A model generated the notes under the pieces. That model did no database searches. It was not told the DNA's origin and saw nothing but the letters and a program-made list of their open reading frames with translations. A program made the position numbers and the translations under genes. From a virus (taxonomy: Duplodnaviria > Caudoviricetes): DNA of 46,401 bases. Positions 1 through 46,401 of this stretch are shown piece by piece. Numbering within the stretch: the stretch's first letter is position 1; every line of letters starts with the position of its first letter. The DNA is taken from the IMG/VR virus record IMGVR_UViG_3300025030_000180, positions 1 to 46,401 of that record; one strand, written 5' to 3'.

Positions 1-220
1 CGGCTGCCGCTGTGCAAAAAATAAGAAAAACAGCCATGGCCCCACGGTCGGCCGCCCTCCTCATCGTGTCGCCGAATCGCAACGATACCCTGAAATCTTC
101 GACCTGCTTGGCATCGTCCACATTTACGCCAAGGATGGCAAAAACCTGCTTGACGGCTTTCTCGGCCGCTTTCTCGGCGTGCTCGCAGTGCCCGTCTGGC
201 GGGCATTTTGGTGGTGTCAT
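1..220 (-). CDS. Putative holin-like/small membrane protein (3' end outside window)
   Basis: Read manually: ATG at 220 after AAGGA; MTPPKCPPDGHCEHAEKAAEKAVKQVFAILGVNVDDAKQVEDFRVSLRFGDTMRRAADRGAMAVFLIFCTAAA, with a hydrophobic segment starting at the window edge; lies at the end of the late operon. Confidence 0.5.
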   Translation of the reverse strand, partial: MTPPKCPPDGHCEHAEKAAEKAVKQVFAILGVNVDDAKQVEDFRVSLRFGDTMRRAADRGAMAVFLIFCTAAA

Positions 221-224
221 TGTG

Positions 225-467
225 CTATCCTTTTGAGTCCAGATTCCAGAAAAAACAACCAAAAACCCTAACCCCGGCCCACATCACCCAGGCCATCCAC
301 GGATGACCGGAGGCTTCAACTCATTCCCTCAGAAAATCGTCAGCCTCTTCCCTAGTCACGGTGTGGGGCGCTACATAATCTGCGTCATGCTGGCGACAGC
401 AATCCCACCAGGAATGCTCGAACCACCCCGTGCAGTAGTCTCGTCTGCCGGCCGGCCTGGACTTCAT
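225..467 (-). CDS. Small CCxxHDxxY (PLA2/DUF1353-like) protein with in-frame TGA at 321-323 (selenoprotein candidate or pseudogene)
   Basis: ATG overlaps the upstream stop (ATGA). Reads MKSRPAGRRDYCTGWFEHSWWDCCRQHDADY...EADDFLRE*VEASGHPWMAWVMWAGVRVFGCFFWNLDSKG; the family-type motif MWAGVRVFG continues in frame after the TGA. Confidence 0.6.
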
Positions 468-676
468 GTTTCGAGACCGAGCCGCACAAAAACCCGCTGA
501 TTGAACATCATTTCACTTTCATCCAGTTTCCAATCCACCCCGACGACAAGGAGACGAATCCCGGAGAAAATGCACGTTTCCCCAACGCGAGGGATGTGAT
601 ACATTTCTCTGTTTACTTTTCCCCCGTCTGGCGCCTCAAAAATCACAGTGACGTAAAGCCTCAAGCCCAAGTCCAT
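464..676 (-). CDS. Hypothetical protein (70 aa)
   Basis: Co-oriented ORF filling the gap; its stop overlaps the next ATG. Confidence 0.55.
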   Translation of the reverse strand: MDLGLRLYVTVIFEAPDGGKVNREMYHIPRVGETCIFSGIRLLVVGVDWKLDESEMMFNQRVFVRLGLET

Positions 677-693
677 TTTGCCACCCCCATACG

Positions 694-1368
694 TCAGATT
701 GAGTCATTGCCCCACACGACTCCGGCCAGGCAGGAGTCGTTGTCCTCGGCGCACCCTTTGGCCTGTGCAAACAAAATATCCTGCTTCGCGCCGGCCGCTG
801 CCTTTGCCGTTGAGAAGTCGGAAAAAAGAGTCTGTATCTGCTGGATGTTGTGAACCATCATGCTGTTGTCGCCATCGATCAAAACCGGCAGGGACATCGA
901 TTGTCCAGAGATAATCCCGGCCAGGATGTAGGTCATGTACTCCCCGGTGGATAGATATTGGTGGGGCTCTCCGAGGGCTGAACTCGTGACGGGTGTAGCC
1001 AGGGCGGCATCACACCAGGTCTTTATCTGTTTGACCTTGCTGGCTACCCTCTCCGCCCAGGGGATGCGGGAGGCTGTCCACGTCCTTGTGACGCTCGGGC
1101 CTTCGGTCCAGGTTGCCACTGGGCCGGAAAGGCGCTCGGTTTCCGGGTTGTAAGCCGGGATAGCGTCGGTCATCTCAAAGGCCCCAACGGCCGCTACCTC
1201 TGCCGCCATTGGGTGATTGCTCAGGGTGTAGACCGGCAGTAAGGTTTTCCAATGCCGCGCGGTTTCCGTTATGAGCGGCGCGCCATCCACATCGATGGCC
1301 TTGCAGTAATCTGCCGATGCATTGCCACAAAGGGAAAATATTGCCAGGATGATTATAATGTATCTCAT
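694..1368 (-). CDS. Signal-peptide-bearing tail fibre assembly-like protein (DUF4376-like C-terminus)
   Basis: AAGGAG RBS before MRYIIIILAIFSLCGNASA; PAYNPETERL..W..SVTRTW and VTSSALGEPHQY resemble phage tail-associated proteins; two NDS motifs at the C-terminus. Confidence 0.6.
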   Translation of the reverse strand: MRYIIIILAIFSLCGNASADYCKAIDVDGAPLITETARHWKTLLPVYTLSNHPMAAEVAAVGAFEMTDAIPAYNPETERLSGPVATWTEGPSVTRTWTASRIPWAERVASKVKQIKTWCDAALATPVTSSALGEPHQYLSTGEYMTYILAGIISGQSMSLPVLIDGDNSMMVHNIQQIQTLFSDFSTAKAAAGAKQDILFAQAKGCAEDNDSCLAGVVWGNDSI

Positions 1369-1378
1369 ATTATGCTCC

Positions 1379-2212
1379 TTATTCGGTTGTGTATCGCCCA
1401 GTTTTCGGCGTAAAATTCTCTGCATACTCCGCCGGGATCACCTTGTTGATTCGGAACTCCGCCATGGCCCCATCGTACGAATATCCAGCGCCGCCTTGGA
1501 ATTGGCCCAACCTTAATGAATATGTGGGATCTGAGGTTGACGGAGCGTTGGCAGTTTTACTTAAATAGCTTCCCCAAACCCCGTCAATCGCGAGCCTCAC
1601 ATTATTTGAGGCAAGGCTTAGGTCACATGTTACAGCGACATGATGCCATCCCGCTGTGTCGTTTGGGTATGTTCCGAGTGATCCGGAAAGAACATGAGTC
1701 CCCGCGAAACCTCTGACAATATCTATCTGTATGTCTCTCGCATTGGTAATGTATAAAAAAATGCCCACGCTGGCTGATGATCCCGCAGTATTGTCAATAA
1801 TATTGATCCCGGAAACCCCAAAGCTGCTTGGCTTGGCCCTAAAATCCAACGACCATACTGCATTCGGAATATGCAAAAACCTAAAATCAGCAGCCGTAGT
1901 GGTTGACAAATGATCTCCGTCGGCATCAAATAGTCCCACCCCAGGAGATAGTGCCCAGGGATCAGTCTGCCCCGTATCGATTTGCGCATTACCAACTGCT
2001 GTAAACGCTGGAGCTCCTGGACCGACGGCTGTATTGGTAAATGTGGTGCTGGTATCAGCCCCGATCATAGGCAGCAAGACAAACGTATCGTTGCCGTTGC
2101 CACCTATTGAGGCAATCCCCGGCGTACTTGTCGCGATGTAGGATTGGAAAAAATCAGCACGCGCCGGAGAGCATAAAAGCAGCAGCGTCGCTATGATTTG
2201 TAAAATTTTCAT
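1379..2212 (-). CDS. Signal-peptide-bearing LamG/concanavalin-A-like domain protein (putative receptor-binding)
   Basis: MKILQIIATLLLLCSPARA signal; GNAQIDT, FDADGDHL, WHHVAVT, LAIDG and G.MAEFRI motifs typical of phage LamG-like domains. Confidence 0.75.
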   Translation of the reverse strand: MKILQIIATLLLLCSPARADFFQSYIATSTPGIASIGGNGNDTFVLLPMIGADTSTTFTNTAVGPGAPAFTAVGNAQIDTGQTDPWALSPGVGLFDADGDHLSTTTAADFRFLHIPNAVWSLDFRAKPSSFGVSGINIIDNTAGSSASVGIFLYITNARDIQIDIVRGFAGTHVLSGSLGTYPNDTAGWHHVAVTCDLSLASNNVRLAIDGVWGSYLSKTANAPSTSDPTYSLRLGQFQGGAGYSYDGAMAEFRINKVIPAEYAENFTPKTGRYTTE

Positions 2213-2214
2213 GA

Positions 2215-3468
2215 TCACCACACCACGTGGGAAGTTTTGCAGAAAATTTTACCGGCGGCTCCGTACCACCAGGCGACGAAATCAAACGTTGAAACATTTG
2301 TCGTCCCTGGGCCGGGGGAAGAATCATTCCCCCAGTCGCACCAGTCCCCCACGCTATCATTGGTGCCTGTCCCGAATGTCACGGTATCGTTGTCTGACAT
2401 TTTGACGTGGACCCACCGGAATTTCGTCCCGGTACGGGGGGTGAAAATCAACCGCATTGCGCTGTCATTGGTGTCGGCGCAATGGTAGTAATGTGATATC
2501 GAGGCGTCCACGGATTCGTTGCCGTGGCAGTTACCCATGTCCACCGGTTCGTCCAGGTCGTACCCCCCCACCAGGTACGCCTCACCAGATTTCACGTTCG
2601 CCGAGTCGTTGAAATTCGCCTGGCTCGTAAAAGTCTTGCCCCCGGTAAAGGCCTGCGCCGATCCGGTCAGGTGCCGGGTGTCGTTGCCGATATGGCTGTC
2701 TAGGTTCGCGTGGGTGTAAGCCCCGGCCCCGCCCAGGGATTGGTGGACTATGGAACTGTCATTGCTCGTGAGGATATCACCGGTCAAGGTGACACCGACG
2801 CCGGCGGTAAGATTGGTTTCGGTGCTGATATCCACGCACCCGGTACAAGTCAAACCGCTCGAATCGTCCACCCGACCGGAATCGTTGACGTCATAAGTCG
2901 ATTTGCGCATGGAGTCATTGACTGTCAAACTGGATGGTACCGCCGTGCGGCCGCCAGCGCCGACCAGAATATTCGTGCTTGTCAGAACAGAAGGTGAACG
3001 GACTGTATCGTTGACAGAAAGACTTGACGCCCCGACAACCACCCCGCCGCGGCCCACCATTACCAGATTATTCGCGAAATTGCTGTCATTGGTGACGGTG
3101 CCTGTGCCGGCCACCGAGCCCCATAGCGGTACTGTTGAGTCGTTGCCGTCAGACACGATAAACTTGCCATTCGTCCCAGCCGATTCCCCCCAAGAGGTCA
3201 GGCCGGAAAATGGAAAAGTGAACGGCGGTGAAACGCAATTCAGGCCGTCATTGCCGCATATAGTCCGGACGTTCAGGTTGCCGGATGAGTCGTTAAATCG
3301 AACGAGCGGACTGCTTCCCAACACTCCGGAGTCGTTAAACTGAATGGCTCCATCCCCACCTGTCCCACCGGGAATTCCTGAGCCTGACGACCCGCCCAAG
3401 ATCATCGGGCCGGCAGTGGCAAGAACCGGAAGCAGCAGAAATAAAATGCAAGCGATTGTCTTTTTCAT
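2215..3468 (-). CDS. Signal-peptide-bearing Gly/Ser/Thr-rich fibre-like protein with 14 N-D-S/T motifs
   Basis: MKKTIACILFLLLPVLATA signal; GGDGAIQFNDSG, KSTYDVNDSGRVD, THANLDSHI and QAFTGGKTF segments typical of phage fibres. Confidence 0.7.
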   Translation of the reverse strand: MKKTIACILFLLLPVLATAGPMILGGSSGSGIPGGTGGDGAIQFNDSGVLGSSPLVRFNDSSGNLNVRTICGNDGLNCVSPPFTFPFSGLTSWGESAGTNGKFIVSDGNDSTVPLWGSVAGTGTVTNDSNFANNLVMVGRGGVVVGASSLSVNDTVRSPSVLTSTNILVGAGGRTAVPSSLTVNDSMRKSTYDVNDSGRVDDSSGLTCTGCVDISTETNLTAGVGVTLTGDILTSNDSSIVHQSLGGAGAYTHANLDSHIGNDTRHLTGSAQAFTGGKTFTSQANFNDSANVKSGEAYLVGGYDLDEPVDMGNCHGNESVDASISHYYHCADTNDSAMRLIFTPRTGTKFRWVHVKMSDNDTVTFGTGTNDSVGDWCDWGNDSSPGPGTTNVSTFDFVAWWYGAAGKIFCKTSHVVW

Positions 3469-3471
3469 TAT

Positions 3472-3834
3472 CTACAGCCTCCGGTAATAAACCATGTAAC
3501 TGACGGTCCCAGTAGTGGTTACGTCAACATAGATCCCGTTCCTGATCTCCATAGGCGGATTGAAAGAAAGGGTTTGCGACCCGCCGGAACCGGTCAGCGT
3601 CCAGGCTGGATGAATTATCTTGCCGCCTGCCGCCGAGTCGTTATCGTAAGTGTTAATGGTGACGTTATTCGTGCCGTCAGGCGTGACCATGAGACCGTAA
3701 CAGTACCCCGGCTGAGTCATCGCCGCCGAGTCGTTTGTGAGCGCACTCGTAACCCACATTGGCGTATCGGTGAAGGCGAAAGCTGAGGCGCATGCGGCCA
3801 GAAGAAAAGCCAGGGAGATTATCAGTTTTTTCAT
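3472..3834 (-). CDS. Signal-peptide-bearing small beta-sandwich virion-type protein
   Basis: GAGG RBS; MKKLIISLAFLLAACASAFA signal; GLMVTPDGTNNVTINTYDN...F...NGIYV pattern seen in small phage structural proteins. Confidence 0.65.
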   Translation of the reverse strand: MKKLIISLAFLLAACASAFAFTDTPMWVTSALTNDSAAMTQPGYCYGLMVTPDGTNNVTINTYDNDSAAGGKIIHPAWTLTGSGGSQTLSFNPPMEIRNGIYVDVTTTGTVSYMVYYRRL

Positions 3835-3865
3835 TCTAGTACCTCGTTAAATGGTTTTCTTTTCG

Positions 3866-3894
3866 ATAATACATTACGGGTTTTACAAAGGCAA
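3866..3894 (-). promoter_or_regulatory. Sigma70-like promoter upstream of the signal-peptide gene cluster
   Basis: Minus strand TTGCCT-17 bp-TATTAT, 32 nt upstream of the ATG at 3834. Confidence 0.5.
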
Positions 3895-3905
3895 CATTAT
3901 TCATG

Positions 3906-6900
3906 CTACCGGGATAACTTGTTGTACTCGGTGACATATTTTTTCTTCACTTCGGCAATCTTCTGGGCGATTCTCTCTTCCCTCGCCTTGTCGTTTTTCT
4001 TTTGCGCCAGCTTCAATGTCTTGTTCAAAAGAGAAACTTGCTTGTCAGTCTGCCGATATGCGCCGGCAAGTCTGTATAATGGATCTCTGATAATTTCCCT
4101 CTTGCCTGCCGGGTCAGCATCCTTGAATCTCTTCAGCAGCAATTCTACCTTTTCGCTTTTCTCCCTGTACAATTTGGAATCACCATAGCTCGAATTGGCG
4201 CCGTACATCTTCCGGATGAACGGAGTTTTTTCTGCAGGAAGCCCGTTTTCTGAGAACATAGCAACCGGGAGGGAAAATATATCCTTGGCGAACCGTCCGG
4301 CTGATCCGGTCACAGTCTCGACAAGCATTTCGACTGTTTCAGGGGAAACGTCAATGGCGCCCTTCTCGAACTTGTCTCCACCGGTCAGCCTGTTCAGTCC
4401 TTGCACCCCGGCCTTGATGATGGGATTTACCGACTTGAAATACCGTTCGCTGTCCGGCTTCGGGTCGAACGGATTGGTGGCCGGCATCAGGTCCCCGCCA
4501 TGCCAAGCCTTATTCTCGGCCACCTGGACTACCGGGCGCATAAGCGTCGGCGTGAAGGTCTGCGCCACCGTGGCGGCCTGGATCGGGTTGAATGTGCCGG
4601 CCAAAGCCGTGGCGAAATTTACCGCCGCTTCGGTCTTATCATTTCCACGCCAGGCTGATGCCATTTCATTGCCAAGAACAAAAAAAACATTGTACCCGTA
4701 GGGCATGGGGATTTTAAAGTAGTCGCCCTTTGACCCCGGAATCATGAAAATCATATTCCGCTCGAACAGGGACGGCTTTTCGTGCTTCAGCTTATCGTAG
4801 TATGATTCACCGTCATCATCGTCTCCGCCCATCATCACGCCAAGGACATTGGTCAGCGCCCCGAGCCCGACAATGCCACCAGCAATTTTCCGCACGGTAG
4901 GACTTTTCACCAGATTCTTGATCATGGTGACGTTGCCCTGAATACCGGCGTTGGCGAACATGACGATTGAATTGAGGAACGGCCCGACCGTCCCATGCTT
5001 CGTGAAGTCTACCGTCAAGCCTTTCGCCGTCTGGGCGGCCTTGTTCTTTTCCACACCAGCCTCGACAAGTGCCTTGTAGGTGGCAAGCCTGACACCATTT
5101 TCGACTGATATGCTCGCCTTGCCGATAATTTCGGTGTATTTTCTCCACGTTGCCCGTGCGGGGTGCTTGCCTTCTTGCGTCTCAAGTTCCTTCTGCAGTT
5201 CCTTGGCAAGTTCCTGGACATTCTCGTATCCGGATCTCCAAGAAATTTTACCACCGTGCTCGGAATAGTCGCGGTGCCATTGCGCCATTTCGGACGAATA
5301 ATCCCCGTGCTCTGCCTGGTAAATTCCCCTGATCACCGTCGGCAGCGACTTGACGATTGCCCATTTCATGTTCTTCGCTTCAGTGGCCGTCAGGTGGATC
5401 GTGGCAGTTTGCAGATCTTTGATGAAGTTCGACATCAAGAACTCAGGCGCGGCCACGGTGTTCAAGGCCGCCATGATGCGAACTGCGTATCTCGACGCCC
5501 TGGTGATCGGGCCAAGGTCATTCGCCTTGTAATTTATCGCGGCCATCCACCGCAACATCGGCTTGTTGTCTTTCGGAACGCTGACGATGTAGACCTTGCC
5601 GTCAACTTTGACCTTCGTTTCGTTTTCCGACAGGGACAGGCTCATGTCCTGGTAATACCTGACATTCCCTTCCTTGTCGCGGTACGGCTTCTTTTCGCGT
5701 TCGACAATGGACCACTTCGATTCATCCGGGTTTTCCTTCACCATCTCGTAAAGCGCCCGGCCAGCTTCAAGGTTGTACTTCCTGCTGATGGCGGCCTGGT
5801 AGCGGTCAATGACGTGGGCGAAGATGTCAACAACTCCCTTGGTCGATCCAGAGGCCATTTTGATCGGGCTTGCCAGCGGACCGGTGCCAGGCTTGCCGGT
5901 TGGCTGGCGGTTATCTTCCATGTCCTCACGGTAAAGCGGAACGTGGAACTCGTAAGTGCCGCTTATCGCCCGGTATTCATCCTCGGTGATCTCTCCGGCC
6001 TCAAAGTTAGTTTCAAGCGCCTGCTCGTTTATGGCTCTCAGTCTTCTGGTGGCCTCGAATATCGGACTTCCAGCCTTATGGCTTGCGACCACCTCGGCAG
6101 CCTGCTCGTCGGTCATTCCGGAGAGACGGCCCTTCACATCGTTCCATTTCTCCGCGACCTTCACGCGAGCGGCAAGGCGGTCACGCTTGTTGTCGATCCG
6201 GTCTTGATGATACTGCCTGGTCTTGTCCTCGATGTCGTCGCGGACATCAAGAGCGTCCTGGTCTGCGTCGATTTCGGCGGCCTGTTGCCTTTGCGTTCTG
6301 ATTTCCTTTTCTGAAATTTCATCCATCATGCCCACGTAGTTGTCGCGGCGCTCGTTAAGCGTCTGCTGATCCATGACGAACTCGGTGTTGACGTCGAACA
6401 ATCTCTTGGCGTATGGCCCCTGTTCTTTCTCGGTCATCTGCGCCACAAGGGCGTCGATGTACTGCCGGGCATTGACTCGCCGCATTTGTAGGTTGCGCTC
6501 AGGTGCATGTTGCGCCCAGGCCAGGCGCTCAAGGTCCGGGATGGTGATCTTGTTGTCAGCAAGGAACTTCAGCAGGGGCTTGAGTACATCCCGGTCGAAC
6601 ACTTCAATTTCGCTTGCCGTTTTCGTGCCGACTAATCCCCGGAGCAAGGCATAATCCCTCGTCACCGGTTGTGGCCCGACTTCGCGCTGCACACGCTCAA
6701 TCGCTATGTCTTTGTCCCAAAGGTACGTTCCTACCTGCTCATAAAGCTCTGGGGCGTTTTGGAGTATTCCCATCGGGCGAGGAGTGGCCCCGGTCGCTTC
6801 GTGGTATTCTGCCGTGCTATTCAGTCGGGCAGCTCCGGCGATATCACCGGCCAGCAGGGCGGCGAGAATCGGGTCTGACTCCTTGGAGAAAAGTGGAGCC

Positions 6901-9900
6901 TTGGCCGCCGCCGCTATTTCGGCCTTGCTGTACCGGATGTCGTCGGTGAAGGGCGAGAATTGGCCGGTGTTGCCGATGGCGGATTTTATTTGGTCGGGGC
7001 TAAAGATTGCCACAATGTGCGAAACCTTCCACGGCCCTACAGTAGAAATTGAACCGTCAGCCATATGGGTGAATACCACCGAGTCGCTTCCTTCTTTTTT
7101 TGCCTCGCTGATCGTTTCCTTTAAAAAACCTTCCCTGTACGCCCCACCGCTCATATCCCAAACTGTAGGATTCTCTACCTTCAAGAAAACGGGGTAAACG
7201 CTGGCCCCGACGGAACGTCCGGCGAAATCATCCGCTACCCCCGGCTTACTCGTAAAAAAGAACGTCCCTTCGGTATCCGCCCCCAATGTCCCGGACCCGG
7301 AGTAATCGTCAGAAAACTCGTTGAAATCCGCCTGCGTTCCGTGGTACATGACTAGCGGTTCGCCATTGGCGTCCACCACCCGGCTGTCCCCGAACCACTC
7401 CTTAAACGCCTCAGTCCGAGTTTGCACCCACTGCCTTTCGTTCAACTTTGTCGGCTGGCCGTTGGGGGCCTTCATCCACTGCGAATCCCCAAGCCTAGAA
7501 ATAACCCGCCCCTTTTTGTCAACTCTATACACTCGGGACGCTGGTATTTCATGGAACCCATCGCCACCTATTCCTGGCCCCCATTGAGGCTCAAGAGAGA
7601 CCATGGCCCCGTATTGACCCCTTTGCACATTGCGGAGGTCGCTTTCCCGGACCGCCAACCACACATCTCCACCAAAATCAAATCCAGGTTTTTCAACAAA
7701 GCTCCCGCCACCAAGCCCTTCTTTTTTGATCAACTCAAGGTCTTTGCTTTTGGTGTTATGGAATACCCACCCGGAACCAAGTTTTGTCCCCGCCTTGATA
7801 TCTTTGAACTTCTCGACCACCGCGTCATATTGGCTCTGTGCCTCGGCTACCGTGATCCCAAACTGCTTGCTGAACGCCGCAACCGCATCACCCATCGCCG
7901 CCCGTTCCTCGGCCCCGACATTCTCAGCGAACCTCTTAAACCGGCCAGTCACCGCCGCGATAATCTCATCCGGCGTGAACCGACCAACCGGCAGGCCAAC
8001 TCGCCGCATCCATAGTTTGATCGCCGTCCAGAGCCGCCGATACCAGGGGGACGTGTGGTTTGATGGTTCTTGAGAATGATAACCGATCGCCTCCTCGGTG
8101 CGGACCTCGGCAGGGGTATTGGCCGGCACACGAGCAAAGGCCGCTTGCACGGACTTGTCGGTCGCCCGTGCCGCCTCGAAGTCAGCCTTGATCTTGCCGA
8201 ACAGCTTCATGAAACCCGAATCTTCACGGCTCAGAAGGTGAATCGCTTCGTGGGCCAGGACGTAACGGGTGTCGCCGGCCCGGAGACGGTCGGCTACCAG
8301 ATAGATCTTGCCGTTGTGGTATGCGCCTACAACAGAGCCAGACCTGGAGTAAAGAGCCTTGATGCTTATGTCGTCGTCGCTGAAAATGACGTAGTTGTAA
8401 TTACCCTCACCCTTGCCGCGACTGGTGCCGTCCAGATATTTGATGCCCCTGATTCCGAGAGAGTGAAGATATTCGGAGGCGGCCTTATCGCTATCAAGCC
8501 CATCCGCAATATACCTATATAAATAGCTCCCCCTGTGCGTCTGGCTGATCTCGCCCTGCGCGAAGTCTGAATTCGCAGCCAGTGCAAACCGTACATTTTC
8601 GCTCTGCTCGCTTAACGGTTTATCCCAAAGCAAATACTCGTCTTCTTTTGGTTCCAGTTCTACCTCATACAGGGCACCTATTTCTATCGATATTTGATCT
8701 TTTTGTATCTGGGATAGATATTCAACCATTGCATCGAAGTAAGCGGCATTAACTTTTCCAGGATTATTTTTTTCACCCCACGCTCGGAACGATAGAAGTT
8801 TTTTTATTTCGTTTTCTTTTGCGCTCTCAAACGATTCCCCATCTTCGTACATTCTGTCTATTATGCTGGCGGCAGCGTTATCAAGTGATGCTTTTGTCCC
8901 CGAGAAAACAACGTCCCTCCCGTTAAAATTAGGGCGGTTATCGGTGAGAGATTTACGGTAAAATTCGGCCACCGCACGGCTTGACGCCATGTACAATCCG
9001 TGCCCATAAGCCTGAGCCCCTTCCCCAGTGCCTATTTTTTCGGTACTGAACTTATCAAACCGGTGCGGCGACCCATGCCAAGCGGTCATAAACAACCCGT
9101 CCTGACGCACCCCATCCGGCAACCCGCTCTCATCCACCACAACAACCAGCTTCCCGGCCTTCACCATATTGTCATGCCCAACGCCAAGGTACTCGCGGGA
9201 CTCGGCGGTGACTTGCGCGACGGTGCGGTTGGTTGACGGGGTGGTGGACTTGGAGAACAGACTTTCAGCAGGCTTACTCTTTTCTGAACCTCCCGACTTG
9301 TCAATAACCACCATCCGCGCATTGGCTCCCGTCGTAACCGGCAGAGACGGGTCTTGGAACGTGTCGCCCTCCAGCTTTTCAGACGTGCCGCCGACCGACT
9401 CCAGCCACTCGCGGAACGCTACGGCCTTCTTGTCCTGGCCGAAGAATACGCCCTCACCCATGAGCGCCACAATCTTGCCGCCCGGCTTCAACAGCGTGTA
9501 AGCGTGCTGAACGTGCTCGGCGTCTCGGCGATTGCTGAACGGGGGATTCATGACGATCCGGTCGTACTGGCTGGGGACAACCTTATCTTCTGATTTTATC
9601 TGCTCCCGCAACGAAATAATCTGTTCGTTTACCCTGTCAGCATCAGCATTTCCCGTGGTGGTTCTGGCCCGTGTGGCACTCCCATTGTGGAAACGGGCCA
9701 TTTGCTTTTCTCTAATAGAATCTCTTTTCTTCAGCAAAGCATCTAGTTCTTCTTGTAACGGTGATGTACCAGTTTTACCAACATCCATGAAGTCCTGTCC
9801 GACCACGTTGAAACCCTTGGCGTCCAGCAGTTCGCGTCGGTCGCTGGCCATCTCCGCCACGTCAGGCTCAACACCAGCCTCGCGGATCTGCTCAGCAATG

Positions 9901-12900
9901 TGCCCCATGCCAGCAGACGGCTCAAGGACGGTCATACCCAGCCGGATCCCGGCGGCGTCAAGCATGGTCTGCACCGTGCCAGCCGGAGTCGGGAAGAAAT
10001 CAAGGCTGTCATTGCGGCGCCCAACCATGGCGCGTTCGAGCTGCTTTACTTTGCTCGGCCTTTCAGCAGCCTCATTCAGCGCGATAAATTCCCGCAAAGC
10101 AGACCGCAGTTCCGCCGGGGACTCAATGCCCATGGCGGCGAGTCGCGCCCGGTTCTCCTGGACCGACTTCAAATACCATTGCGGCTCTTTCATCTTCCCG
10201 AGAATTTCCTCGACAAAATCAGCCCGCAGCGTAATTCTCTTGTCCTCTGCGCCCGGCCAGATCCCGCGCTCCTTGGCCAGCTCAGGCCCCATGATCACAC
10301 GGTGCTTACCGCGCCCTTCCTGGAAGGATACCGCTTTGCCTTTGTAACCTGACCGCGCTATGGCCGCTTCTGCCGCTTTCTGTGTGGGGAATACTGGAGG
10401 CTTGCCGCTGGCTGTAAAGCTGGACAACTGCGCCAGATGGTCTTTAGCAAACGCTTTGTACTCGTCGGTCACGTCGTTGGCCACCTTAAGCAGCCGCTCG
10501 CCAATCAGCTTGGAGCCATCGATAGCGGATAGTTCCCGGCCTATCCTCGCCCAGGTGGACGTAAAGGTGGTGTACTTTGGGAACTCCGCTTTATCGACTG
10601 TCTCATTGGTGTATGGGTCGTAACGGTGCTTTTCGTAGTCGGAGTATTGCGGGTATTCGGCGTACCGTGCGTCATATAGGAACTTTTGCAGCAGCTCAAT
10701 GTGGACTTTGGCGCGGACCTTATCAAGGAATACCGCCGATCCATCTTTTATGGCGGCGGCAATGTTGCGCATCGTCTTTGCCAGGGCAACGTCAGCACTG
10801 GCAGACGCCTCGGCGCTCGCGGCCTGCGCGGCCCGGCGGCTGGTATTCGCTTTACGATCCTGAGACAACGACGCCTGCGCTTTCGCTTCCAGGGCGTCAG
10901 CCATGGCCGCCAGACGTTCAGCTCCGGTCTGTTCCTTCGCGGCTCCACGCTCCTCCACGGCAGCGGTGGCCGCTTCGGTGTCACCGGTCATGAACTTCTG
11001 GAACGCCTCGGCAGCGGCGCGCGTCTTGAACTGGAATCCCGGCACAGCCCCGGCGCCACGAAATGACGAGTAGTGGCCGCCCATCCGCTTGGCCGCCGTG
11101 TTCCAAGCGTTGTAAGCATCACGAGCCACACGCTCGGCTGGCTTGACGACGAACAGCGGCTCCCCGGTCTTGGTGTGCTTTGTCTCGATGACTTCGCCGG
11201 TGGTCGTAACGGACGCGGCGACGACGGGGGGTTTCTCTGCTCTCTTGCCCCTGGACTCCTCAGCCTCCAGACGGTCCCATTCCGCAAGCTGGTCAGAACT
11301 TAGCTCCTCAAAAATATCATTATTGCTTTTGCCTCCTTGACGTTTCAACTCAGCCATGCGCCTAAAGTCCACAAGCGTCTTAGGATTCTTTACGCCCTCA
11401 AGCATCTCGGCCCGTTCGGCTCGTCGCGCTTTAAATTTCTCGGCGTAAGCGTCGAGGTTGGCCTGCGTCAGACCTGCGACTATGGCGTCAATGGCCTTGA
11501 TACGTGCGTCAGGTCCAATCCCTGAGTATGAAAACATTCCAGAATTATTGAGATACGCAAAGGATGTCTCAAGGTCATTCGCCACGGACCGCACGTATTC
11601 AGCTTTATTATCTGCACGGTTGTAGCCGCTTGACAGCTTTTTCAACTCTGCGACGGTCTTCTTCCGCAACTCATCTTCAAGCGCTGGACGCGACGCCCGG
11701 ACTCTGGAGTAAGCCTCTTGGACTTGCGGAACCGTAGCCTCACCTTTCATGAGGAGCTTTACGAGGGATTCATGGTCTGCCAGGGTATACGGTGCCGTCC
11801 CGCTTATTTCCTGGACCCCGGCTGCCGGCTTTTCTTCTTTACTCACCGCATCAAGCCGTTCTTTCGCCTGCTGGACAAGGGCGAGCTTCAGGGCATTCTC
11901 TGGGTCTCTTGCCAGCATGTCCCGTGCGTTTTCGAGTTCTCGCTGCCGGGTTGTGACGGTGAGCGAGGCTTGCGGCTCAACTCTTGCTGCTTCTGGTACA
12001 ATGTCCCCAGAAGGCGGCACATTTCTTCCCGGTTTATCGGGTTCTTCGGTTCGCCCACGTTGCACCTCCTGTTTGGTATCCGAAATACTTTGGGTTTGTA
12101 GCCCCGCGCCGGTCGTCACCGGCTCCGATTTGCGGTCGGCTTGCGCCGGTCCTGTGGGGTGCTCTTGTTGTACAGGGGCCACCTCAGCCACCGGCGCTTG
12201 CTCAGTAGGCTGTACAGTCTGCGGCCCCTCTGGTTTCAACAGCCCTTCTTGGTTCCTTTCTTCATTGGTTTTCTCCTGTTGAGGTTTAAGTATCGCGTCA
12301 ACGGCCTGCTCGGTACGCAAGCCGTCAGCGGCTTTCAATGCGTCTCCGTTTGCCCGTGCTTTTGCTTCAAGTTCTGCCGCCTTGCTATGGTTGCCCTTGG
12401 TTCTCAAAGCCGTGGCGATGTCCATGGGCTGCTTCACGGCATCCCTGACGATATGATCCGCCTGTTCTGCTTCACCGGTGACCCCCATCTGGTTCAGCGT
12501 GGCTATTTGCTCAGGTTTGCCTATTGCGTTGGCGAGCCTTACCGCCGTGCTGAACAAATCAGGATATTCAGCGAGAACGTGTGGTGGAACTGGCTTACCC
12601 TCTTCAAGGGCTTGCTTGACGATCCCCCACTTGTGGGCCGCCATTGCTTTCGCGCGATCTTCCGCCCGCCACTTTAAATTTTGCTTGGACCCTATGTACT
12701 TTTCGTAAGGAGACTGCCCATGTTGATCCGCTCCAACCCATTCCGCACTCGTCATTTCCCACGGCTGTTTTACCGCCACACCCTCTCCGGGCTGTTCCGC
12801 AGGCCGAGCCGAACCGCCGCCGCCAGGCTCTTGACCGGCGGCTCCTCGCGGCCCAACCACAGCACCCTGACCACCCACATCCCCAACCGGCGCTCTATCG

Positions 12901-15296
12901 CTACCGGCAATGTTCGTGCCTTCACCCTTCTTTACTCCTTGCGCTCGGATAGGCTCGAACGGGTCCACCTCAACCCGGACGCCATCCTGAAAAATGTAAT
13001 TGCCATCTTCGGTGCCTTTCAACTCGTATTCGTCAACTGGGTGATCACCGATGCTGCCGTAAACCTTGTCGCCCTTCTCAAGCTGGCCGGCCACCATATT
13101 CTGAGGGTTGCCGAGTGAATCAATCTTCGGCTCGAATCCCTTCCTCACCATTTCGTCAACGCCGCTGAACCGGTCGCCGGCCTGGTCCTCGCTGGTTTCG
13201 TATTTCTGCCGGAGTGCGGCCATGGACGGTGACGCCTTCAACTGCTCCACCATGTCGTCAAGGCCGGAGAAACCGTTGTCAATGGCGAACTCATCCGGCG
13301 CGGCTTTGCTCTTGCCGCTGAACATGCCGGGGTATTTTTTCAGGAGCATGTTTACCGTGTCAGCGTCATAATCTTGACGCAAGGCGGCAAGGCTCAACGG
13401 GCGCTTCTTCGCGGACTGGACGGCGGCGAAAAGCGGATTCGAGCGGACAACGGCCTCTTTCTCGGCCTTGATGCTTTCGGCGGTGCGCTTCTGCTCGATG
13501 ACGCCTGGGATACCGGCCTTCTTTGTGCGGATCTGGTAGCCGCCCCCAGGGGCTGGGTAGACTTCATACTCGTCAGCCTTGAGCGTTCCTTTTACGCCGC
13601 GCTGTCGCAATGACTCAGCCGCCCCGGCCTGCGTCTTGAATGCCCTACCGATAATCACCTCTGGATTCTGCGCCACTCCGGCGGTGTACGGTTCGGTCGG
13701 CGAGACCCCGGAGCCCGGCGCTTTTCTGATCACCGTCGCTGGCGCCGGGTCCGCCATCGTGAAACCACGCTCCGGCATCGGCAGGAGCGGTGGTGTTGCG
13801 GCCATGCCCTGAATACGCTGGACGTTCTGGCTGAACTGATCGTTCCGGGAGGTAGTCGCCGCCGCGATGTTTTCGTTCTGCGCGGCAAAGTCGGTCATGA
13901 GCCCTTCACCGTACCGCTGAATCGATTCCCGTTCTCTTTCGGCTGTCTGAGCAGCAAGCCTTTCCCTGTCCGCCACGAATCCAGCGGCCAGGTCTTCACC
14001 ATGCTTCTTGATGGCAAGCGGGTTGCCTACGGACTGCTGGAATGCGGCAATGGCCTCGTCGGTAGTCTTGGCCGTTGATATGCCCTCGTACCCATGCGTA
14101 GCGAGGAGCGAACTCACCTCGTCAGCCGTCACCCCAGCGGCCAGTATCTGCGGGAGGAGCGCATGCACTTCTTCCGGAGTGACGGCCCCGTCGGTAAGTT
14201 TGGTTTTGATCTGGGAAAGAAGGTCGGGCGGCGCTGGAGCCTCGGCGGGAGATAAGGCTGAATTAATTTTACCGGCAGCGTAAGCCCCGCTGCCTGTTAT
14301 TCCACCCATCAATAAGACTGCCGGGGCTACTTCCCTCACAGACTTCAACTGATCTTGCATGGAGGTCCATGACCTGCGCTCGCTCTCAGGCTGCATGCCG
14401 AGATCGACCTCAACGTTTTTGCCCCCGGTTTGCGTTACCGCTTCAGAGCCAAGCTCGAACCCGACAAGGCCAACGAAAGACTTCAAGGCCTTGGTGGTCA
14501 ACCCGCCACCTTTAAATATCTTCCCCATCAAGCCTAATTCAATCGCGTTGGCAATACCTTCCGGGCCAGCTTCCCAAAGTCCGTGCTCCCTCAAAGCATC
14601 CGCCACCTTTCCAGGCTCTAGGGCGGCGAACTCTTCGTCAGTGATGGTGCGGCCTTCCTTCTTGGATAGAGACCTCCTGTATTGACGGATGAAATTGTTT
14701 TTATCCATCCGGTAAGACGCGCCGCCTGATGCGGCGGCACTGCCCATGAATCCGAGAACACCACCTGCCAAGTTCCCGACCAATGGCACTTCTGATCCCA
14801 ACAGAGCCCCTGCGACAGTAGCGGCGACCCTTGGAGCTACGCCAGCCGCCATTGCAGCCCCGGAATAGCCCAGGCTTCCCATTCCACTTCGTATCTCTTG
14901 TCGAGTTACAGTAGTTCCTGGGACTGCTATTTCACTTGCCCCCGGAGCTTCATCAATCGTTGATTGCTCTGCCTGTCTGCCTTCGATAAACTGGTCTGCC
15001 CACCCATCCGACCTCATAGGATCGTCGAAAATAGAAGCGACAGAAGAAGCCACGTCCCCAGGGACTCGCAGCAAGCCTCTCCCTACATCCCCAACGGCCC
15101 CCATAACATTTGTCTTTGAGGGAGGATTCGCTACCGCCCACAAGTCATCAAGCACAAGGGATTGCTTGACGGGATCAAGACTCGAAAACCGGACATCACT
15201 CGACGCCATCGTCTTGACGACATCATTGAATACGAGCTTCTTTTTATCTTCAGGTAATCCTACGAAACGAGGGTCGTTAACGAAGGTTAAATTCAT
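3906..15296 (-). CDS. Giant polyvalent (DarB-like/LPD) internal virion protein: DNA methyltransferase, ART-like domains, HExxH metallopeptidase, LPD38-like C-terminus
   Basis: 3796 aa; MTase motifs DFFPTP, VLEPSAGMG, IVMNPPF; AWHGSPH..IGTGEGAQAYGHGLY and MYHGT..FFFTS..VYPVFL ART-like modules; LAHEAIH; C-terminal FANAGIQG..KIPMPYG..VAENKAW; located among ejection-protein genes. Confidence 0.8.
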   Translation of the reverse strand: MNLTFVNDPRFVGLPEDKKKLVFNDVVKTMASSDVRFSSLDPVKQSLVLDDLWAVANPPSKTNVMGAVGDVGRGLLRVPGDVASSVASIFDDPMRSDGWADQFIEGRQAEQSTIDEAPGASEIAVPGTTVTRQEIRSGMGSLGYSGAAMAAGVAPRVAATVAGALLGSEVPLVGNLAGGVLGFMGSAAASGGASYRMDKNNFIRQYRRSLSKKEGRTITDEEFAALEPGKVADALREHGLWEAGPEGIANAIELGLMGKIFKGGGLTTKALKSFVGLVGFELGSEAVTQTGGKNVEVDLGMQPESERRSWTSMQDQLKSVREVAPAVLLMGGITGSGAYAAGKINSALSPAEAPAPPDLLSQIKTKLTDGAVTPEEVHALLPQILAAGVTADEVSSLLATHGYEGISTAKTTDEAIAAFQQSVGNPLAIKKHGEDLAAGFVADRERLAAQTAERERESIQRYGEGLMTDFAAQNENIAAATTSRNDQFSQNVQRIQGMAATPPLLPMPERGFTMADPAPATVIRKAPGSGVSPTEPYTAGVAQNPEVIIGRAFKTQAGAAESLRQRGVKGTLKADEYEVYPAPGGGYQIRTKKAGIPGVIEQKRTAESIKAEKEAVVRSNPLFAAVQSAKKRPLSLAALRQDYDADTVNMLLKKYPGMFSGKSKAAPDEFAIDNGFSGLDDMVEQLKASPSMAALRQKYETSEDQAGDRFSGVDEMVRKGFEPKIDSLGNPQNMVAGQLEKGDKVYGSIGDHPVDEYELKGTEDGNYIFQDGVRVEVDPFEPIRAQGVKKGEGTNIAGSDRAPVGDVGGQGAVVGPRGAAGQEPGGGGSARPAEQPGEGVAVKQPWEMTSAEWVGADQHGQSPYEKYIGSKQNLKWRAEDRAKAMAAHKWGIVKQALEEGKPVPPHVLAEYPDLFSTAVRLANAIGKPEQIATLNQMGVTGEAEQADHIVRDAVKQPMDIATALRTKGNHSKAAELEAKARANGDALKAADGLRTEQAVDAILKPQQEKTNEERNQEGLLKPEGPQTVQPTEQAPVAEVAPVQQEHPTGPAQADRKSEPVTTGAGLQTQSISDTKQEVQRGRTEEPDKPGRNVPPSGDIVPEAARVEPQASLTVTTRQRELENARDMLARDPENALKLALVQQAKERLDAVSKEEKPAAGVQEISGTAPYTLADHESLVKLLMKGEATVPQVQEAYSRVRASRPALEDELRKKTVAELKKLSSGYNRADNKAEYVRSVANDLETSFAYLNNSGMFSYSGIGPDARIKAIDAIVAGLTQANLDAYAEKFKARRAERAEMLEGVKNPKTLVDFRRMAELKRQGGKSNNDIFEELSSDQLAEWDRLEAEESRGKRAEKPPVVAASVTTTGEVIETKHTKTGEPLFVVKPAERVARDAYNAWNTAAKRMGGHYSSFRGAGAVPGFQFKTRAAAEAFQKFMTGDTEAATAAVEERGAAKEQTGAERLAAMADALEAKAQASLSQDRKANTSRRAAQAASAEASASADVALAKTMRNIAAAIKDGSAVFLDKVRAKVHIELLQKFLYDARYAEYPQYSDYEKHRYDPYTNETVDKAEFPKYTTFTSTWARIGRELSAIDGSKLIGERLLKVANDVTDEYKAFAKDHLAQLSSFTASGKPPVFPTQKAAEAAIARSGYKGKAVSFQEGRGKHRVIMGPELAKERGIWPGAEDKRITLRADFVEEILGKMKEPQWYLKSVQENRARLAAMGIESPAELRSALREFIALNEAAERPSKVKQLERAMVGRRNDSLDFFPTPAGTVQTMLDAAGIRLGMTVLEPSAGMGHIAEQIREAGVEPDVAEMASDRRELLDAKGFNVVGQDFMDVGKTGTSPLQEELDALLKKRDSIREKQMARFHNGSATRARTTTGNADADRVNEQIISLREQIKSEDKVVPSQYDRIVMNPPFSNRRDAEHVQHAYTLLKPGGKIVALMGEGVFFGQDKKAVAFREWLESVGGTSEKLEGDTFQDPSLPVTTGANARMVVIDKSGGSEKSKPAESLFSKSTTPSTNRTVAQVTAESREYLGVGHDNMVKAGKLVVVVDESGLPDGVRQDGLFMTAWHGSPHRFDKFSTEKIGTGEGAQAYGHGLYMASSRAVAEFYRKSLTDNRPNFNGRDVVFSGTKASLDNAAASIIDRMYEDGESFESAKENEIKKLLSFRAWGEKNNPGKVNAAYFDAMVEYLSQIQKDQISIEIGALYEVELEPKEDEYLLWDKPLSEQSENVRFALAANSDFAQGEISQTHRGSYLYRYIADGLDSDKAASEYLHSLGIRGIKYLDGTSRGKGEGNYNYVIFSDDDISIKALYSRSGSVVGAYHNGKIYLVADRLRAGDTRYVLAHEAIHLLSREDSGFMKLFGKIKADFEAARATDKSVQAAFARVPANTPAEVRTEEAIGYHSQEPSNHTSPWYRRLWTAIKLWMRRVGLPVGRFTPDEIIAAVTGRFKRFAENVGAEERAAMGDAVAAFSKQFGITVAEAQSQYDAVVEKFKDIKAGTKLGSGWVFHNTKSKDLELIKKEGLGGGSFVEKPGFDFGGDVWLAVRESDLRNVQRGQYGAMVSLEPQWGPGIGGDGFHEIPASRVYRVDKKGRVISRLGDSQWMKAPNGQPTKLNERQWVQTRTEAFKEWFGDSRVVDANGEPLVMYHGTQADFNEFSDDYSGSGTLGADTEGTFFFTSKPGVADDFAGRSVGASVYPVFLKVENPTVWDMSGGAYREGFLKETISEAKKEGSDSVVFTHMADGSISTVGPWKVSHIVAIFSPDQIKSAIGNTGQFSPFTDDIRYSKAEIAAAAKAPLFSKESDPILAALLAGDIAGAARLNSTAEYHEATGATPRPMGILQNAPELYEQVGTYLWDKDIAIERVQREVGPQPVTRDYALLRGLVGTKTASEIEVFDRDVLKPLLKFLADNKITIPDLERLAWAQHAPERNLQMRRVNARQYIDALVAQMTEKEQGPYAKRLFDVNTEFVMDQQTLNERRDNYVGMMDEISEKEIRTQRQQAAEIDADQDALDVRDDIEDKTRQYHQDRIDNKRDRLAARVKVAEKWNDVKGRLSGMTDEQAAEVVASHKAGSPIFEATRRLRAINEQALETNFEAGEITEDEYRAISGTYEFHVPLYREDMEDNRQPTGKPGTGPLASPIKMASGSTKGVVDIFAHVIDRYQAAISRKYNLEAGRALYEMVKENPDESKWSIVEREKKPYRDKEGNVRYYQDMSLSLSENETKVKVDGKVYIVSVPKDNKPMLRWMAAINYKANDLGPITRASRYAVRIMAALNTVAAPEFLMSNFIKDLQTATIHLTATEAKNMKWAIVKSLPTVIRGIYQAEHGDYSSEMAQWHRDYSEHGGKISWRSGYENVQELAKELQKELETQEGKHPARATWRKYTEIIGKASISVENGVRLATYKALVEAGVEKNKAAQTAKGLTVDFTKHGTVGPFLNSIVMFANAGIQGNVTMIKNLVKSPTVRKIAGGIVGLGALTNVLGVMMGGDDDDGESYYDKLKHEKPSLFERNMIFMIPGSKGDYFKIPMPYGYNVFFVLGNEMASAWRGNDKTEAAVNFATALAGTFNPIQAATVAQTFTPTLMRPVVQVAENKAWHGGDLMPATNPFDPKPDSERYFKSVNPIIKAGVQGLNRLTGGDKFEKGAIDVSPETVEMLVETVTGSAGRFAKDIFSLPVAMFSENGLPAEKTPFIRKMYGANSSYGDSKLYREKSEKVELLLKRFKDADPAGKREIIRDPLYRLAGAYRQTDKQVSLLNKTLKLAQKKNDKAREERIAQKIAEVKKKYVTEYNKLSR

Positions 15297-15301
15297 GTGG
15301 A

Positions 15302-16426
15302 CTACTCCGAATAATATTTTTGTCTCGCTTCCGTATTTACCTTGTCAAGAAATGCTTTGCGCTGATTCTCTGCCGCTCCGGCCCACCATGCCGAGAACTC
15401 TGCTGACTTGCCCATCAAGAACTTAGCGGCCTCAATGGGGGACATGCCGTAAGCCATTTTTGCCACATTCTCATTGACGAAATCACCGACACCAGGGACG
15501 GCTCCAGCAACGGCTTTGGTCGCGGAGACTCCACTTTTGACGGCACCGCCAAGGACTGTACCGAGATTCATGCTGCCGGACAAAATACCTTTGCCTTCTG
15601 CCGTCGGTTCTGGGGATGAAGGCGCGGGGGTTGAGCCTTGCGAGTCTGAAGGTTCTGCCGCCTTCTCCGGCTGTCCTGAAGTCACCTTCTCGATACTTAT
15701 CCCGAGCAGATCGACATTGCCATCCTGTGGGTTCGGCGCGCCTGGCTGGGGCTGCGTGCCAGGCGACCCACTTGCTTCCGAGAACTCGCCGCCCGGTGGA
15801 GTGGTGGGGTATCCTGCCGCCCTTAACTGCTTGGTCACATAGTTGGCCCGAGCCACTTGGTCAGTGCTTTCCGGGTTGGCACTGACCCATTTCTTGTCAT
15901 ACCAATCAGCGGCTTCACTCCATTGCTTGAATCCTATGCCAGTTTTCCCTTTGGCTTTCTCCTGCTTTTCTTTCAAGGCCAATTCGCCCTGGTTGACCCC
16001 GAGCATGCCGGCCTGATACGCCCCGGTCGCTTCGTTTTGCGCCTTATCGTTGGCGGCTTTTTCCGCTTCGAGGCTAAACTTGGTTTTTGCCTTGGCCTGT
16101 TCTTCTGGAGGCAACTTTTTCAACTCTCCCCAGGTTATAGTCCGGCCAGAAGAATCAATGCCAACCGGCTCCCTGTCTTTCATGGCGATATCCGCCGCAG
16201 TCTTCCGGCCTTCTCCGGCGATCTTGAACGCCTCTTGCCGATTATCTGAAGCGATATTCTCATCAATACGCAATTTGCTCTGGAATCTGGCGAGGTTCTG
16301 CGCCCGGATATCCTCAAGCAACATATTGTTACCGGACATAGCCGTCTTGAATTCGTTGTCCTTGCCGACACCGTAACCCTGCGCCGCGCCACCGATTGCA
16401 CCAAGAATCCCACGGGATAAGTTCAT
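15302..16426 (-). CDS. Putative internal virion/DNA ejection protein
   Basis: GILGAIGGAAQGY N-terminus, coiled-coil and low-complexity regions; directly upstream of the giant protein. Confidence 0.55.
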   Translation of the reverse strand: MNLSRGILGAIGGAAQGYGVGKDNEFKTAMSGNNMLLEDIRAQNLARFQSKLRIDENIASDNRQEAFKIAGEGRKTAADIAMKDREPVGIDSSGRTITWGELKKLPPEEQAKAKTKFSLEAEKAANDKAQNEATGAYQAGMLGVNQGELALKEKQEKAKGKTGIGFKQWSEAADWYDKKWVSANPESTDQVARANYVTKQLRAAGYPTTPPGGEFSEASGSPGTQPQPGAPNPQDGNVDLLGISIEKVTSGQPEKAAEPSDSQGSTPAPSSPEPTAEGKGILSGSMNLGTVLGGAVKSGVSATKAVAGAVPGVGDFVNENVAKMAYGMSPIEAAKFLMGKSAEFSAWWAGAAENQRKAFLDKVNTEARQKYYSE

Positions 16427-16456
16427 TGATTAATCCTTGTTTTGATAAAATAGATA

Positions 16457-16708
16457 CTATCTTTTGCAGCACAGAAATTCTATCCCTGTGTAGGGGGCGC
16501 ATCCATCATTGAACGAAAACCACCGCCACCCTTTTACGGCAGCGTTATACTTATTTTTTATTACTCTTTTGGCTGAGAGCGCTAACCGCACGGCGTGACG
16601 CCTCGCCTTATGACTATCAGGCGACTTCATCATAACAGTAAAAAGCATTTCAAAACCTTCAGATTCTGCGTCGGCCATCATTGTGTCAATCTTGCTTTTC
16701 CGGCTCAT
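16457..16708 (-). CDS. Hypothetical protein (AT-rich, moron-like)
   Basis: GAGGA RBS; visibly AT-richer than the flanking virion genes. Confidence 0.55.
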   Translation of the reverse strand: MSRKSKIDTMMADAESEGFEMLFTVMMKSPDSHKARRHAVRLALSAKRVIKNKYNAAVKGWRWFSFNDGCAPYTGIEFLCCKR

Positions 16709-16729
16709 ATCGTCCTCTCATAAGTTTTT

Positions 16730-17341
16730 TTATCTCTGCGCTCCTGCGATTATGCCGCCAGGTTGTTGCGGCTGTGCTGGTTGCTGTTGCCCCGGCTGAC
16801 CCTGCATCTTTTGCCCAAGGCCGGTCTTGTTGGCGGCATCCTCAGCGACTTTAAGCATTTCCTGTGGGTCGTACTTGCCGGACTTGATGCCTTTGTCAAC
16901 CTGGTCGGCCATGACCTCAGAGAACGCCTGCATAAGTTCCTGCTCTCCGTACTGCCCGACCTTCGCGGCCATGCCAATTTCTGCCAGTTGGTTGAGCAGG
17001 GCGAACCCGGCAATGAACCTTACCATATCCGGCATGTCACGTCCAGAAGCAGAAGCACTCTGGTCAAGTTTTTCTATGATTGGAATGAGCGTCTGGGCAA
17101 GGCCGACCTTGCCCAGCGTGTCGAGAACCACATCTCTGGTTTTCGTGCTGTGAATCAGCTTCATGCCGTTGGCGAGATATTCGTTCAGTGCTGGCATTTG
17201 CTCAGGGGTCATCCCCATCTGTTGCAGAACTTCAGGGGGTGGCGGCATGCCGGGATCTTGCTGCGTCTCTCCGCCACCCGGACCGGCCTTGTCCTGGACT
17301 TGTCCGGCTTCTGGCATTTCTTTTTCAAGTATTCCCTTCAT
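16730..17341 (-). CDS. Hypothetical virion-associated protein
   Basis: GGAGG RBS, ATGA overlap with upstream gene, Gln/Pro/Gly-rich termini. Confidence 0.65.
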   Translation of the reverse strand: MKGILEKEMPEAGQVQDKAGPGGGETQQDPGMPPPPEVLQQMGMTPEQMPALNEYLANGMKLIHSTKTRDVVLDTLGKVGLAQTLIPIIEKLDQSASASGRDMPDMVRFIAGFALLNQLAEIGMAAKVGQYGEQELMQAFSEVMADQVDKGIKSGKYDPQEMLKVAEDAANKTGLGQKMQGQPGQQQPAQPQQPGGIIAGAQR

Positions 17342-18096
17342 GCGGCACCTCCGACCTTGCTGTATTTTGCGTTGTTGGCGTAAAGCGCTTCGAGGAACGG
17401 GTTGCGTGAGATCGTTGGCGCCTTGACGGCGGTAGTCGGCATAGCCATCTTGATCTTTCCGGCCTCATCGCGTCGGATGGCCTCATCGGTCTGCGTCTCT
17501 GCAAGTTCGGCCTGGTCTGGGGCCATGGCTGCTTCTGCCGCTTTGCTGATTCCCATTCCCCACATCGTGGCTTTTGTGGCATTACTGGCCAGCTTTGCAT
17601 TTGAGGCCAAGATTGCCGCCGTGTCCGCGCTTACACCGCTACTGACCAGGCCGCCAGCTCCGGAACCGACGCCAGCCAAGCCCGGACTTGCATTTGAAAT
17701 TATGCCCATCCCTGTGCTGGGAGAAACCGCCCCCGTCAACATCGCTTGCGCTGGCGTAAGGCCCCCGGCAGCCCCAGCCCCCGGAATCATTGAGCCGCCA
17801 GAAGCCAAAGAGGAGGCCGAGGCGTTTGTCGTGGTAGCGGCGGCGGCGTTCGCAGCAGTCCCGGCAGAATAACCAGCAAACCCGCCAGCAACCGCGCCAG
17901 TCAAGGCACCCATCAAGGCCCCCTTCTTGATGTCTCCGCCGGTAATCGCCGCCATGGCACCACCGGCTACCGCGCCAATGACCGCGCCACTAACCGCCGT
18001 AGATACCACGGCAAAGGCAGTTGTTCCAGCCGCCAATCCGACACCACCGGCAACCGCCGTCCCTATCCACGCTACTGCTGCTGCAACTGGAGGCAT
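17338..18096 (-). CDS. Ala/Gly-rich DNA ejection/transfer protein
   Basis: AAGGAG RBS before MPPVAAAV; glycine-zipper hydrophobic N-terminus typical of podovirus ejection (P22 gp7-like) proteins. Confidence 0.6.
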   Translation of the reverse strand: MPPVAAAVAWIGTAVAGGVGLAAGTTAFAVVSTAVSGAVIGAVAGGAMAAITGGDIKKGALMGALTGAVAGGFAGYSAGTAANAAAATTTNASASSLASGGSMIPGAGAAGGLTPAQAMLTGAVSPSTGMGIISNASPGLAGVGSGAGGLVSSGVSADTAAILASNAKLASNATKATMWGMGISKAAEAAMAPDQAELAETQTDEAIRRDEAGKIKMAMPTTAVKAPTISRNPFLEALYANNAKYSKVGGAA

Positions 18097-18455
18097 GATT
18101 CTCTCCTTAAAATGTATTTTTGATCTTGCTTCTCTGCGCCGACAAGCCCGACCAATCGCCGAGCCCACCGCGCAACGGAAGGATTATCCGGAACCCAAGA
18201 AAGAACTTCACAGTTTTCGTTTCTAAACATCCATAACCCGGCTTCAATCACGGAGCCAATATCCCCATGGACATGAACATCCCACTGCGCCGGGCCGGTT
18301 CGCTGGCAGAACACCAGCTTGTCTTCCGCCGGCAGTAAAATGCGGCAATCAGGAGACTGAAGAACATGAGCAAAAGCCAACCACGGATCTGAATTTAAAG
18401 GTGGACTTAAAATTTCAATCACCTGGTTTATGTCCCTGAGCCCGGCGACTCTCAT
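18072..18455 (-). CDS. Putative GNAT-fold/DUF2824-like head-completion protein (P22 gp14-like)
   Basis: WDVHVH, WMFRN and SWVPDNPSVARWARRLVG motifs; position just upstream of ejection genes. Confidence 0.5.
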   Translation of the reverse strand: MRVAGLRDINQVIEILSPPLNSDPWLAFAHVLQSPDCRILLPAEDKLVFCQRTGPAQWDVHVHGDIGSVIEAGLWMFRNENCEVLSWVPDNPSVARWARRLVGLVGAEKQDQKYILRRESCLQLQQQ

Positions 18456-19511
18456 TTACTGCTGGCCGGAAAGCATTTGATTATATTCCGCCCACCCAAG
18501 ATCATTCGGTCCTGCCGGAATTTTTGTGATATTCAATGTCGGGAACATCTGCCTCAACCTGGACAGGATAACGGTCTTGAACGGGTTAAGAGCGGTGGGG
18601 GCAGAAGATCCTGCCGGAACGGTATTAATTGGAGCGCTGGATTCTCCATTAACTCCCGCTTGTGATTCCCAAACGAACGGCTCCATCCCCGCGAAAGCCA
18701 CCTGCATATTTACATCGGCCCGGTACCGGTTCGTCAAATCCTGAATGGCCGCTTGGCGAGAGGCGTCATCGGCAAAAGCCGTACTCGTCAAGATTGAGGT
18801 CAGTCCTGCCTGATACTGCTGGCTCATCGGCCCAAGCGTTGACTGGAGCTGCTTCTGAACGTCAGCCGACATCTGCAAGCTCTGGGACTGTTCATCAGCC
18901 ACCTGCTTCGCCACCTGCCGGGCCATAGCCGCCGCATCGCTTTGAGTCTGGAGCGTCCGGGCCTGCTCGCCCTGGACGTAAGCAAGCCCGGCCTGGCCCA
19001 TCTCCTGCTGCTTGTTGAGCTGCGAGTTGATGATCCCGGTTTGCTCGACCTTGCGCAAATCCTGGCCGAATCCGGCATCCTGCTGCGCGATTGGAAGGGC
19101 CGACTCTATCGCTGCCCGTTTACCCCACCCGGCGGCGAGGCTTGAATTGCCCAGCCCCCGGCTGTTCGCCTGAGACAGTGCCTTGGCCCTGGCCTGCTGC
19201 ACATAAGAGCCGTTCTTGTTGAGCAAGCGGTCAAGCTGGCCTAAAACCGTCTCGTCGGCGGACGCTTCGTAATGGTTTTTTGAGCCGTCGTAAGTGGGGC
19301 CGGCCACATAGCCGCCGGCGGTCGCCGTAGAGGCCTTCGGCATGGCGTTTCCAAGCAGCCCACCGGCAAGCGGGTTAACGGTGGATGTTGGAGCAGTGGC
19401 CGCCGGGGCCGGAGCAGTAGCAGCTTTCGGGACCGTTACGGCGGCGGGATTCCCAAGTTCTTCCTCGGTAGGAGGTTCTTCGGCCCATCCTGGTGTGTAA
19501 GACTTTGCCAT
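18456..19511 (-). CDS. Putative internal virion protein
   Basis: ETVLGQLDRLL..GSYVQQAR..ANSRGLGNSSLA..ALPIAQQDA motif typical of podovirus internal proteins; Gln-rich coiled coil. Confidence 0.6.
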   Translation of the reverse strand: MAKSYTPGWAEEPPTEEELGNPAAVTVPKAATAPAPAATAPTSTVNPLAGGLLGNAMPKASTATAGGYVAGPTYDGSKNHYEASADETVLGQLDRLLNKNGSYVQQARAKALSQANSRGLGNSSLAAGWGKRAAIESALPIAQQDAGFGQDLRKVEQTGIINSQLNKQQEMGQAGLAYVQGEQARTLQTQSDAAAMARQVAKQVADEQSQSLQMSADVQKQLQSTLGPMSQQYQAGLTSILTSTAFADDASRQAAIQDLTNRYRADVNMQVAFAGMEPFVWESQAGVNGESSAPINTVPAGSSAPTALNPFKTVILSRLRQMFPTLNITKIPAGPNDLGWAEYNQMLSGQQ

Positions 19512-19523
19512 TATCTTGCTCCG

Positions 19524-20513
19524 TTAAAAGAGATAGGTGAAAATTAGATATGCGTATCCAGTCGGAGAGCCATACTTTCCCCATTGGATAGTGCACCCGT
19601 CCGCATCAAAAGACGCAACGTAGCCCCTTTGTCCTGCCCCGGCCCCATTTATGCAGGCTATTGACCAGCTTGTATCTTGTGCCGTCCCAGAAGAATTTGA
19701 GTAGCTGCATTGATGAGTGGTCCCGTCGTCCACCCCATTCCCCATAATTGTCCCGGCGGAATCGACAAAAGAAACGATCAACCCGCGAGGAGTGCCACCG
19801 GCCCCCGTGTATGATACAGTGCCAGTTGTCGCCGTCATGTCCCTACCAAACGCATTTATCACTTTCGGGGCTGCTATCCCGCCAGCGGCCGCGACTGTGG
19901 ATATATCAGCCGCGATACCTGCGCAAGTAGAAACCTCAGAATCAACGGCAGCCACCGCGGCGACATCGCCTGCCGGGATTGCAGCCACTGTCGTCACATC
20001 CGCACTTATTCCGGCGACAGTCGTCACGTTCGCCGATATTCCCGCAACAGTCGTCACATTCCCCGCGATCCCTGCAACAGTCGCCACATTGGTAATATTC
20101 CCGCCAGAAAGCCCCTGCATGTCGAATCCCGACGTGGCGGTTGCGTTGTAGCGGAAGGTATAAATCTTGTTCGCGATCAAGTCGCCGGCCACCAGGGCGG
20201 AACCATCCTGCCCACGAAGCGACTTGACGCCGATGCCGTTGACATTCATCGTCGCCGCCCCCGTGTTCGTGTGATTCGCCTTGAACACGATCAACTGCCC
20301 ATCCGTGTAGCTGCCAGTAATCGCCGTCAGCGCCAAGGTGTAGGCGTTCGCGCTGCCCCCGGAAGTCAAATAATTGACGGTCTCAAGTTTCATTTTCGTC
20401 TCGTCTGGAAGAAGTCCGAAAGCCGTTGCTATCGTGTCGGCCAGGTTATTTATGTGCGAAGTAAGCGCTCGGATAGCGGAAGCAATTGCCGCAGGCGGGG
20501 TAAACGTGCTCAT
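19524..20513 (-). CDS. Tail fibre/needle-like protein with 10-aa VTTVAGI repeats
   Basis: GGSANAYTL..YTDG..FKANHTNTGAATMNVNG head-proximal module followed by NVTTVAGISA repeats. Confidence 0.7.
   Translation of the reverse strand: MSTFTPPAAIASAIRALTSHINNLADTIATAFGLLPDETKMKLETVNYLTSGGSANAYTLALTAITGSYTDGQLIVFKANHTNTGAATMNVNGIGVKSLRGQDGSALVAGDLIANKIYTFRYNATATSGFDMQGLSGGNITNVATVAGIAGNVTTVAGISANVTTVAGISADVTTVAAIPAGDVAAVAAVDSEVSTCAGIAADISTVAAAGGIAAPKVINAFGRDMTATTGTVSYTGAGGTPRGLIVSFVDSAGTIMGNGVDDGTTHQCSYSNSSGTAQDTSWSIACINGAGAGQRGYVASFDADGCTIQWGKYGSPTGYAYLIFTYLF
19900..20095 (-). repeat. Degenerate 30-bp coding repeats (N/D-V-T-T-V-A-G-I-x-A)
   Basis: Repeated cagtcgtcac/cagtcgccac units at 30-nt spacing. 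Confidence 0.7.
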
Positions 20514-23125
20514 CGTGTTATCCTCCGTGGTAGGAAGTGCGTAATTACGCCGTCGAACTTGTGGCCCAGGTCGATATCTGAGTTGCTGTAGGCGATTATT
20601 GCCATGTTGGTGCCGTTGCCCCGGAGCGCGATAGATGGTTGGTCAACAACCTTGGAGTCATAGGAAAACTCACCCCAGGTTGAAACGTCCCAATACCCTC
20701 CAAGGCCTCCGAAGATCACCGTTTCAAGAATGTGCTGCTGGATGTTGCCGTCTGCATAGGAAAATTCAGGGTGGAACCTGACAGAAGAATACCCTTCAGT
20801 AGCGCATTCCAGCGTTGCCCTCTGGTAGCTCTTCACCGTTGTCGGCGACTTGGAACTGTTGAACGCCAGCCGGAAATAAGCCTCGATAGCCGCGCCGTCG
20901 AAGCTCGAACCCTTGTCAGCCTGGTAGACCATCCCGGCACCGGAGCCGGTCTCGGAGCTGCACAGATACACGGTGTCGTCATCACCGTTGAATACAGCAT
21001 AAACCCCAACTGGATATTCAAACGGCGTGACGTAGTAGGCCGGGGCGTTACCCTCGACGCTGGCCGTGATGCACAACCCTGTTCCGTCACTGCCGTAAAT
21101 CCGCCACTGGCTTCTTGTCCGATATACGCTGGAGGCAACAGCAATAAGAAGCATGGCGTCAATAACTGGTTGAGCTTGCAGGCCTACGGCTGATTGAGAG
21201 AAGTTCCCATACTCTTGAGCTGCCGCGATCCTGACGAGGCCCTGGCCGCCAAGGACCATGGCAACGCCGGCCAAGTTCTGAGCGCAATATGCAAGGCCGC
21301 CGACATCGTCGGCCACCACATCAAGAACCCAATCGCTTTCATCGTTGCCGACCAGTTGCCTGACGCTGTTTTCCGACACGATTCCCAGGGCCTTCCCCGT
21401 CCACGGGAGCAGATTGGTAATCGTGTCACCCATGGCAATTTCGTTGGCGCCGACGGTCGCTGTCCATTCATAGGGCAGCCCCGCACCGGAGTTTTGCAAG
21501 GACCGGCCAAAGGACAGCCAAAGCCTATTTTTGTGGTGCGCTACGTGGTTCGGGATATCCGAGGTCATTCCGGTTGAGATCGGCACATAAACAGTCCCGT
21601 CAAACTCGAAACCTGAATTGATTCCGTCACAGCCGTACATGCGAAGGCCAGCACCGAAGTTGCAATTTACGGTTTCGTATCTTCCTGCAGGAAGAAGAGT
21701 TATCGCCGTGACCAGACTCGAAGCGGTCGCCTTGGTGGCCGCTGACACCTGAATAGCATTTGTCGCGTCAAAGGTGCCGTAGACCGGAAACAATATCAAC
21801 CGGCCGGCAGCGTCACCGTATGCTGTCGCCAAGCTCGTAGCGGTCGCCCGGGTGATCCCCCCAACCCTGAGAACGTTCGTTGCGTCGAATGTCCCGGAAG
21901 CGATCGTCATAAAGATCTTCCCGGCGGCATCAGTCCCCCACGTCCCGGACTCTCTGCCCACGGACAGGACAACGCCCACCGCGCCGCTTACATCCTGGGT
22001 AATCGTGTCGCCTGCGAAGATTTCTCCGACACCAGTGCCGAAACTGATTTCGTTCGAGCCCCAATCTCCGGACTCCTTTACGACCCGCTTGACGGTAGCC
22101 GAGGCCCCGGTTGTCACCTGTGTAATCGAGGCGCCATCCGCTATGGCCGCTACACCGTCGGTGAATGATATCTGACTGTAGAGGGGAACCTGAACCCACC
22201 CTGCCGCCGATGACTTCCAGAGATTCTTTGCCGTTCCGGCCAGGTTGTCCCGGAACACATAAACCGTTCCAGACAGCTTTCCGCCGCCCCTGGTTGGCCC
22301 TGACCCGGTAGCCACAACCGAAAACAAAACACCAGAATTCCCCCCGCCGTCTGAATTCGAGGCCGCAGTGGCGTCAACCGTAATGTTGTGGAATGTTGAC
22401 CCGGTGAACGTGGTATCCGTTGCCGTGATCGTCACAGCAGGATTGACATACCATGTGCTGTTGGTTATGGCTGAATTGGCGAGTGCAAGATATTGAGAGA
22501 GGTTCACGGTCGTGGCTGCTACTGCCATCCGGATTTCACCACCGGTCAACAAAGAACTCACCAGGTCAAACTGAGGTGCGGCCCCGGTGAACGTAATAAC
22601 TGACCCGGTTGCCGTAATCGTATGCGGGGATTCCCCGGTGATCTTGTGGACTGACAGTGACTTGGCGTTCGTGTTTAAAACAGAGTCCGCTTTGGGGTAC
22701 AATGTACCAAGAATAATAGCCGCATCTTGTAGCGTGAGAGTTACCGTTCCAGTATCGATATAGACGGTGTTGAAAGACTTTCCGGCAGAAGTAAGAGCGC
22801 AATTCCCGGTGATATGAAACGGATAGGTGGCGTGGGCGTTGAACGTCATCCCTGTTACCAACGTCAGATTGCCGTAGACACTGATTTCTGCGGATAATGT
22901 GATTGTAGGATTGTTGTCTACTCCGGTAAAATTTATCGACCCGACTCCTATGGACCCTATCGTCACTGTCTGCGCCGGGATACTGAAAGACGCTGCGTCA
23001 AATATCGCCGCATCGGTAGGGCCTGGCACGGAAGCATTGTCAGCTACGCCACTCGCAGATCCCCAATGTGTGGTGTCTGATGCGTCCCAAGTACCACCGT
23101 CTCCGACCCAATAGCGAGTTGCCAT
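20510..23125 (-). CDS. Tail nozzle/stabilisation protein (P22 gp10/T7 gp12-like), C-terminal part fused to an N-terminal adhesin-like domain
   Basis: GSGP.RG..VYVFRDN, HKNRLWLS and GSSFDGAAIEAY motifs, plus ~270 aa N-terminal MATRYWVGDGGTW..NSDGGGNSG Thr-rich domain. Confidence 0.7.
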   Translation of the reverse strand: MATRYWVGDGGTWDASDTTHWGSASGVADNASVPGPTDAAIFDAASFSIPAQTVTIGSIGVGSINFTGVDNNPTITLSAEISVYGNLTLVTGMTFNAHATYPFHITGNCALTSAGKSFNTVYIDTGTVTLTLQDAAIILGTLYPKADSVLNTNAKSLSVHKITGESPHTITATGSVITFTGAAPQFDLVSSLLTGGEIRMAVAATTVNLSQYLALANSAITNSTWYVNPAVTITATDTTFTGSTFHNITVDATAASNSDGGGNSGVLFSVVATGSGPTRGGGKLSGTVYVFRDNLAGTAKNLWKSSAAGWVQVPLYSQISFTDGVAAIADGASITQVTTGASATVKRVVKESGDWGSNEISFGTGVGEIFAGDTITQDVSGAVGVVLSVGRESGTWGTDAAGKIFMTIASGTFDATNVLRVGGITRATATSLATAYGDAAGRLILFPVYGTFDATNAIQVSAATKATASSLVTAITLLPAGRYETVNCNFGAGLRMYGCDGINSGFEFDGTVYVPISTGMTSDIPNHVAHHKNRLWLSFGRSLQNSGAGLPYEWTATVGANEIAMGDTITNLLPWTGKALGIVSENSVRQLVGNDESDWVLDVVADDVGGLAYCAQNLAGVAMVLGGQGLVRIAAAQEYGNFSQSAVGLQAQPVIDAMLLIAVASSVYRTRSQWRIYGSDGTGLCITASVEGNAPAYYVTPFEYPVGVYAVFNGDDDTVYLCSSETGSGAGMVYQADKGSSFDGAAIEAYFRLAFNSSKSPTTVKSYQRATLECATEGYSSVRFHPEFSYADGNIQQHILETVIFGGLGGYWDVSTWGEFSYDSKVVDQPSIALRGNGTNMAIIAYSNSDIDLGHKFDGVITHFLPRRITR

Positions 23126-23604
23126 TACACAGCCCCCGGAGCTTTAATGTCGGCTCGGTAAATATCAGCAGCCGCGTTCAGTGCCACCGCATGGGCGTAG
23201 CTCGTAGCCGCTCCAGTCAGAACAGGACTCCCCACCAACGCGCCCACAGGGCTACCGCCGACAGTCAGATTTTCACTCGCGGTGAAAGTCCCGGATACTT
23301 TCGTTACAACAAGATATCCCGTGCCGGTAGCCGCCACCACTGCCGTTTTGCTGCTTGTCACGCCCGTGATCGTATCCCCGACCACCACGGCCCCGGTAAG
23401 CGATACGGCACACTGGTAATATGTAGCCGCTGACGGCGCCGACCTGCCGTCGAATCGCTCATAGCCATCAATCCGCCGGAGGCCACCGGTATTGCCCGCT
23501 TCGTAATTCTTACAAAATGACGCCCGGCCCGGCTGGACAGCGAGGGCCGGGCTTGTGGTGTCAAGCCCCCCGTAAATCTTGGTGTACTCCACTTTCGTCG
23601 TCAA
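23125..23604 (-). CDS. Tail nozzle protein, N-terminal part (apparently split gene)
   Basis: GGLD..SP..GGLRRIDGYERFDG..AADIYRADI resembles the N-terminus of gp10-like nozzle proteins. Confidence 0.65.
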   Translation of the reverse strand: MTTKVEYTKIYGGLDTTSPALAVQPGRASFCKNYEAGNTGGLRRIDGYERFDGRSAPSAATYYQCAVSLTGAVVVGDTITGVTSSKTAVVAATGTGYLVVTKVSGTFTASENLTVGGSPVGALVGSPVLTGAATSYAHAVALNAAADIYRADIKAPGAV

Positions 23605-24263
23605 GCTAAGGGCCTGCCATAGGTGAATTTCGAAACCTGAGAAAACTCCATTGCCTTGATCAATCTCTTATACTCTGCCTGACCATGTGCGTACCGTGCC
23701 GGGGCTTCAAGCAGGGCAGCCTGGAACAAAAGTGCCCTCCACACGACCAGCATGTGAAACTGAGACGGAAAGATCGGCTCGTCGGTATCAGCAGTCATCG
23801 TGGCCGGCTTCAGCATGTACTCACCGGTGCAGGTGTAAACCGCATCAGGATTCGGCCAGAAGACGATTGAGTTGTTCGGCTTGATCGAGAAGTGGGTAGG
23901 GCGGCCGGACTGCACCGCTCCGATATCTCGCACCTCCCGGAATAACTTCCACGGCTCGTATTGCATTGGATTTTCGTCTGATTGAGTCAGATAAACCCTT
24001 GTGTCGTCCGTGAGCCATTCGCCAAGAGTTGTCAGGCCGGCCGCAGCCGGGGTGTATGTATCTGTGCCAGAAATCAACGGGAAAGAGAACTCCGTTTGCA
24101 TGAACCTCCAATTTGTATGGAGATTCTGGATGTCCTCATAAGCCGAGTTGGCCCAATCAACAACCTCCTTCATCTCTCCCACTTGATTCAGGACAGAAGT
24201 AGGGCCGGTTCCGGATATCGCCGCCTCTTGCCGTAGTCTTTGGGAGAGCTGAAGGTAGTTCAT
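23601..24263 (-). CDS. Head-tail adaptor/tail tubular protein A-like
   Basis: MNYLQLSQRLRQEA..W.FM..G.P..F..WPNPD..D.P.FP..FH.L.VW.AL pattern; syntenic position. Confidence 0.75.
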   Translation of the reverse strand: MNYLQLSQRLRQEAAISGTGPTSVLNQVGEMKEVVDWANSAYEDIQNLHTNWRFMQTEFSFPLISGTDTYTPAAAGLTTLGEWLTDDTRVYLTQSDENPMQYEPWKLFREVRDIGAVQSGRPTHFSIKPNNSIVFWPNPDAVYTCTGEYMLKPATMTADTDEPIFPSQFHMLVVWRALLFQAALLEAPARYAHGQAEYKRLIKAMEFSQVSKFTYGRPLA

Positions 24264-24673
24264 GAGGCAAGAATCCCCTGAAGCCAGGCCGCGCCTTTCG
24301 GGTTAGGGTCTCTGCGGACATCAAAAGGATAGGCAAGCACGGTGCGCTCGACCATCCGCAGGCTGGCCGGGTCTCTCTGATCGCCCAATTCCTGGGTGTA
24401 TTTCGTAATGCGAGCACGGGCAAGGGCCTCGACATACTTCCGCTTCACGGGCTGAATTCGACCGCGAACGATGGGCTGGTTTACACCGTTCACGCTGGGA
24501 GTAATGACATCCAGTGAACCCTCTTCATTCGTGGAGTGGACGATTATGTCCAGTATCTCATTCGCAAACGCCTCGGCTGGCACGTTGAATTTTTCAATTT
24601 CAACGTTAGGATTGTCGTGTTTGCCGATTTCATCCATTGGGATTTTCCTGGTCTTATCTAAATTCACTTCCAT
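24260..24673 (-). CDS. Conserved phage virion-module protein
   Basis: GGAGG RBS; VNG..I.RG..VKRKYVEALAR..YPF motif. Confidence 0.7.
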   Translation of the reverse strand: MEVNLDKTRKIPMDEIGKHDNPNVEIEKFNVPAEAFANEILDIIVHSTNEEGSLDVITPSVNGVNQPIVRGRIQPVKRKYVEALARARITKYTQELGDQRDPASLRMVERTVLAYPFDVRRDPNPKGAAWLQGILAS

Positions 24674-24697
24674 TTTGAACTTCCTCCTCCGAAGATT

Positions 24698-24736
24698 AAA
24701 GAAAAGGCCGCCCGCCCTTCATTGAGACGGGCGGCC
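24698..24736 (-). terminator. Intrinsic terminator after head genes
   Basis: GGCCGCCCG/CGGGCGGCC stem followed by TTTTCTTT on the minus strand. Confidence 0.6.
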
Positions 24737-24759
24737 CTGTTACTCAATGCTCAGACTGA

Positions 24760-25233
24760 TTACGCGGTCAACGGCATGCTGGGAACGGTCATCAGGTCAA
24801 CGAAAGTCTCGGTGATGCCGGTGGCGCTCAGTGCGGTTGTCCCTGGCGTAAAGTTGTAAGTGGTCGTGCAAGCAATCCGCACATAACCAATCGGGCAGGT
24901 GTCCACCGTAGGAACCGGGAACTGAATCTGCTCAGAACCGGCAGCCAGGCCGGCGGTGGTCACGATGTTGGACCGCTTGCTGCTTACGGTGCCGCTGGTG
25001 TTGAGCATGATCAGATAAATTGCCGTGGTCAGCAGGCCTTGAGCGGTATCTGCCGTCAAAGGCGCATCCGTGGCGACATCCGCTTTGTGGAACAATACAC
25101 CGTTGATAGCGAAGTCAACCCCGGCCCCATTGGGAGCCGCGATTCCCACGCCGAGGGCGCTACCATCACCAGTCGTCAGCCCAGCCTTGCTCAGGCAGAT
25201 AGTCCCGCCTCTGATCCCATCATTGATATTCAT
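24760..25233 (-). CDS. Putative head decoration/cement protein
   Basis: LSKAGL..FAING..CPIGY..FTPGTTAL pattern; downstream of the capsid gene. Confidence 0.6.
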   Translation of the reverse strand: MNINDGIRGGTICLSKAGLTTGDGSALGVGIAAPNGAGVDFAINGVLFHKADVATDAPLTADTAQGLLTTAIYLIMLNTSGTVSSKRSNIVTTAGLAAGSEQIQFPVPTVDTCPIGYVRIACTTTYNFTPGTTALSATGITETFVDLMTVPSMPLTA

Positions 25234-25238
25234 TTTTT

Positions 25239-25544
25239 TTACCTCAAGAATTTTTCGTAAACCGGCATGTGGTTTACGGTTAATTTGCCAGCGTCATCGA
25301 GCTTCTTCAGCTCTTTGACAATAATTTCGGTCGCCGCCTCGCCCAGGGCTATTTCTTTCCCGGTGTCTGCCGCTTGATTCCAGGTTGCCATGCCCCCCTC
25401 TTCTTTGATGCCAAGGCTTTTGATTTCAGCCTCATCGAAAGACAAGATGCCTGACGCATCCCTCATGATCTTGAGGGTGACAAAACTCCCTTCTTTCGGC
25501 AGCAGCGACAACAACATGAGACGGTCAAGCACACTTAAAATCAT
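25239..25544 (-). CDS. Hypothetical protein (101 aa)
   Basis: AGGAGG RBS; LSVLDRLMLLSLLPKEGSF..LKKLD..YEKF. Confidence 0.7.
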   Translation of the reverse strand: MILSVLDRLMLLSLLPKEGSFVTLKIMRDASGILSFDEAEIKSLGIKEEGGMATWNQAADTGKEIALGEAATEIIVKELKKLDDAGKLTVNHMPVYEKFLR

Positions 25545-25549
25545 TTTGA

Positions 25550-25635
25550 TACCTCCTGATAGTATCCCTGGTTAGTAGATCCCACGGGAAAGCCAGCCAG
25601 GAAACCGGCTTTATCGGACGCGCGTCCTATCCCGT
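25550..25635 (-). ncRNA. Candidate cis-regulatory three-way-junction RNA with loop complementary to the downstream RBS
   Basis: ACGGGA/UCCCGU, GGAC/GUCC and AAGCCGG/CUGGCUU stems; loop UUUCCUGG complementary to downstream CCAGGGA and UCAGGAG. Confidence 0.45.
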
Positions 25636-25644
25636 AGAATTTCA

Positions 25645-25722
25645 TCATTTCTTCTTACCCTTCGGTTTTCCTTCCACCGTTGGGATTGTTTCTTTGATCA
25701 TTTCAGCTTTTGTTTCGGCCAT
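25645..25722 (-). CDS. 25-aa basic peptide
   Basis: AAGGAG RBS; MAETKAEMIKETIPTVEGKPKGKKK; below the ORF-track cutoff. Confidence 0.45.
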   Translation of the reverse strand: MAETKAEMIKETIPTVEGKPKGKKK

Positions 25723-25732
25723 GATCGTCTCC

Positions 25733-26920
25733 TTATGCGCCGGTATCGGTCAGCATGATGTAATAAGCTACGCCGTCAATAAGTATGCGAAGCGCATGCG
25801 TAGCCGCCGCCGCCGTGTTCGCCTGGAAGATCTTGCCAGACGTAGCGGTGCCAACTCCGGTAAAATTGAAGATGTACCCACCGGTACGCCATGCGGCCAC
25901 ACCTGCACCCCAAGCATTTCCGGTGAGAAACGCCACCGGCACACTTACGCCATACCCGGCTCCACTTGTCGGGATGTTGAGTTCAGCCTCGAACGCACAG
26001 TAAGACCCTGCGCCGATTGTGGCGTCTGCCAAGTCAATTTCTGCGCAAATTGCACCGGCAAGGCCCGTGACATACCCGGCAGACGAAAAGTCTACCTTGC
26101 CAAGAATGGCGTTTGCCCAGTTGCCTACCTGGACGTTAGAGGTCAGGACGGACCGGAACGCCTCTGCCGTATTGACGGAAGATGCCCCGGTGAGCGTCTG
26201 CAAGACCTCTGCGGTCATTATATTGGTCGCCGTGGTCGTAGCCGATGTCCTGGTAACGACCAGCTTGTCGGCGCTCTGATCCCATGCCAGCGAACAGCCG
26301 TTGGTGGCGCCATAAGCCGTGAGATCGACGCCTTTACTGCCACCAGTCGCGCCGATGCTCAACGTGCCATTGGTATCAGTGCTCGGGTCCCAAAACACCC
26401 CGCAGCCGGTGGTGTCGCCGTAGAGCTTGAACATCAGGCCCTTAGTGTCGGCACCGATATAAACGGCCCCGTTGGTGTCACCGTCCGCATCAAATAGCAC
26501 CTTGTACAGAGCCGTGGTCCCGTACCAGATGAAATCGCCTGCCGTAGTGCCGGAGACGCCCATTTGCAGCGCTGCCGTGGTGCAGGCCCCGGTGATCTTG
26601 ATGCCGGTTGCCGTTGCGCCAGTGATGGCAATACCGGCAGTCGTCTGGGCTCCAATCGTGATCGCCGTTGTGTTGTTGCCGGAAATGTTGATACCGGCGG
26701 ACGAAGCCGTCCCGGCAAGCGAAATACCAGTTACTCCGGTAAACGCGCTGGTAACAGCAATCGCAGTTGTGCCGTCTGCCGCGATGCTGATACCAGTTGT
26801 GAAGGCTGAGGTTAATGAAATTGGTAACGACGTGGTTACCCCGTTTGCCATGAGCCCCTTGAGCACTCTTTGAGTGATGGCGCAGGGGACTTGATTAATC
26901 CATTGCTGGTTTGTGGTCAT
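25733..26920 (-). CDS. Head fibre/decoration protein with beta-repeat segments
   Basis: Immediately after the capsid gene; T/A/G-rich repeats (TAITIGA, TGIKITGA) and repeated YG.T.G...WD.S.D units. Confidence 0.6.
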   Translation of the reverse strand: MTTNQQWINQVPCAITQRVLKGLMANGVTTSLPISLTSAFTTGISIAADGTTAIAVTSAFTGVTGISLAGTASSAGINISGNNTTAITIGAQTTAGIAITGATATGIKITGACTTAALQMGVSGTTAGDFIWYGTTALYKVLFDADGDTNGAVYIGADTKGLMFKLYGDTTGCGVFWDPSTDTNGTLSIGATGGSKGVDLTAYGATNGCSLAWDQSADKLVVTRTSATTTATNIMTAEVLQTLTGASSVNTAEAFRSVLTSNVQVGNWANAILGKVDFSSAGYVTGLAGAICAEIDLADATIGAGSYCAFEAELNIPTSGAGYGVSVPVAFLTGNAWGAGVAAWRTGGYIFNFTGVGTATSGKIFQANTAAAATHALRILIDGVAYYIMLTDTGA

Positions 26921-26932
26921 ATCTCAACCCCC

Positions 26933-27997
26933 TTATGCCAGGTCAGATGCGCCGCACTCGATACGGGTCATCCAGTTTTCATTAAGCCGGACACACGCAT
27001 ACCAGAAATCTGCGCCAACGTAACCGAACATGCCGGAAGGATTGGCGTGGTTCTTGACGTTACTCGGGATGATCGTCGGACTGATTGCGCTATAGCCTTT
27101 GCCCTTGAGGCTGATATGGCCCCAGGCGCTCTCCGCCAGAACGATTACCGGGTAGACGTCCACCAAGGAACTACCGGCGGACAACATGCCGGTGCTGGTG
27201 TACGAAGCGCCGCCGGCCAGGAAAGGCGAGAACAGCGGAGAAGTCACGAACCGGAACTCCTCACAAGCGCCGATCTCACGGGGATGAACCGGCTTAATGG
27301 CAGAACCGTACTCAACCCGCTTGGTGAAGCCGGGCAGGTCGCGGACATCGCTCGACAAGTCAGTGTGGACGAACACCACATAGCACGGCTCAACGGGAGC
27401 GGTCCCGAAGTCCGGGCCGGCCTTGACCATTTCAGTGATCTTCATAGCCCGGTTGGTTTCCATGGCCCGTGCAGCTTTCCGCAGGGAATTGAGGCTCAGG
27501 GCGGTGTTGACATCAGTCCGGGCGGAACCGTTGGCGTAGACAACACTGGTGCCGGCCTTGACCTGACCATAAGCAATCAGCTCGGCGACTTCGGCAAGGG
27601 TCTCGCCGGTAACTTTCGCCATGTCGTCCGGGATGTTGTCCTCGTACATCAACTGCGCCTTCGAGGTGAACTTGAACAGAACGCTGTACTGCTGCAACGT
27701 GGCGGACACGTCGGTGTAGCTGATCGTGTTGCTGTTCGGGGTCACGCCCTCTGAGGTCACGAAGGACGAAGGCGTGATCGACGGGGTTTCGCTGTATCCG
27801 CTTGCAGGGTTGGCCGCAGCGGTGGCGCTGAACGGCTTGATCCGGCGGAACACAACGGTATCGGTTTTATTGAGCGGCTGCTCTTTCTGGTCGCCGAACA
27901 TGCCCAGGACTCGGATGTTATCGACGTGCTTCAGCATCTTTAGCTCGGCCCGGATCAGATTCCGGGATGCTGGCGTTGAATAGGTTTGTACGACCAT
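26933..27997 (-). CDS. Major capsid protein, N4-gp56 family
   Basis: FG..K..P.NKTDTVVFRR, EGVTP, ATLQQY, EIGACEEFRF, DVYPVIV, ANPSGMFGYVG and LNENWM.RIE motifs. Confidence 0.92.
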   Translation of the reverse strand: MVVQTYSTPASRNLIRAELKMLKHVDNIRVLGMFGDQKEQPLNKTDTVVFRRIKPFSATAAANPASGYSETPSITPSSFVTSEGVTPNSNTISYTDVSATLQQYSVLFKFTSKAQLMYEDNIPDDMAKVTGETLAEVAELIAYGQVKAGTSVVYANGSARTDVNTALSLNSLRKAARAMETNRAMKITEMVKAGPDFGTAPVEPCYVVFVHTDLSSDVRDLPGFTKRVEYGSAIKPVHPREIGACEEFRFVTSPLFSPFLAGGASYTSTGMLSAGSSLVDVYPVIVLAESAWGHISLKGKGYSAISPTIIPSNVKNHANPSGMFGYVGADFWYACVRLNENWMTRIECGASDLA

Positions 27998-28002
27998 TTA
28001 AA

Positions 28003-28773
28003 TCACCATATCTGCTTGGAAAGCATTTGCCTCAGCTCTGCCGGGGACATATCGCTTTCTGATTTAGAAAATTGTGCCGGCGAACTCCTCACCGACTCTG
28101 CTTGCTGCAATCTTGCTTTGCGATCCTGCTTGACGTTGGATTGCGGGGCTGGCGCTTGTGCCTTTCCGTAGTGGTCCAGAAGCCTCACCACGTCCCGCCC
28201 GTGGGGGCTAGACCTAAACACTTGCTGATCTTCCATTGGCAAAGACTTGAACCACCCGGCAAACTGCGGGGTGTTTACCGTCTCTTCCCAATCCGGATAC
28301 CTGGAGGCGATAACCCCATGCTCTACGCGCTCGGACATTTTCTGCTCGAATCCGGCAATCCTTTGTTCCAGGCTGCTTTGGCCTGACTTTCTCTCGTTAG
28401 CTTCGCTTTCAAGAGATGCGGCCCATTCCGGGTAGATTTCCTTCAGTTCCTCGAAATCTGCATCGCTTTTGGCTTTAGCAACTTGCTTCTCGGTCGGCGC
28501 CTGGACTGTCTCGGCGGCGGCTCTCTTCGCAAGTTCGCTTTGCAATGCACCAACCCGGCCCTCGGCGGTTTTGAGTCTGTTGGACATTTCATCAAGCCTT
28601 GTAACCAGCAAGGATGGGTCAAAAGTCGGCGCTTGCGGGGCGACGACCTCTTCGGCCCGTGCTTCCTCTTTCTCCGGCTGTCCTTGCTGCTCCGGCTCGG
28701 CCGGCTCGTACTGAATCGGCCCTTCGCCCTCGAAAATCTCACTCGCCATTTCTTCGCGTTCTGTCGCTGCCAT
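28003..28773 (-). CDS. Capsid scaffolding protein
   Basis: Acidic coiled coil with YPEWA and YPDWEETVNTPQF..W; directly upstream of the capsid gene. Confidence 0.8.
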   Translation of the reverse strand: MAATEREEMASEIFEGEGPIQYEPAEPEQQGQPEKEEARAEEVVAPQAPTFDPSLLVTRLDEMSNRLKTAEGRVGALQSELAKRAAAETVQAPTEKQVAKAKSDADFEELKEIYPEWAASLESEANERKSGQSSLEQRIAGFEQKMSERVEHGVIASRYPDWEETVNTPQFAGWFKSLPMEDQQVFRSSPHGRDVVRLLDHYGKAQAPAPQSNVKQDRKARLQQAESVRSSPAQFSKSESDMSPAELRQMLSKQIW

Positions 28774-28841
28774 TCCCTTTCCTCCTGCCCGGCGTTTCCG
28801 GCGGACGCATAGTTAGGGGCGATTTCTCGGCCCTGAAAAAC

Positions 28842-28889
28842 AAAAAAACCCCGCTCCAGACAGTCTTTTGACTATCCGAAGCGGGGCTT
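28842..28889 (-). terminator. Long hairpin plus U-tract in the scaffold leader (terminator/attenuator)
   Basis: GCCCCGCTTCGGATAGTC-AAAA-GACTGTCTGGAGCGGGGT followed by a T-run on the minus strand. Confidence 0.55.
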
Positions 28890-28967
28890 GCGCGCTGCTT
28901 ATTTACTGTTCGACCGGGGCTGTTATGCGCTGGTCTTATTCTGTTTTTATAAACCTAAACTGCCGTC

Positions 28968-29120
28968 TCACTCCTTAACCCAAGTGCAGTCAAAAAATAT
29001 CTTCATCATAACTCTTTTAAAGAAAGAAGGATAATATCCGTTGCCCGGAGTATATTTTATGCCGTCATCTTTTACCGGATCTGCGCCGAACAGATAGCAT
29101 ACCCATTTCTGATCACCCAT
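28968..29120 (-). CDS. 50-aa AT-rich hypothetical protein
   Basis: AAGGAG RBS; MGDQKWVCYLFG...FFDCTWVKE; bracketed by a 13-bp direct repeat. Confidence 0.55.
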   Translation of the reverse strand: MGDQKWVCYLFGADPVKDDGIKYTPGNGYYPSFFKRVMMKIFFDCTWVKE

Positions 29121-29220
29121 TTTTCTCCTTTCTCCTTAACCCAAATTCCTCTTCCAGCAAAGATACCAGCATCTTAGCCACCCTGTAAAGTACTTTTGCA
29201 AGCCTGGACTCATTGGGCAT
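29113..29220 (-). CDS. 35-aa hypothetical protein
   Basis: GGAG RBS; MPNESRLAKVLYRVAKMLVSLLEEEFGLRRKEKNG; overlaps both neighbours. Confidence 0.45.
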   Translation of the reverse strand: MPNESRLAKVLYRVAKMLVSLLEEEFGLRRKEKNG

Positions 29221-29503
29221 TATTTTTCTCCATTGCCAGGAGTTTCCTGCAGAGCTTTATTTGCCCACGGATCATCGCAGTCTTCTCGGCTCCATGCGGC
29301 TTCTCGTTATCCGCTTGGAGTTCGGCAAGTTCGGCGAGTAGCTTGGTGCGGACGAAACACCAGGTGCCGGAGTAGCGGTCGAAGCTTCCTGCCGGCGTGT
29401 CGTCTGCCACCCAAACAATCGGCCCTGGCTTTGGCAAGAAATCTTCTTCCTCCATGGACTCGACCCGCTCCGGTGCTGGCCGGAAATAATCAAGGATGCT
29501 CAT
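29210..29503 (-). CDS. Conserved small protein downstream of portal
   Basis: GGAGG RBS before MSILDY; TW..VR..L..EL..NE..T..IRGQI..CR.LL pattern. Confidence 0.65.
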   Translation of the reverse strand: MSILDYFRPAPERVESMEEEDFLPKPGPIVWVADDTPAGSFDRYSGTWCFVRTKLLAELAELQADNEKPHGAEKTAMIRGQIKLCRKLLAMEKNNAQ

Positions 29504-29642
29504 TGCTTTACCTCCACTGGGACGAAACGGCTCACGGTCGTCTGCCTGCATCTCGGGCAATCATAGTCAAATTTAGCCTGTTGCCATGCCGTGTCTATGA
29601 CTAGATATTTGCATGTCAGGCATTGGAAGTTATACCTCTTTT

Positions 29643-31805
29643 TCATTGTTCAAACGCCCTCCCTGTCTGCGCCTTACCGTTGGGCTCAGTAGGCGGTACG
29701 GCTGCTTTCGGTGATACAGGCGGACGTACCGACAATTCCCGCTGCACGTTCAATTTCATGGATTCTTTAGCCAGCTCGGCTTTGATTTGCTCCAGGCTCA
29801 TATTGCCCTTGGCGGCCAGTTCCAACATTTTCTCCTCACGCTTCAGCATGGCGAGTTGAATGTCATGCTCTCGCTTGAGTTGCGCCTCTTCCCGGTTGGC
29901 CTGGAGGTGCGCCTGGTCCGTCTGCTGCTGCATCTGCTCCCGCGCAATATCCCCGTCAGTCCGCATTTTGGCGACTTCCATGCTTGCCGCGACCCTAGGA
30001 TCTTGCGGTGGCTGCTCTTGCGCTGCCTTCTTGGCCGCTTCGATCTCTTCATCGGTTTTTAAAATATCGATATTTTGCGCCTTGAACAACTGCTTTAACG
30101 CCTTCTCCCAATCGACAATCGACCCGATGAGAGGATCGCCCCGGAACGGTAGCAGTTGAATGATAGACTGCGCTGACTTTTCCTTTTGGAGTAGAACGCT
30201 CACGCCACGGGGATCAACGTTGTAGTCACCCTTGATGTCGTCGTTGTCATTGTACTGCATGTTCCAGTGATAATATCTGGTCAGGTGCGGCCTGGTGATA
30301 TTGTCATCCCAGAGCTTCACCCGGCTCCGGAGGGCCACGTTGCTGGAGTCGATTTTGAGTTCGGTGGCGCCCAGGGTTTCCGCCGGCCCGACTTGCTCAC
30401 CGGCAAACGCCATTGGCAGCGCGGTTTCCAGGTCGGTGAATCTCAGGGCCATTTCAATAATGCGCTGTAAATCCTGTTGGTTGCTCCCCACCTGGAATTG
30501 TGCGAACGCCTGGCGGACATCGATCATATCACCGCCGGCCCTCCAGATTTTTTTACCCGTGATCTCCATTACCCCATCGTCCGGCTCGACTCCTGTGCCG
30601 ATAACGATGTTGACCCCGGCGGAATCTCCGGCGTTGTCCATCATTGCCCGCCAGGCAGCAGTGATAATCCGCTGTTGCCAGATCTGAATGCGAGGCAGTC
30701 CGATACCCCACACAGAGTCAGTGACCTTCGACCACTGGAAAAAATCATACGGCAGATCCCCGGTATCCAGGGTATTGAGCATGGCTTTGATGGGCCGGTC
30801 GTTGACGATCACCACGCAGACGGCCACAACGCCAGTCACGTCGGCACCGCAATCGCAGTTGAGCGTCAGCAGCTCCTCGGCGGTCAGATCTCCATGGTAC
30901 TCCCACATCTCCAGGGATTGGCCGCGCCCGATCAGGTTGCGGGTAACATCGTAGCCCCCTCCCTTGACCGGCACTAGGGACGTTCTGACCGGCTCCTCGG
31001 CGAGAATTTTTTTGATCTCATCGACGTTATAGCCAGGAACCCCGGCCAGACGTTTGAGCTCGCGCGGCAGGATGAAATCACGCTCAAAAATATACGAGGC
31101 CCGGCTGATCTCCTCGCCACATTCCGGGTCGGGGTAGACATTCCAAGGCGCTACGCTCTTGCTGTACGGGTTATGCTCCTCCATCGCGTCCAGGACGTAG
31201 GCGCCAGCGGTCTTGTCCTGCTTCCAAACTTTTCGAATCTGCTTCAAAACCCCAGGCCCCTTGAGGATGCCGGTGCCGAGTCGAACCGCAGAGGCCAGGG
31301 CCTTTCGGCATTCGGCGTTGAAACTGCACTCATTCAGCTGGTCGTCAATCTCTTTTTCCATGCCGGCCATTTTCTTCTCGGCTTCGGCCATCTCGTTTTT
31401 CGCGAGGTCAGCGAGGGTGACTTGCTTTCCATCCACCATCACTGGCTGGCCGTCCTGAACGACCGGCGTCTCGTCATCGAGTTGCAGGGACAGCTCCGGC
31501 ACCGGCGTGACCTTCAGGCCCCAATTCCTGTCGTCGGTAGGCAGCTGGATATCCGCGAATCTCCCCTCTGTCTGCTCGCATTTGCCCCGGATGATGTTGA
31601 CGATAACCTTGGAGCGGCGCGGCTCATTCCCACGGCTCGGCTCGGCGGTACCAGTGGCGTAGGCGAGCATCGACCGGCGAGAGGTGGCGTCCAGACCATC
31701 ATAGGCCTCTTCGTCTTCCAGCCACCGGGCTTCGACCCCGGATGATGCCCGGTACTGCACGGCCTCGTTGCGTTTCGCCAGCAATTTTGATATGAGCGCC
31801 TGCAT
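29643..31805 (-). CDS. Portal protein
   Basis: ~720 aa after TerL; VNIIR.K, D.NW, G.GILKGP, PWNVYPDP and WGIGLP motifs; Gln-rich C-terminal barrel-like region. Confidence 0.88.
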   Translation of the reverse strand: MQALISKLLAKRNEAVQYRASSGVEARWLEDEEAYDGLDATSRRSMLAYATGTAEPSRGNEPRRSKVIVNIIRGKCEQTEGRFADIQLPTDDRNWGLKVTPVPELSLQLDDETPVVQDGQPVMVDGKQVTLADLAKNEMAEAEKKMAGMEKEIDDQLNECSFNAECRKALASAVRLGTGILKGPGVLKQIRKVWKQDKTAGAYVLDAMEEHNPYSKSVAPWNVYPDPECGEEISRASYIFERDFILPRELKRLAGVPGYNVDEIKKILAEEPVRTSLVPVKGGGYDVTRNLIGRGQSLEMWEYHGDLTAEELLTLNCDCGADVTGVVAVCVVIVNDRPIKAMLNTLDTGDLPYDFFQWSKVTDSVWGIGLPRIQIWQQRIITAAWRAMMDNAGDSAGVNIVIGTGVEPDDGVMEITGKKIWRAGGDMIDVRQAFAQFQVGSNQQDLQRIIEMALRFTDLETALPMAFAGEQVGPAETLGATELKIDSSNVALRSRVKLWDDNITRPHLTRYYHWNMQYNDNDDIKGDYNVDPRGVSVLLQKEKSAQSIIQLLPFRGDPLIGSIVDWEKALKQLFKAQNIDILKTDEEIEAAKKAAQEQPPQDPRVAASMEVAKMRTDGDIAREQMQQQTDQAHLQANREEAQLKREHDIQLAMLKREEKMLELAAKGNMSLEQIKAELAKESMKLNVQRELSVRPPVSPKAAVPPTEPNGKAQTGRAFEQ

Positions 31806-31806
31806 A

Positions 31807-33228
31807 TTAGATACCCACAACGGAGTCACGTGGTGCCCCGTATGATGCGCCAGCGTAGACACGCCGAACCGGCTTTGTGGTTGCGAATCTTTTACCCATC
31901 ACACCGTACCGGCTGGCGGATATGAGGTCATCGTACTCTTTTACTACCCGCCCGTCCTTGCGATGGTACAATAAAAACTCCTCAAACCATTCCGATAGGT
32001 GCGAAAAAACCTTGAATCGCCCGGTTTGCATCCTGGTCAGCATGTCGCTGAGGCCAGCCTCGACACCGTTTGTCCCATCCTCGAACATTACGCGCTCTTT
32101 GCACATCCCTAGCCCTAGGTCACGGTATTGGCTGGCAATCTGCTCTCCACTCCCCTTATCGTGCTGTAGTCCGTCGTGCGGCCACACCCACGGCAACCAT
32201 GCCCCCCAGGCCTTAAGAGTGGCGGCGTGGATTACCGGAGTAGCGCGAGACAACCGATGGGCGTGGGTGACATAGATGCAATCGCCGTCACGGTCCCACG
32301 CATGCCGGACAGCGGCGGTCGGATGATCCCACCCGAAATCAATGGCACCGATAACCGGCCAGTGATCAGGAATATAGAACGCTCCCACACTGATACTCTC
32401 CTGCGTCACAGGAAAAATCCGGCCACTGCCGAGGATGGGGATCCCCTTTGTCCGTGCGTCACGCTCATGCTCTGGGTATGAGGCAATTATCCGGACTCGC
32501 TCCTCTGGGGTGTAGTGCTCGGCATCCTCGATAGTCATGTTGATGTCACAACGGTCTGGAGATTCCTCCGTCATGAATCGCCGGACCACCTCGCTCATCC
32601 CCATGAGAGGGGTCAGAGTCAGGATTACCGGCCCCATGGTCGTGTTTGTCCGGGTTACACCCTCGCTATACACATCAGACGGTGGCTCCTCATCAAACCA
32701 CACGCCATCGAGTGTTTCGGCCTGCCATTTCGACCTACCCTGGTCGTAACTGGCGAATTGCAGCGATGAATTTCCGCCGAACTCACTTTTTACCGTGATG
32801 GAGGCCAGGGCATCAGCTACGCCAGAGCGAGAGGAATGATCTATGATGCAATCTCCGGGTATCATTCCAGTGCCCCAGGCGGCGCGGTCCTCTGGGGTGC
32901 CTACGAGTATGCGCTGGACACCCTTGCGGGTGAGTTCGGCGGACTCAGACCCGGCCATAAACCTCACTGGCCGGTCGAACCTTTTCCCATCCCACCACTC
33001 TGGATACCTGCCGGAGAGATGCATTGCGACCTCTGCCCCGCCGGCCAGAGTTTTTCCAGACTGGTTGGAGGCCCGGAAAAGCCGCTCCCTGTAGGTGGCC
33101 CCGGCGGCATGAAATTCGATTTGTTTTTTGTACGGGCGATAATACTGTAGTCGGTTGCGGGATTTACGGCGCTCCTCCTCTTTCAGCATTGCAGCCAGAC
33201 GTCTCTCCTCATCCCAACTCAGTGCCAT
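31807..33228 (-). CDS. terL: Terminase large subunit (P22-like)
   Basis: Walker A ASNQSGKT, Walker B VWFDEEPP, LTLTPL.G, nuclease IDFGWDHP and DDLISASRY. Confidence 0.95.
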   Translation of the reverse strand: MALSWDEERRLAAMLKEEERRKSRNRLQYYRPYKKQIEFHAAGATYRERLFRASNQSGKTLAGGAEVAMHLSGRYPEWWDGKRFDRPVRFMAGSESAELTRKGVQRILVGTPEDRAAWGTGMIPGDCIIDHSSRSGVADALASITVKSEFGGNSSLQFASYDQGRSKWQAETLDGVWFDEEPPSDVYSEGVTRTNTTMGPVILTLTPLMGMSEVVRRFMTEESPDRCDINMTIEDAEHYTPEERVRIIASYPEHERDARTKGIPILGSGRIFPVTQESISVGAFYIPDHWPVIGAIDFGWDHPTAAVRHAWDRDGDCIYVTHAHRLSRATPVIHAATLKAWGAWLPWVWPHDGLQHDKGSGEQIASQYRDLGLGMCKERVMFEDGTNGVEAGLSDMLTRMQTGRFKVFSHLSEWFEEFLLYHRKDGRVVKEYDDLISASRYGVMGKRFATTKPVRRVYAGASYGAPRDSVVGI

Positions 33229-33233
33229 AATAG

Positions 33234-33647
33234 CTATTTTACCTCGGCCCTTTTCGCCAGCAACCGCTCAATTTCTGCCCCCAATTTGTCGTCAGGGAGG
33301 ATATTTAGGGAAACCTCACCACCATGCTGCAATTTATCGGCATACCTACGAGGATTTTCTTTTCCAGCCTGCCATTTTTGGGCGTCGATAGCGACCCGAC
33401 ATTGCTCTGGAGTGATTTTCCCCTTGATCATGTCGTCAGCGTATTCGTCAATCCTGTCGGATCTAATGTCGGCGCGGCTTTCGCGCGCGCGGGCGTACAT
33501 TTCGGAGGCCTGCGGATCTTCCCGCATCCAGTCGCACCATGTCGGATGCGCTGGCATCCCAGGCTCTTTCAGGATTACATTGACAGTCTCACCGTTTGCT
33601 ATCCTAGAGCAGATAGCTGGGATGAGGAGATCCCTGTCGTATTCCAT
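33234..33647 (-). CDS. terS: Terminase small subunit (Sf6 gp1-like)
   Basis: IC.RIANGE..I...GMP..T...W..YARAR..IDAQKW.AGK..P.RY.DK; directly upstream of terL. Confidence 0.85.
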   Translation of the reverse strand: MEYDRDLLIPAICSRIANGETVNVILKEPGMPAHPTWCDWMREDPQASEMYARARESRADIRSDRIDEYADDMIKGKITPEQCRVAIDAQKWQAGKENPRRYADKLQHGGEVSLNILPDDKLGAEIERLLAKRAEVK

Positions 33648-33920
33648 AATTTCCTTATTTTGTTCAAATTTGTTTTGAACTGTCTACGTTTACTCGCACA
33701 CGGGGGCATACAGGCAAAGCGCCAAGATGATGCAAAAAATAACCGCTCCTGCCGTATCTCCGTCCATTTTCGCCTGATTCTCTCTCGCAATTAAACAACT
33801 TTCTAAAATATTTTTACACCTGTTCGTAATATTGCAAAAAGATTTTACTATTGCAACAAGAAAATCAAACCAATGCGCAAATTATTTTGCATCTGTCAAA
33901 AATAATATCGTAAAATAAAC

Positions 33921-33950
33921 TTGACAGCCTGCCCGGATCTGTGTTAGGAT
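33921..33950 (+). promoter_or_regulatory. Sigma70-like promoter of the plus-strand island
   Basis: TTGACA-18 bp-TAGGAT with extended -10 TG, in an AT-rich intergenic region. Confidence 0.55.
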
Positions 33951-34006
33951 AAATCATAATCAAACGGGCAATCAAGCCCAACCCAAAAAAAACGAGGAGA
34001 AAGGCC

Positions 34007-34288
34007 ATGACTACCGAACAAGAGAAAATCAACGCCACCACCACCCTGAACCAACTTTGTGACACCCTGAACGAAATCAGCGACGAGGTTAGAGAGAATG
34101 TCTGGATTGACCAGGTTGTTGTTGACACCTGCAACCTGCCGACGTTCGGCGGGGTTGACCCGCAAAACACCTCTGAGGTGTGGAGCTGGGACGAAAAGTG
34201 CGTTTTGGTCGCGGACGGTAGTCGGTGGAGTATTGCCGACCGCTGCGCATGTGGCGAGGCTGATTTTCATTGCCGGTGCGAAGGTTGA
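34007..34288 (+). CDS. Hypothetical protein
   Basis: GAGGAG RBS; LPTFGG.DP..T.EVWSWDE..VL motif. Confidence 0.7.
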   Translation: MTTEQEKINATTTLNQLCDTLNEISDEVRENVWIDQVVVDTCNLPTFGGVDPQNTSEVWSWDEKCVLVADGSRWSIADRCACGEADFHCRCEG

Positions 34289-34476
34289 GCCGGGGCGGAG
34301 CACAGCCGGGGAGCGGGCGAAAGCCCGCCGCCCCTGGCATGAAACGAATAACTAAGGGGGTCAGGCTGCCTGAGTGGGTTTGGGCCTGGCTGGACGAACA
34401 AAACGACCCACGTGGAACGGTGCTTGAAAATGCCCTACTGAAGGTGCATAAACTCAAGCCTCCCACGGCAGGGTAA
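34285..34476 (+). CDS. Small DNA-binding protein (RGG.R.G.GRK motif plus ribbon-helix-helix-like)
   Basis: TTG start overlapping the upstream TGA; RGGAQPGSGRKP..KGVRLPEWVWAWL. Confidence 0.6.
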   Translation: MSRGGAQPGSGRKPAAPGMKRITKGVRLPEWVWAWLDEQNDPRGTVLENALLKVHKLKPPTAG

Positions 34477-34497
34477 CGTCTGAATTAAGGGGCGCTG
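34475..34497 (-). mobile_element. Orphan attC right arm (L'-R')
   Basis: 23-bp exact reverse complement of 43220-43242. Confidence 0.6.
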
Positions 34498-34522
34498 TGA
34501 GGTTAACGAGCGAGGTGAAAAA

Positions 34523-34750
34523 ATGAACCGGAAACCGACCCACCCCGACAACGTGCAGGTACAATTTGACGACGCTCCACCCCGGAGCACCAGGCCGCTG
34601 ACGGCGGACAAGGATGACGCTGACGCCCTGGATTTTGAGCGCGATTTACCGTACCCCGGAATAGATTTTTATATCAGGGAATTGAAAAATCAGAATAATT
34701 TGAAAAATGAGGTGCATCATGGCAGCCGTTATCGCAATAAAACAGATTAA
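34523..34750 (+). CDS. Hypothetical protein
   Basis: GAGGTG RBS; co-oriented with the island. Confidence 0.5.
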   Translation: MNRKPTHPDNVQVQFDDAPPRSTRPLTADKDDADALDFERDLPYPGIDFYIRELKNQNNLKNEVHHGSRYRNKTD

Positions 34751-34949
34751 TATGTGTCGCGTAGACGACGTGCGTTTCGCCGATCTCGCCGCTGTCACCG
34801 GGACAGATTACCTGCGTTTTAGGCGGTTGGTTACATCACACCAATACAACTGTGACTGTCCCTATCACGTTTCTCGGACATATATCAGGCCGGATGGATA
34901 TATCTACGAGACAATTAGCCACACGGCCCTAGAGCAGGAGCAAGCATGA
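34719..34949 (+). CDS. Hypothetical protein
   Basis: GAGGTG RBS before MAAVIAIK; stop overlaps the next ATG. Confidence 0.5.
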   Translation: MAAVIAIKQINMCRVDDVRFADLAAVTGTDYLRFRRLVTSHQYNCDCPYHVSRTYIRPDGYIYETISHTALEQEQA

Positions 34950-35335
34950 AATTTTCACCATCATCAACCTGGAAGGCCAAGCGCGTCAAAGCCCTGGCCG
35001 TCGCCGGCATCCTATCGACTCCGGACACGGTAGTCCGGATTTACCGGCATTTCCTGGCCGGCGCGATCAAACACAACAATCAGGGTCAGATTGCGGCGGC
35101 TCTGGGAATGGCACAATCCCTGATCTGCGCTGATCTGAAACGGCTCGGCATTGACCACGCCCGGCACAACCGGGGCTCAAGCGTGGTTGTGGACATGCTG
35201 GACGGCCGCAAGCTGTCCCCGGCTGAGGCGGCCGAGGCGATCGGCATCTCTTTGACGAATTTCTACCAACGCTGGCACCGGACCGGCGGAAATATCAACA
35301 AAATAAAAATGATCGGAGGCGGAAATGGAAAATAA
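34946..35335 (+). CDS. Putative HTH DNA-binding protein
   Basis: QGQIAAALGMAQSLI..DLKRLGI and LSPAEAAEAIGIS..F.QR helix-turn-helix-like segments. Confidence 0.6.
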   Translation: MKFSPSSTWKAKRVKALAVAGILSTPDTVVRIYRHFLAGAIKHNNQGQIAAALGMAQSLICADLKRLGIDHARHNRGSSVVVDMLDGRKLSPAEAAEAIGISLTNFYQRWHRTGGNINKIKMIGGGNGK

Positions 35336-35474
35336 AACTTGGACCTATGCTCAGTGGCACCGTGAATTTATGTTATCGATTGCGGCCGTAGCCTTTGCCG
35401 GCGCTCTTGTCGGCTCTATGCTCGGCTTTGTGTTGTGGGAGGCGGCGCGGTGGGCCGGGTTGCCGAATGGGTAA
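35325..35474 (+). CDS. 49-aa single-pass membrane protein
   Basis: GGAGG RBS; FMLSIAAVAFAGALVGSMLGFVLW hydrophobic segment. Confidence 0.5.
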   Translation: MENKTWTYAQWHREFMLSIAAVAFAGALVGSMLGFVLWEAARWAGLPNG

Positions 35475-35685
35475 AGGCGACATCCTGGATTTTAAAAAAA
35501 TGACGCTCTGCATCTGCCCGAAATGCGGAGTTCAACATCAACTAAAAATCGAATGGACCGGCCGGGGAATACCTCGTTTTTACTGCCCGGTTTGCGCAAA
35601 ATGCGCCGATGTTACCGGTGCATCGAGATCAAAATTAATCCGTAACGACCATAACAACTCCGGGAGGAGGGGGGCAAAATCATGA
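35467..35685 (+). CDS. Zinc-finger protein
   Basis: CPKC..H..WTGRG.PRFYCPVC. Confidence 0.6.
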   Translation: MGKGDILDFKKMTLCICPKCGVQHQLKIEWTGRGIPRFYCPVCAKCADVTGASRSKLIRNDHNNSGRRGAKS

Positions 35686-35795
35686 AAAAAATCTGGCATG
35701 ACATCGACAACAAAACGGTCCTGGCCGCTCTGATCTGCGGCTATGTGATCATCAGCCTCGGGCTGGAGGTGTTGATCACGATTGGAAACAGTTAA
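35682..35795 (+). CDS. 37-aa membrane peptide
   Basis: GGAGG RBS, ATGA overlap; TVLAALICGYVIISLGLEVLITI. Confidence 0.4.
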   Translation: MKKIWHDIDNKTVLAALICGYVIISLGLEVLITIGNS

Positions 35796-35907
35796 AAAAA
35801 TGCCATGTCGGCCCCCTTCCATGGTGGGGGAAACGGGCTGAACTGTATCTCCTCTCTCGTCAGAGAGGGCGAGGGACAGCATGACCGGACACCGACATGG
35901 CAAAACC

Positions 35908-36135
35908 TTATTTTCCGCAAAGGACATAATAAACCCTGACCGGAAAAGTATTTTCGTCCCTCGCCCTTTGAAATTCCTCCCCTTTTTGGCACACCCGGCC
36001 CGCAGAGTCAACACAAATTGTTTCCGCCGCCCTCGCCCCGGACATTAAAAATTTACGCCTCGCACTATCGCACCAATCCCCGAAACTAGAAAAATCAAAA
36101 AGCAGATCCCCAACTCTTACGGTTATCTCTTGCAT
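35908..36135 (-). CDS. Hypothetical protein
   Basis: GGAGG RBS; F.SF.DW...A..ICVDS.GRVC..G..F.RARDE..FPV..Y. Confidence 0.65.
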   Translation of the reverse strand: MQEITVRVGDLLFDFSSFGDWCDSARRKFLMSGARAAETICVDSAGRVCQKGEEFQRARDENTFPVRVYYVLCGK

Positions 36136-36221
36136 CCCACACCCTCCGTATTTGATTTTTAAGCCACTTTCGCCCTGCCGCCGGCCAAGGCATTGCCTGG
36201 CACCTAAAAACGCCGTGGCGG

Positions 36222-36410
36222 TCAACGGTGATTGCGATTTGACGGCAAAGGGCATCTTGTCATCTTGTCCAGCCTGGTCCATTTTTCTGCCCCGTCAATT
36301 TTATTCTGCCCTCCGGTGCATCCTGGACCGACCAGTGGGACATAATCAAAAAATGGGCAGTCGCTACCTGCGCACCATGCCGACACCTTGATCAATTTTA
36401 TGTCACTCAT
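36222..36410 (-). CDS. Cys-rich hypothetical protein
   Basis: Overlaps upstream stop; C..CPF..C..CPL. Confidence 0.5.
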   Translation of the reverse strand: MSDIKLIKVSAWCAGSDCPFFDYVPLVGPGCTGGQNKIDGAEKWTRLDKMTRCPLPSNRNHR

Positions 36411-36951
36411 CCCCGCCACCCTCTGACAATCCAGCGATTCTTCCAAGATTTGATATTCTCCTCTGAGCAATCCCGAACTTCTTCACTGCGGTTTTCTTCT
36501 CCTGTATGGCGAGGTGCGCCTGGTGGCAATGCGAGCATACCCCGGCCAAATACCCATCTACATCGTCGTAATGGTTGACAAAATACGGCATTCCGTAGTA
36601 TTCTTCCCCATCGCCTCGATATTCGATGGCGTAGGCGTCAATCAAATGTTGTGATCTGCCGTCATCCTGTAAATCTGGGCACCCAGCTAGTGCCTCACCT
36701 ATTTTGTGTTTTATCCTGGACACCTCACCCCGGCACCTCGCGTATTCGATGCAGGCGTCACGGTATTTATTTATTTCACTCATCGATACAACCTCCCGGC
36801 CCCGCCAGTCGTCAACGCATGCCTGATGTGCGAAAATTCTCGTTTCGGCATTCATCCGGTGCGGCTTCGACACGTCCACCGGACGGCCGCAGAGGTCGCA
36901 GGTTTCGCGCTCTTCCGTGGTCGGCTCTTGGTACTCATTCATTTCTGGCAT
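36403..36951 (-). CDS. Hypothetical protein (possible internal start at 36783)
   Basis: CDLC..H..C N-terminal part; second GGAGG RBS before MSEINK. Confidence 0.55.
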   Translation of the reverse strand: MPEMNEYQEPTTEERETCDLCGRPVDVSKPHRMNAETRIFAHQACVDDWRGREVVSMSEINKYRDACIEYARCRGEVSRIKHKIGEALAGCPDLQDDGRSQHLIDAYAIEYRGDGEEYYGMPYFVNHYDDVDGYLAGVCSHCHQAHLAIQEKKTAVKKFGIAQRRISNLGRIAGLSEGGGDE

Positions 36952-38179
36952 CGTCGCTAACCTCCTCAAGTCTGGTGTATTTCCCGCAAAATTGTAAAAC
37001 CTGCTTTGCATGCGGCCCGTGCCTGTTCTTCCGCACATCAGCCATAATCATCGTTTTTTCATTTTTTGATCTTATCAAAAGTATTCCGAGGTCGCAAACT
37101 GCCGCCAACGTCCCTCCGCCTTTAAATTCCAGGCTGTTACCATCGTTGATATTTCGAGCAAAATCATTTGAGAGTTGAGAAAGAACAACAATATTCGTTT
37201 TGCATTGCTTCGCGATCCGCTGAAAAGCCTTAGCCGTGGTGTCGTGCTGCTCGTACTCCGATTTACAGCCTGGCACGGTGATATTTTGCATATAATCGAC
37301 TACGACCATATCCACGCCCCCCTTGAGGTGTTCGCGTCGAATTATGCCCTCTATGTTCGTTAATTCGTAGGCATCATCAAATATCTTCAGCCGCTGACTT
37401 TTAATCCATTCCTCAACCTGATCTGCCCGTTCTTTTTCGTGGTCCCATAATTTCCCGCTCAGAATTGCCCATGTCGGCAGTTCTGAGCCTCGGCTTATCA
37501 TCCTGGCAACGACTTGACTTTCGGTCATCTCCGTTGAGATGAGGCAAGACCTGGCCCCGGCTATCTTTTCGTGCATCCTGGTAATCATCTCAATGCTCAG
37601 GGCCGATTTGCCGACACTCGTAAAGGCGCCGATAGCCCAAACGTGGCCAGGGGAATGCATAGTGTGTGTCCGATCATCCAAAAAACTAAACCCGGAAGGC
37701 AGGCCGGCGCCGTTTCTTCTGGTGTCTAAAATTTGAGCGTTCACCCTGGCGACAACGTCAAGGATGTCCCCCGATGATTTGCTTTGATGCGTATGTTCGG
37801 CGACAAGGGCCGCTACCTCTGCAATGGTGTCGTCAGGATGCTCGTCGTCAACTTTTGTTATGATCCTGGTAAGCTCGGCCTTGATCTGACGGCATTGGTA
37901 TGCTTTGCGGATCTCCTCGGCGTAATATTTCAGCCGCGCCTTGAGCGGACAGGTGCATTCCATCAATCTTGCCAGATAAACGGCTGTACCGCCTCCAGCC
38001 TTTAGGAGGGTTACGAGGTCAACCGGCTTATCTGCCCGGAACATATCGACCATCGTGGAGTATGCCAGGCGCAACGGCTCTGTGATAAGCATGTCCGGGC
38101 TGGCGATGTCGAGTACATCTGGAATGGTGTCGGGGTAGCGTATGATGGTGGCGACGAATGATTGCTCTATTTCTTTCAC
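36935..38179 (-). CDS. dnaB: DnaB-like replicative helicase
   Basis: Walker A GAFTSVGKS, ISTEM, VVVDYMQ, VLSQL and KNRHG; N-terminal PVDLVTL domain. Confidence 0.9.
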   Translation of the reverse strand: MKEIEQSFVATIIRYPDTIPDVLDIASPDMLITEPLRLAYSTMVDMFRADKPVDLVTLLKAGGGTAVYLARLMECTCPLKARLKYYAEEIRKAYQCRQIKAELTRIITKVDDEHPDDTIAEVAALVAEHTHQSKSSGDILDVVARVNAQILDTRRNGAGLPSGFSFLDDRTHTMHSPGHVWAIGAFTSVGKSALSIEMITRMHEKIAGARSCLISTEMTESQVVARMISRGSELPTWAILSGKLWDHEKERADQVEEWIKSQRLKIFDDAYELTNIEGIIRREHLKGGVDMVVVDYMQNITVPGCKSEYEQHDTTAKAFQRIAKQCKTNIVVLSQLSNDFARNINDGNSLEFKGGGTLAAVCDLGILLIRSKNEKTMIMADVRKNRHGPHAKQVLQFCGKYTRLEEVSDDARNE

Positions 38180-38182
38180 GAG

Positions 38183-38863
38183 TTAAAACTCCGGTTGTAT
38201 TTTTCTGAACATATCGACATGGGCCGCATCCCGGCAGATTAACTCGATTCCGTCATATTTTTTCCTGTCTTTGTTCTCCCCTTGATGGAATGGCGAGTTT
38301 TTGCACCCCGTAACAGCTTCTTTTAGGTCTGCAACCGAATATCCATCTTTCAACCTGGCCCGGATCAATCTTTCCCTGGAAGAGTCCAGTTTTGATTTTT
38401 GGTGCTTCAACTCTTCTTTCCAAAAGTTGAAAACTTCTTCAACATCTTTCTTTTGTATAGTTTCTTTCTTTTCTTTTGTGTCCATCACTTTTGATAACAG
38501 TTTGTTATCACTTTTGATAACAACGGTTGCTTTTTTGATAACAGGTTGCTTTTTTGATAACAGCAACCATTCCGAATAATCCTTGTTAAATCGGTATGTT
38601 GGAATCTTTGTGTTATCACTTTTGATAACAAGTTGCTTTTCTGATAACCATTTTATGGCCCTGGAAACATTTCCCTTCTTTAATCCGGTCGCCGAACAGA
38701 ACTGGCCGTTTGATATTTGATCTTCACTTTTTTTAAACCCATACGTTTTTCTGAGGATGTAATCGAGGCATTGCCTTTGCTCCCCAGGTATGCGGAATTT
38801 GCAAAGGGCATCCAGGATCTCGTTGGCAATCATCGTGTAACCATTTTCGAGCTGCGGCGTCAT
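38183..38863 (-). CDS. Phage replication initiator (lambda O-like N-terminus)
   Basis: LENGYTMIANEILDAL..ILRKTYGF.K..D.IS..QF..TG; internal iterons; adjacent to helicase. Confidence 0.85.
   Translation of the reverse strand: MTPQLENGYTMIANEILDALCKFRIPGEQRQCLDYILRKTYGFKKSEDQISNGQFCSATGLKKGNVSRAIKWLSEKQLVIKSDNTKIPTYRFNKDYSEWLLLSKKQPVIKKATVVIKSDNKLLSKVMDTKEKKETIQKKDVEEVFNFWKEELKHQKSKLDSSRERLIRARLKDGYSVADLKEAVTGCKNSPFHQGENKDRKKYDGIELICRDAAHVDMFRKIQPEF
38485..38649. repeat. Replication origin iterons
   Basis: TTTTGATAACA at 38489, 38512, 38533, 38552 and 38620 plus a variant at 38639; two GTTATCACTTTTGATAAC palindromic units. Confidence 0.8.
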
Positions 38864-38960
38864 GTCAAGCCCTCAAACGCAAAAAACCGACCAGAAGGCA
38901 CGGATGGAAGGGTAGATCCTGGAGACTCCGCTACTTGTTTTCTTTTTATTCTTGTTGACT

Positions 38961-39197
38961 TCATTCGTATTTTTTTTGGTCTTTTACTGGATACCCCTCG
39001 TTCCATCTTTTTACCGCCGTCACCAGCACCTGGTCGAGCTTCCCGTCTGGTATTTCGTCCTCCGGCCCCTGTTCACACGGCACCTGCGGGCCGGTACACC
39101 CGCATTTCCGGCAATGGACTTGAGCATAAAAAATTCCAACGCTTGCAGCCAGGGTGATGATCGTATGGCACCATGGGCACGGTCTGGTAATTTTCAT
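38961..39197 (-). CDS. Lar-like restriction alleviation protein
   Basis: PCPWC..V.C..CG..GP..AV..WN. Confidence 0.6.
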   Translation of the reverse strand: MKITRPCPWCHTIITLAASVGIFYAQVHCRKCGCTGPQVPCEQGPEDEIPDGKLDQVLVTAVKRWNEGYPVKDQKKYE

Positions 39198-39424
39198 TTT
39201 GCCAACCCGCAACGTCCCGTCCAGGCTTCTTTAGGCATCGGGAGAGGAGTCCCGTCAAATCTCGGCTCATCCTTAATAACCCGCACCCAGCAAGCGCAAC
39301 CTGGGCCAAGGCACTTATCGGTATTTTCCCTACGATTTTCTTGATATACTCCGTCCGGCCCGATAGCAAGCCGGGCCATAGGGCACCATTTTTCTTGTGC
39401 TTCCTGTTCTGTCATCATATTCAT
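39194..39424 (-). CDS. Hypothetical protein
   Basis: TE.EA.EKWCP.AR..C.G..C..W..G.CGLA; ATGA overlaps. Confidence 0.7.
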   Translation of the reverse strand: MNMMTEQEAQEKWCPMARLAIGPDGVYQENRRENTDKCLGPGCACWVRVIKDEPRFDGTPLPMPKEAWTGRCGLAK

Positions 39425-39735
39425 GCCCCCTCGTCGGTTTCACCTGATTCATAATTTTTCTGGTAGTTAATTTCAGTAAACTTCTTCTCTGCGCCCTCTG
39501 GAGTCATGAAATGCCAGGCCCAAACGCCAAAAGCGCTGTCACCAGGCCATGATTCAGAGGCCTCACGGTGTACCGTCTCGCCGTTGAAAACCCGGTCTCC
39601 CTCTGGAGATATTCTCCGCTCGGAAACATCAAATCCGCCGTCCTCAATCACCTCGTACATAAAGGCAGATTCGCTCTTTTTGACCAGAGAATAGGCCTGC
39701 CCTTTTCGGCGCACTTCAGCCGGTAATAACTTCAT
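39421..39735 (-). CDS. Hypothetical protein
   Basis: GGAGG RBS; E..P.DSAFG.WAW motif. Confidence 0.65.
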   Translation of the reverse strand: MKLLPAEVRRKGQAYSLVKKSESAFMYEVIEDGGFDVSERRISPEGDRVFNGETVHREASESWPGDSAFGVWAWHFMTPEGAEKKFTEINYQKNYESGETDEGA

Positions 39736-39745
39736 TCGCAACCTC

Positions 39746-39988
39746 CTATTTTGATTTCATCCCCATGAATCCCCGCAAAAATTCAGGGATGTCAGCTCTA
39801 ACCGGCTTGGAACACTCGGCGCAGATTAATTTTGTGTCTTTGCGGATTTTCAGCCGGCCGGTGAATGTGGCGATTATCCTGCCACACCAGGTACAATGTA
39901 CCATGTTTTTAATTAGCTTTTTTGTGGCCGCTAAATCAATTTTCGCTATCTCCTCATCGTATTTTTTGCATCGTCTGCAATCGCACAT
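39746..39988 (-). CDS. Cys-rich hypothetical protein
   Basis: Three CxxC pairs; DIPEFLRGF. Confidence 0.55.
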   Translation of the reverse strand: MCDCRRCKKYDEEIAKIDLAATKKLIKNMVHCTWCGRIIATFTGRLKIRKDTKLICAECSKPVRADIPEFLRGFMGMKSK

Positions 39989-40031
39989 TTAAAAACCTTT
40001 TCTGTTATAAATTTAAGCTTCATTCCAACGC

Positions 40032-40253
40032 CTACCATCCTCCGCCCTCATTCGGTATCGCAGCAGACCCGACAATATAGCCCTGGTCGATGTTCCCTCT
40101 TTTCCCCTCGGCCATTTTCCCGTTTGGCAGTAATTTGACGATTGCAATTTCGACTGATCCGCTGGCGTACAAACAAAGCGACTTCGGCCATCGAGAGGCC
40201 AAATCGTTTAATTCCTTTATTGCTTTTTTCTCTTTCTCGGTGCATTGTACCAT
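40032..40253 (-). CDS. Hypothetical protein
   Basis: GGAG RBS; L..LA.RWPKSL.L..SG..IPN.GG.W. Confidence 0.6.
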   Translation of the reverse strand: MVQCTEKEKKAIKELNDLASRWPKSLCLYASGSVEIAIVKLLPNGKMAEGKRGNIDQGYIVGSAAIPNEGGGW

Positions 40254-40256
40254 TAT

Positions 40257-40532
40257 TCATAATTCTCCGAGCCTCCTGCATGTTTCCTCGTGTAAAAATT
40301 TGTCAGGGTATTTTTCCTGGAATTCCTTCGAGCCTTGCCCATGGCGAGATATCGGCCCGTCCTTGTGGCACAAATTACACAACGGCGCCACTTCCGAGTG
40401 CCGCCTTTGCCCCGCGCCGCAGTTGTGTCGGCAATGGTGGATGTGGATATTGTAAGGCGATCCACAAGCCAGGCATCCTATGAGTTCAACGATTCGCGCA
40501 AATCTGCGCTTCTGGGATGCTGTCGGTCTCAT
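40257..40532 (-). CDS. Ref/DUF968-like HNH-type nuclease
   Basis: GCLACG..IHH.R..GAGQR..V.PLC..CH; follows ninB. Confidence 0.7.
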   Translation of the reverse strand: MRPTASQKRRFARIVELIGCLACGSPYNIHIHHCRHNCGAGQRRHSEVAPLCNLCHKDGPISRHGQGSKEFQEKYPDKFLHEETCRRLGEL

Positions 40533-40978
40533 CTGCCAACGTCCTCCGGATGAGGCAAATAAATTGCCATGCCGATGGCGAAACGGTTGACCTCGGTCAT
40601 CAGTTCGGCCATCTGTTTGACTTTTAGCCTGGTGATCGATGTTTCACGGGCGACCCACCGTCTAAGCCTATCCTTCCTGCAATCATCCCACACCTGCTCC
40701 ACGTCCCGCCACATCTCGGCGTATTCGGCGTCATCCCTGACCAGGATCGGGACCAAAAAAAGGCGCTTCATTTCTTCGTGGGCCTCGTCTTTTGAGTACC
40801 CAAGCTCCGCGCCGATGATGCCGCACCAGGTAAAATACAGGCCGTCTTGGTCCCTGGTGCGGCTCTTACCCTTTTCTTTGATCACAACCTCATGAACCGG
40901 ATCTACCGGAAGGGCGGCGACGATTGCCCCGGCCCTGGCTATCAGTTCTGGAGTCCGGCAGATTATTTTGTGATTCAT
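40529..40978 (-). CDS. ninB: NinB/Orf family recombination protein
   Basis: V.IKE..RTRDQ..Y..W..I..G..H..K..FL..SIT.L.V.QM.E. Confidence 0.8.
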   Translation of the reverse strand: MNHKIICRTPELIARAGAIVAALPVDPVHEVVIKEKGKSRTRDQDGLYFTWCGIIGAELGYSKDEAHEEMKRLFLVPILVRDDAEYAEMWRDVEQVWDDCRKDRLRRWVARETSITRLKVKQMAELMTEVNRFAIGMAIYLPHPEDVGR

Positions 40979-41008
40979 TTTTCTATATTTATTCCGTTAT
41001 TTGTGTCT

Positions 41009-41053
41009 GTAACGGATATTCCGGAAGATTTTCCGGATAATAAGTTGTTGTGC
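41009..41053 (+). mobile_element. Putative attI-like/primary insertion site of the cassette array
   Basis: CCGGATAATAAGTT-GTTGTGC; the GTTGTGCC core is complementary to R'' GGCACAAC of the first attC; no full attC hairpin. Confidence 0.45.
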
Positions 41054-41054
41054 C

Positions 41055-41681
41055 TCAAACTACTCGGAACGAAACAGCCCACACCCACGGGTCTGCATCC
41101 CATGAGCCAGGGCCGTTGATTGACTCCCACAGGGTTTTGAATCGTTCCTGCGCATAGCATGGGGTAATCGACGTTGTTCCGCCTACCCCCTCGGCTATCG
41201 CATCACCAACGGAGATAGCGGTCAGGCGTTCAAGGCGGACATCTACTACCTCAAGGGTAATTCTGCTGTCAGTTCGGCGCATGTGGATTGACGGCCGTTT
41301 CCGGTAATGCCTACGGTTGGTGTCCTCTGGGGTCTCGGTGGCCGAGTAGTAAATACGGTCGTTGTTGTCCACGCATTCCCACCAGGATTCGCGGACGTAG
41401 AGGTGGTCACCCTTGCGGCCGCATGGGCACTTTACCACCTTGTCCCAGTTTTTACCGTAAAGGGCTATGCCCCCGATATCGTCCACGTAATCAGGTTGAG
41501 GGGACAATATACGTCTGGTCTGCGTCTTGTCCCCGGCCAGGATAGCGCGGACCATCGGCCCCGAGAATAGAACGGGGTGGCTGGCACAACCAGGCGCTAC
41601 ACCTGAAAACGTGGTGCTGGCGATTTCGGCACTTGCCGCCTTGGGTGTTTCCGTCATTTCAATCATAGTTTCGTTTCCCAT
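41055..41681 (-). CDS. ASCH/PUA-like phage protein (cassette 1)
   Basis: PVLFSGPMVRAILAGDKTQTRR, GD.LYVRE.W, RPSIHM..SRITLEV..ERL..IS..DA.AEG and PWVW. Confidence 0.8.
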   Translation of the reverse strand: MGNETMIEMTETPKAASAEIASTTFSGVAPGCASHPVLFSGPMVRAILAGDKTQTRRILSPQPDYVDDIGGIALYGKNWDKVVKCPCGRKGDHLYVRESWWECVDNNDRIYYSATETPEDTNRRHYRKRPSIHMRRTDSRITLEVVDVRLERLTAISVGDAIAEGVGGTTSITPCYAQERFKTLWESINGPGSWDADPWVWAVSFRVV

Positions 41682-41707
41682 GTTTCAGGTGAGCTAAAAC
41701 GTTAGCT
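41584..41707 (+). mobile_element. attC site 1 (124 bp)
   Basis: GCACAAC..GCT[A]CACCTGAAA[A]C.TGG / CCATGTTTCAGGTGAGC..GTTAGCT. Confidence 0.8.
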
Positions 41708-41923
41708 GACCACCAATAACCATTGCGGGTTTATCCCAACCTCGCAATCAAAACCCATATCAACAGAGAAATGCGAATCATTGCCCGGAAGAGATGAATA
41801 GTCGGCGGTGACAATGCCTGACTTACCGTCAAGGCTATCCCCATAGCATTCGAGCCAGTAGTTACGCTTTTTCATCCAATCACTTGCCCCATGCAAACAC
41901 AAAACACGATCTCCTATTTTCAT
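41702..41923 (-). CDS. Hypothetical protein (cassette 2)
   Basis: GGAGG RBS; stop TAA lies inside the GTTA core site. Confidence 0.7.
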   Translation of the reverse strand: MKIGDRVLCLHGASDWMKKRNYWLECYGDSLDGKSGIVTADYSSLPGNDSHFSVDMGFDCEVGINPQWLLVVS

Positions 41924-41952
41924 GATATTCCTCCAAAAGAAGTAAAAGAATC

Positions 41953-42038
41953 AGCTAACAATAAAATCAAGCTGACGGGTTGACGCTCCCGGTTTTTGCT
42001 GCAAGGCTTTAGGCCCGCAGCTTATTTAGGCGTTAGCC
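41953..42038 (+). mobile_element. attC site 2 (86 bp)
   Basis: AGCTAAC..AAT[C]AAGCTG[A]CGGG / CCCGCAGCTTATT..GTTAGCC, with canonical extrahelical bases. Confidence 0.9.
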
Positions 42039-42045
42039 CCCGCGT

Positions 42046-43155
42046 TCATCCCTTAATGTTCAGCAGTGGCTTGACGTGCGCAACAACCTCAACCATCTCG
42101 GTTTGTTGGCGCATCACATCAAAGATGCTCTTGTACGCAAAGGGCGATTCATCGAGCGTCTCTGCTGTTACCAGCGCAACCACTCCGCTCATTGTTCCGG
42201 TGAATTGCTCCATGTTCAAAGTGCGCTGCGCTTCCTTGCGCCCAAGCACACGGCCTGCGCCGTGTGAGCTTGACCACAAAGCGTCTGCATTGCCCTTGCC
42301 GCGTACGATAAAGCTGCCGTCCCGCATATTGCCGGGTATCACGCCCATCATCCCGGCCTCGGCGTGTGTAGCCCCCTTGCGGTGAATCCACAGCCCGTCT
42401 TTCAGTTCCGCGTGGTTGTGGTTTCGGTTTATCAGCGCATCCCAATCCCCAGCACCTGAACAGTTCGCTGAAAGCACGGTCTCAATTCGGCGCATGATTT
42501 CGCGCCGATTCTCAAGCGCCAGTTCAAGGCAAAAACCCAAGTCAGCGATGTAGTTAATCCCGTTTGTTTCGTTCACGTCAAAACCTAAATGACCCTCCCG
42601 CGCTTTCCCATCACCACTTGCCAACCGCATGTAGTGCGATGCAGCCGCGTGGCCTATGCCGCGTGATCCTGAATGAATCACAACCCAAACCTTTCCGGTT
42701 TCGTCTGCTCCAACTTCCGCGAAGTGGTTGCCCCCTCCCAAACTCCCTATCTGGCGTAGCCCGTTCTTGTCGAAAATCTCCTGCATCTTCGCAGTACGCG
42801 GCAAGCCGCTGTAATCCCATTCGGTGTTTTTCTGGTTGTGCGAAAACCCGACCGGAACGGCCTTATAAATCCCGTCGAAGATGGCCTTTGCTTTTTCCTT
42901 CACCTCGCCCGCCTCGAAGGTAGTTGGCAGGGCGCACATCCCGCACCCGATGTCATAGCCCACCCATGAAGGCAGTATCACTCCATCGGTTGCAACCACT
43001 GCGCCGATGGGCAACGAGTACCCCGCGTGCGCGTCAGGCATTAGCGCTCCACGAACAACAAAGTCCTGTTGCATGGCGCTTTCAAACTGGTTCAATGCCT
43101 CCTGTTCAAGCACTTCCGCAAATATCTTGTAAGGCTTGTCGGTATTGATGTTCAT
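42046..43155 (-). CDS. rtcB: RtcB family RNA 3'-phosphate/5'-OH ligase (cassette 3)
   Basis: MPDAH.G..PIG, VGYDIGCG, GSLGGGNHF, HSGSRG, HNH, HRKGAT and SSSHGAGR motifs all intact. Confidence 0.95.
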   Translation of the reverse strand: MNINTDKPYKIFAEVLEQEALNQFESAMQQDFVVRGALMPDAHAGYSLPIGAVVATDGVILPSWVGYDIGCGMCALPTTFEAGEVKEKAKAIFDGIYKAVPVGFSHNQKNTEWDYSGLPRTAKMQEIFDKNGLRQIGSLGGGNHFAEVGADETGKVWVVIHSGSRGIGHAAASHYMRLASGDGKAREGHLGFDVNETNGINYIADLGFCLELALENRREIMRRIETVLSANCSGAGDWDALINRNHNHAELKDGLWIHRKGATHAEAGMMGVIPGNMRDGSFIVRGKGNADALWSSSHGAGRVLGRKEAQRTLNMEQFTGTMSGVVALVTAETLDESPFAYKSIFDVMRQQTEMVEVVAHVKPLLNIKG

Positions 43156-43182
43156 AGTTTTTTACTCCGTAGTTAAGATGGG

Positions 43183-43246
43183 GGCTAACCCATCATTCAA
43201 GAGGGACGCTGCAAAAGCGCAGCGCCCCTTAATTCAGACGTTGGAA
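43183..43246 (+). mobile_element. attC site 3 (64 bp, VCR-like arms)
   Basis: GGCTAAC..ATT[C]AAG[A]GGG[A]CGCTGC / GCAGCGCCCCTTAAT..GTTGGAA. Confidence 0.92.
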
Positions 43247-43254
43247 AGCAGAGG

Positions 43255-43298
43255 CCCCATGGTCGGCATATCGGGCAAAGAACATGCCGACCATGGGG
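43255..43298. other. Perfect 15-bp inverted repeat at the 3' end of cassette 4 genes
   Basis: CCCCATGGTCGGCAT-14 nt-ATGCCGACCATGGGG. Confidence 0.7.
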
Positions 43299-43306
43299 AT
43301 TCAAAA

Positions 43307-43444
43307 TCACGCGGTGGCTTTTATCCCGAAAACTTTTTCAAGCAAAAGGCATCCCATTTGCTTCAAGGTGGCAAATTTGTTGCCACACTTGAAGCCGCCC
43401 CAAAAGACGCCGATGGTGAATAAAATCAAGATCAAGTTTATCAT
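43307..43444 (-). CDS. 45-aa membrane protein (cassette 4, second gene)
   Basis: GAGG RBS just after the vWA stop; MINLILILFTIGVFWGGFKCG. Confidence 0.55.
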   Translation of the reverse strand: MINLILILFTIGVFWGGFKCGNKFATLKQMGCLLLEKVFGIKATA

Positions 43445-43456
43445 TTTATTGGCCTC

Positions 43457-44065
43457 TTAATCATTGATGGCGGCAATAATCAAATCAGCCGTTGTCGGGA
43501 AGGCTTCGGCCTCTTCCATCGTTTTTGCGTCAACGATGTCGAACTTAGCTGCAGAGAGGTCATCATCCAGGCTCTTGAGATAGGCGGCAGCACCAGCGTC
43601 GCGGCCAACTTGGACGAAGAGGATGGTCAACGCATCATCGGTTTCCTGTTTGTGGGAGGCCTCAACAATAACTTTCGCAGCAGCAGCCTTGTCATCCGGC
43701 GTACCATCGGTGAAGACGATGATGAAGTCCTTCTTTTCTGACTTCCCGGCAAGTTTCAGCGCAGCCGTCAGAGCCTCGGCCAAAGGCGTTGACCCGCTGG
43801 GGCGGTTAGCGGCAAACACGTCTTTGATTTTTTGGACGTTTACACCATCTTCGGAGACGACACTTGTTCCGCTGAACAGCACCAGGCCAAGACCATCGCT
43901 ATCAAACTTTTCAACGTCCCGGCAAAGGGCAACGGCGCTTTCCTGGACAGCATCCCATCTGGAGCGGCCACCAGGCATATCGGTTTCACCCATTGATCCG
44001 GACTTGTCGATAACAACAACGAAATCATACTCACTCAACAATGCTTCCTTTTGATTCTGTTCCAT
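43457..44065 (-). CDS. vWA domain protein (cassette 4)
   Basis: GAGGT RBS before MEQNQ; MIDAS motif DKSGSM, GSTPLA.AL, FTDG.PD and FVQVG.D. Confidence 0.9.
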   Translation of the reverse strand: MEQNQKEALLSEYDFVVVIDKSGSMGETDMPGGRSRWDAVQESAVALCRDVEKFDSDGLGLVLFSGTSVVSEDGVNVQKIKDVFAANRPSGSTPLAEALTAALKLAGKSEKKDFIIVFTDGTPDDKAAAAKVIVEASHKQETDDALTILFVQVGRDAGAAAYLKSLDDDLSAAKFDIVDAKTMEEAEAFPTTADLIIAAIND

Positions 44066-44145
44066 TTCCAATACCTCGTATTGAGATTTATCAAAGTTTA
44101 TGGGCCAATCCCATAAACGTAGTGCGTTACTTTCGTGGTCTTGCT

Positions 44146-44236
44146 TTCCAACAAGCGCATACACTCGGAACGCCGGAACGTTCCGATTTTTCTCTGCTAA
44201 TTCAGTGGCGGCGTCCGGTGATGCTTGGCGTTATAT
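44146..44236 (+). mobile_element. attC site 4 (91 bp)
   Basis: TTCCAAC..GCAT[A]CAC[T]CGGA[A]CGCCG / CGGCGTCCGGTGATGC..GTTATAT. Confidence 0.85.
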
Positions 44237-44283
44237 TACGCCAAATAATTTAAGAAATACCTGGACACGATTTAATTTAATGT

Positions 44284-45051
44284 TCATGCACTCAGGTCTT
44301 TATTCCAATTTGGGCAGGTTGATATCTGCTTGCATTGTTCGGCCAGGCATTCGGCAATAGACATCATCGTCCCTGCCCGTTCCTCGCCTTCTGGGCATGG
44401 GTGGCGGGGCGGTTCGGATAACGGCTCGGATAAGGCCTTTGCTGCAAGCCTCTTTTCTGTCGCCGTGAAGTGCTGGCGGCAGTCGATAAGGTTCTTACCG
44501 GCCAGCTTGTTCCATACCGGCGCTTTTTGGGCTTTCAGGGCGGCAAGGTCAGCGGAATTTTTGCAGGCGTCAATTTCCTTCTTTGCCGTGGCGAGGATGG
44601 TGGTTTCTTCCGGCGATTCGGCCTTGGTGGCCTTGGCAGGTGTCTTTTCAGGTTCTTTACCTTTGCCGCTGCCGGCATTGCCGTCATCATCCTCGGGGGC
44701 GATGCCTACAATAGCGGAAAGGGCATACCTCCTGAGATAAGTTATCGTTGACCCGATGGCCTGAACGTCTCCCTTGGCCGGTGTAGCTGATACTCTGTCG
44801 CTGATCCATTCCCCACTTGCGTGAGAAAGAAGAGTTTCGACGCTTACCATCCCATCGAAAACGGTGGGCGATTGGATGACAGCCAGGCCATTTTCAGACA
44901 ACGGTGCCCGGCATGCGTCCCATACGGAGGAAAGGTCGGCATATTTTGACTTAAAAAAGGGGTTATCAGAATCCTTAACAGCCCCTTGTATCTGCCCTTG
45001 AGCCTTTGCCAGCGCCGCCGATAATTCTCCTATCCTTTCCGATTTGTCCAT
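44284..45051 (-). CDS. erf: ERF family single-strand annealing protein
   Basis: ALAKAQ..KDSDNPFFKSKYADL, LSHASGEW and GSTITYLRRYAL..GIA.EDDDG. Confidence 0.93.
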   Translation of the reverse strand: MDKSERIGELSAALAKAQGQIQGAVKDSDNPFFKSKYADLSSVWDACRAPLSENGLAVIQSPTVFDGMVSVETLLSHASGEWISDRVSATPAKGDVQAIGSTITYLRRYALSAIVGIAPEDDDGNAGSGKGKEPEKTPAKATKAESPEETTILATAKKEIDACKNSADLAALKAQKAPVWNKLAGKNLIDCRQHFTATEKRLAAKALSEPLSEPPRHPCPEGEERAGTMMSIAECLAEQCKQISTCPNWNKDLSA

Positions 45052-45467
45052 TTTTCACCTCGTTAATTTTTTTTGGGCATAGTAGTCTTTTTGACCCTAA
45101 AAAGATTTAAGCTTAATCCTTTGATTTTAAAACCCAACGCACTGGGAAGCGGTGAGATTATCAGGAGCAGATTCGGTTTGCCAAAAGTGAAAACAATCCA
45201 GGGTTGCGAGCCCTCTTAATCTTTTTTTGAATTCCCTGTTTATCCGTTGGCCGTGACGCCCGGTCTAGGCGCTCGCCGCTTTTTCTGCACAGGCTACTTG
45301 TTGTAATGTGGGAAGAACGCTGAATAAGAACCCACAGACAGCAACACCTGACTTTGCACCCTGGAAGGAAAAAGAAAAAAAATGCTGCTGCCTGCGGGAA
45401 AACTTGTTGATTTGTTTGGTGGTAAAAAGGATGCCGTTCCAGGGTGCGTCCTTGCTTGTCTGCCTCC

Positions 45468-45495
45468 AATTTACTATATCTGCCGGTGGTGTCAA
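45468..45495 (-). promoter_or_regulatory. Candidate sigma70-like promoter upstream of erf and the cassette array
   Basis: TTGACA-16 bp-TAAATT on the minus strand. Confidence 0.4.
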
Positions 45496-45791
45496 GGATT
45501 ATCTATAAAAGGTCCTGCCGCCAACAGCCTGCGGACAGTGCAAACTTTTTCTTTGTTATATTGTTCTTTATTGTACAAATCAGCCAGCCATCGGGCCTCT
45601 TCTTCATTTGTGCATACGGTAAATCTCCACCCTCCTCCCCCGGAAGTGTGACAAATATTTTCTCCTCGTTTAACAATTATCCACAAATCGGCCTTTCGCT
45701 CCAGTGCAATAAATTCTTGGCACATTGTCAAAGGCCCGGCCTCGCATTCAAAATTGTATCTTTTTATCCTGTCTATCAATGTCTCGCCCAT
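45492..45791 (-). CDS. Hypothetical protein
   Basis: GGAG RBS; YNFECEAGPL..C.EF motif. Confidence 0.6.
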   Translation of the reverse strand: MGETLIDRIKRYNFECEAGPLTMCQEFIALERKADLWIIVKRGENICHTSGGGGWRFTVCTNEEEARWLADLYNKEQYNKEKVCTVRRLLAAGPFIDNP

Positions 45792-45833
45792 GATTTACTC
45801 CTAGATTGTTCGGGAATTCCGAATTTCAAAAAA

Positions 45834-46025
45834 TCAAATCTTGGCGTAATAAGCCAGCCCTTGCTCAAGATATTTTATCTCTTTCTTCAATTCTTGGCCC
45901 TCATCCTCGATCTTCCTATTTTCCACCCTCAACTTCCTGATCGTCTCGGCCATCGCCCCGACCTGCTCGTGGACGTTGGGCCGCTCGAACTCTTTTATGA
46001 TCTCGTGCCATTCTTGGTCCGGCAT
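45834..46025 (-). CDS. Hypothetical coiled-coil protein
   Basis: GGAGG RBS; heptad-like C-terminus. Confidence 0.6.
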   Translation of the reverse strand: MPDQEWHEIIKEFERPNVHEQVGAMAETIRKLRVENRKIEDEGQELKKEIKYLEQGLAYYAKI

Positions 46026-46050
46026 GTCGTCACCTCCAGGTTAAAATTTG

Positions 46051-46401
46051 TTAAAAAGTAACAGAAATGCCGAATTTACCGGCTATCGAAATAAATAATT
46101 TCTTTTCGAGCACGTACTGCAGGGCGTAATCGTTTCTCTTCACGGCCTCAAGACAGACGGCCTCGGTCTGCTCCTTGACGTACTGCAGGGCGTAACCGTC
46201 ACTCTTCACGGCCTCAAGACAGACGGCCTCGGTCTGCTCCTTGACGTACTGCAGGGCGTCACCGTTTCTCTTCACGGCCTCAAGACAGACGGCCTCGGTC
46301 TGCTCCTTGACGTACTGCAGGGCGTAACCGTTTCTCTTCACGGCCTCAAGACAGACGGCCTCGGTCTGCTCCTTGACGTACTGCAGGGCGTCACCGTTTC
46401 T
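46051..46401 (-). CDS. DUF4116-like repeat protein (5' end outside window)
   Basis: 22-aa repeats ALQYVKEQTEAVCLEAVKRNGY. Confidence 0.8.
   Translation of the reverse strand, partial: RNGDALQYVKEQTEAVCLEAVKRNGYALQYVKEQTEAVCLEAVKRNGDALQYVKEQTEAVCLEAVKSDGYALQYVKEQTEAVCLEAVKRNDYALQYVLEKKLFISIAGKFGISVTF
46112..46401. repeat. Near-identical 66-bp coding tandem repeat (at least 4.4 units)
   Basis: ACGTACTGCAGGGCGT unit starts at 46112, 46178, 46244, 46310 and 46376. Confidence 0.95.

Follow-up and report, generated by a model that had tools for sequence, protein, structure and literature searches.

Predicted export of a putative accessory fibre module carrying a dispersed N-D-S/T motif in an uncultured short-tailed phage

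Introduction

To our knowledge, textbook tailed phages assemble all of their structural parts in the cytoplasm. Fibre-like proteins that begin with a signal peptide have been described in Bdellovibrio, where the MAT fibres are mosaic proteins resembling phage tail fibres; the accessible text of PMC10769870 presents them as adhesins of a bacterial predator that have an N-terminal domain of approximately 130 residues in common and often carry an S74 chaperone. With regard to glycosylation, the general O-glycosylation system of the Bacteroidota acts on the motif D-S/T-(A/L/V/I/M/T) of non-cytoplasmic proteins, which are modified in the periplasm (PMC12871550, accessible text), while the oligosaccharyltransferases DgPglB and DmPglB are relaxed at position +1 of the sequon, with a slight bias for Ser or for Ala/Ser, and the accessible text of the two papers concerned (PMC4894442, PMC12229607) describes no PglB/STT3 enzyme that prefers Asp at +1. 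Sugars on virus structural proteins have been reported for the virions of mycobacteriophages (Freeman 2023, as cited in PMC10955285), and the archaeal tailed virus HRTV-DL1 possesses a sequon-rich attachment protein that gives faint bands upon glycostaining (PMC10384203); neither of these sources, as far as their accessible text goes, describes a bacterial tailed phage whose fibre module is exported. A search of largely open-access literature returned no paper on such a module or on an N-D-S/T tag.

Here, we describe four adjacent late genes (694-3834, minus strand) of an uncultured, short-tailed phage, located in a window of 46,401 nucleotides, by which we mean the whole stretch of DNA that was analysed. 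Each of the encoded proteins begins with a signal-peptide-like leader and carries the motif N-D-S/T. Our tentative reading is that they may form a Sec-exported accessory fibre module that docks at or after lysis, with N-D-S/T acting as a tag for host glycosylation. Such a module would resemble the MAT fibres in that fibre-like proteins start with a signal peptide, although it lies in a virion operon together with jelly-roll, LamG and DUF4376 partners; it would resemble the glycosylated virions mentioned above in bearing sugar, which in this phage is a prediction.

Composition of the gene module

The features relevant to the analysis are as follows.

694..1368, minus strand: DUF4376-type protein, 224 aa; leader at residues 1-19; N-D-S at N210 and N221
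1379..2212, minus strand: protein with a LamG/ConA-like lectin domain, 277 aa; leader at residues 1-19; N-D-T at N41 and N184
2215..3468, minus strand: fibre-like protein, 417 aa; leader at residues 1-19; 14 dispersed N-D-S/T (residues 45-381); 9 Cys
3472..3834, minus strand: small jelly-roll protein, 120 aa; leader at approximately residues 1-20; N-D-S at N34 and N65
3906..15296, minus strand: polyvalent protein, 3796 aa (LPD38, ART-PolyVal, methyltransferase-like); without leader; one N-D-S/T
19524..20513, minus strand: separate signal-less tail-fibre-type protein, 329 aa; phrog_4900 tail protein, E 2.4e-10

The start codons of the 224-aa and 277-aa genes are likely those at 1368 and 2212; the 224-aa form is present in a public collection, from which a 243-aa form is absent. 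The gene for the 3796-aa polyvalent protein lies upstream of the cassette, in the slot usually taken by ejection proteins. Fibre look-alikes, the LamG and DUF4376 partners, the late operon and the position after an ejection-type gene all point to a fibre module. The sequence-only reading had called all four genes tail-fibre-type, a description that suits the 417-aa protein and does not extend to the jelly-roll, LamG and DUF4376-type proteins.

Look-alikes of the 417-aa protein in the ESM Atlas belong to viral clusters throughout, including one set in which 44% of members contain the PF26209 tail-fibre C-terminal domain, and it has short motifs in common with other phage proteins, as well as a conserved start of the form GP-x-I-x-GG; homologue searches found no full-length homologue, and its single-sequence fold (pLDDT 31.5) was unusable. 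The 277-aa protein matches PF13385 (E 2.2e-10) and is likely the receptor-binding tip; among its 14 homologues a leader was seen by eye in one (P0161) and N-D-S occurs in one. For the 224-aa protein, in which the second N-D-S (N221) lies within a short C-terminal tail, the ESM Atlas returned PF14301 (DUF4376; feature score 0.92, TM 0.75), with a PF16778 (Phage_tail_APC) cluster also among the matches, and there is a weak PHROG tail-fibre match (E 0.01). From its gene context, we take this DUF4376-type protein to be a putative tail-fibre assembly chaperone.

The 120-aa protein was modelled with AlphaFold2 on a 138-row alignment (pLDDT 95.5) and has 482 homologues at E<=0.001. Its fold and size are like those of the Bacillus Ena pilins (7a02), XepA of PBSX and YomS of SPbeta (6i56, 6i5o) and the trimeric cement protein of KHP40 (7dou), the first of which gives the top match (Z 8.0, rmsd 3.9, 99 aligned); because these matches are tied (Z 7.1-8.0) at an identity of 6-14%, no single family can be assigned. 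Its best viral match is an uncharacterised Caudovirales protein of 94 aa (TM 0.89 by target), and it is likely the base or adaptor of the module. Word-based homologue searches with the 417-aa and 120-aa proteins gave self-matches only, and tblastn against 50,697 phage records, with the jelly-roll family member P0005 and the 224-aa protein as queries, revealed no cultured relative.

Leaders, predicted export and destination

It had been proposed that all four genes start with a signal peptide, and each leader indeed displays a basic n-region, a hydrophobic h-region and small residues at -3/-1, as called by a heuristic of our own and by eye, with predicted cleavage sites ASA/D, ARA/D, ATA/G and AFA/F (the slash marking the cut). 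Across this genome the heuristic flags these four genes and one antisense frame. The leader of the 120-aa protein also fits a lipobox (LAAC), the sole one among 120 family leaders. Within the jelly-roll family, a hydrophobic leader is found in 127 of the best 150 rows, an AxA-like site occurs in 110 of the 120 regex-defined leaders as compared with 44% of control windows, and signal-less homologues start near the predicted mature-domain boundary. With a lax pattern, the gene that follows the jelly-roll was scored as leader-bearing in 45 of 66 loci, a number reduced to 41 after four were dropped by eye. Leader conservation and the mature-boundary starts of signal-less homologues thus give good support, at the level of sequence, to the proposed passage through the periplasm, and Sec export of the four proteins is highly probable. 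In a jelly-roll tree (quick method, 94 columns) the 23 signal-less rows are scattered, with 18 changes, three of which are forced by strong branches. Some of these 23 rows resemble truncated gene calls.

Leader-bearing genes occur directly downstream of the big ejection-type gene in three of ten related phages (three genes in G001, three in G002 and seven in G008), while the same slot holds signal-less small-protein-plus-fibre genes in G006, G007 and G009 and a small signal-less gene in G005. The signal-less fibre of G006 is homologous to a leader-bearing fibre of G008 (E 2.4e-12). In the three leader-bearing cases, one or two small signal-less genes come first in the slot and the leader-bearing fibres follow, an order compatible with an adaptor that is made in the cytoplasm, sits on the particle and catches exported fibres. 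More widely, several types of phage have the leader-bearing jelly-roll inside their virion gene blocks, and at some loci (L153, L154, L161, L165) it stands alone. Ten phage records that share RtcB lack the jelly-roll, and seven of them, each a whole or large part of a genome, contain no N-D-S/T-rich leader protein.

Where the exported proteins would end up is a separate matter. It is conceivable, if rather doubtful, that an exported and tagged module remains attached to the host cell, infected or lysogenic, or to its vesicles, as a surface adhesin, pilus or receptor decoy comparable to the Bdellovibrio MAT fibres. Lipobox-type leaders, an indication of membrane anchoring, occur on three of the seven G008 proteins, and the LAAC of the 120-aa leader, the Ena pilin as top fold match (albeit tied with cement and XepA-type proteins) and the separate signal-less tail fibre would all suit this alternative. 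On the other hand, the cassette is co-oriented inside the late virion block, its slot is filled in relatives by signal-less homologues, the jelly-roll stands alone among head, neck and tail genes in some loci, and a lipobox is present in just one of the 120 family leaders. A destination on the virion rather than on the cell surface is the one that we consider probable. The module may nonetheless be dispensable for the particle, because a signal-less tail fibre is encoded by the phage as well.

Distribution and selection of the N-D-S/T motif

Pooled over the four leader proteins, N-D-S/T occurs 20 times as compared with 0.92 expected, and Ser or Thr comes next in 20 of 21 N-D pairs. The counts previously given for the 417-aa protein (30 Asn, 17 N-X-S/T and 14 N-D-S/T) were exact on recount, against expectations of 6.4 and 0.53 for the two motifs, and in the shuffle test that had been called for none of 2000 shuffles reached 14 N-D-S/T. 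The 14 sites have flanks that all differ (Poisson p ~5e-16; the best of 2456 other gathered ORFs reaches 1e-4). The 224-, 277- and 120-aa proteins possess two N-D-S/T apiece, as had been noted (p 0.002, 0.010 and 0.001, respectively). The remaining 39 listed frames, mostly minus-strand ORFs of which a few are probably spurious, contain a single N-D-S/T in total, that within the 3796-aa protein; eight signal-less structural proteins have none (1.2 expected), in agreement with the earlier observation, and the signal-less 329-aa tail-fibre-type protein, an internal control, likewise has none.

The DNA pattern for N-D-S/T occurs 20 times on the coding strand, exactly at the in-frame sites, and never on the opposite strand; the codons at the motif are mixed, as had been pointed out (11 TCN, 4 AGY, 5 ACN), and Tandem Repeats Finder reported no tandem repeat in the region. 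On these grounds, a DNA repeat or restriction site was rejected as the origin of the motif. An origin in RTX repeats was likewise rejected, since G stands before just 5 of the 20 sites, a 9-residue period is lacking and Pfam gave no match. Among 149 jelly-roll homologues none carries N-D-S/T; N is present at site 1 in two and D at site 2 in one, whereas an ordinary N-X-S/T stands at site 2 in 37. The motif is thus private to this phage and was acquired by substitution, which supports the proposal of selection at the protein level. Both sites (N34, N65) lie in predicted loops of the jelly-roll model, the only model in which motif exposure was looked at.

Glycosylation as a general reason for export is not supported. 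A survey of 155 leader-bearing proteins from 73 related loci showed no sugar motif to be enriched: N-X-S/T occurs 350 times (332 expected), N-D-S/T 23 times (25 expected) and D-S/T-hydrophobic 168 times (217 expected). In a positive control, the unrelated phage L435, the Bacteroidota motif is found 16 times on the three leader-bearing proteins (4.1 expected), which shows that enrichment of a known host tag does occur on phage proteins that are exported. Export and N-D-S/T tagging are two separate traits: the former is common across the wider family, and the latter would reflect local adaptation to the host of this phage.

An unlikely alternative, in which export is real, holds that N-D-S/T is an unmodified structural or ion-binding turn, such as an Asx/ST turn or a calcium site. 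The motif is common in the GGxGNDT repeats of RTX proteins, as well as in signal-less phage proteins with TFNDSS repeats. Equivalents of the first two fibre sites exist in signal-less proteins (retrieved by that very pattern), 1 of the 14 LamG homologues shares one site with the 277-aa protein, and the ordinary sequons at jelly-roll site 2 could be read in the same way. However, the motif occurs in four unrelated protein families without periodicity and, in the fibre, with 14 different flanks, while all 149 jelly-roll homologues and the phage's own signal-less fibre and head proteins lack it. It is quite likely that N-D-S/T is a modification tag, most likely for a sugar.

Candidate glycosylation systems and hosts

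As a substrate for PglB/STT3 enzymes, N-D-S/T is a valid N-X-S/T without a strict acidic residue at -2, and it lies on predicted exported proteins. D or E is present at -2 in 4 of 20 sites, at variance with Campylobacter-type PglB. The phage also departs from the relaxed Desulfovibrio enzymes, for X is Asp in 20 of the 25 sequons of the four proteins and the remaining sequons show no enrichment (5 versus 6.4 expected); the general excess of N-X-S/T with varied X that a relaxed enzyme would entail is not seen. An apparent depletion of these other sequons mostly vanished once N-D-S/T was held fixed, and our claim is limited to their not being enriched. Likeness to the Bacteroidota O-system (PMC12871550, accessible text) resides in a short motif with Asp before Ser/Thr, borne here by proteins predicted to leave the cytoplasm. 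The phage differs in that 20 of its 26 D-S/T follow an Asn and that various residues come after S/T; D-S/T-(A/L/V/I/M/T) occurs 11 times (5.5 expected), always preceded by Asn, and the hydrophobic-following form without Asn is absent (3.5 expected). As for the acceptor of a sugar, Asn, which would call for an oligosaccharyltransferase strict for Asp at +1, is marginally likelier than Ser/Thr, which would call for an O-system akin to that of the Bacteroidota but with Asn fixed. The mycobacteriophage glycosyltransferases are reportedly phage-encoded. The scan of window proteins revealed no glycosyltransferase, approximately 30% of the genome lying outside the window.

The nearest capsid relative in a named genome (62%) belongs to a Smithella metagenome-assembled genome (MAG), and a MAG of that phylum has the same cassette layout (L145/L183). 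A search for STT3 in these two MAGs (G011 and G235, respectively), whose completeness is not stated, was negative; STT3/PglB was also not found in G012 and G015, whereas G219 and G355 possess it, and STT3 scored above the cut-off in 23 of 151 genomes of the phylum. A DNA pattern for three N-D-S/T, a test with little sensitivity to motifs that lie far apart, gave matches in 39 of 401 genomes from the phylum of the Smithella MAG and in 18 of 121 from the Planctomycetota. Those that were listed or opened proved to be repeats (RTX, tandem or DNA) or else proteins in which the scattered sites numbered three at most. Viral contigs, covered for 9 of 64 parts with a pattern of this type (118 loci), yielded repeat proteins only. 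Among the genomes and viral contigs scanned, dispersed N-D-S/T was not seen in any other phage or in any bacterium. A 20-kb DNA search of 401 genomes gave three short matches, and at the two that were checked no CRISPR array was present.

In the light of these results, the earlier suggestion of a Desulfovibrio-type relaxed PglB, acting on ordinary N-X-S/T with Asp being incidental, appears quite improbable. Both MAGs and the 23 STT3-positive genomes speak for it, as does an excess of D/E-X-N-X-S/T (5 versus 0.98 expected in a plain shuffle); yet that count depends on the N-D-S/T excess, and the strict +1 Asp is left unexplained by enzymes described as relaxed at +1 (PMC4894442, PMC12229607, accessible text). 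Least probable is that the leaders remain uncleaved as anchors, or are hydrophobic starts without function, on ordinary cytoplasm-assembled virion parts: although they were called by heuristic only and the uncharged run has a median of 18 residues across the family, their n-h-c anatomy with the AxA-like site, the signal-less homologues that start near the mature boundary and the motif excess that follows the leader exactly within this genome all argue against it.

Concluding remarks

Our preferred reading is that of a Sec-exported accessory fibre module, in which the four genes would supply a jelly-roll base, a fibre, a LamG lectin tip and a fibre-assembly protein. These proteins are predicted to be exported by host Sec and to undergo folding in the periplasm, and would attach to completed virions at lysis or later, while N-D-S/T on all four would serve as a tag for a periplasmic glycosylation enzyme of the host. 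More speculatively, many tailed phages might have a jelly-roll-plus-fibre appendage that is Sec-secreted, matured in the periplasm and attached at lysis, and that in this phage is densely glycosylated at N-D-S/T by an undescribed bacterial enzyme, cloaking the fibre in host glycan. If true, a conserved exported module would amount to a second assembly compartment for tailed phages, which would borrow the disulfide and glycosylation machinery of their hosts for host-recognition gear. The strict N-D-S/T tag makes a testable prediction, namely that the uncultured host has a modifying enzyme whose rule is unlike that of PglB or of the Bacteroidota system, and this would be of interest to glycobiology and glycoengineering even if the proteins were to reside on the cell surface.

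Genomic setting and identity of the cassette

The linear virus record (46,401 bases, 70% complete) carries a podovirus-like gene set on its minus strand, comprising a terminase, an SU10-type portal with its adaptor, a major capsid protein and a 3796-aa polyvalent protein. Immediately after this giant gene, and oriented the same way, come four genes whose products have signal-peptide-like N-termini (leaders). The features concerned are:

3472..3834, minus strand: 120-aa leader-bearing protein
2215..3468, minus strand: 417-aa leader-bearing protein
1379..2212, minus strand: 277-aa leader-bearing protein
694..1368, minus strand: 224-aa leader-bearing protein
2-220, minus strand: small ORF after the four-gene cassette, cut by the record's start, matching phrog_6420 (E 0.0013) and running into a hydrophobic stretch; likely where the lysis block begins
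19524-20513: signal-less tail fibre, separate from the cassette

The cysteine-free polyvalent protein (3906-15296), with its LPD38, ART-PolyVal and methyltransferase-like parts, is likely ejected into the host. At 42046-43155 and 43457-44164 a phage-encoded RtcB RNA ligase adjoins a VWA-domain gene, a pair that could possibly serve anti-defence RNA repair; at another locus (L338) some 550 bases interrupt the RtcB match, and the ORF after it is homing endonuclease-like. The record stops within a DUF4116 repeat gene (46051-46401), and a 57,903-base contig exists.

The sequence-only reading had taken all four genes to be of tail-fibre type, a description that suits the fibre-like 417-aa protein, while the others are a jelly-roll (120 aa), a LamG protein (277 aa) and a DUF4376 protein (224 aa; TM 0.75). 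The 417-aa protein looks like members of viral fibre clusters and has short motifs common to other phage proteins, although homologue searches found no full-length homologue. In its predicted structure (pLDDT 95.5) the 120-aa protein consists of an N-terminal helix and a jelly-roll whose fold matches tie at Z 7-8 between Ena pilins, XepA/YomS and a capsid cement protein, the closest viral match being a 94-aa uncharacterised phage protein. Both N-D-S/T sites of the 120-aa protein sit in predicted loops. We infer a module of base, fibre, lectin tip and assembly factor. At 3259-3468 and in 19 further loci, aligned in rows picked for this very likeness, fibres after a leader-bearing jelly-roll often begin their mature part with G-P-x-I/V-x-G-G, possibly a docking peptide.

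Selection for the N-D-S/T tripeptide

The enrichment in N-D-S/T is genuine and far past chance. Earlier counts for the 417-aa fibre proved exact (30 Asn, 17 N-X-S/T sequons and 14 N-D-S/T, against 0.53 expected), as did the two N-D-S/T in each of the other three proteins and their absence from the signal-less structural proteins (0 vs 1.2 expected in eight proteins). Pooled, the four proteins hold 20 N-D-S/T against 0.92 expected, Ser or Thr follows 20 of 21 Asn-Asp pairs, and no tripeptide is more enriched than NDS (15 copies, p about 5e-19). The corresponding DNA pattern occurs on the coding strand only, at exactly these 20 sites; since both serine codon families are used and no tandem repeat is present, selection acts on the protein, as had been proposed, and a tandem DNA repeat is ruled out as the source. 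Flanks differ at all 14 fibre sites. With N-D-S/T held fixed, neither other N-X-S/T (5 vs 6.4 expected), other D-S/T (6 vs 8.7) nor D-S/T-hydrophobic (0 vs 3.5) is in excess, and the unit under selection is the entire tripeptide.

The tag, a new one, is to date known only from this phage. It is found in none of 149 homologues of the jelly-roll, in which T-A-D-A and D-N-T-A correspond to T-N-D-S and D-N-D-S here, with N at the first site in 2/149 and D at the second in 1/149. No motif excess was found in the cassettes of three related phage genomes (G001, G002, G008) or in leader-bearing proteins elsewhere (155 proteins, 73 of 108 loci). A scan for a triple N-D-S/T pattern, which favours closely set motifs, covered 401 genomes of the Smithella phylum, 121 Planctomycetota genomes and 9 of 64 viral-contig parts and gave, among the matches listed or opened, no other phage or genome with dispersed N-D-S/T. 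A signal-less 867-aa phage-like protein (L447:8961-11564, in G058) has six tandem V-N-D-T/S-I repeats.

Known glycosylation systems and host search

Published accounts describe characterised Desulfovibrio PglBs as relaxed at -2, as the sequence-only reading had it, with a slight +1 Ser or Ala/Ser bias that does not match N-D-S/T (PMC4894442, PMC12229607); a Bacteroidota O-system requiring D before S/T and preferring a hydrophobic residue after (PMC12871550); and anammox S-layer O-glycans following GT/S (10.1101/2020.12.03.409086). As there described, none of the three matches the tag. Published work also reports glycosylated virions in archaea (PMC10384203) and mycobacteriophages (cited in PMC10955285), and phage-like fibres with signal peptides, the MATs, borne on Bdellovibrio itself (PMC10769870). 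Neither an exported fibre module of a bacterial tailed phage nor an N-D-S/T sequon was found described in the literature searched. In an unrelated phage sharing RtcB (73%), three leader-bearing genes (L435:3093-6707; G416:C1) hold 16 D-S/T-(A/I/L/V/M/T) against 4.1 expected, reached by 0/2000 shuffles. This is a Bacteroidota-type imprint, and host tags of a known kind can therefore be over-represented on cassettes like these.

The nearest named capsid relatives come from two MAGs, one of Smithella (62% across the full length) and one of Planctomycetota (69%, residues 206-354), and another MAG of the Smithella phylum has the same cassette layout. STT3 was found in none of these three MAGs; among 151 genomes of the Smithella phylum, 23 have it above cut-off. 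Searching 401 genomes with 20-kb DNA gave no CRISPR link to a host, two of three short matches having been checked.

Probable export across the jelly-roll family

Of 482 jelly-roll matches the best 150 were classed by heuristic calls, 127 with a hydrophobic leader and 23 without; 110 of the 120 leaders defined by regex are followed by an AxA-like site, which control windows have in 44% of cases. The gene after the jelly-roll bears a leader in 45 of 66 viral and metagenome loci (41 with four by-eye false calls removed), and in phages of several types the jelly-roll lies among virion genes. Among ten related phage genomes, the slot downstream of the giant gene holds three leader-bearing genes in G001, three in G002 and seven in G008, signal-less small-protein-plus-fibre genes in G006, G007 and G009, and a small signal-less gene in G005; integrase-like or lysis genes come next in G003 and G004, and no leader/fibre cassette of this kind was seen in G010. 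A signal-less fibre of G006 is homologous to a leader-bearing one of G008 (E 2.4e-12). Lipobox-type leaders (LMTGC once, LFVGC twice) occur on three fibre-like proteins of the seven-gene G008 cassette (C1:46330-56968), two of which are near-identical over their first ~100 residues. In MAG contigs (L146, L148, L149) signal-less jelly-roll homologues lie between two genes that by eye resemble heptosyltransferase-type glycosyltransferases, with a phage-adaptor-like gene beside them. Export is probably a genuine and widespread trait of the wider jelly-roll family.

Proposed role of the module

The best explanation overall, held tentatively, is an exported, N-D-S/T-tagged fibre module that would dock on virions at lysis. 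Display on the cell surface instead of the virion is rather less probable; lipobox-type leaders, in G008 and on the 120-aa protein, would allow membrane anchoring. A purely structural motif is improbable, although N-D-S/T does arise structurally in repeats, both of the RTX kind and within signal-less phage proteins, and signal-less proteins contain counterparts of two sites in the fibre and one in the LamG protein.

For T4, P22 and lambda it is well established that fibres, tailspikes and decoration proteins can be added late or in vitro. For the docking module, the four proteins would likely be sent through Sec late in infection and cleaved, with likely disulfide bonding (the fibre has 9 Cys) and trimerisation in the periplasm, aided by the module's own assembly factor. 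A host enzyme would likely glycosylate each N-D-S/T, a motif that recurs about once per 26 residues of the fibre. At lysis the completed appendage would then encounter the particles and attach to them via its jelly-roll.

What the first reader, a model, noticed from the sequence alone, without database searches (positions are those of the whole stretch)
41047..44236. Phage-borne integron cassette array with every gene reversed to read from the phage early operon
Seen: four attC sites with correct R''/L''/L'/R' layout and extrahelical bases on the plus strand. Each cassette's left core matches its own R'': GTTGTGCC/GGCACAAC, GTTAGCTGA/TCAGCTAAC, GTTAGCCCCC/GGGGGCTAAC and GTTGGAAAGCA/TGCTTTCCAAC. 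Known: that pattern is the footprint of IntI-mediated insertion of circular cassettes, and cassette ORFs normally point toward their attC on the top strand. Here all five ORFs are on the bottom strand, co-directional with erf and ninB, and at least one (ASCH-like) is a typical phage gene. Inference: a phage-specific, integrase-less cassette pool that uses host integron machinery to shuffle accessory genes and would be antisense to Pc if it landed in a host integron.
Basis: partly seen in the sequence, partly recalled or inferred. Interest (0 to 1): 0.92.

Follow-up and report, generated by a model that had tools for sequence, protein, structure and literature searches.

The report
Phage integron platform with reversed cassettes
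A groundwater phage carries four integron-type gene cassettes whose genes face backwards, behind a conserved site that is likely their insertion point but with no integrase beside it, and this backwards layout is the rule in phage DNA and the exception in bacteria, which points to a likely phage-specific pool of swappable genes.

Summary
Observation confirmed. A covariance model trained on attC sites from bacterial genome records finds exactly the four sites; cores match over 8-11 nt; all five genes lie on the recombining (bottom) strand. New here: the left boundary (40992-41049) is an attI-like site. Two other contigs carry it at 88% over 58 bp, ending at G|TT, each with a different first cassette. 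Reversal is general: 140 of 151 core-matched cassettes in viral contigs are reversed, 137 of 201 in bacterial genomes are forward. Cassettes shared between phages start and end at G|TT, so the chemistry is classical. No integrase lies in this 70%-complete contig; 2 of 50 other viral records encode one, as the last gene of the cassette operon. Phage attC clusters are published (Qi 2023); three of its four figured clusters are reversed by my check, unremarked in the text I read. The scan noted reversed phage arrays before on other DNA (nine notes). Source of the integrase, recombination of these sites and the reason for reversal are untested. New variant of a known kind; interest 0.72.

The parts
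40529..40978 (-). ninB-like gene, first fixed gene downstream of the array, in the position where intI lies in phages that have one
   Evidence: phrog_72 E 1e-14; layout comparison with G021/G031
40992..41049 (+). attI-like site: inverted repeat 41020-41037, L box 41035-41041 ending in AAT, 5-bp spacer, crossover G|TT at 41047/41048
   Evidence: 88% over 58 bp to L368 and L369, homology ends at G|TT, three different first cassettes; not hit by the attC model; AAT-N5-GTT also in 3 of 4 bacterial attI candidates
41048..41701 (.). cassette 1 (654 bp)
   Evidence: 8-nt core match
41055..41681 (-). phrog_874 gene (ASCH-like cluster); start codon lies inside attC1, and the R'' core sits where homologues have their start Met
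   Evidence: phrog_874 E 3e-59; Atlas; Met 4 residues before the motif in 13 of 24 homologues
41584..41707 (+). attC1 (124 bp)
   Evidence: E 8e-6
41702..42032 (.). cassette 2 (331 bp)
   Evidence: 9-nt core match
41702..41923 (-). 73-aa gene of unknown function; its stop codon is the TTA of attC1's R' box
   Evidence: nearest Atlas clusters 100% viral, score 0.92
41953..42038 (+). attC2 (86 bp)
   Evidence: E 2e-7
42033..43240 (.). cassette 3 (1208 bp)
   Evidence: 10-nt core match; same core and 3' end in another phage, L058/L367
42046..43155 (-). RtcB RNA ligase
   Evidence: PF01139 E 1e-83
43183..43246 (+). attC3 (64 bp), 80-85% identical to attC sites of Methylophilaceae chromosomal arrays
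   Evidence: E 4e-9
43241..44230 (.). cassette 4 (990 bp)
   Evidence: 11-nt core match
43255..43298 (-). strong hairpin followed by a T-rich tail, terminator-like, at the 3' end of cassette 4's genes
   Evidence: z -7.4
43307..43444 (-). 45-aa small hydrophobic ORF
   Evidence: no family
43457..44065 (-). vWA-domain protein of a conserved family (67-82% identity among best hits)
   Evidence: PF13519
44146..44236 (+). attC4 (91 bp)
   Evidence: E 0.033
44284..45051 (-). erf, last fixed gene upstream of the array
   Evidence: PF04404 E 1e-25

Best explanation
This is a phage-borne integron platform of mirror polarity: a 58-bp site that is likely an attI, followed by four attC cassettes whose five genes are coded on the recombining strand, likely shuffled by an integron integrase made elsewhere. 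Shown: the sites, the matched cores, the strand of the genes, three different first cassettes behind the same left site, and cassettes shared between phages that begin and end at G|TT and carry the attC at the 5' end of their gene. Inferred: IntI folds and cuts the bottom strand as in bacteria, excises circles and inserts them at G|TT 41047/8; the genes are read from the phage early transcript erf > vWA > rtcB > 73 aa > phrog_874 > ninB > O > dnaB, so a new cassette joins the promoter-distal end and does not push older ones away from the promoter. The attC travels as the gene's 5' leader and can supply its start codon (cassette 1); the neighbouring core often supplies its stop (cassette 2; 18 of 58 viral sites). 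The integrase comes in trans: host IntI about 55%, a phage-encoded IntI (missing 30% of this genome, or a co-infecting phage) about 45%. Likely benefit of the reversal (inferred): host cassettes, many of them anti-phage, would land antisense and silent in the phage site, and phage cassettes, many of them candidate counter-defence genes, would land antisense to Pc in the host, which keeps two pools apart on one chemistry. In phages that keep intI, reversal also puts cassettes and intI in one operon.
For: attC model hits only these four sites, on the coding strand. Cores 8-11 nt. L368 and L369 are 99% identical for all 176 bases held up to G|TT and unrelated right after; each first cassette matches the R'' of its next attC. 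The window shares only the 58-bp site with them, not the flanking genes. Survey with one attC pattern: gene 5' of the site reversed in 56 of 63 viral loci (4 forward, 3 unclear), forward in 47 of 62 bacterial loci (8 reversed, 7 unclear) (Fisher p 7e-19); by family hits 20 of 62 reverse frames vs 1 of 62 forward frames in viral loci, 18 of 61 forward vs 3 of 59 reverse in bacterial loci; per core-matched cassette 140 R/4 F/7 unclear vs 25 R/137 F/39 unclear. Shared cassettes: homology 301-638 for a cassette spanning 302-635, and 299-1408 for 302-1400. G021 and G031: reversed cassettes, then attI, then a full IntI on the same strand. PH101_attC1, which recombined with attI1 through its bottom strand (PMC9892861, section 3.4), lies in a reversed array. 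Cargo labels among the 20 viral hits: 6 DNA methyltransferases, 1 Mom-like, 1 Lar-like, 1 RNA ligase.
Against: No IntI or tyrosine recombinase in the 46 kb held, nor in 0 of 8 viral records at least 90% complete. No cognate integrase found for the attI-like site: no match in 401 genomes of one bacterial phylum, none in IMG/VR, no similarity above chance to the upstream DNA of 34 intI loci; non-cognate attI/IntI pairs are generally inefficient (PMC8946536, passage). No joint that skips a cassette in 4 runs, which are contigs only. L368 and L369 are not proven to be phages: one methyltransferase hit among 8 ORFs scanned, no IMG/VR relative. Not all phage arrays are reversed: TJE1 is forward. attC1 folds poorly. 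The survey rests on one pattern, on 63 of 132 and 62 of 157 loci (the rest had short flanks or were duplicates), on my own gene calls, and some bacterial loci overlap on one contig. The firewall benefit is untested; 4 forward cassettes occur in viral loci.
Confidence: 0.74

Rival explanations
1. Frozen relic: an integron once complete in an ancestor lost intI; the array no longer moves by site-specific recombination, and any change now comes from the phage's own homologous recombination (Erf, NinB) at attC repeats.
For: No integrase in the contig. A decayed half-attC with a cassette-like gene lies at 34339-34497. Near-identical attC bodies sit on different genes in L368 and L369 (91 bp at 98.9%, 86 bp at 95%). 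The array lies between erf and ninB.
Against: All four cores are still perfect; L368 and L369, 99% identical upstream, differ exactly at G|TT, and neither has intI beside the site; the window's four attC sites are unlike each other (no repeat family among them).
Confidence: 0.13
2. The genes are not really reversed: a variant integrase uses the other strand, so each attC belongs to the gene upstream of it in the usual gene-then-attC order.
For: Seen from the coding strand the layout looks classical, with stop codons in the core (18 of 58); core matches alone cannot tell the two models apart.
Against: In four pairwise comparisons of shared cassettes the attC at the gene's 5' end travels with the gene and homology stops at G|TT; the fixed left site ends at G|TT on the + strand; extrahelical G/T lie on the coding strand; PH101 sites recombined better as bottom strand.
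Confidence: 0.04
3. Host integron DNA, mis-assembled into the contig or captured once as a block.
For: attC3 is 80-85% like Methylophilaceae attC sites; the assembly graph breaks at attC3, which another contig shares; IMG/VR does hold host integrons (L124 is a class 1 integron).
Against: One unitig runs from 39695 (phage genes) to 43233, the next from 43207 into erf, at like depth, 14.9 and 16.9; a second assembly is identical over 40448-43549 (L371; may be the same sample); host cassettes are forward; cargo relatives lie outside cassettes in other phages.
Confidence: 0.03
4. The hairpins are kept mainly as expression elements (leaders, processing or attenuation sites) between early genes, and mobility is incidental.
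For: attC1 encodes the first 32 residues of gene 1; several phage attC sites are read through.
Against: Matched cores, extrahelical bases and a conserved attI-like site have no role in RNA structure; attC1, 2 and 4 are not much more stable than shuffles.
Confidence: 0.06

Closest known systems
Phage-borne CALINs and integrons (Qi, Rajabal, Ghaly, Tetu, Gillings 2023, PMC9892861; read: parts of methods and results, section 3.4 whole, word searches, supplement 1 part 1)
   Same: Clusters of attC sites in phage genomes without a neighbouring intI; methyltransferase cargo; five of six tested sites recombined with attI1.
   Different: The text I read does not remark on gene strand relative to attC and calls TJE1 and PH101 typical; by my check PH101, MW202573 and (one weak site) P12002L are reversed and TJE1 is forward. 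It reports no stand-alone phage attI heading a reversed array. Its figures and Dryad file I could not see.
Classical bacterial integron (intI, attI, Pc, forward cassettes; Cury 2016 PMC4889954, passages; review PMC8946536, passages)
   Same: attC anatomy, bottom-strand chemistry, G|TT crossover, insertion at one fixed site at the array's head, attC travelling with its cassette.
   Different: Genes point towards attI; no Pc role; no intI beside the site; the newest cassette is farthest from the promoter; attC is the gene's 5' leader; where phages keep intI it is co-directional with the cassette genes.
CALIN (cluster of attC sites lacking an integrase; Cury 2016)
   Same: At least two same-strand attC sites, no intI nearby; IntegronFinder would probably label it so (not run).
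   Different: Has a conserved attI-like head that receives different cassettes; reversed genes of phage type.
Anti-phage integron cassettes (Kieffer et al., 10.1101/2024.07.02.601719, abstract; 10.1101/2024.07.02.601686, search listing)
   Same: Same recombination sites used to stock genes of the phage-host conflict.
   Different: Those are forward cassettes of the host side; the phage pool is reversed and rich in candidate counter-defence genes.

Membership tests
attC site | R''-5 bp-L''...L'-5/6 bp-R' layout with paired arms | tested here: met
attC site | Extrahelical bases on one strand that define the bottom strand | tested here: met
   G (attC2, 3) or T (attC1, 4) in L'' plus further T/A on the - strand
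attC site | Hit by an attC covariance model | tested here: met
   own model R1, 4 of 4 sites, attC4 weak; IntegronFinder's model not available
attC site | Recombined by IntI as folded bottom strand | not testable with these tools
   shown in print only for other phage sites, one of which I find reversed
Integron gene cassette | Left core complementary to own R'' | tested here: met
   8-11 nt, 4 of 4
Integron gene cassette | Moves as a unit bounded by G|TT | tested here: met
   RtcB cassette end shared with L367 up to the core; other phage cassettes; no excised circle seen
Integron gene cassette | Gene on the top strand, pointing to its attC (usual rule) | tested here: not met
   5 of 5 genes on the bottom strand
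Complete integron | intI next to the array | tested here: not met
   0 hits for TIGR02249 and PF00589 in a 70%-complete contig; ninB lies in that place
Complete integron | attI at the head of the array | tested here: inconclusive
   position, 58-bp conservation ending at G|TT, three first cassettes and AAT-N5-GTT fit; no cognate IntI found, binding untested
Complete integron | Pc driving the cassette genes from the attI side | tested here: not met
   genes point towards the site; no + strand promoter-like match left of the array within 40000-41047 (consensus scan only)
CALIN | Two or more same-strand attC sites and no intI nearby | tested here: met

The most novel reading that the evidence does not exclude
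Phages run their own integron world: stand-alone attI sites planted in early operons, a mirror-polarity cassette pool built from phage genes (many of them counter-defence), and integrases borrowed in trans, so that host defence cassettes and phage counter-defence cassettes share one chemistry but silence each other on exchange. Because free and cassette forms of the same phage gene coexist (RtcB, phrog_874, vWA) and one attC body sits on different genes, these arrays would make the open question of how cassettes are first made directly testable.
Probability: 0.45. Interest if true: 0.88.

Novelty: new variant of a known kind. Interest (0 to 1): 0.72.

Why it matters
Integrons are treated as bacterial devices with forward cassettes, now known to stock anti-phage genes. 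A phage-side version with opposite polarity, its own insertion site and candidate counter-defence cargo would add site-specific shuffling to the ways phages swap accessory genes, give a ready screen for new anti-defence proteins (genes between reversed attC sites), and offer cases in which the free gene, the cassette form and the donor attC can all be compared, which bears on the unsolved origin of cassettes. Tools that label such loci 'CALIN' miss both the polarity and the attI-like site.

Tried and rejected
No close relative of this phage's ninB in IMG/VR, so the erf-ninB interval could not be compared. Rfam gave nothing meaningful. The left site as a mini-attC: rejected, no L''/L' fit and no model hit. 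The left site as protein-coding conservation: an open frame crosses it in both lineages, but 4 of the 5 changed codons are non-synonymous (read). Host of the attI-like site: 0 of 401 genomes of one phylum, 0 in IMG/VR with the strict pattern, 16 chance matches with a loose one, none followed by an attC, only chance matches in 50,697 GenBank phages, no match beside 34 intI genes. L368/L369 could not be extended or searched for intI (one search found no relative). Excised circles: only contigs were available, no cassette-skipping joint; a second, narrower look at those runs could not be made, so other arrays behind this site in the same community remain unexamined. Replication argument: repeats like origin iterons lie in the O-like gene (38480-38650); a fork from there would use the bottom strand as leading template, the low-excision setting of Loot 2017 (PMC5371416, abstract), so replication does not explain reversal here; phage replication mode unknown. 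Length-only ORF calls were too noisy and were replaced by a codon model and family hits. Literature: ten searches found no paper on reversed phage cassettes or a phage attI without intI; the library lacks most subscription papers.
Full report
SETTING. The window is a whole 46,401-base virus record, linear, 70% complete by CheckV, held by groundwater metagenome runs of one study. It encodes terminase, portal, major head protein and a lambda-like early operon on the - strand: erf, the array, ninB, small genes, an O-like initiator and DnaB. No integron integrase and no tyrosine recombinase were found in it.

Four attC sites lie at 41584-41707, 41953-42038, 43183-43246 and 44146-44236 with the + strand as top strand. 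A covariance model built from 51 attC bottom strands from bacterial genome records (48 from apparent host arrays, 3 from a prophage in L246) returns four hits at E<=1 in the whole window, exactly these, all on the - strand (E 4e-9 to 0.033). Each cassette's left core is complementary to its own R'' over 8, 9, 10 and 11 nt. The five genes (phrog_874, 73 aa, RtcB, 45 aa, vWA) are on the - strand, so the recombining strand is the coding strand. Gene 1 starts inside attC1, and the core sits where 13 of 24 homologues have their start Met. Gene 2 stops on the TTA of the neighbouring R' box. Mis-assembly is unlikely: one unitig joins phage genes at 39695 to attC3, the next joins attC3 to erf at like depth, and a second assembly is identical over 40448-43549 (L371; possibly the same sample).

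THE LEFT BOUNDARY IS AN attI-LIKE SITE. A metagenome scan with the sequence left of the first core found 4 stretches: the window's own contig, L371, and two other contigs, L368 and L369. These share 58 bases with the window (40992-41049, 88%), and the likeness ends at the G|TT crossover; the genes to the left are unrelated to ninB. L368 and L369 are 99% identical over the 176 bases held up to G|TT and differ completely after it; each first cassette matches the R'' of its next attC, and their arrays are reversed too. So one site is seen with three different first cassettes. It is not an attC. Its last elements, AAT-5 bp-GTT, recur in 3 of the 4 bacterial attI candidates that I could define among 32 bacterial intI loci; one of them (L422) also has an inverted repeat running into the L box. 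No cognate integrase was found, and L368/L369 are phage-like by gene layout and by a cassette gene shared with this window but not proven phages.

REVERSAL IS THE RULE IN PHAGE DNA. One attC pattern was scanned through IMG/VR (132 loci returned) and GTDB genomes (157 loci). Of those with enough flank and not duplicated, the gene on the R'' side was reversed in 56 of 63 viral loci (4 forward, 3 unclear) and forward in 47 of 62 bacterial loci (8 reversed, 7 unclear) by a codon model of my own. Independent of that model, family hits fell on 20 of 62 reverse frames and 1 of 62 forward frames in viral loci (PHROGs) and on 18 of 61 forward and 3 of 59 reverse frames in bacterial loci (Pfam; the libraries differ). 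Counting cassettes between two attC sites with a core match of at least 6 nt: 140 reversed, 4 forward, 7 unclear in 45 viral loci; 137 forward, 25 reversed, 39 unclear in 42 bacterial loci. One forward 'viral' locus is a class 1 integron (L124), one reversed 'bacterial' locus a prophage (L246). Limits: one pattern, partial scans, overlapping bacterial loci.

THE CHEMISTRY IS CLASSICAL. If a variant integrase used the other strand, each attC would travel with the gene upstream of it. It does not: a 334-bp cassette found in three phages and a 1.1-kb cassette found in two share DNA from the left G|TT through the attC at the gene's 5' end to the right G|TT, with different neighbours. The window's RtcB cassette has a relative in another phage (87% identity) with the same core and 3' end, and different DNA beyond the core. 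Among the four clusters figured by Qi et al. 2023 (PMC9892861), PH101 (4 sites), MW202573 (5 hits) and P12002L (1 weak hit) have the bottom strand on the coding strand, while TJE1 (3 sites) is forward. PH101_attC1 recombined with attI1 through its bottom strand in that paper (section 3.4). The passages I read do not remark on the reversal.

WHERE THE INTEGRASE IS. 2 of 50 viral records with such sites encode a full IntI; 0 of the 8 at least 90% complete do. In both, the order on one strand is cassette genes, attI, intI: intI keeps its usual place relative to attI, and the reversed genes make the whole a single operon. In the window ninB stands in intI's place. Most phage arrays therefore need IntI in trans. 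IntI is common in at least one plausible host phylum (68 of 201 genomes), but the host is unknown.

CARGO AND ORIGIN. The genes are phage genes: relatives of gene 1 in 55 viral loci had no attC directly 5' of the gene at my threshold; RtcB was in a reversed cassette in 1 of 14 loci, its closest relative (91%) lying free beside a tRNA gene; vWA was free in the loci mapped (3 of 4, the fourth a duplicate). Among 20 identified viral cassette genes, 6 are DNA methyltransferases, 1 Mom-like, 1 Lar-like, 1 RNA ligase. That RtcB could repair tRNA cut by host nucleases is recalled knowledge of RNA-repair counter-defence, not tested. Near-identical attC bodies on different genes in L368/L369 and a start codon replaced by the core in cassette 1 are traces of how cassettes may be made.

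MECHANISM. Shown: sites, cores, strand, three first cassettes at one site, G|TT-bounded movement in relatives. Inferred: IntI in trans inserts circles at 41047/8; the early transcript reads the array from the oldest cassette to the newest and on into ninB and the replication genes (the hairpin at 43255-43298 would need read-through or a further promoter); polarity keeps host and phage pools apart, since either would land antisense in the other's site. Host cassettes do encode phage defence (10.1101/2024.07.02.601719, abstract). Confidence in the whole reading 0.74; rivals are a frozen relic (0.13), an expression role (0.06), other-strand chemistry (0.04), host DNA (0.03).

NOVELTY. Phage attC clusters are published. 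Ten literature searches found no paper on the reversed polarity or on a phage attI without intI; figures, the Dryad file of Qi et al. and most subscription papers were out of reach. Nine earlier notes of this scan describe reversed phage arrays on other DNA; my survey preceded them, and they are not independent support. What this window adds is the stand-alone attI-like site with three different first cassettes. New variant of a known kind; interest 0.72.

Noticed in passing
window 34007-34497 (+ strand genes): Relic of a second reversed cassette: a 93-aa gene and a 45-aa gene end at a GGGTAAC core followed by only the right half of an attC, 23 nt identical to attC3; the 45-aa gene is 63% identical to a gene in an intact cassette of L368.
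   Followed up: partly
L368 439-529 and 2227-2312; L369 (reverse) 4128-4218 and 3300-3385: Near-identical attC bodies (98.9% and 95%) joined to unrelated genes in two related arrays: possible trace of recent cassette making.
   Followed up: partly
L367 8880-11965 (G050): The RtcB cassette of another phage has grown to 3.1 kb: tRNA-Pro, HNH-like ORFs, a split rtcB and a LAGLIDADG-like ORF inside the same cores.
   Followed up: partly
L365 (G021) and L366 (G031): Phage records with a complete mirror-polarity integron: reversed cassettes, attI, intact intI on one strand; in G021 a serine-integrase-like gene follows, and diversity-generating-retroelement-like ORFs precede the array.
   Followed up: partly
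window 38480-38650: Repeats inside the O-like gene, like origin iterons.
   Followed up: no
window 43255-43298: Very stable hairpin with T-rich tail inside cassette 4, in the path of the early transcript.
   Followed up: no
window 43195-43244: Another contig in the same runs shares this part of attC3 with different flanks (table 7).
   Followed up: no
window 46046-46401: 66-bp tandem repeats coding a DUF4116 protein; the contig ends inside them.
   Followed up: no
L246 3998-5566: Prophage in a Rhodanobacter genome with five attC sites, reversed genes, erf and an integrase-like gene: a cultured host for tests.
   Followed up: partly
L079, L092, L103, L127: Four forward cassettes in viral loci; L092 has one inside an otherwise reversed array of nine sites, a possible captured host cassette.
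   Followed up: no
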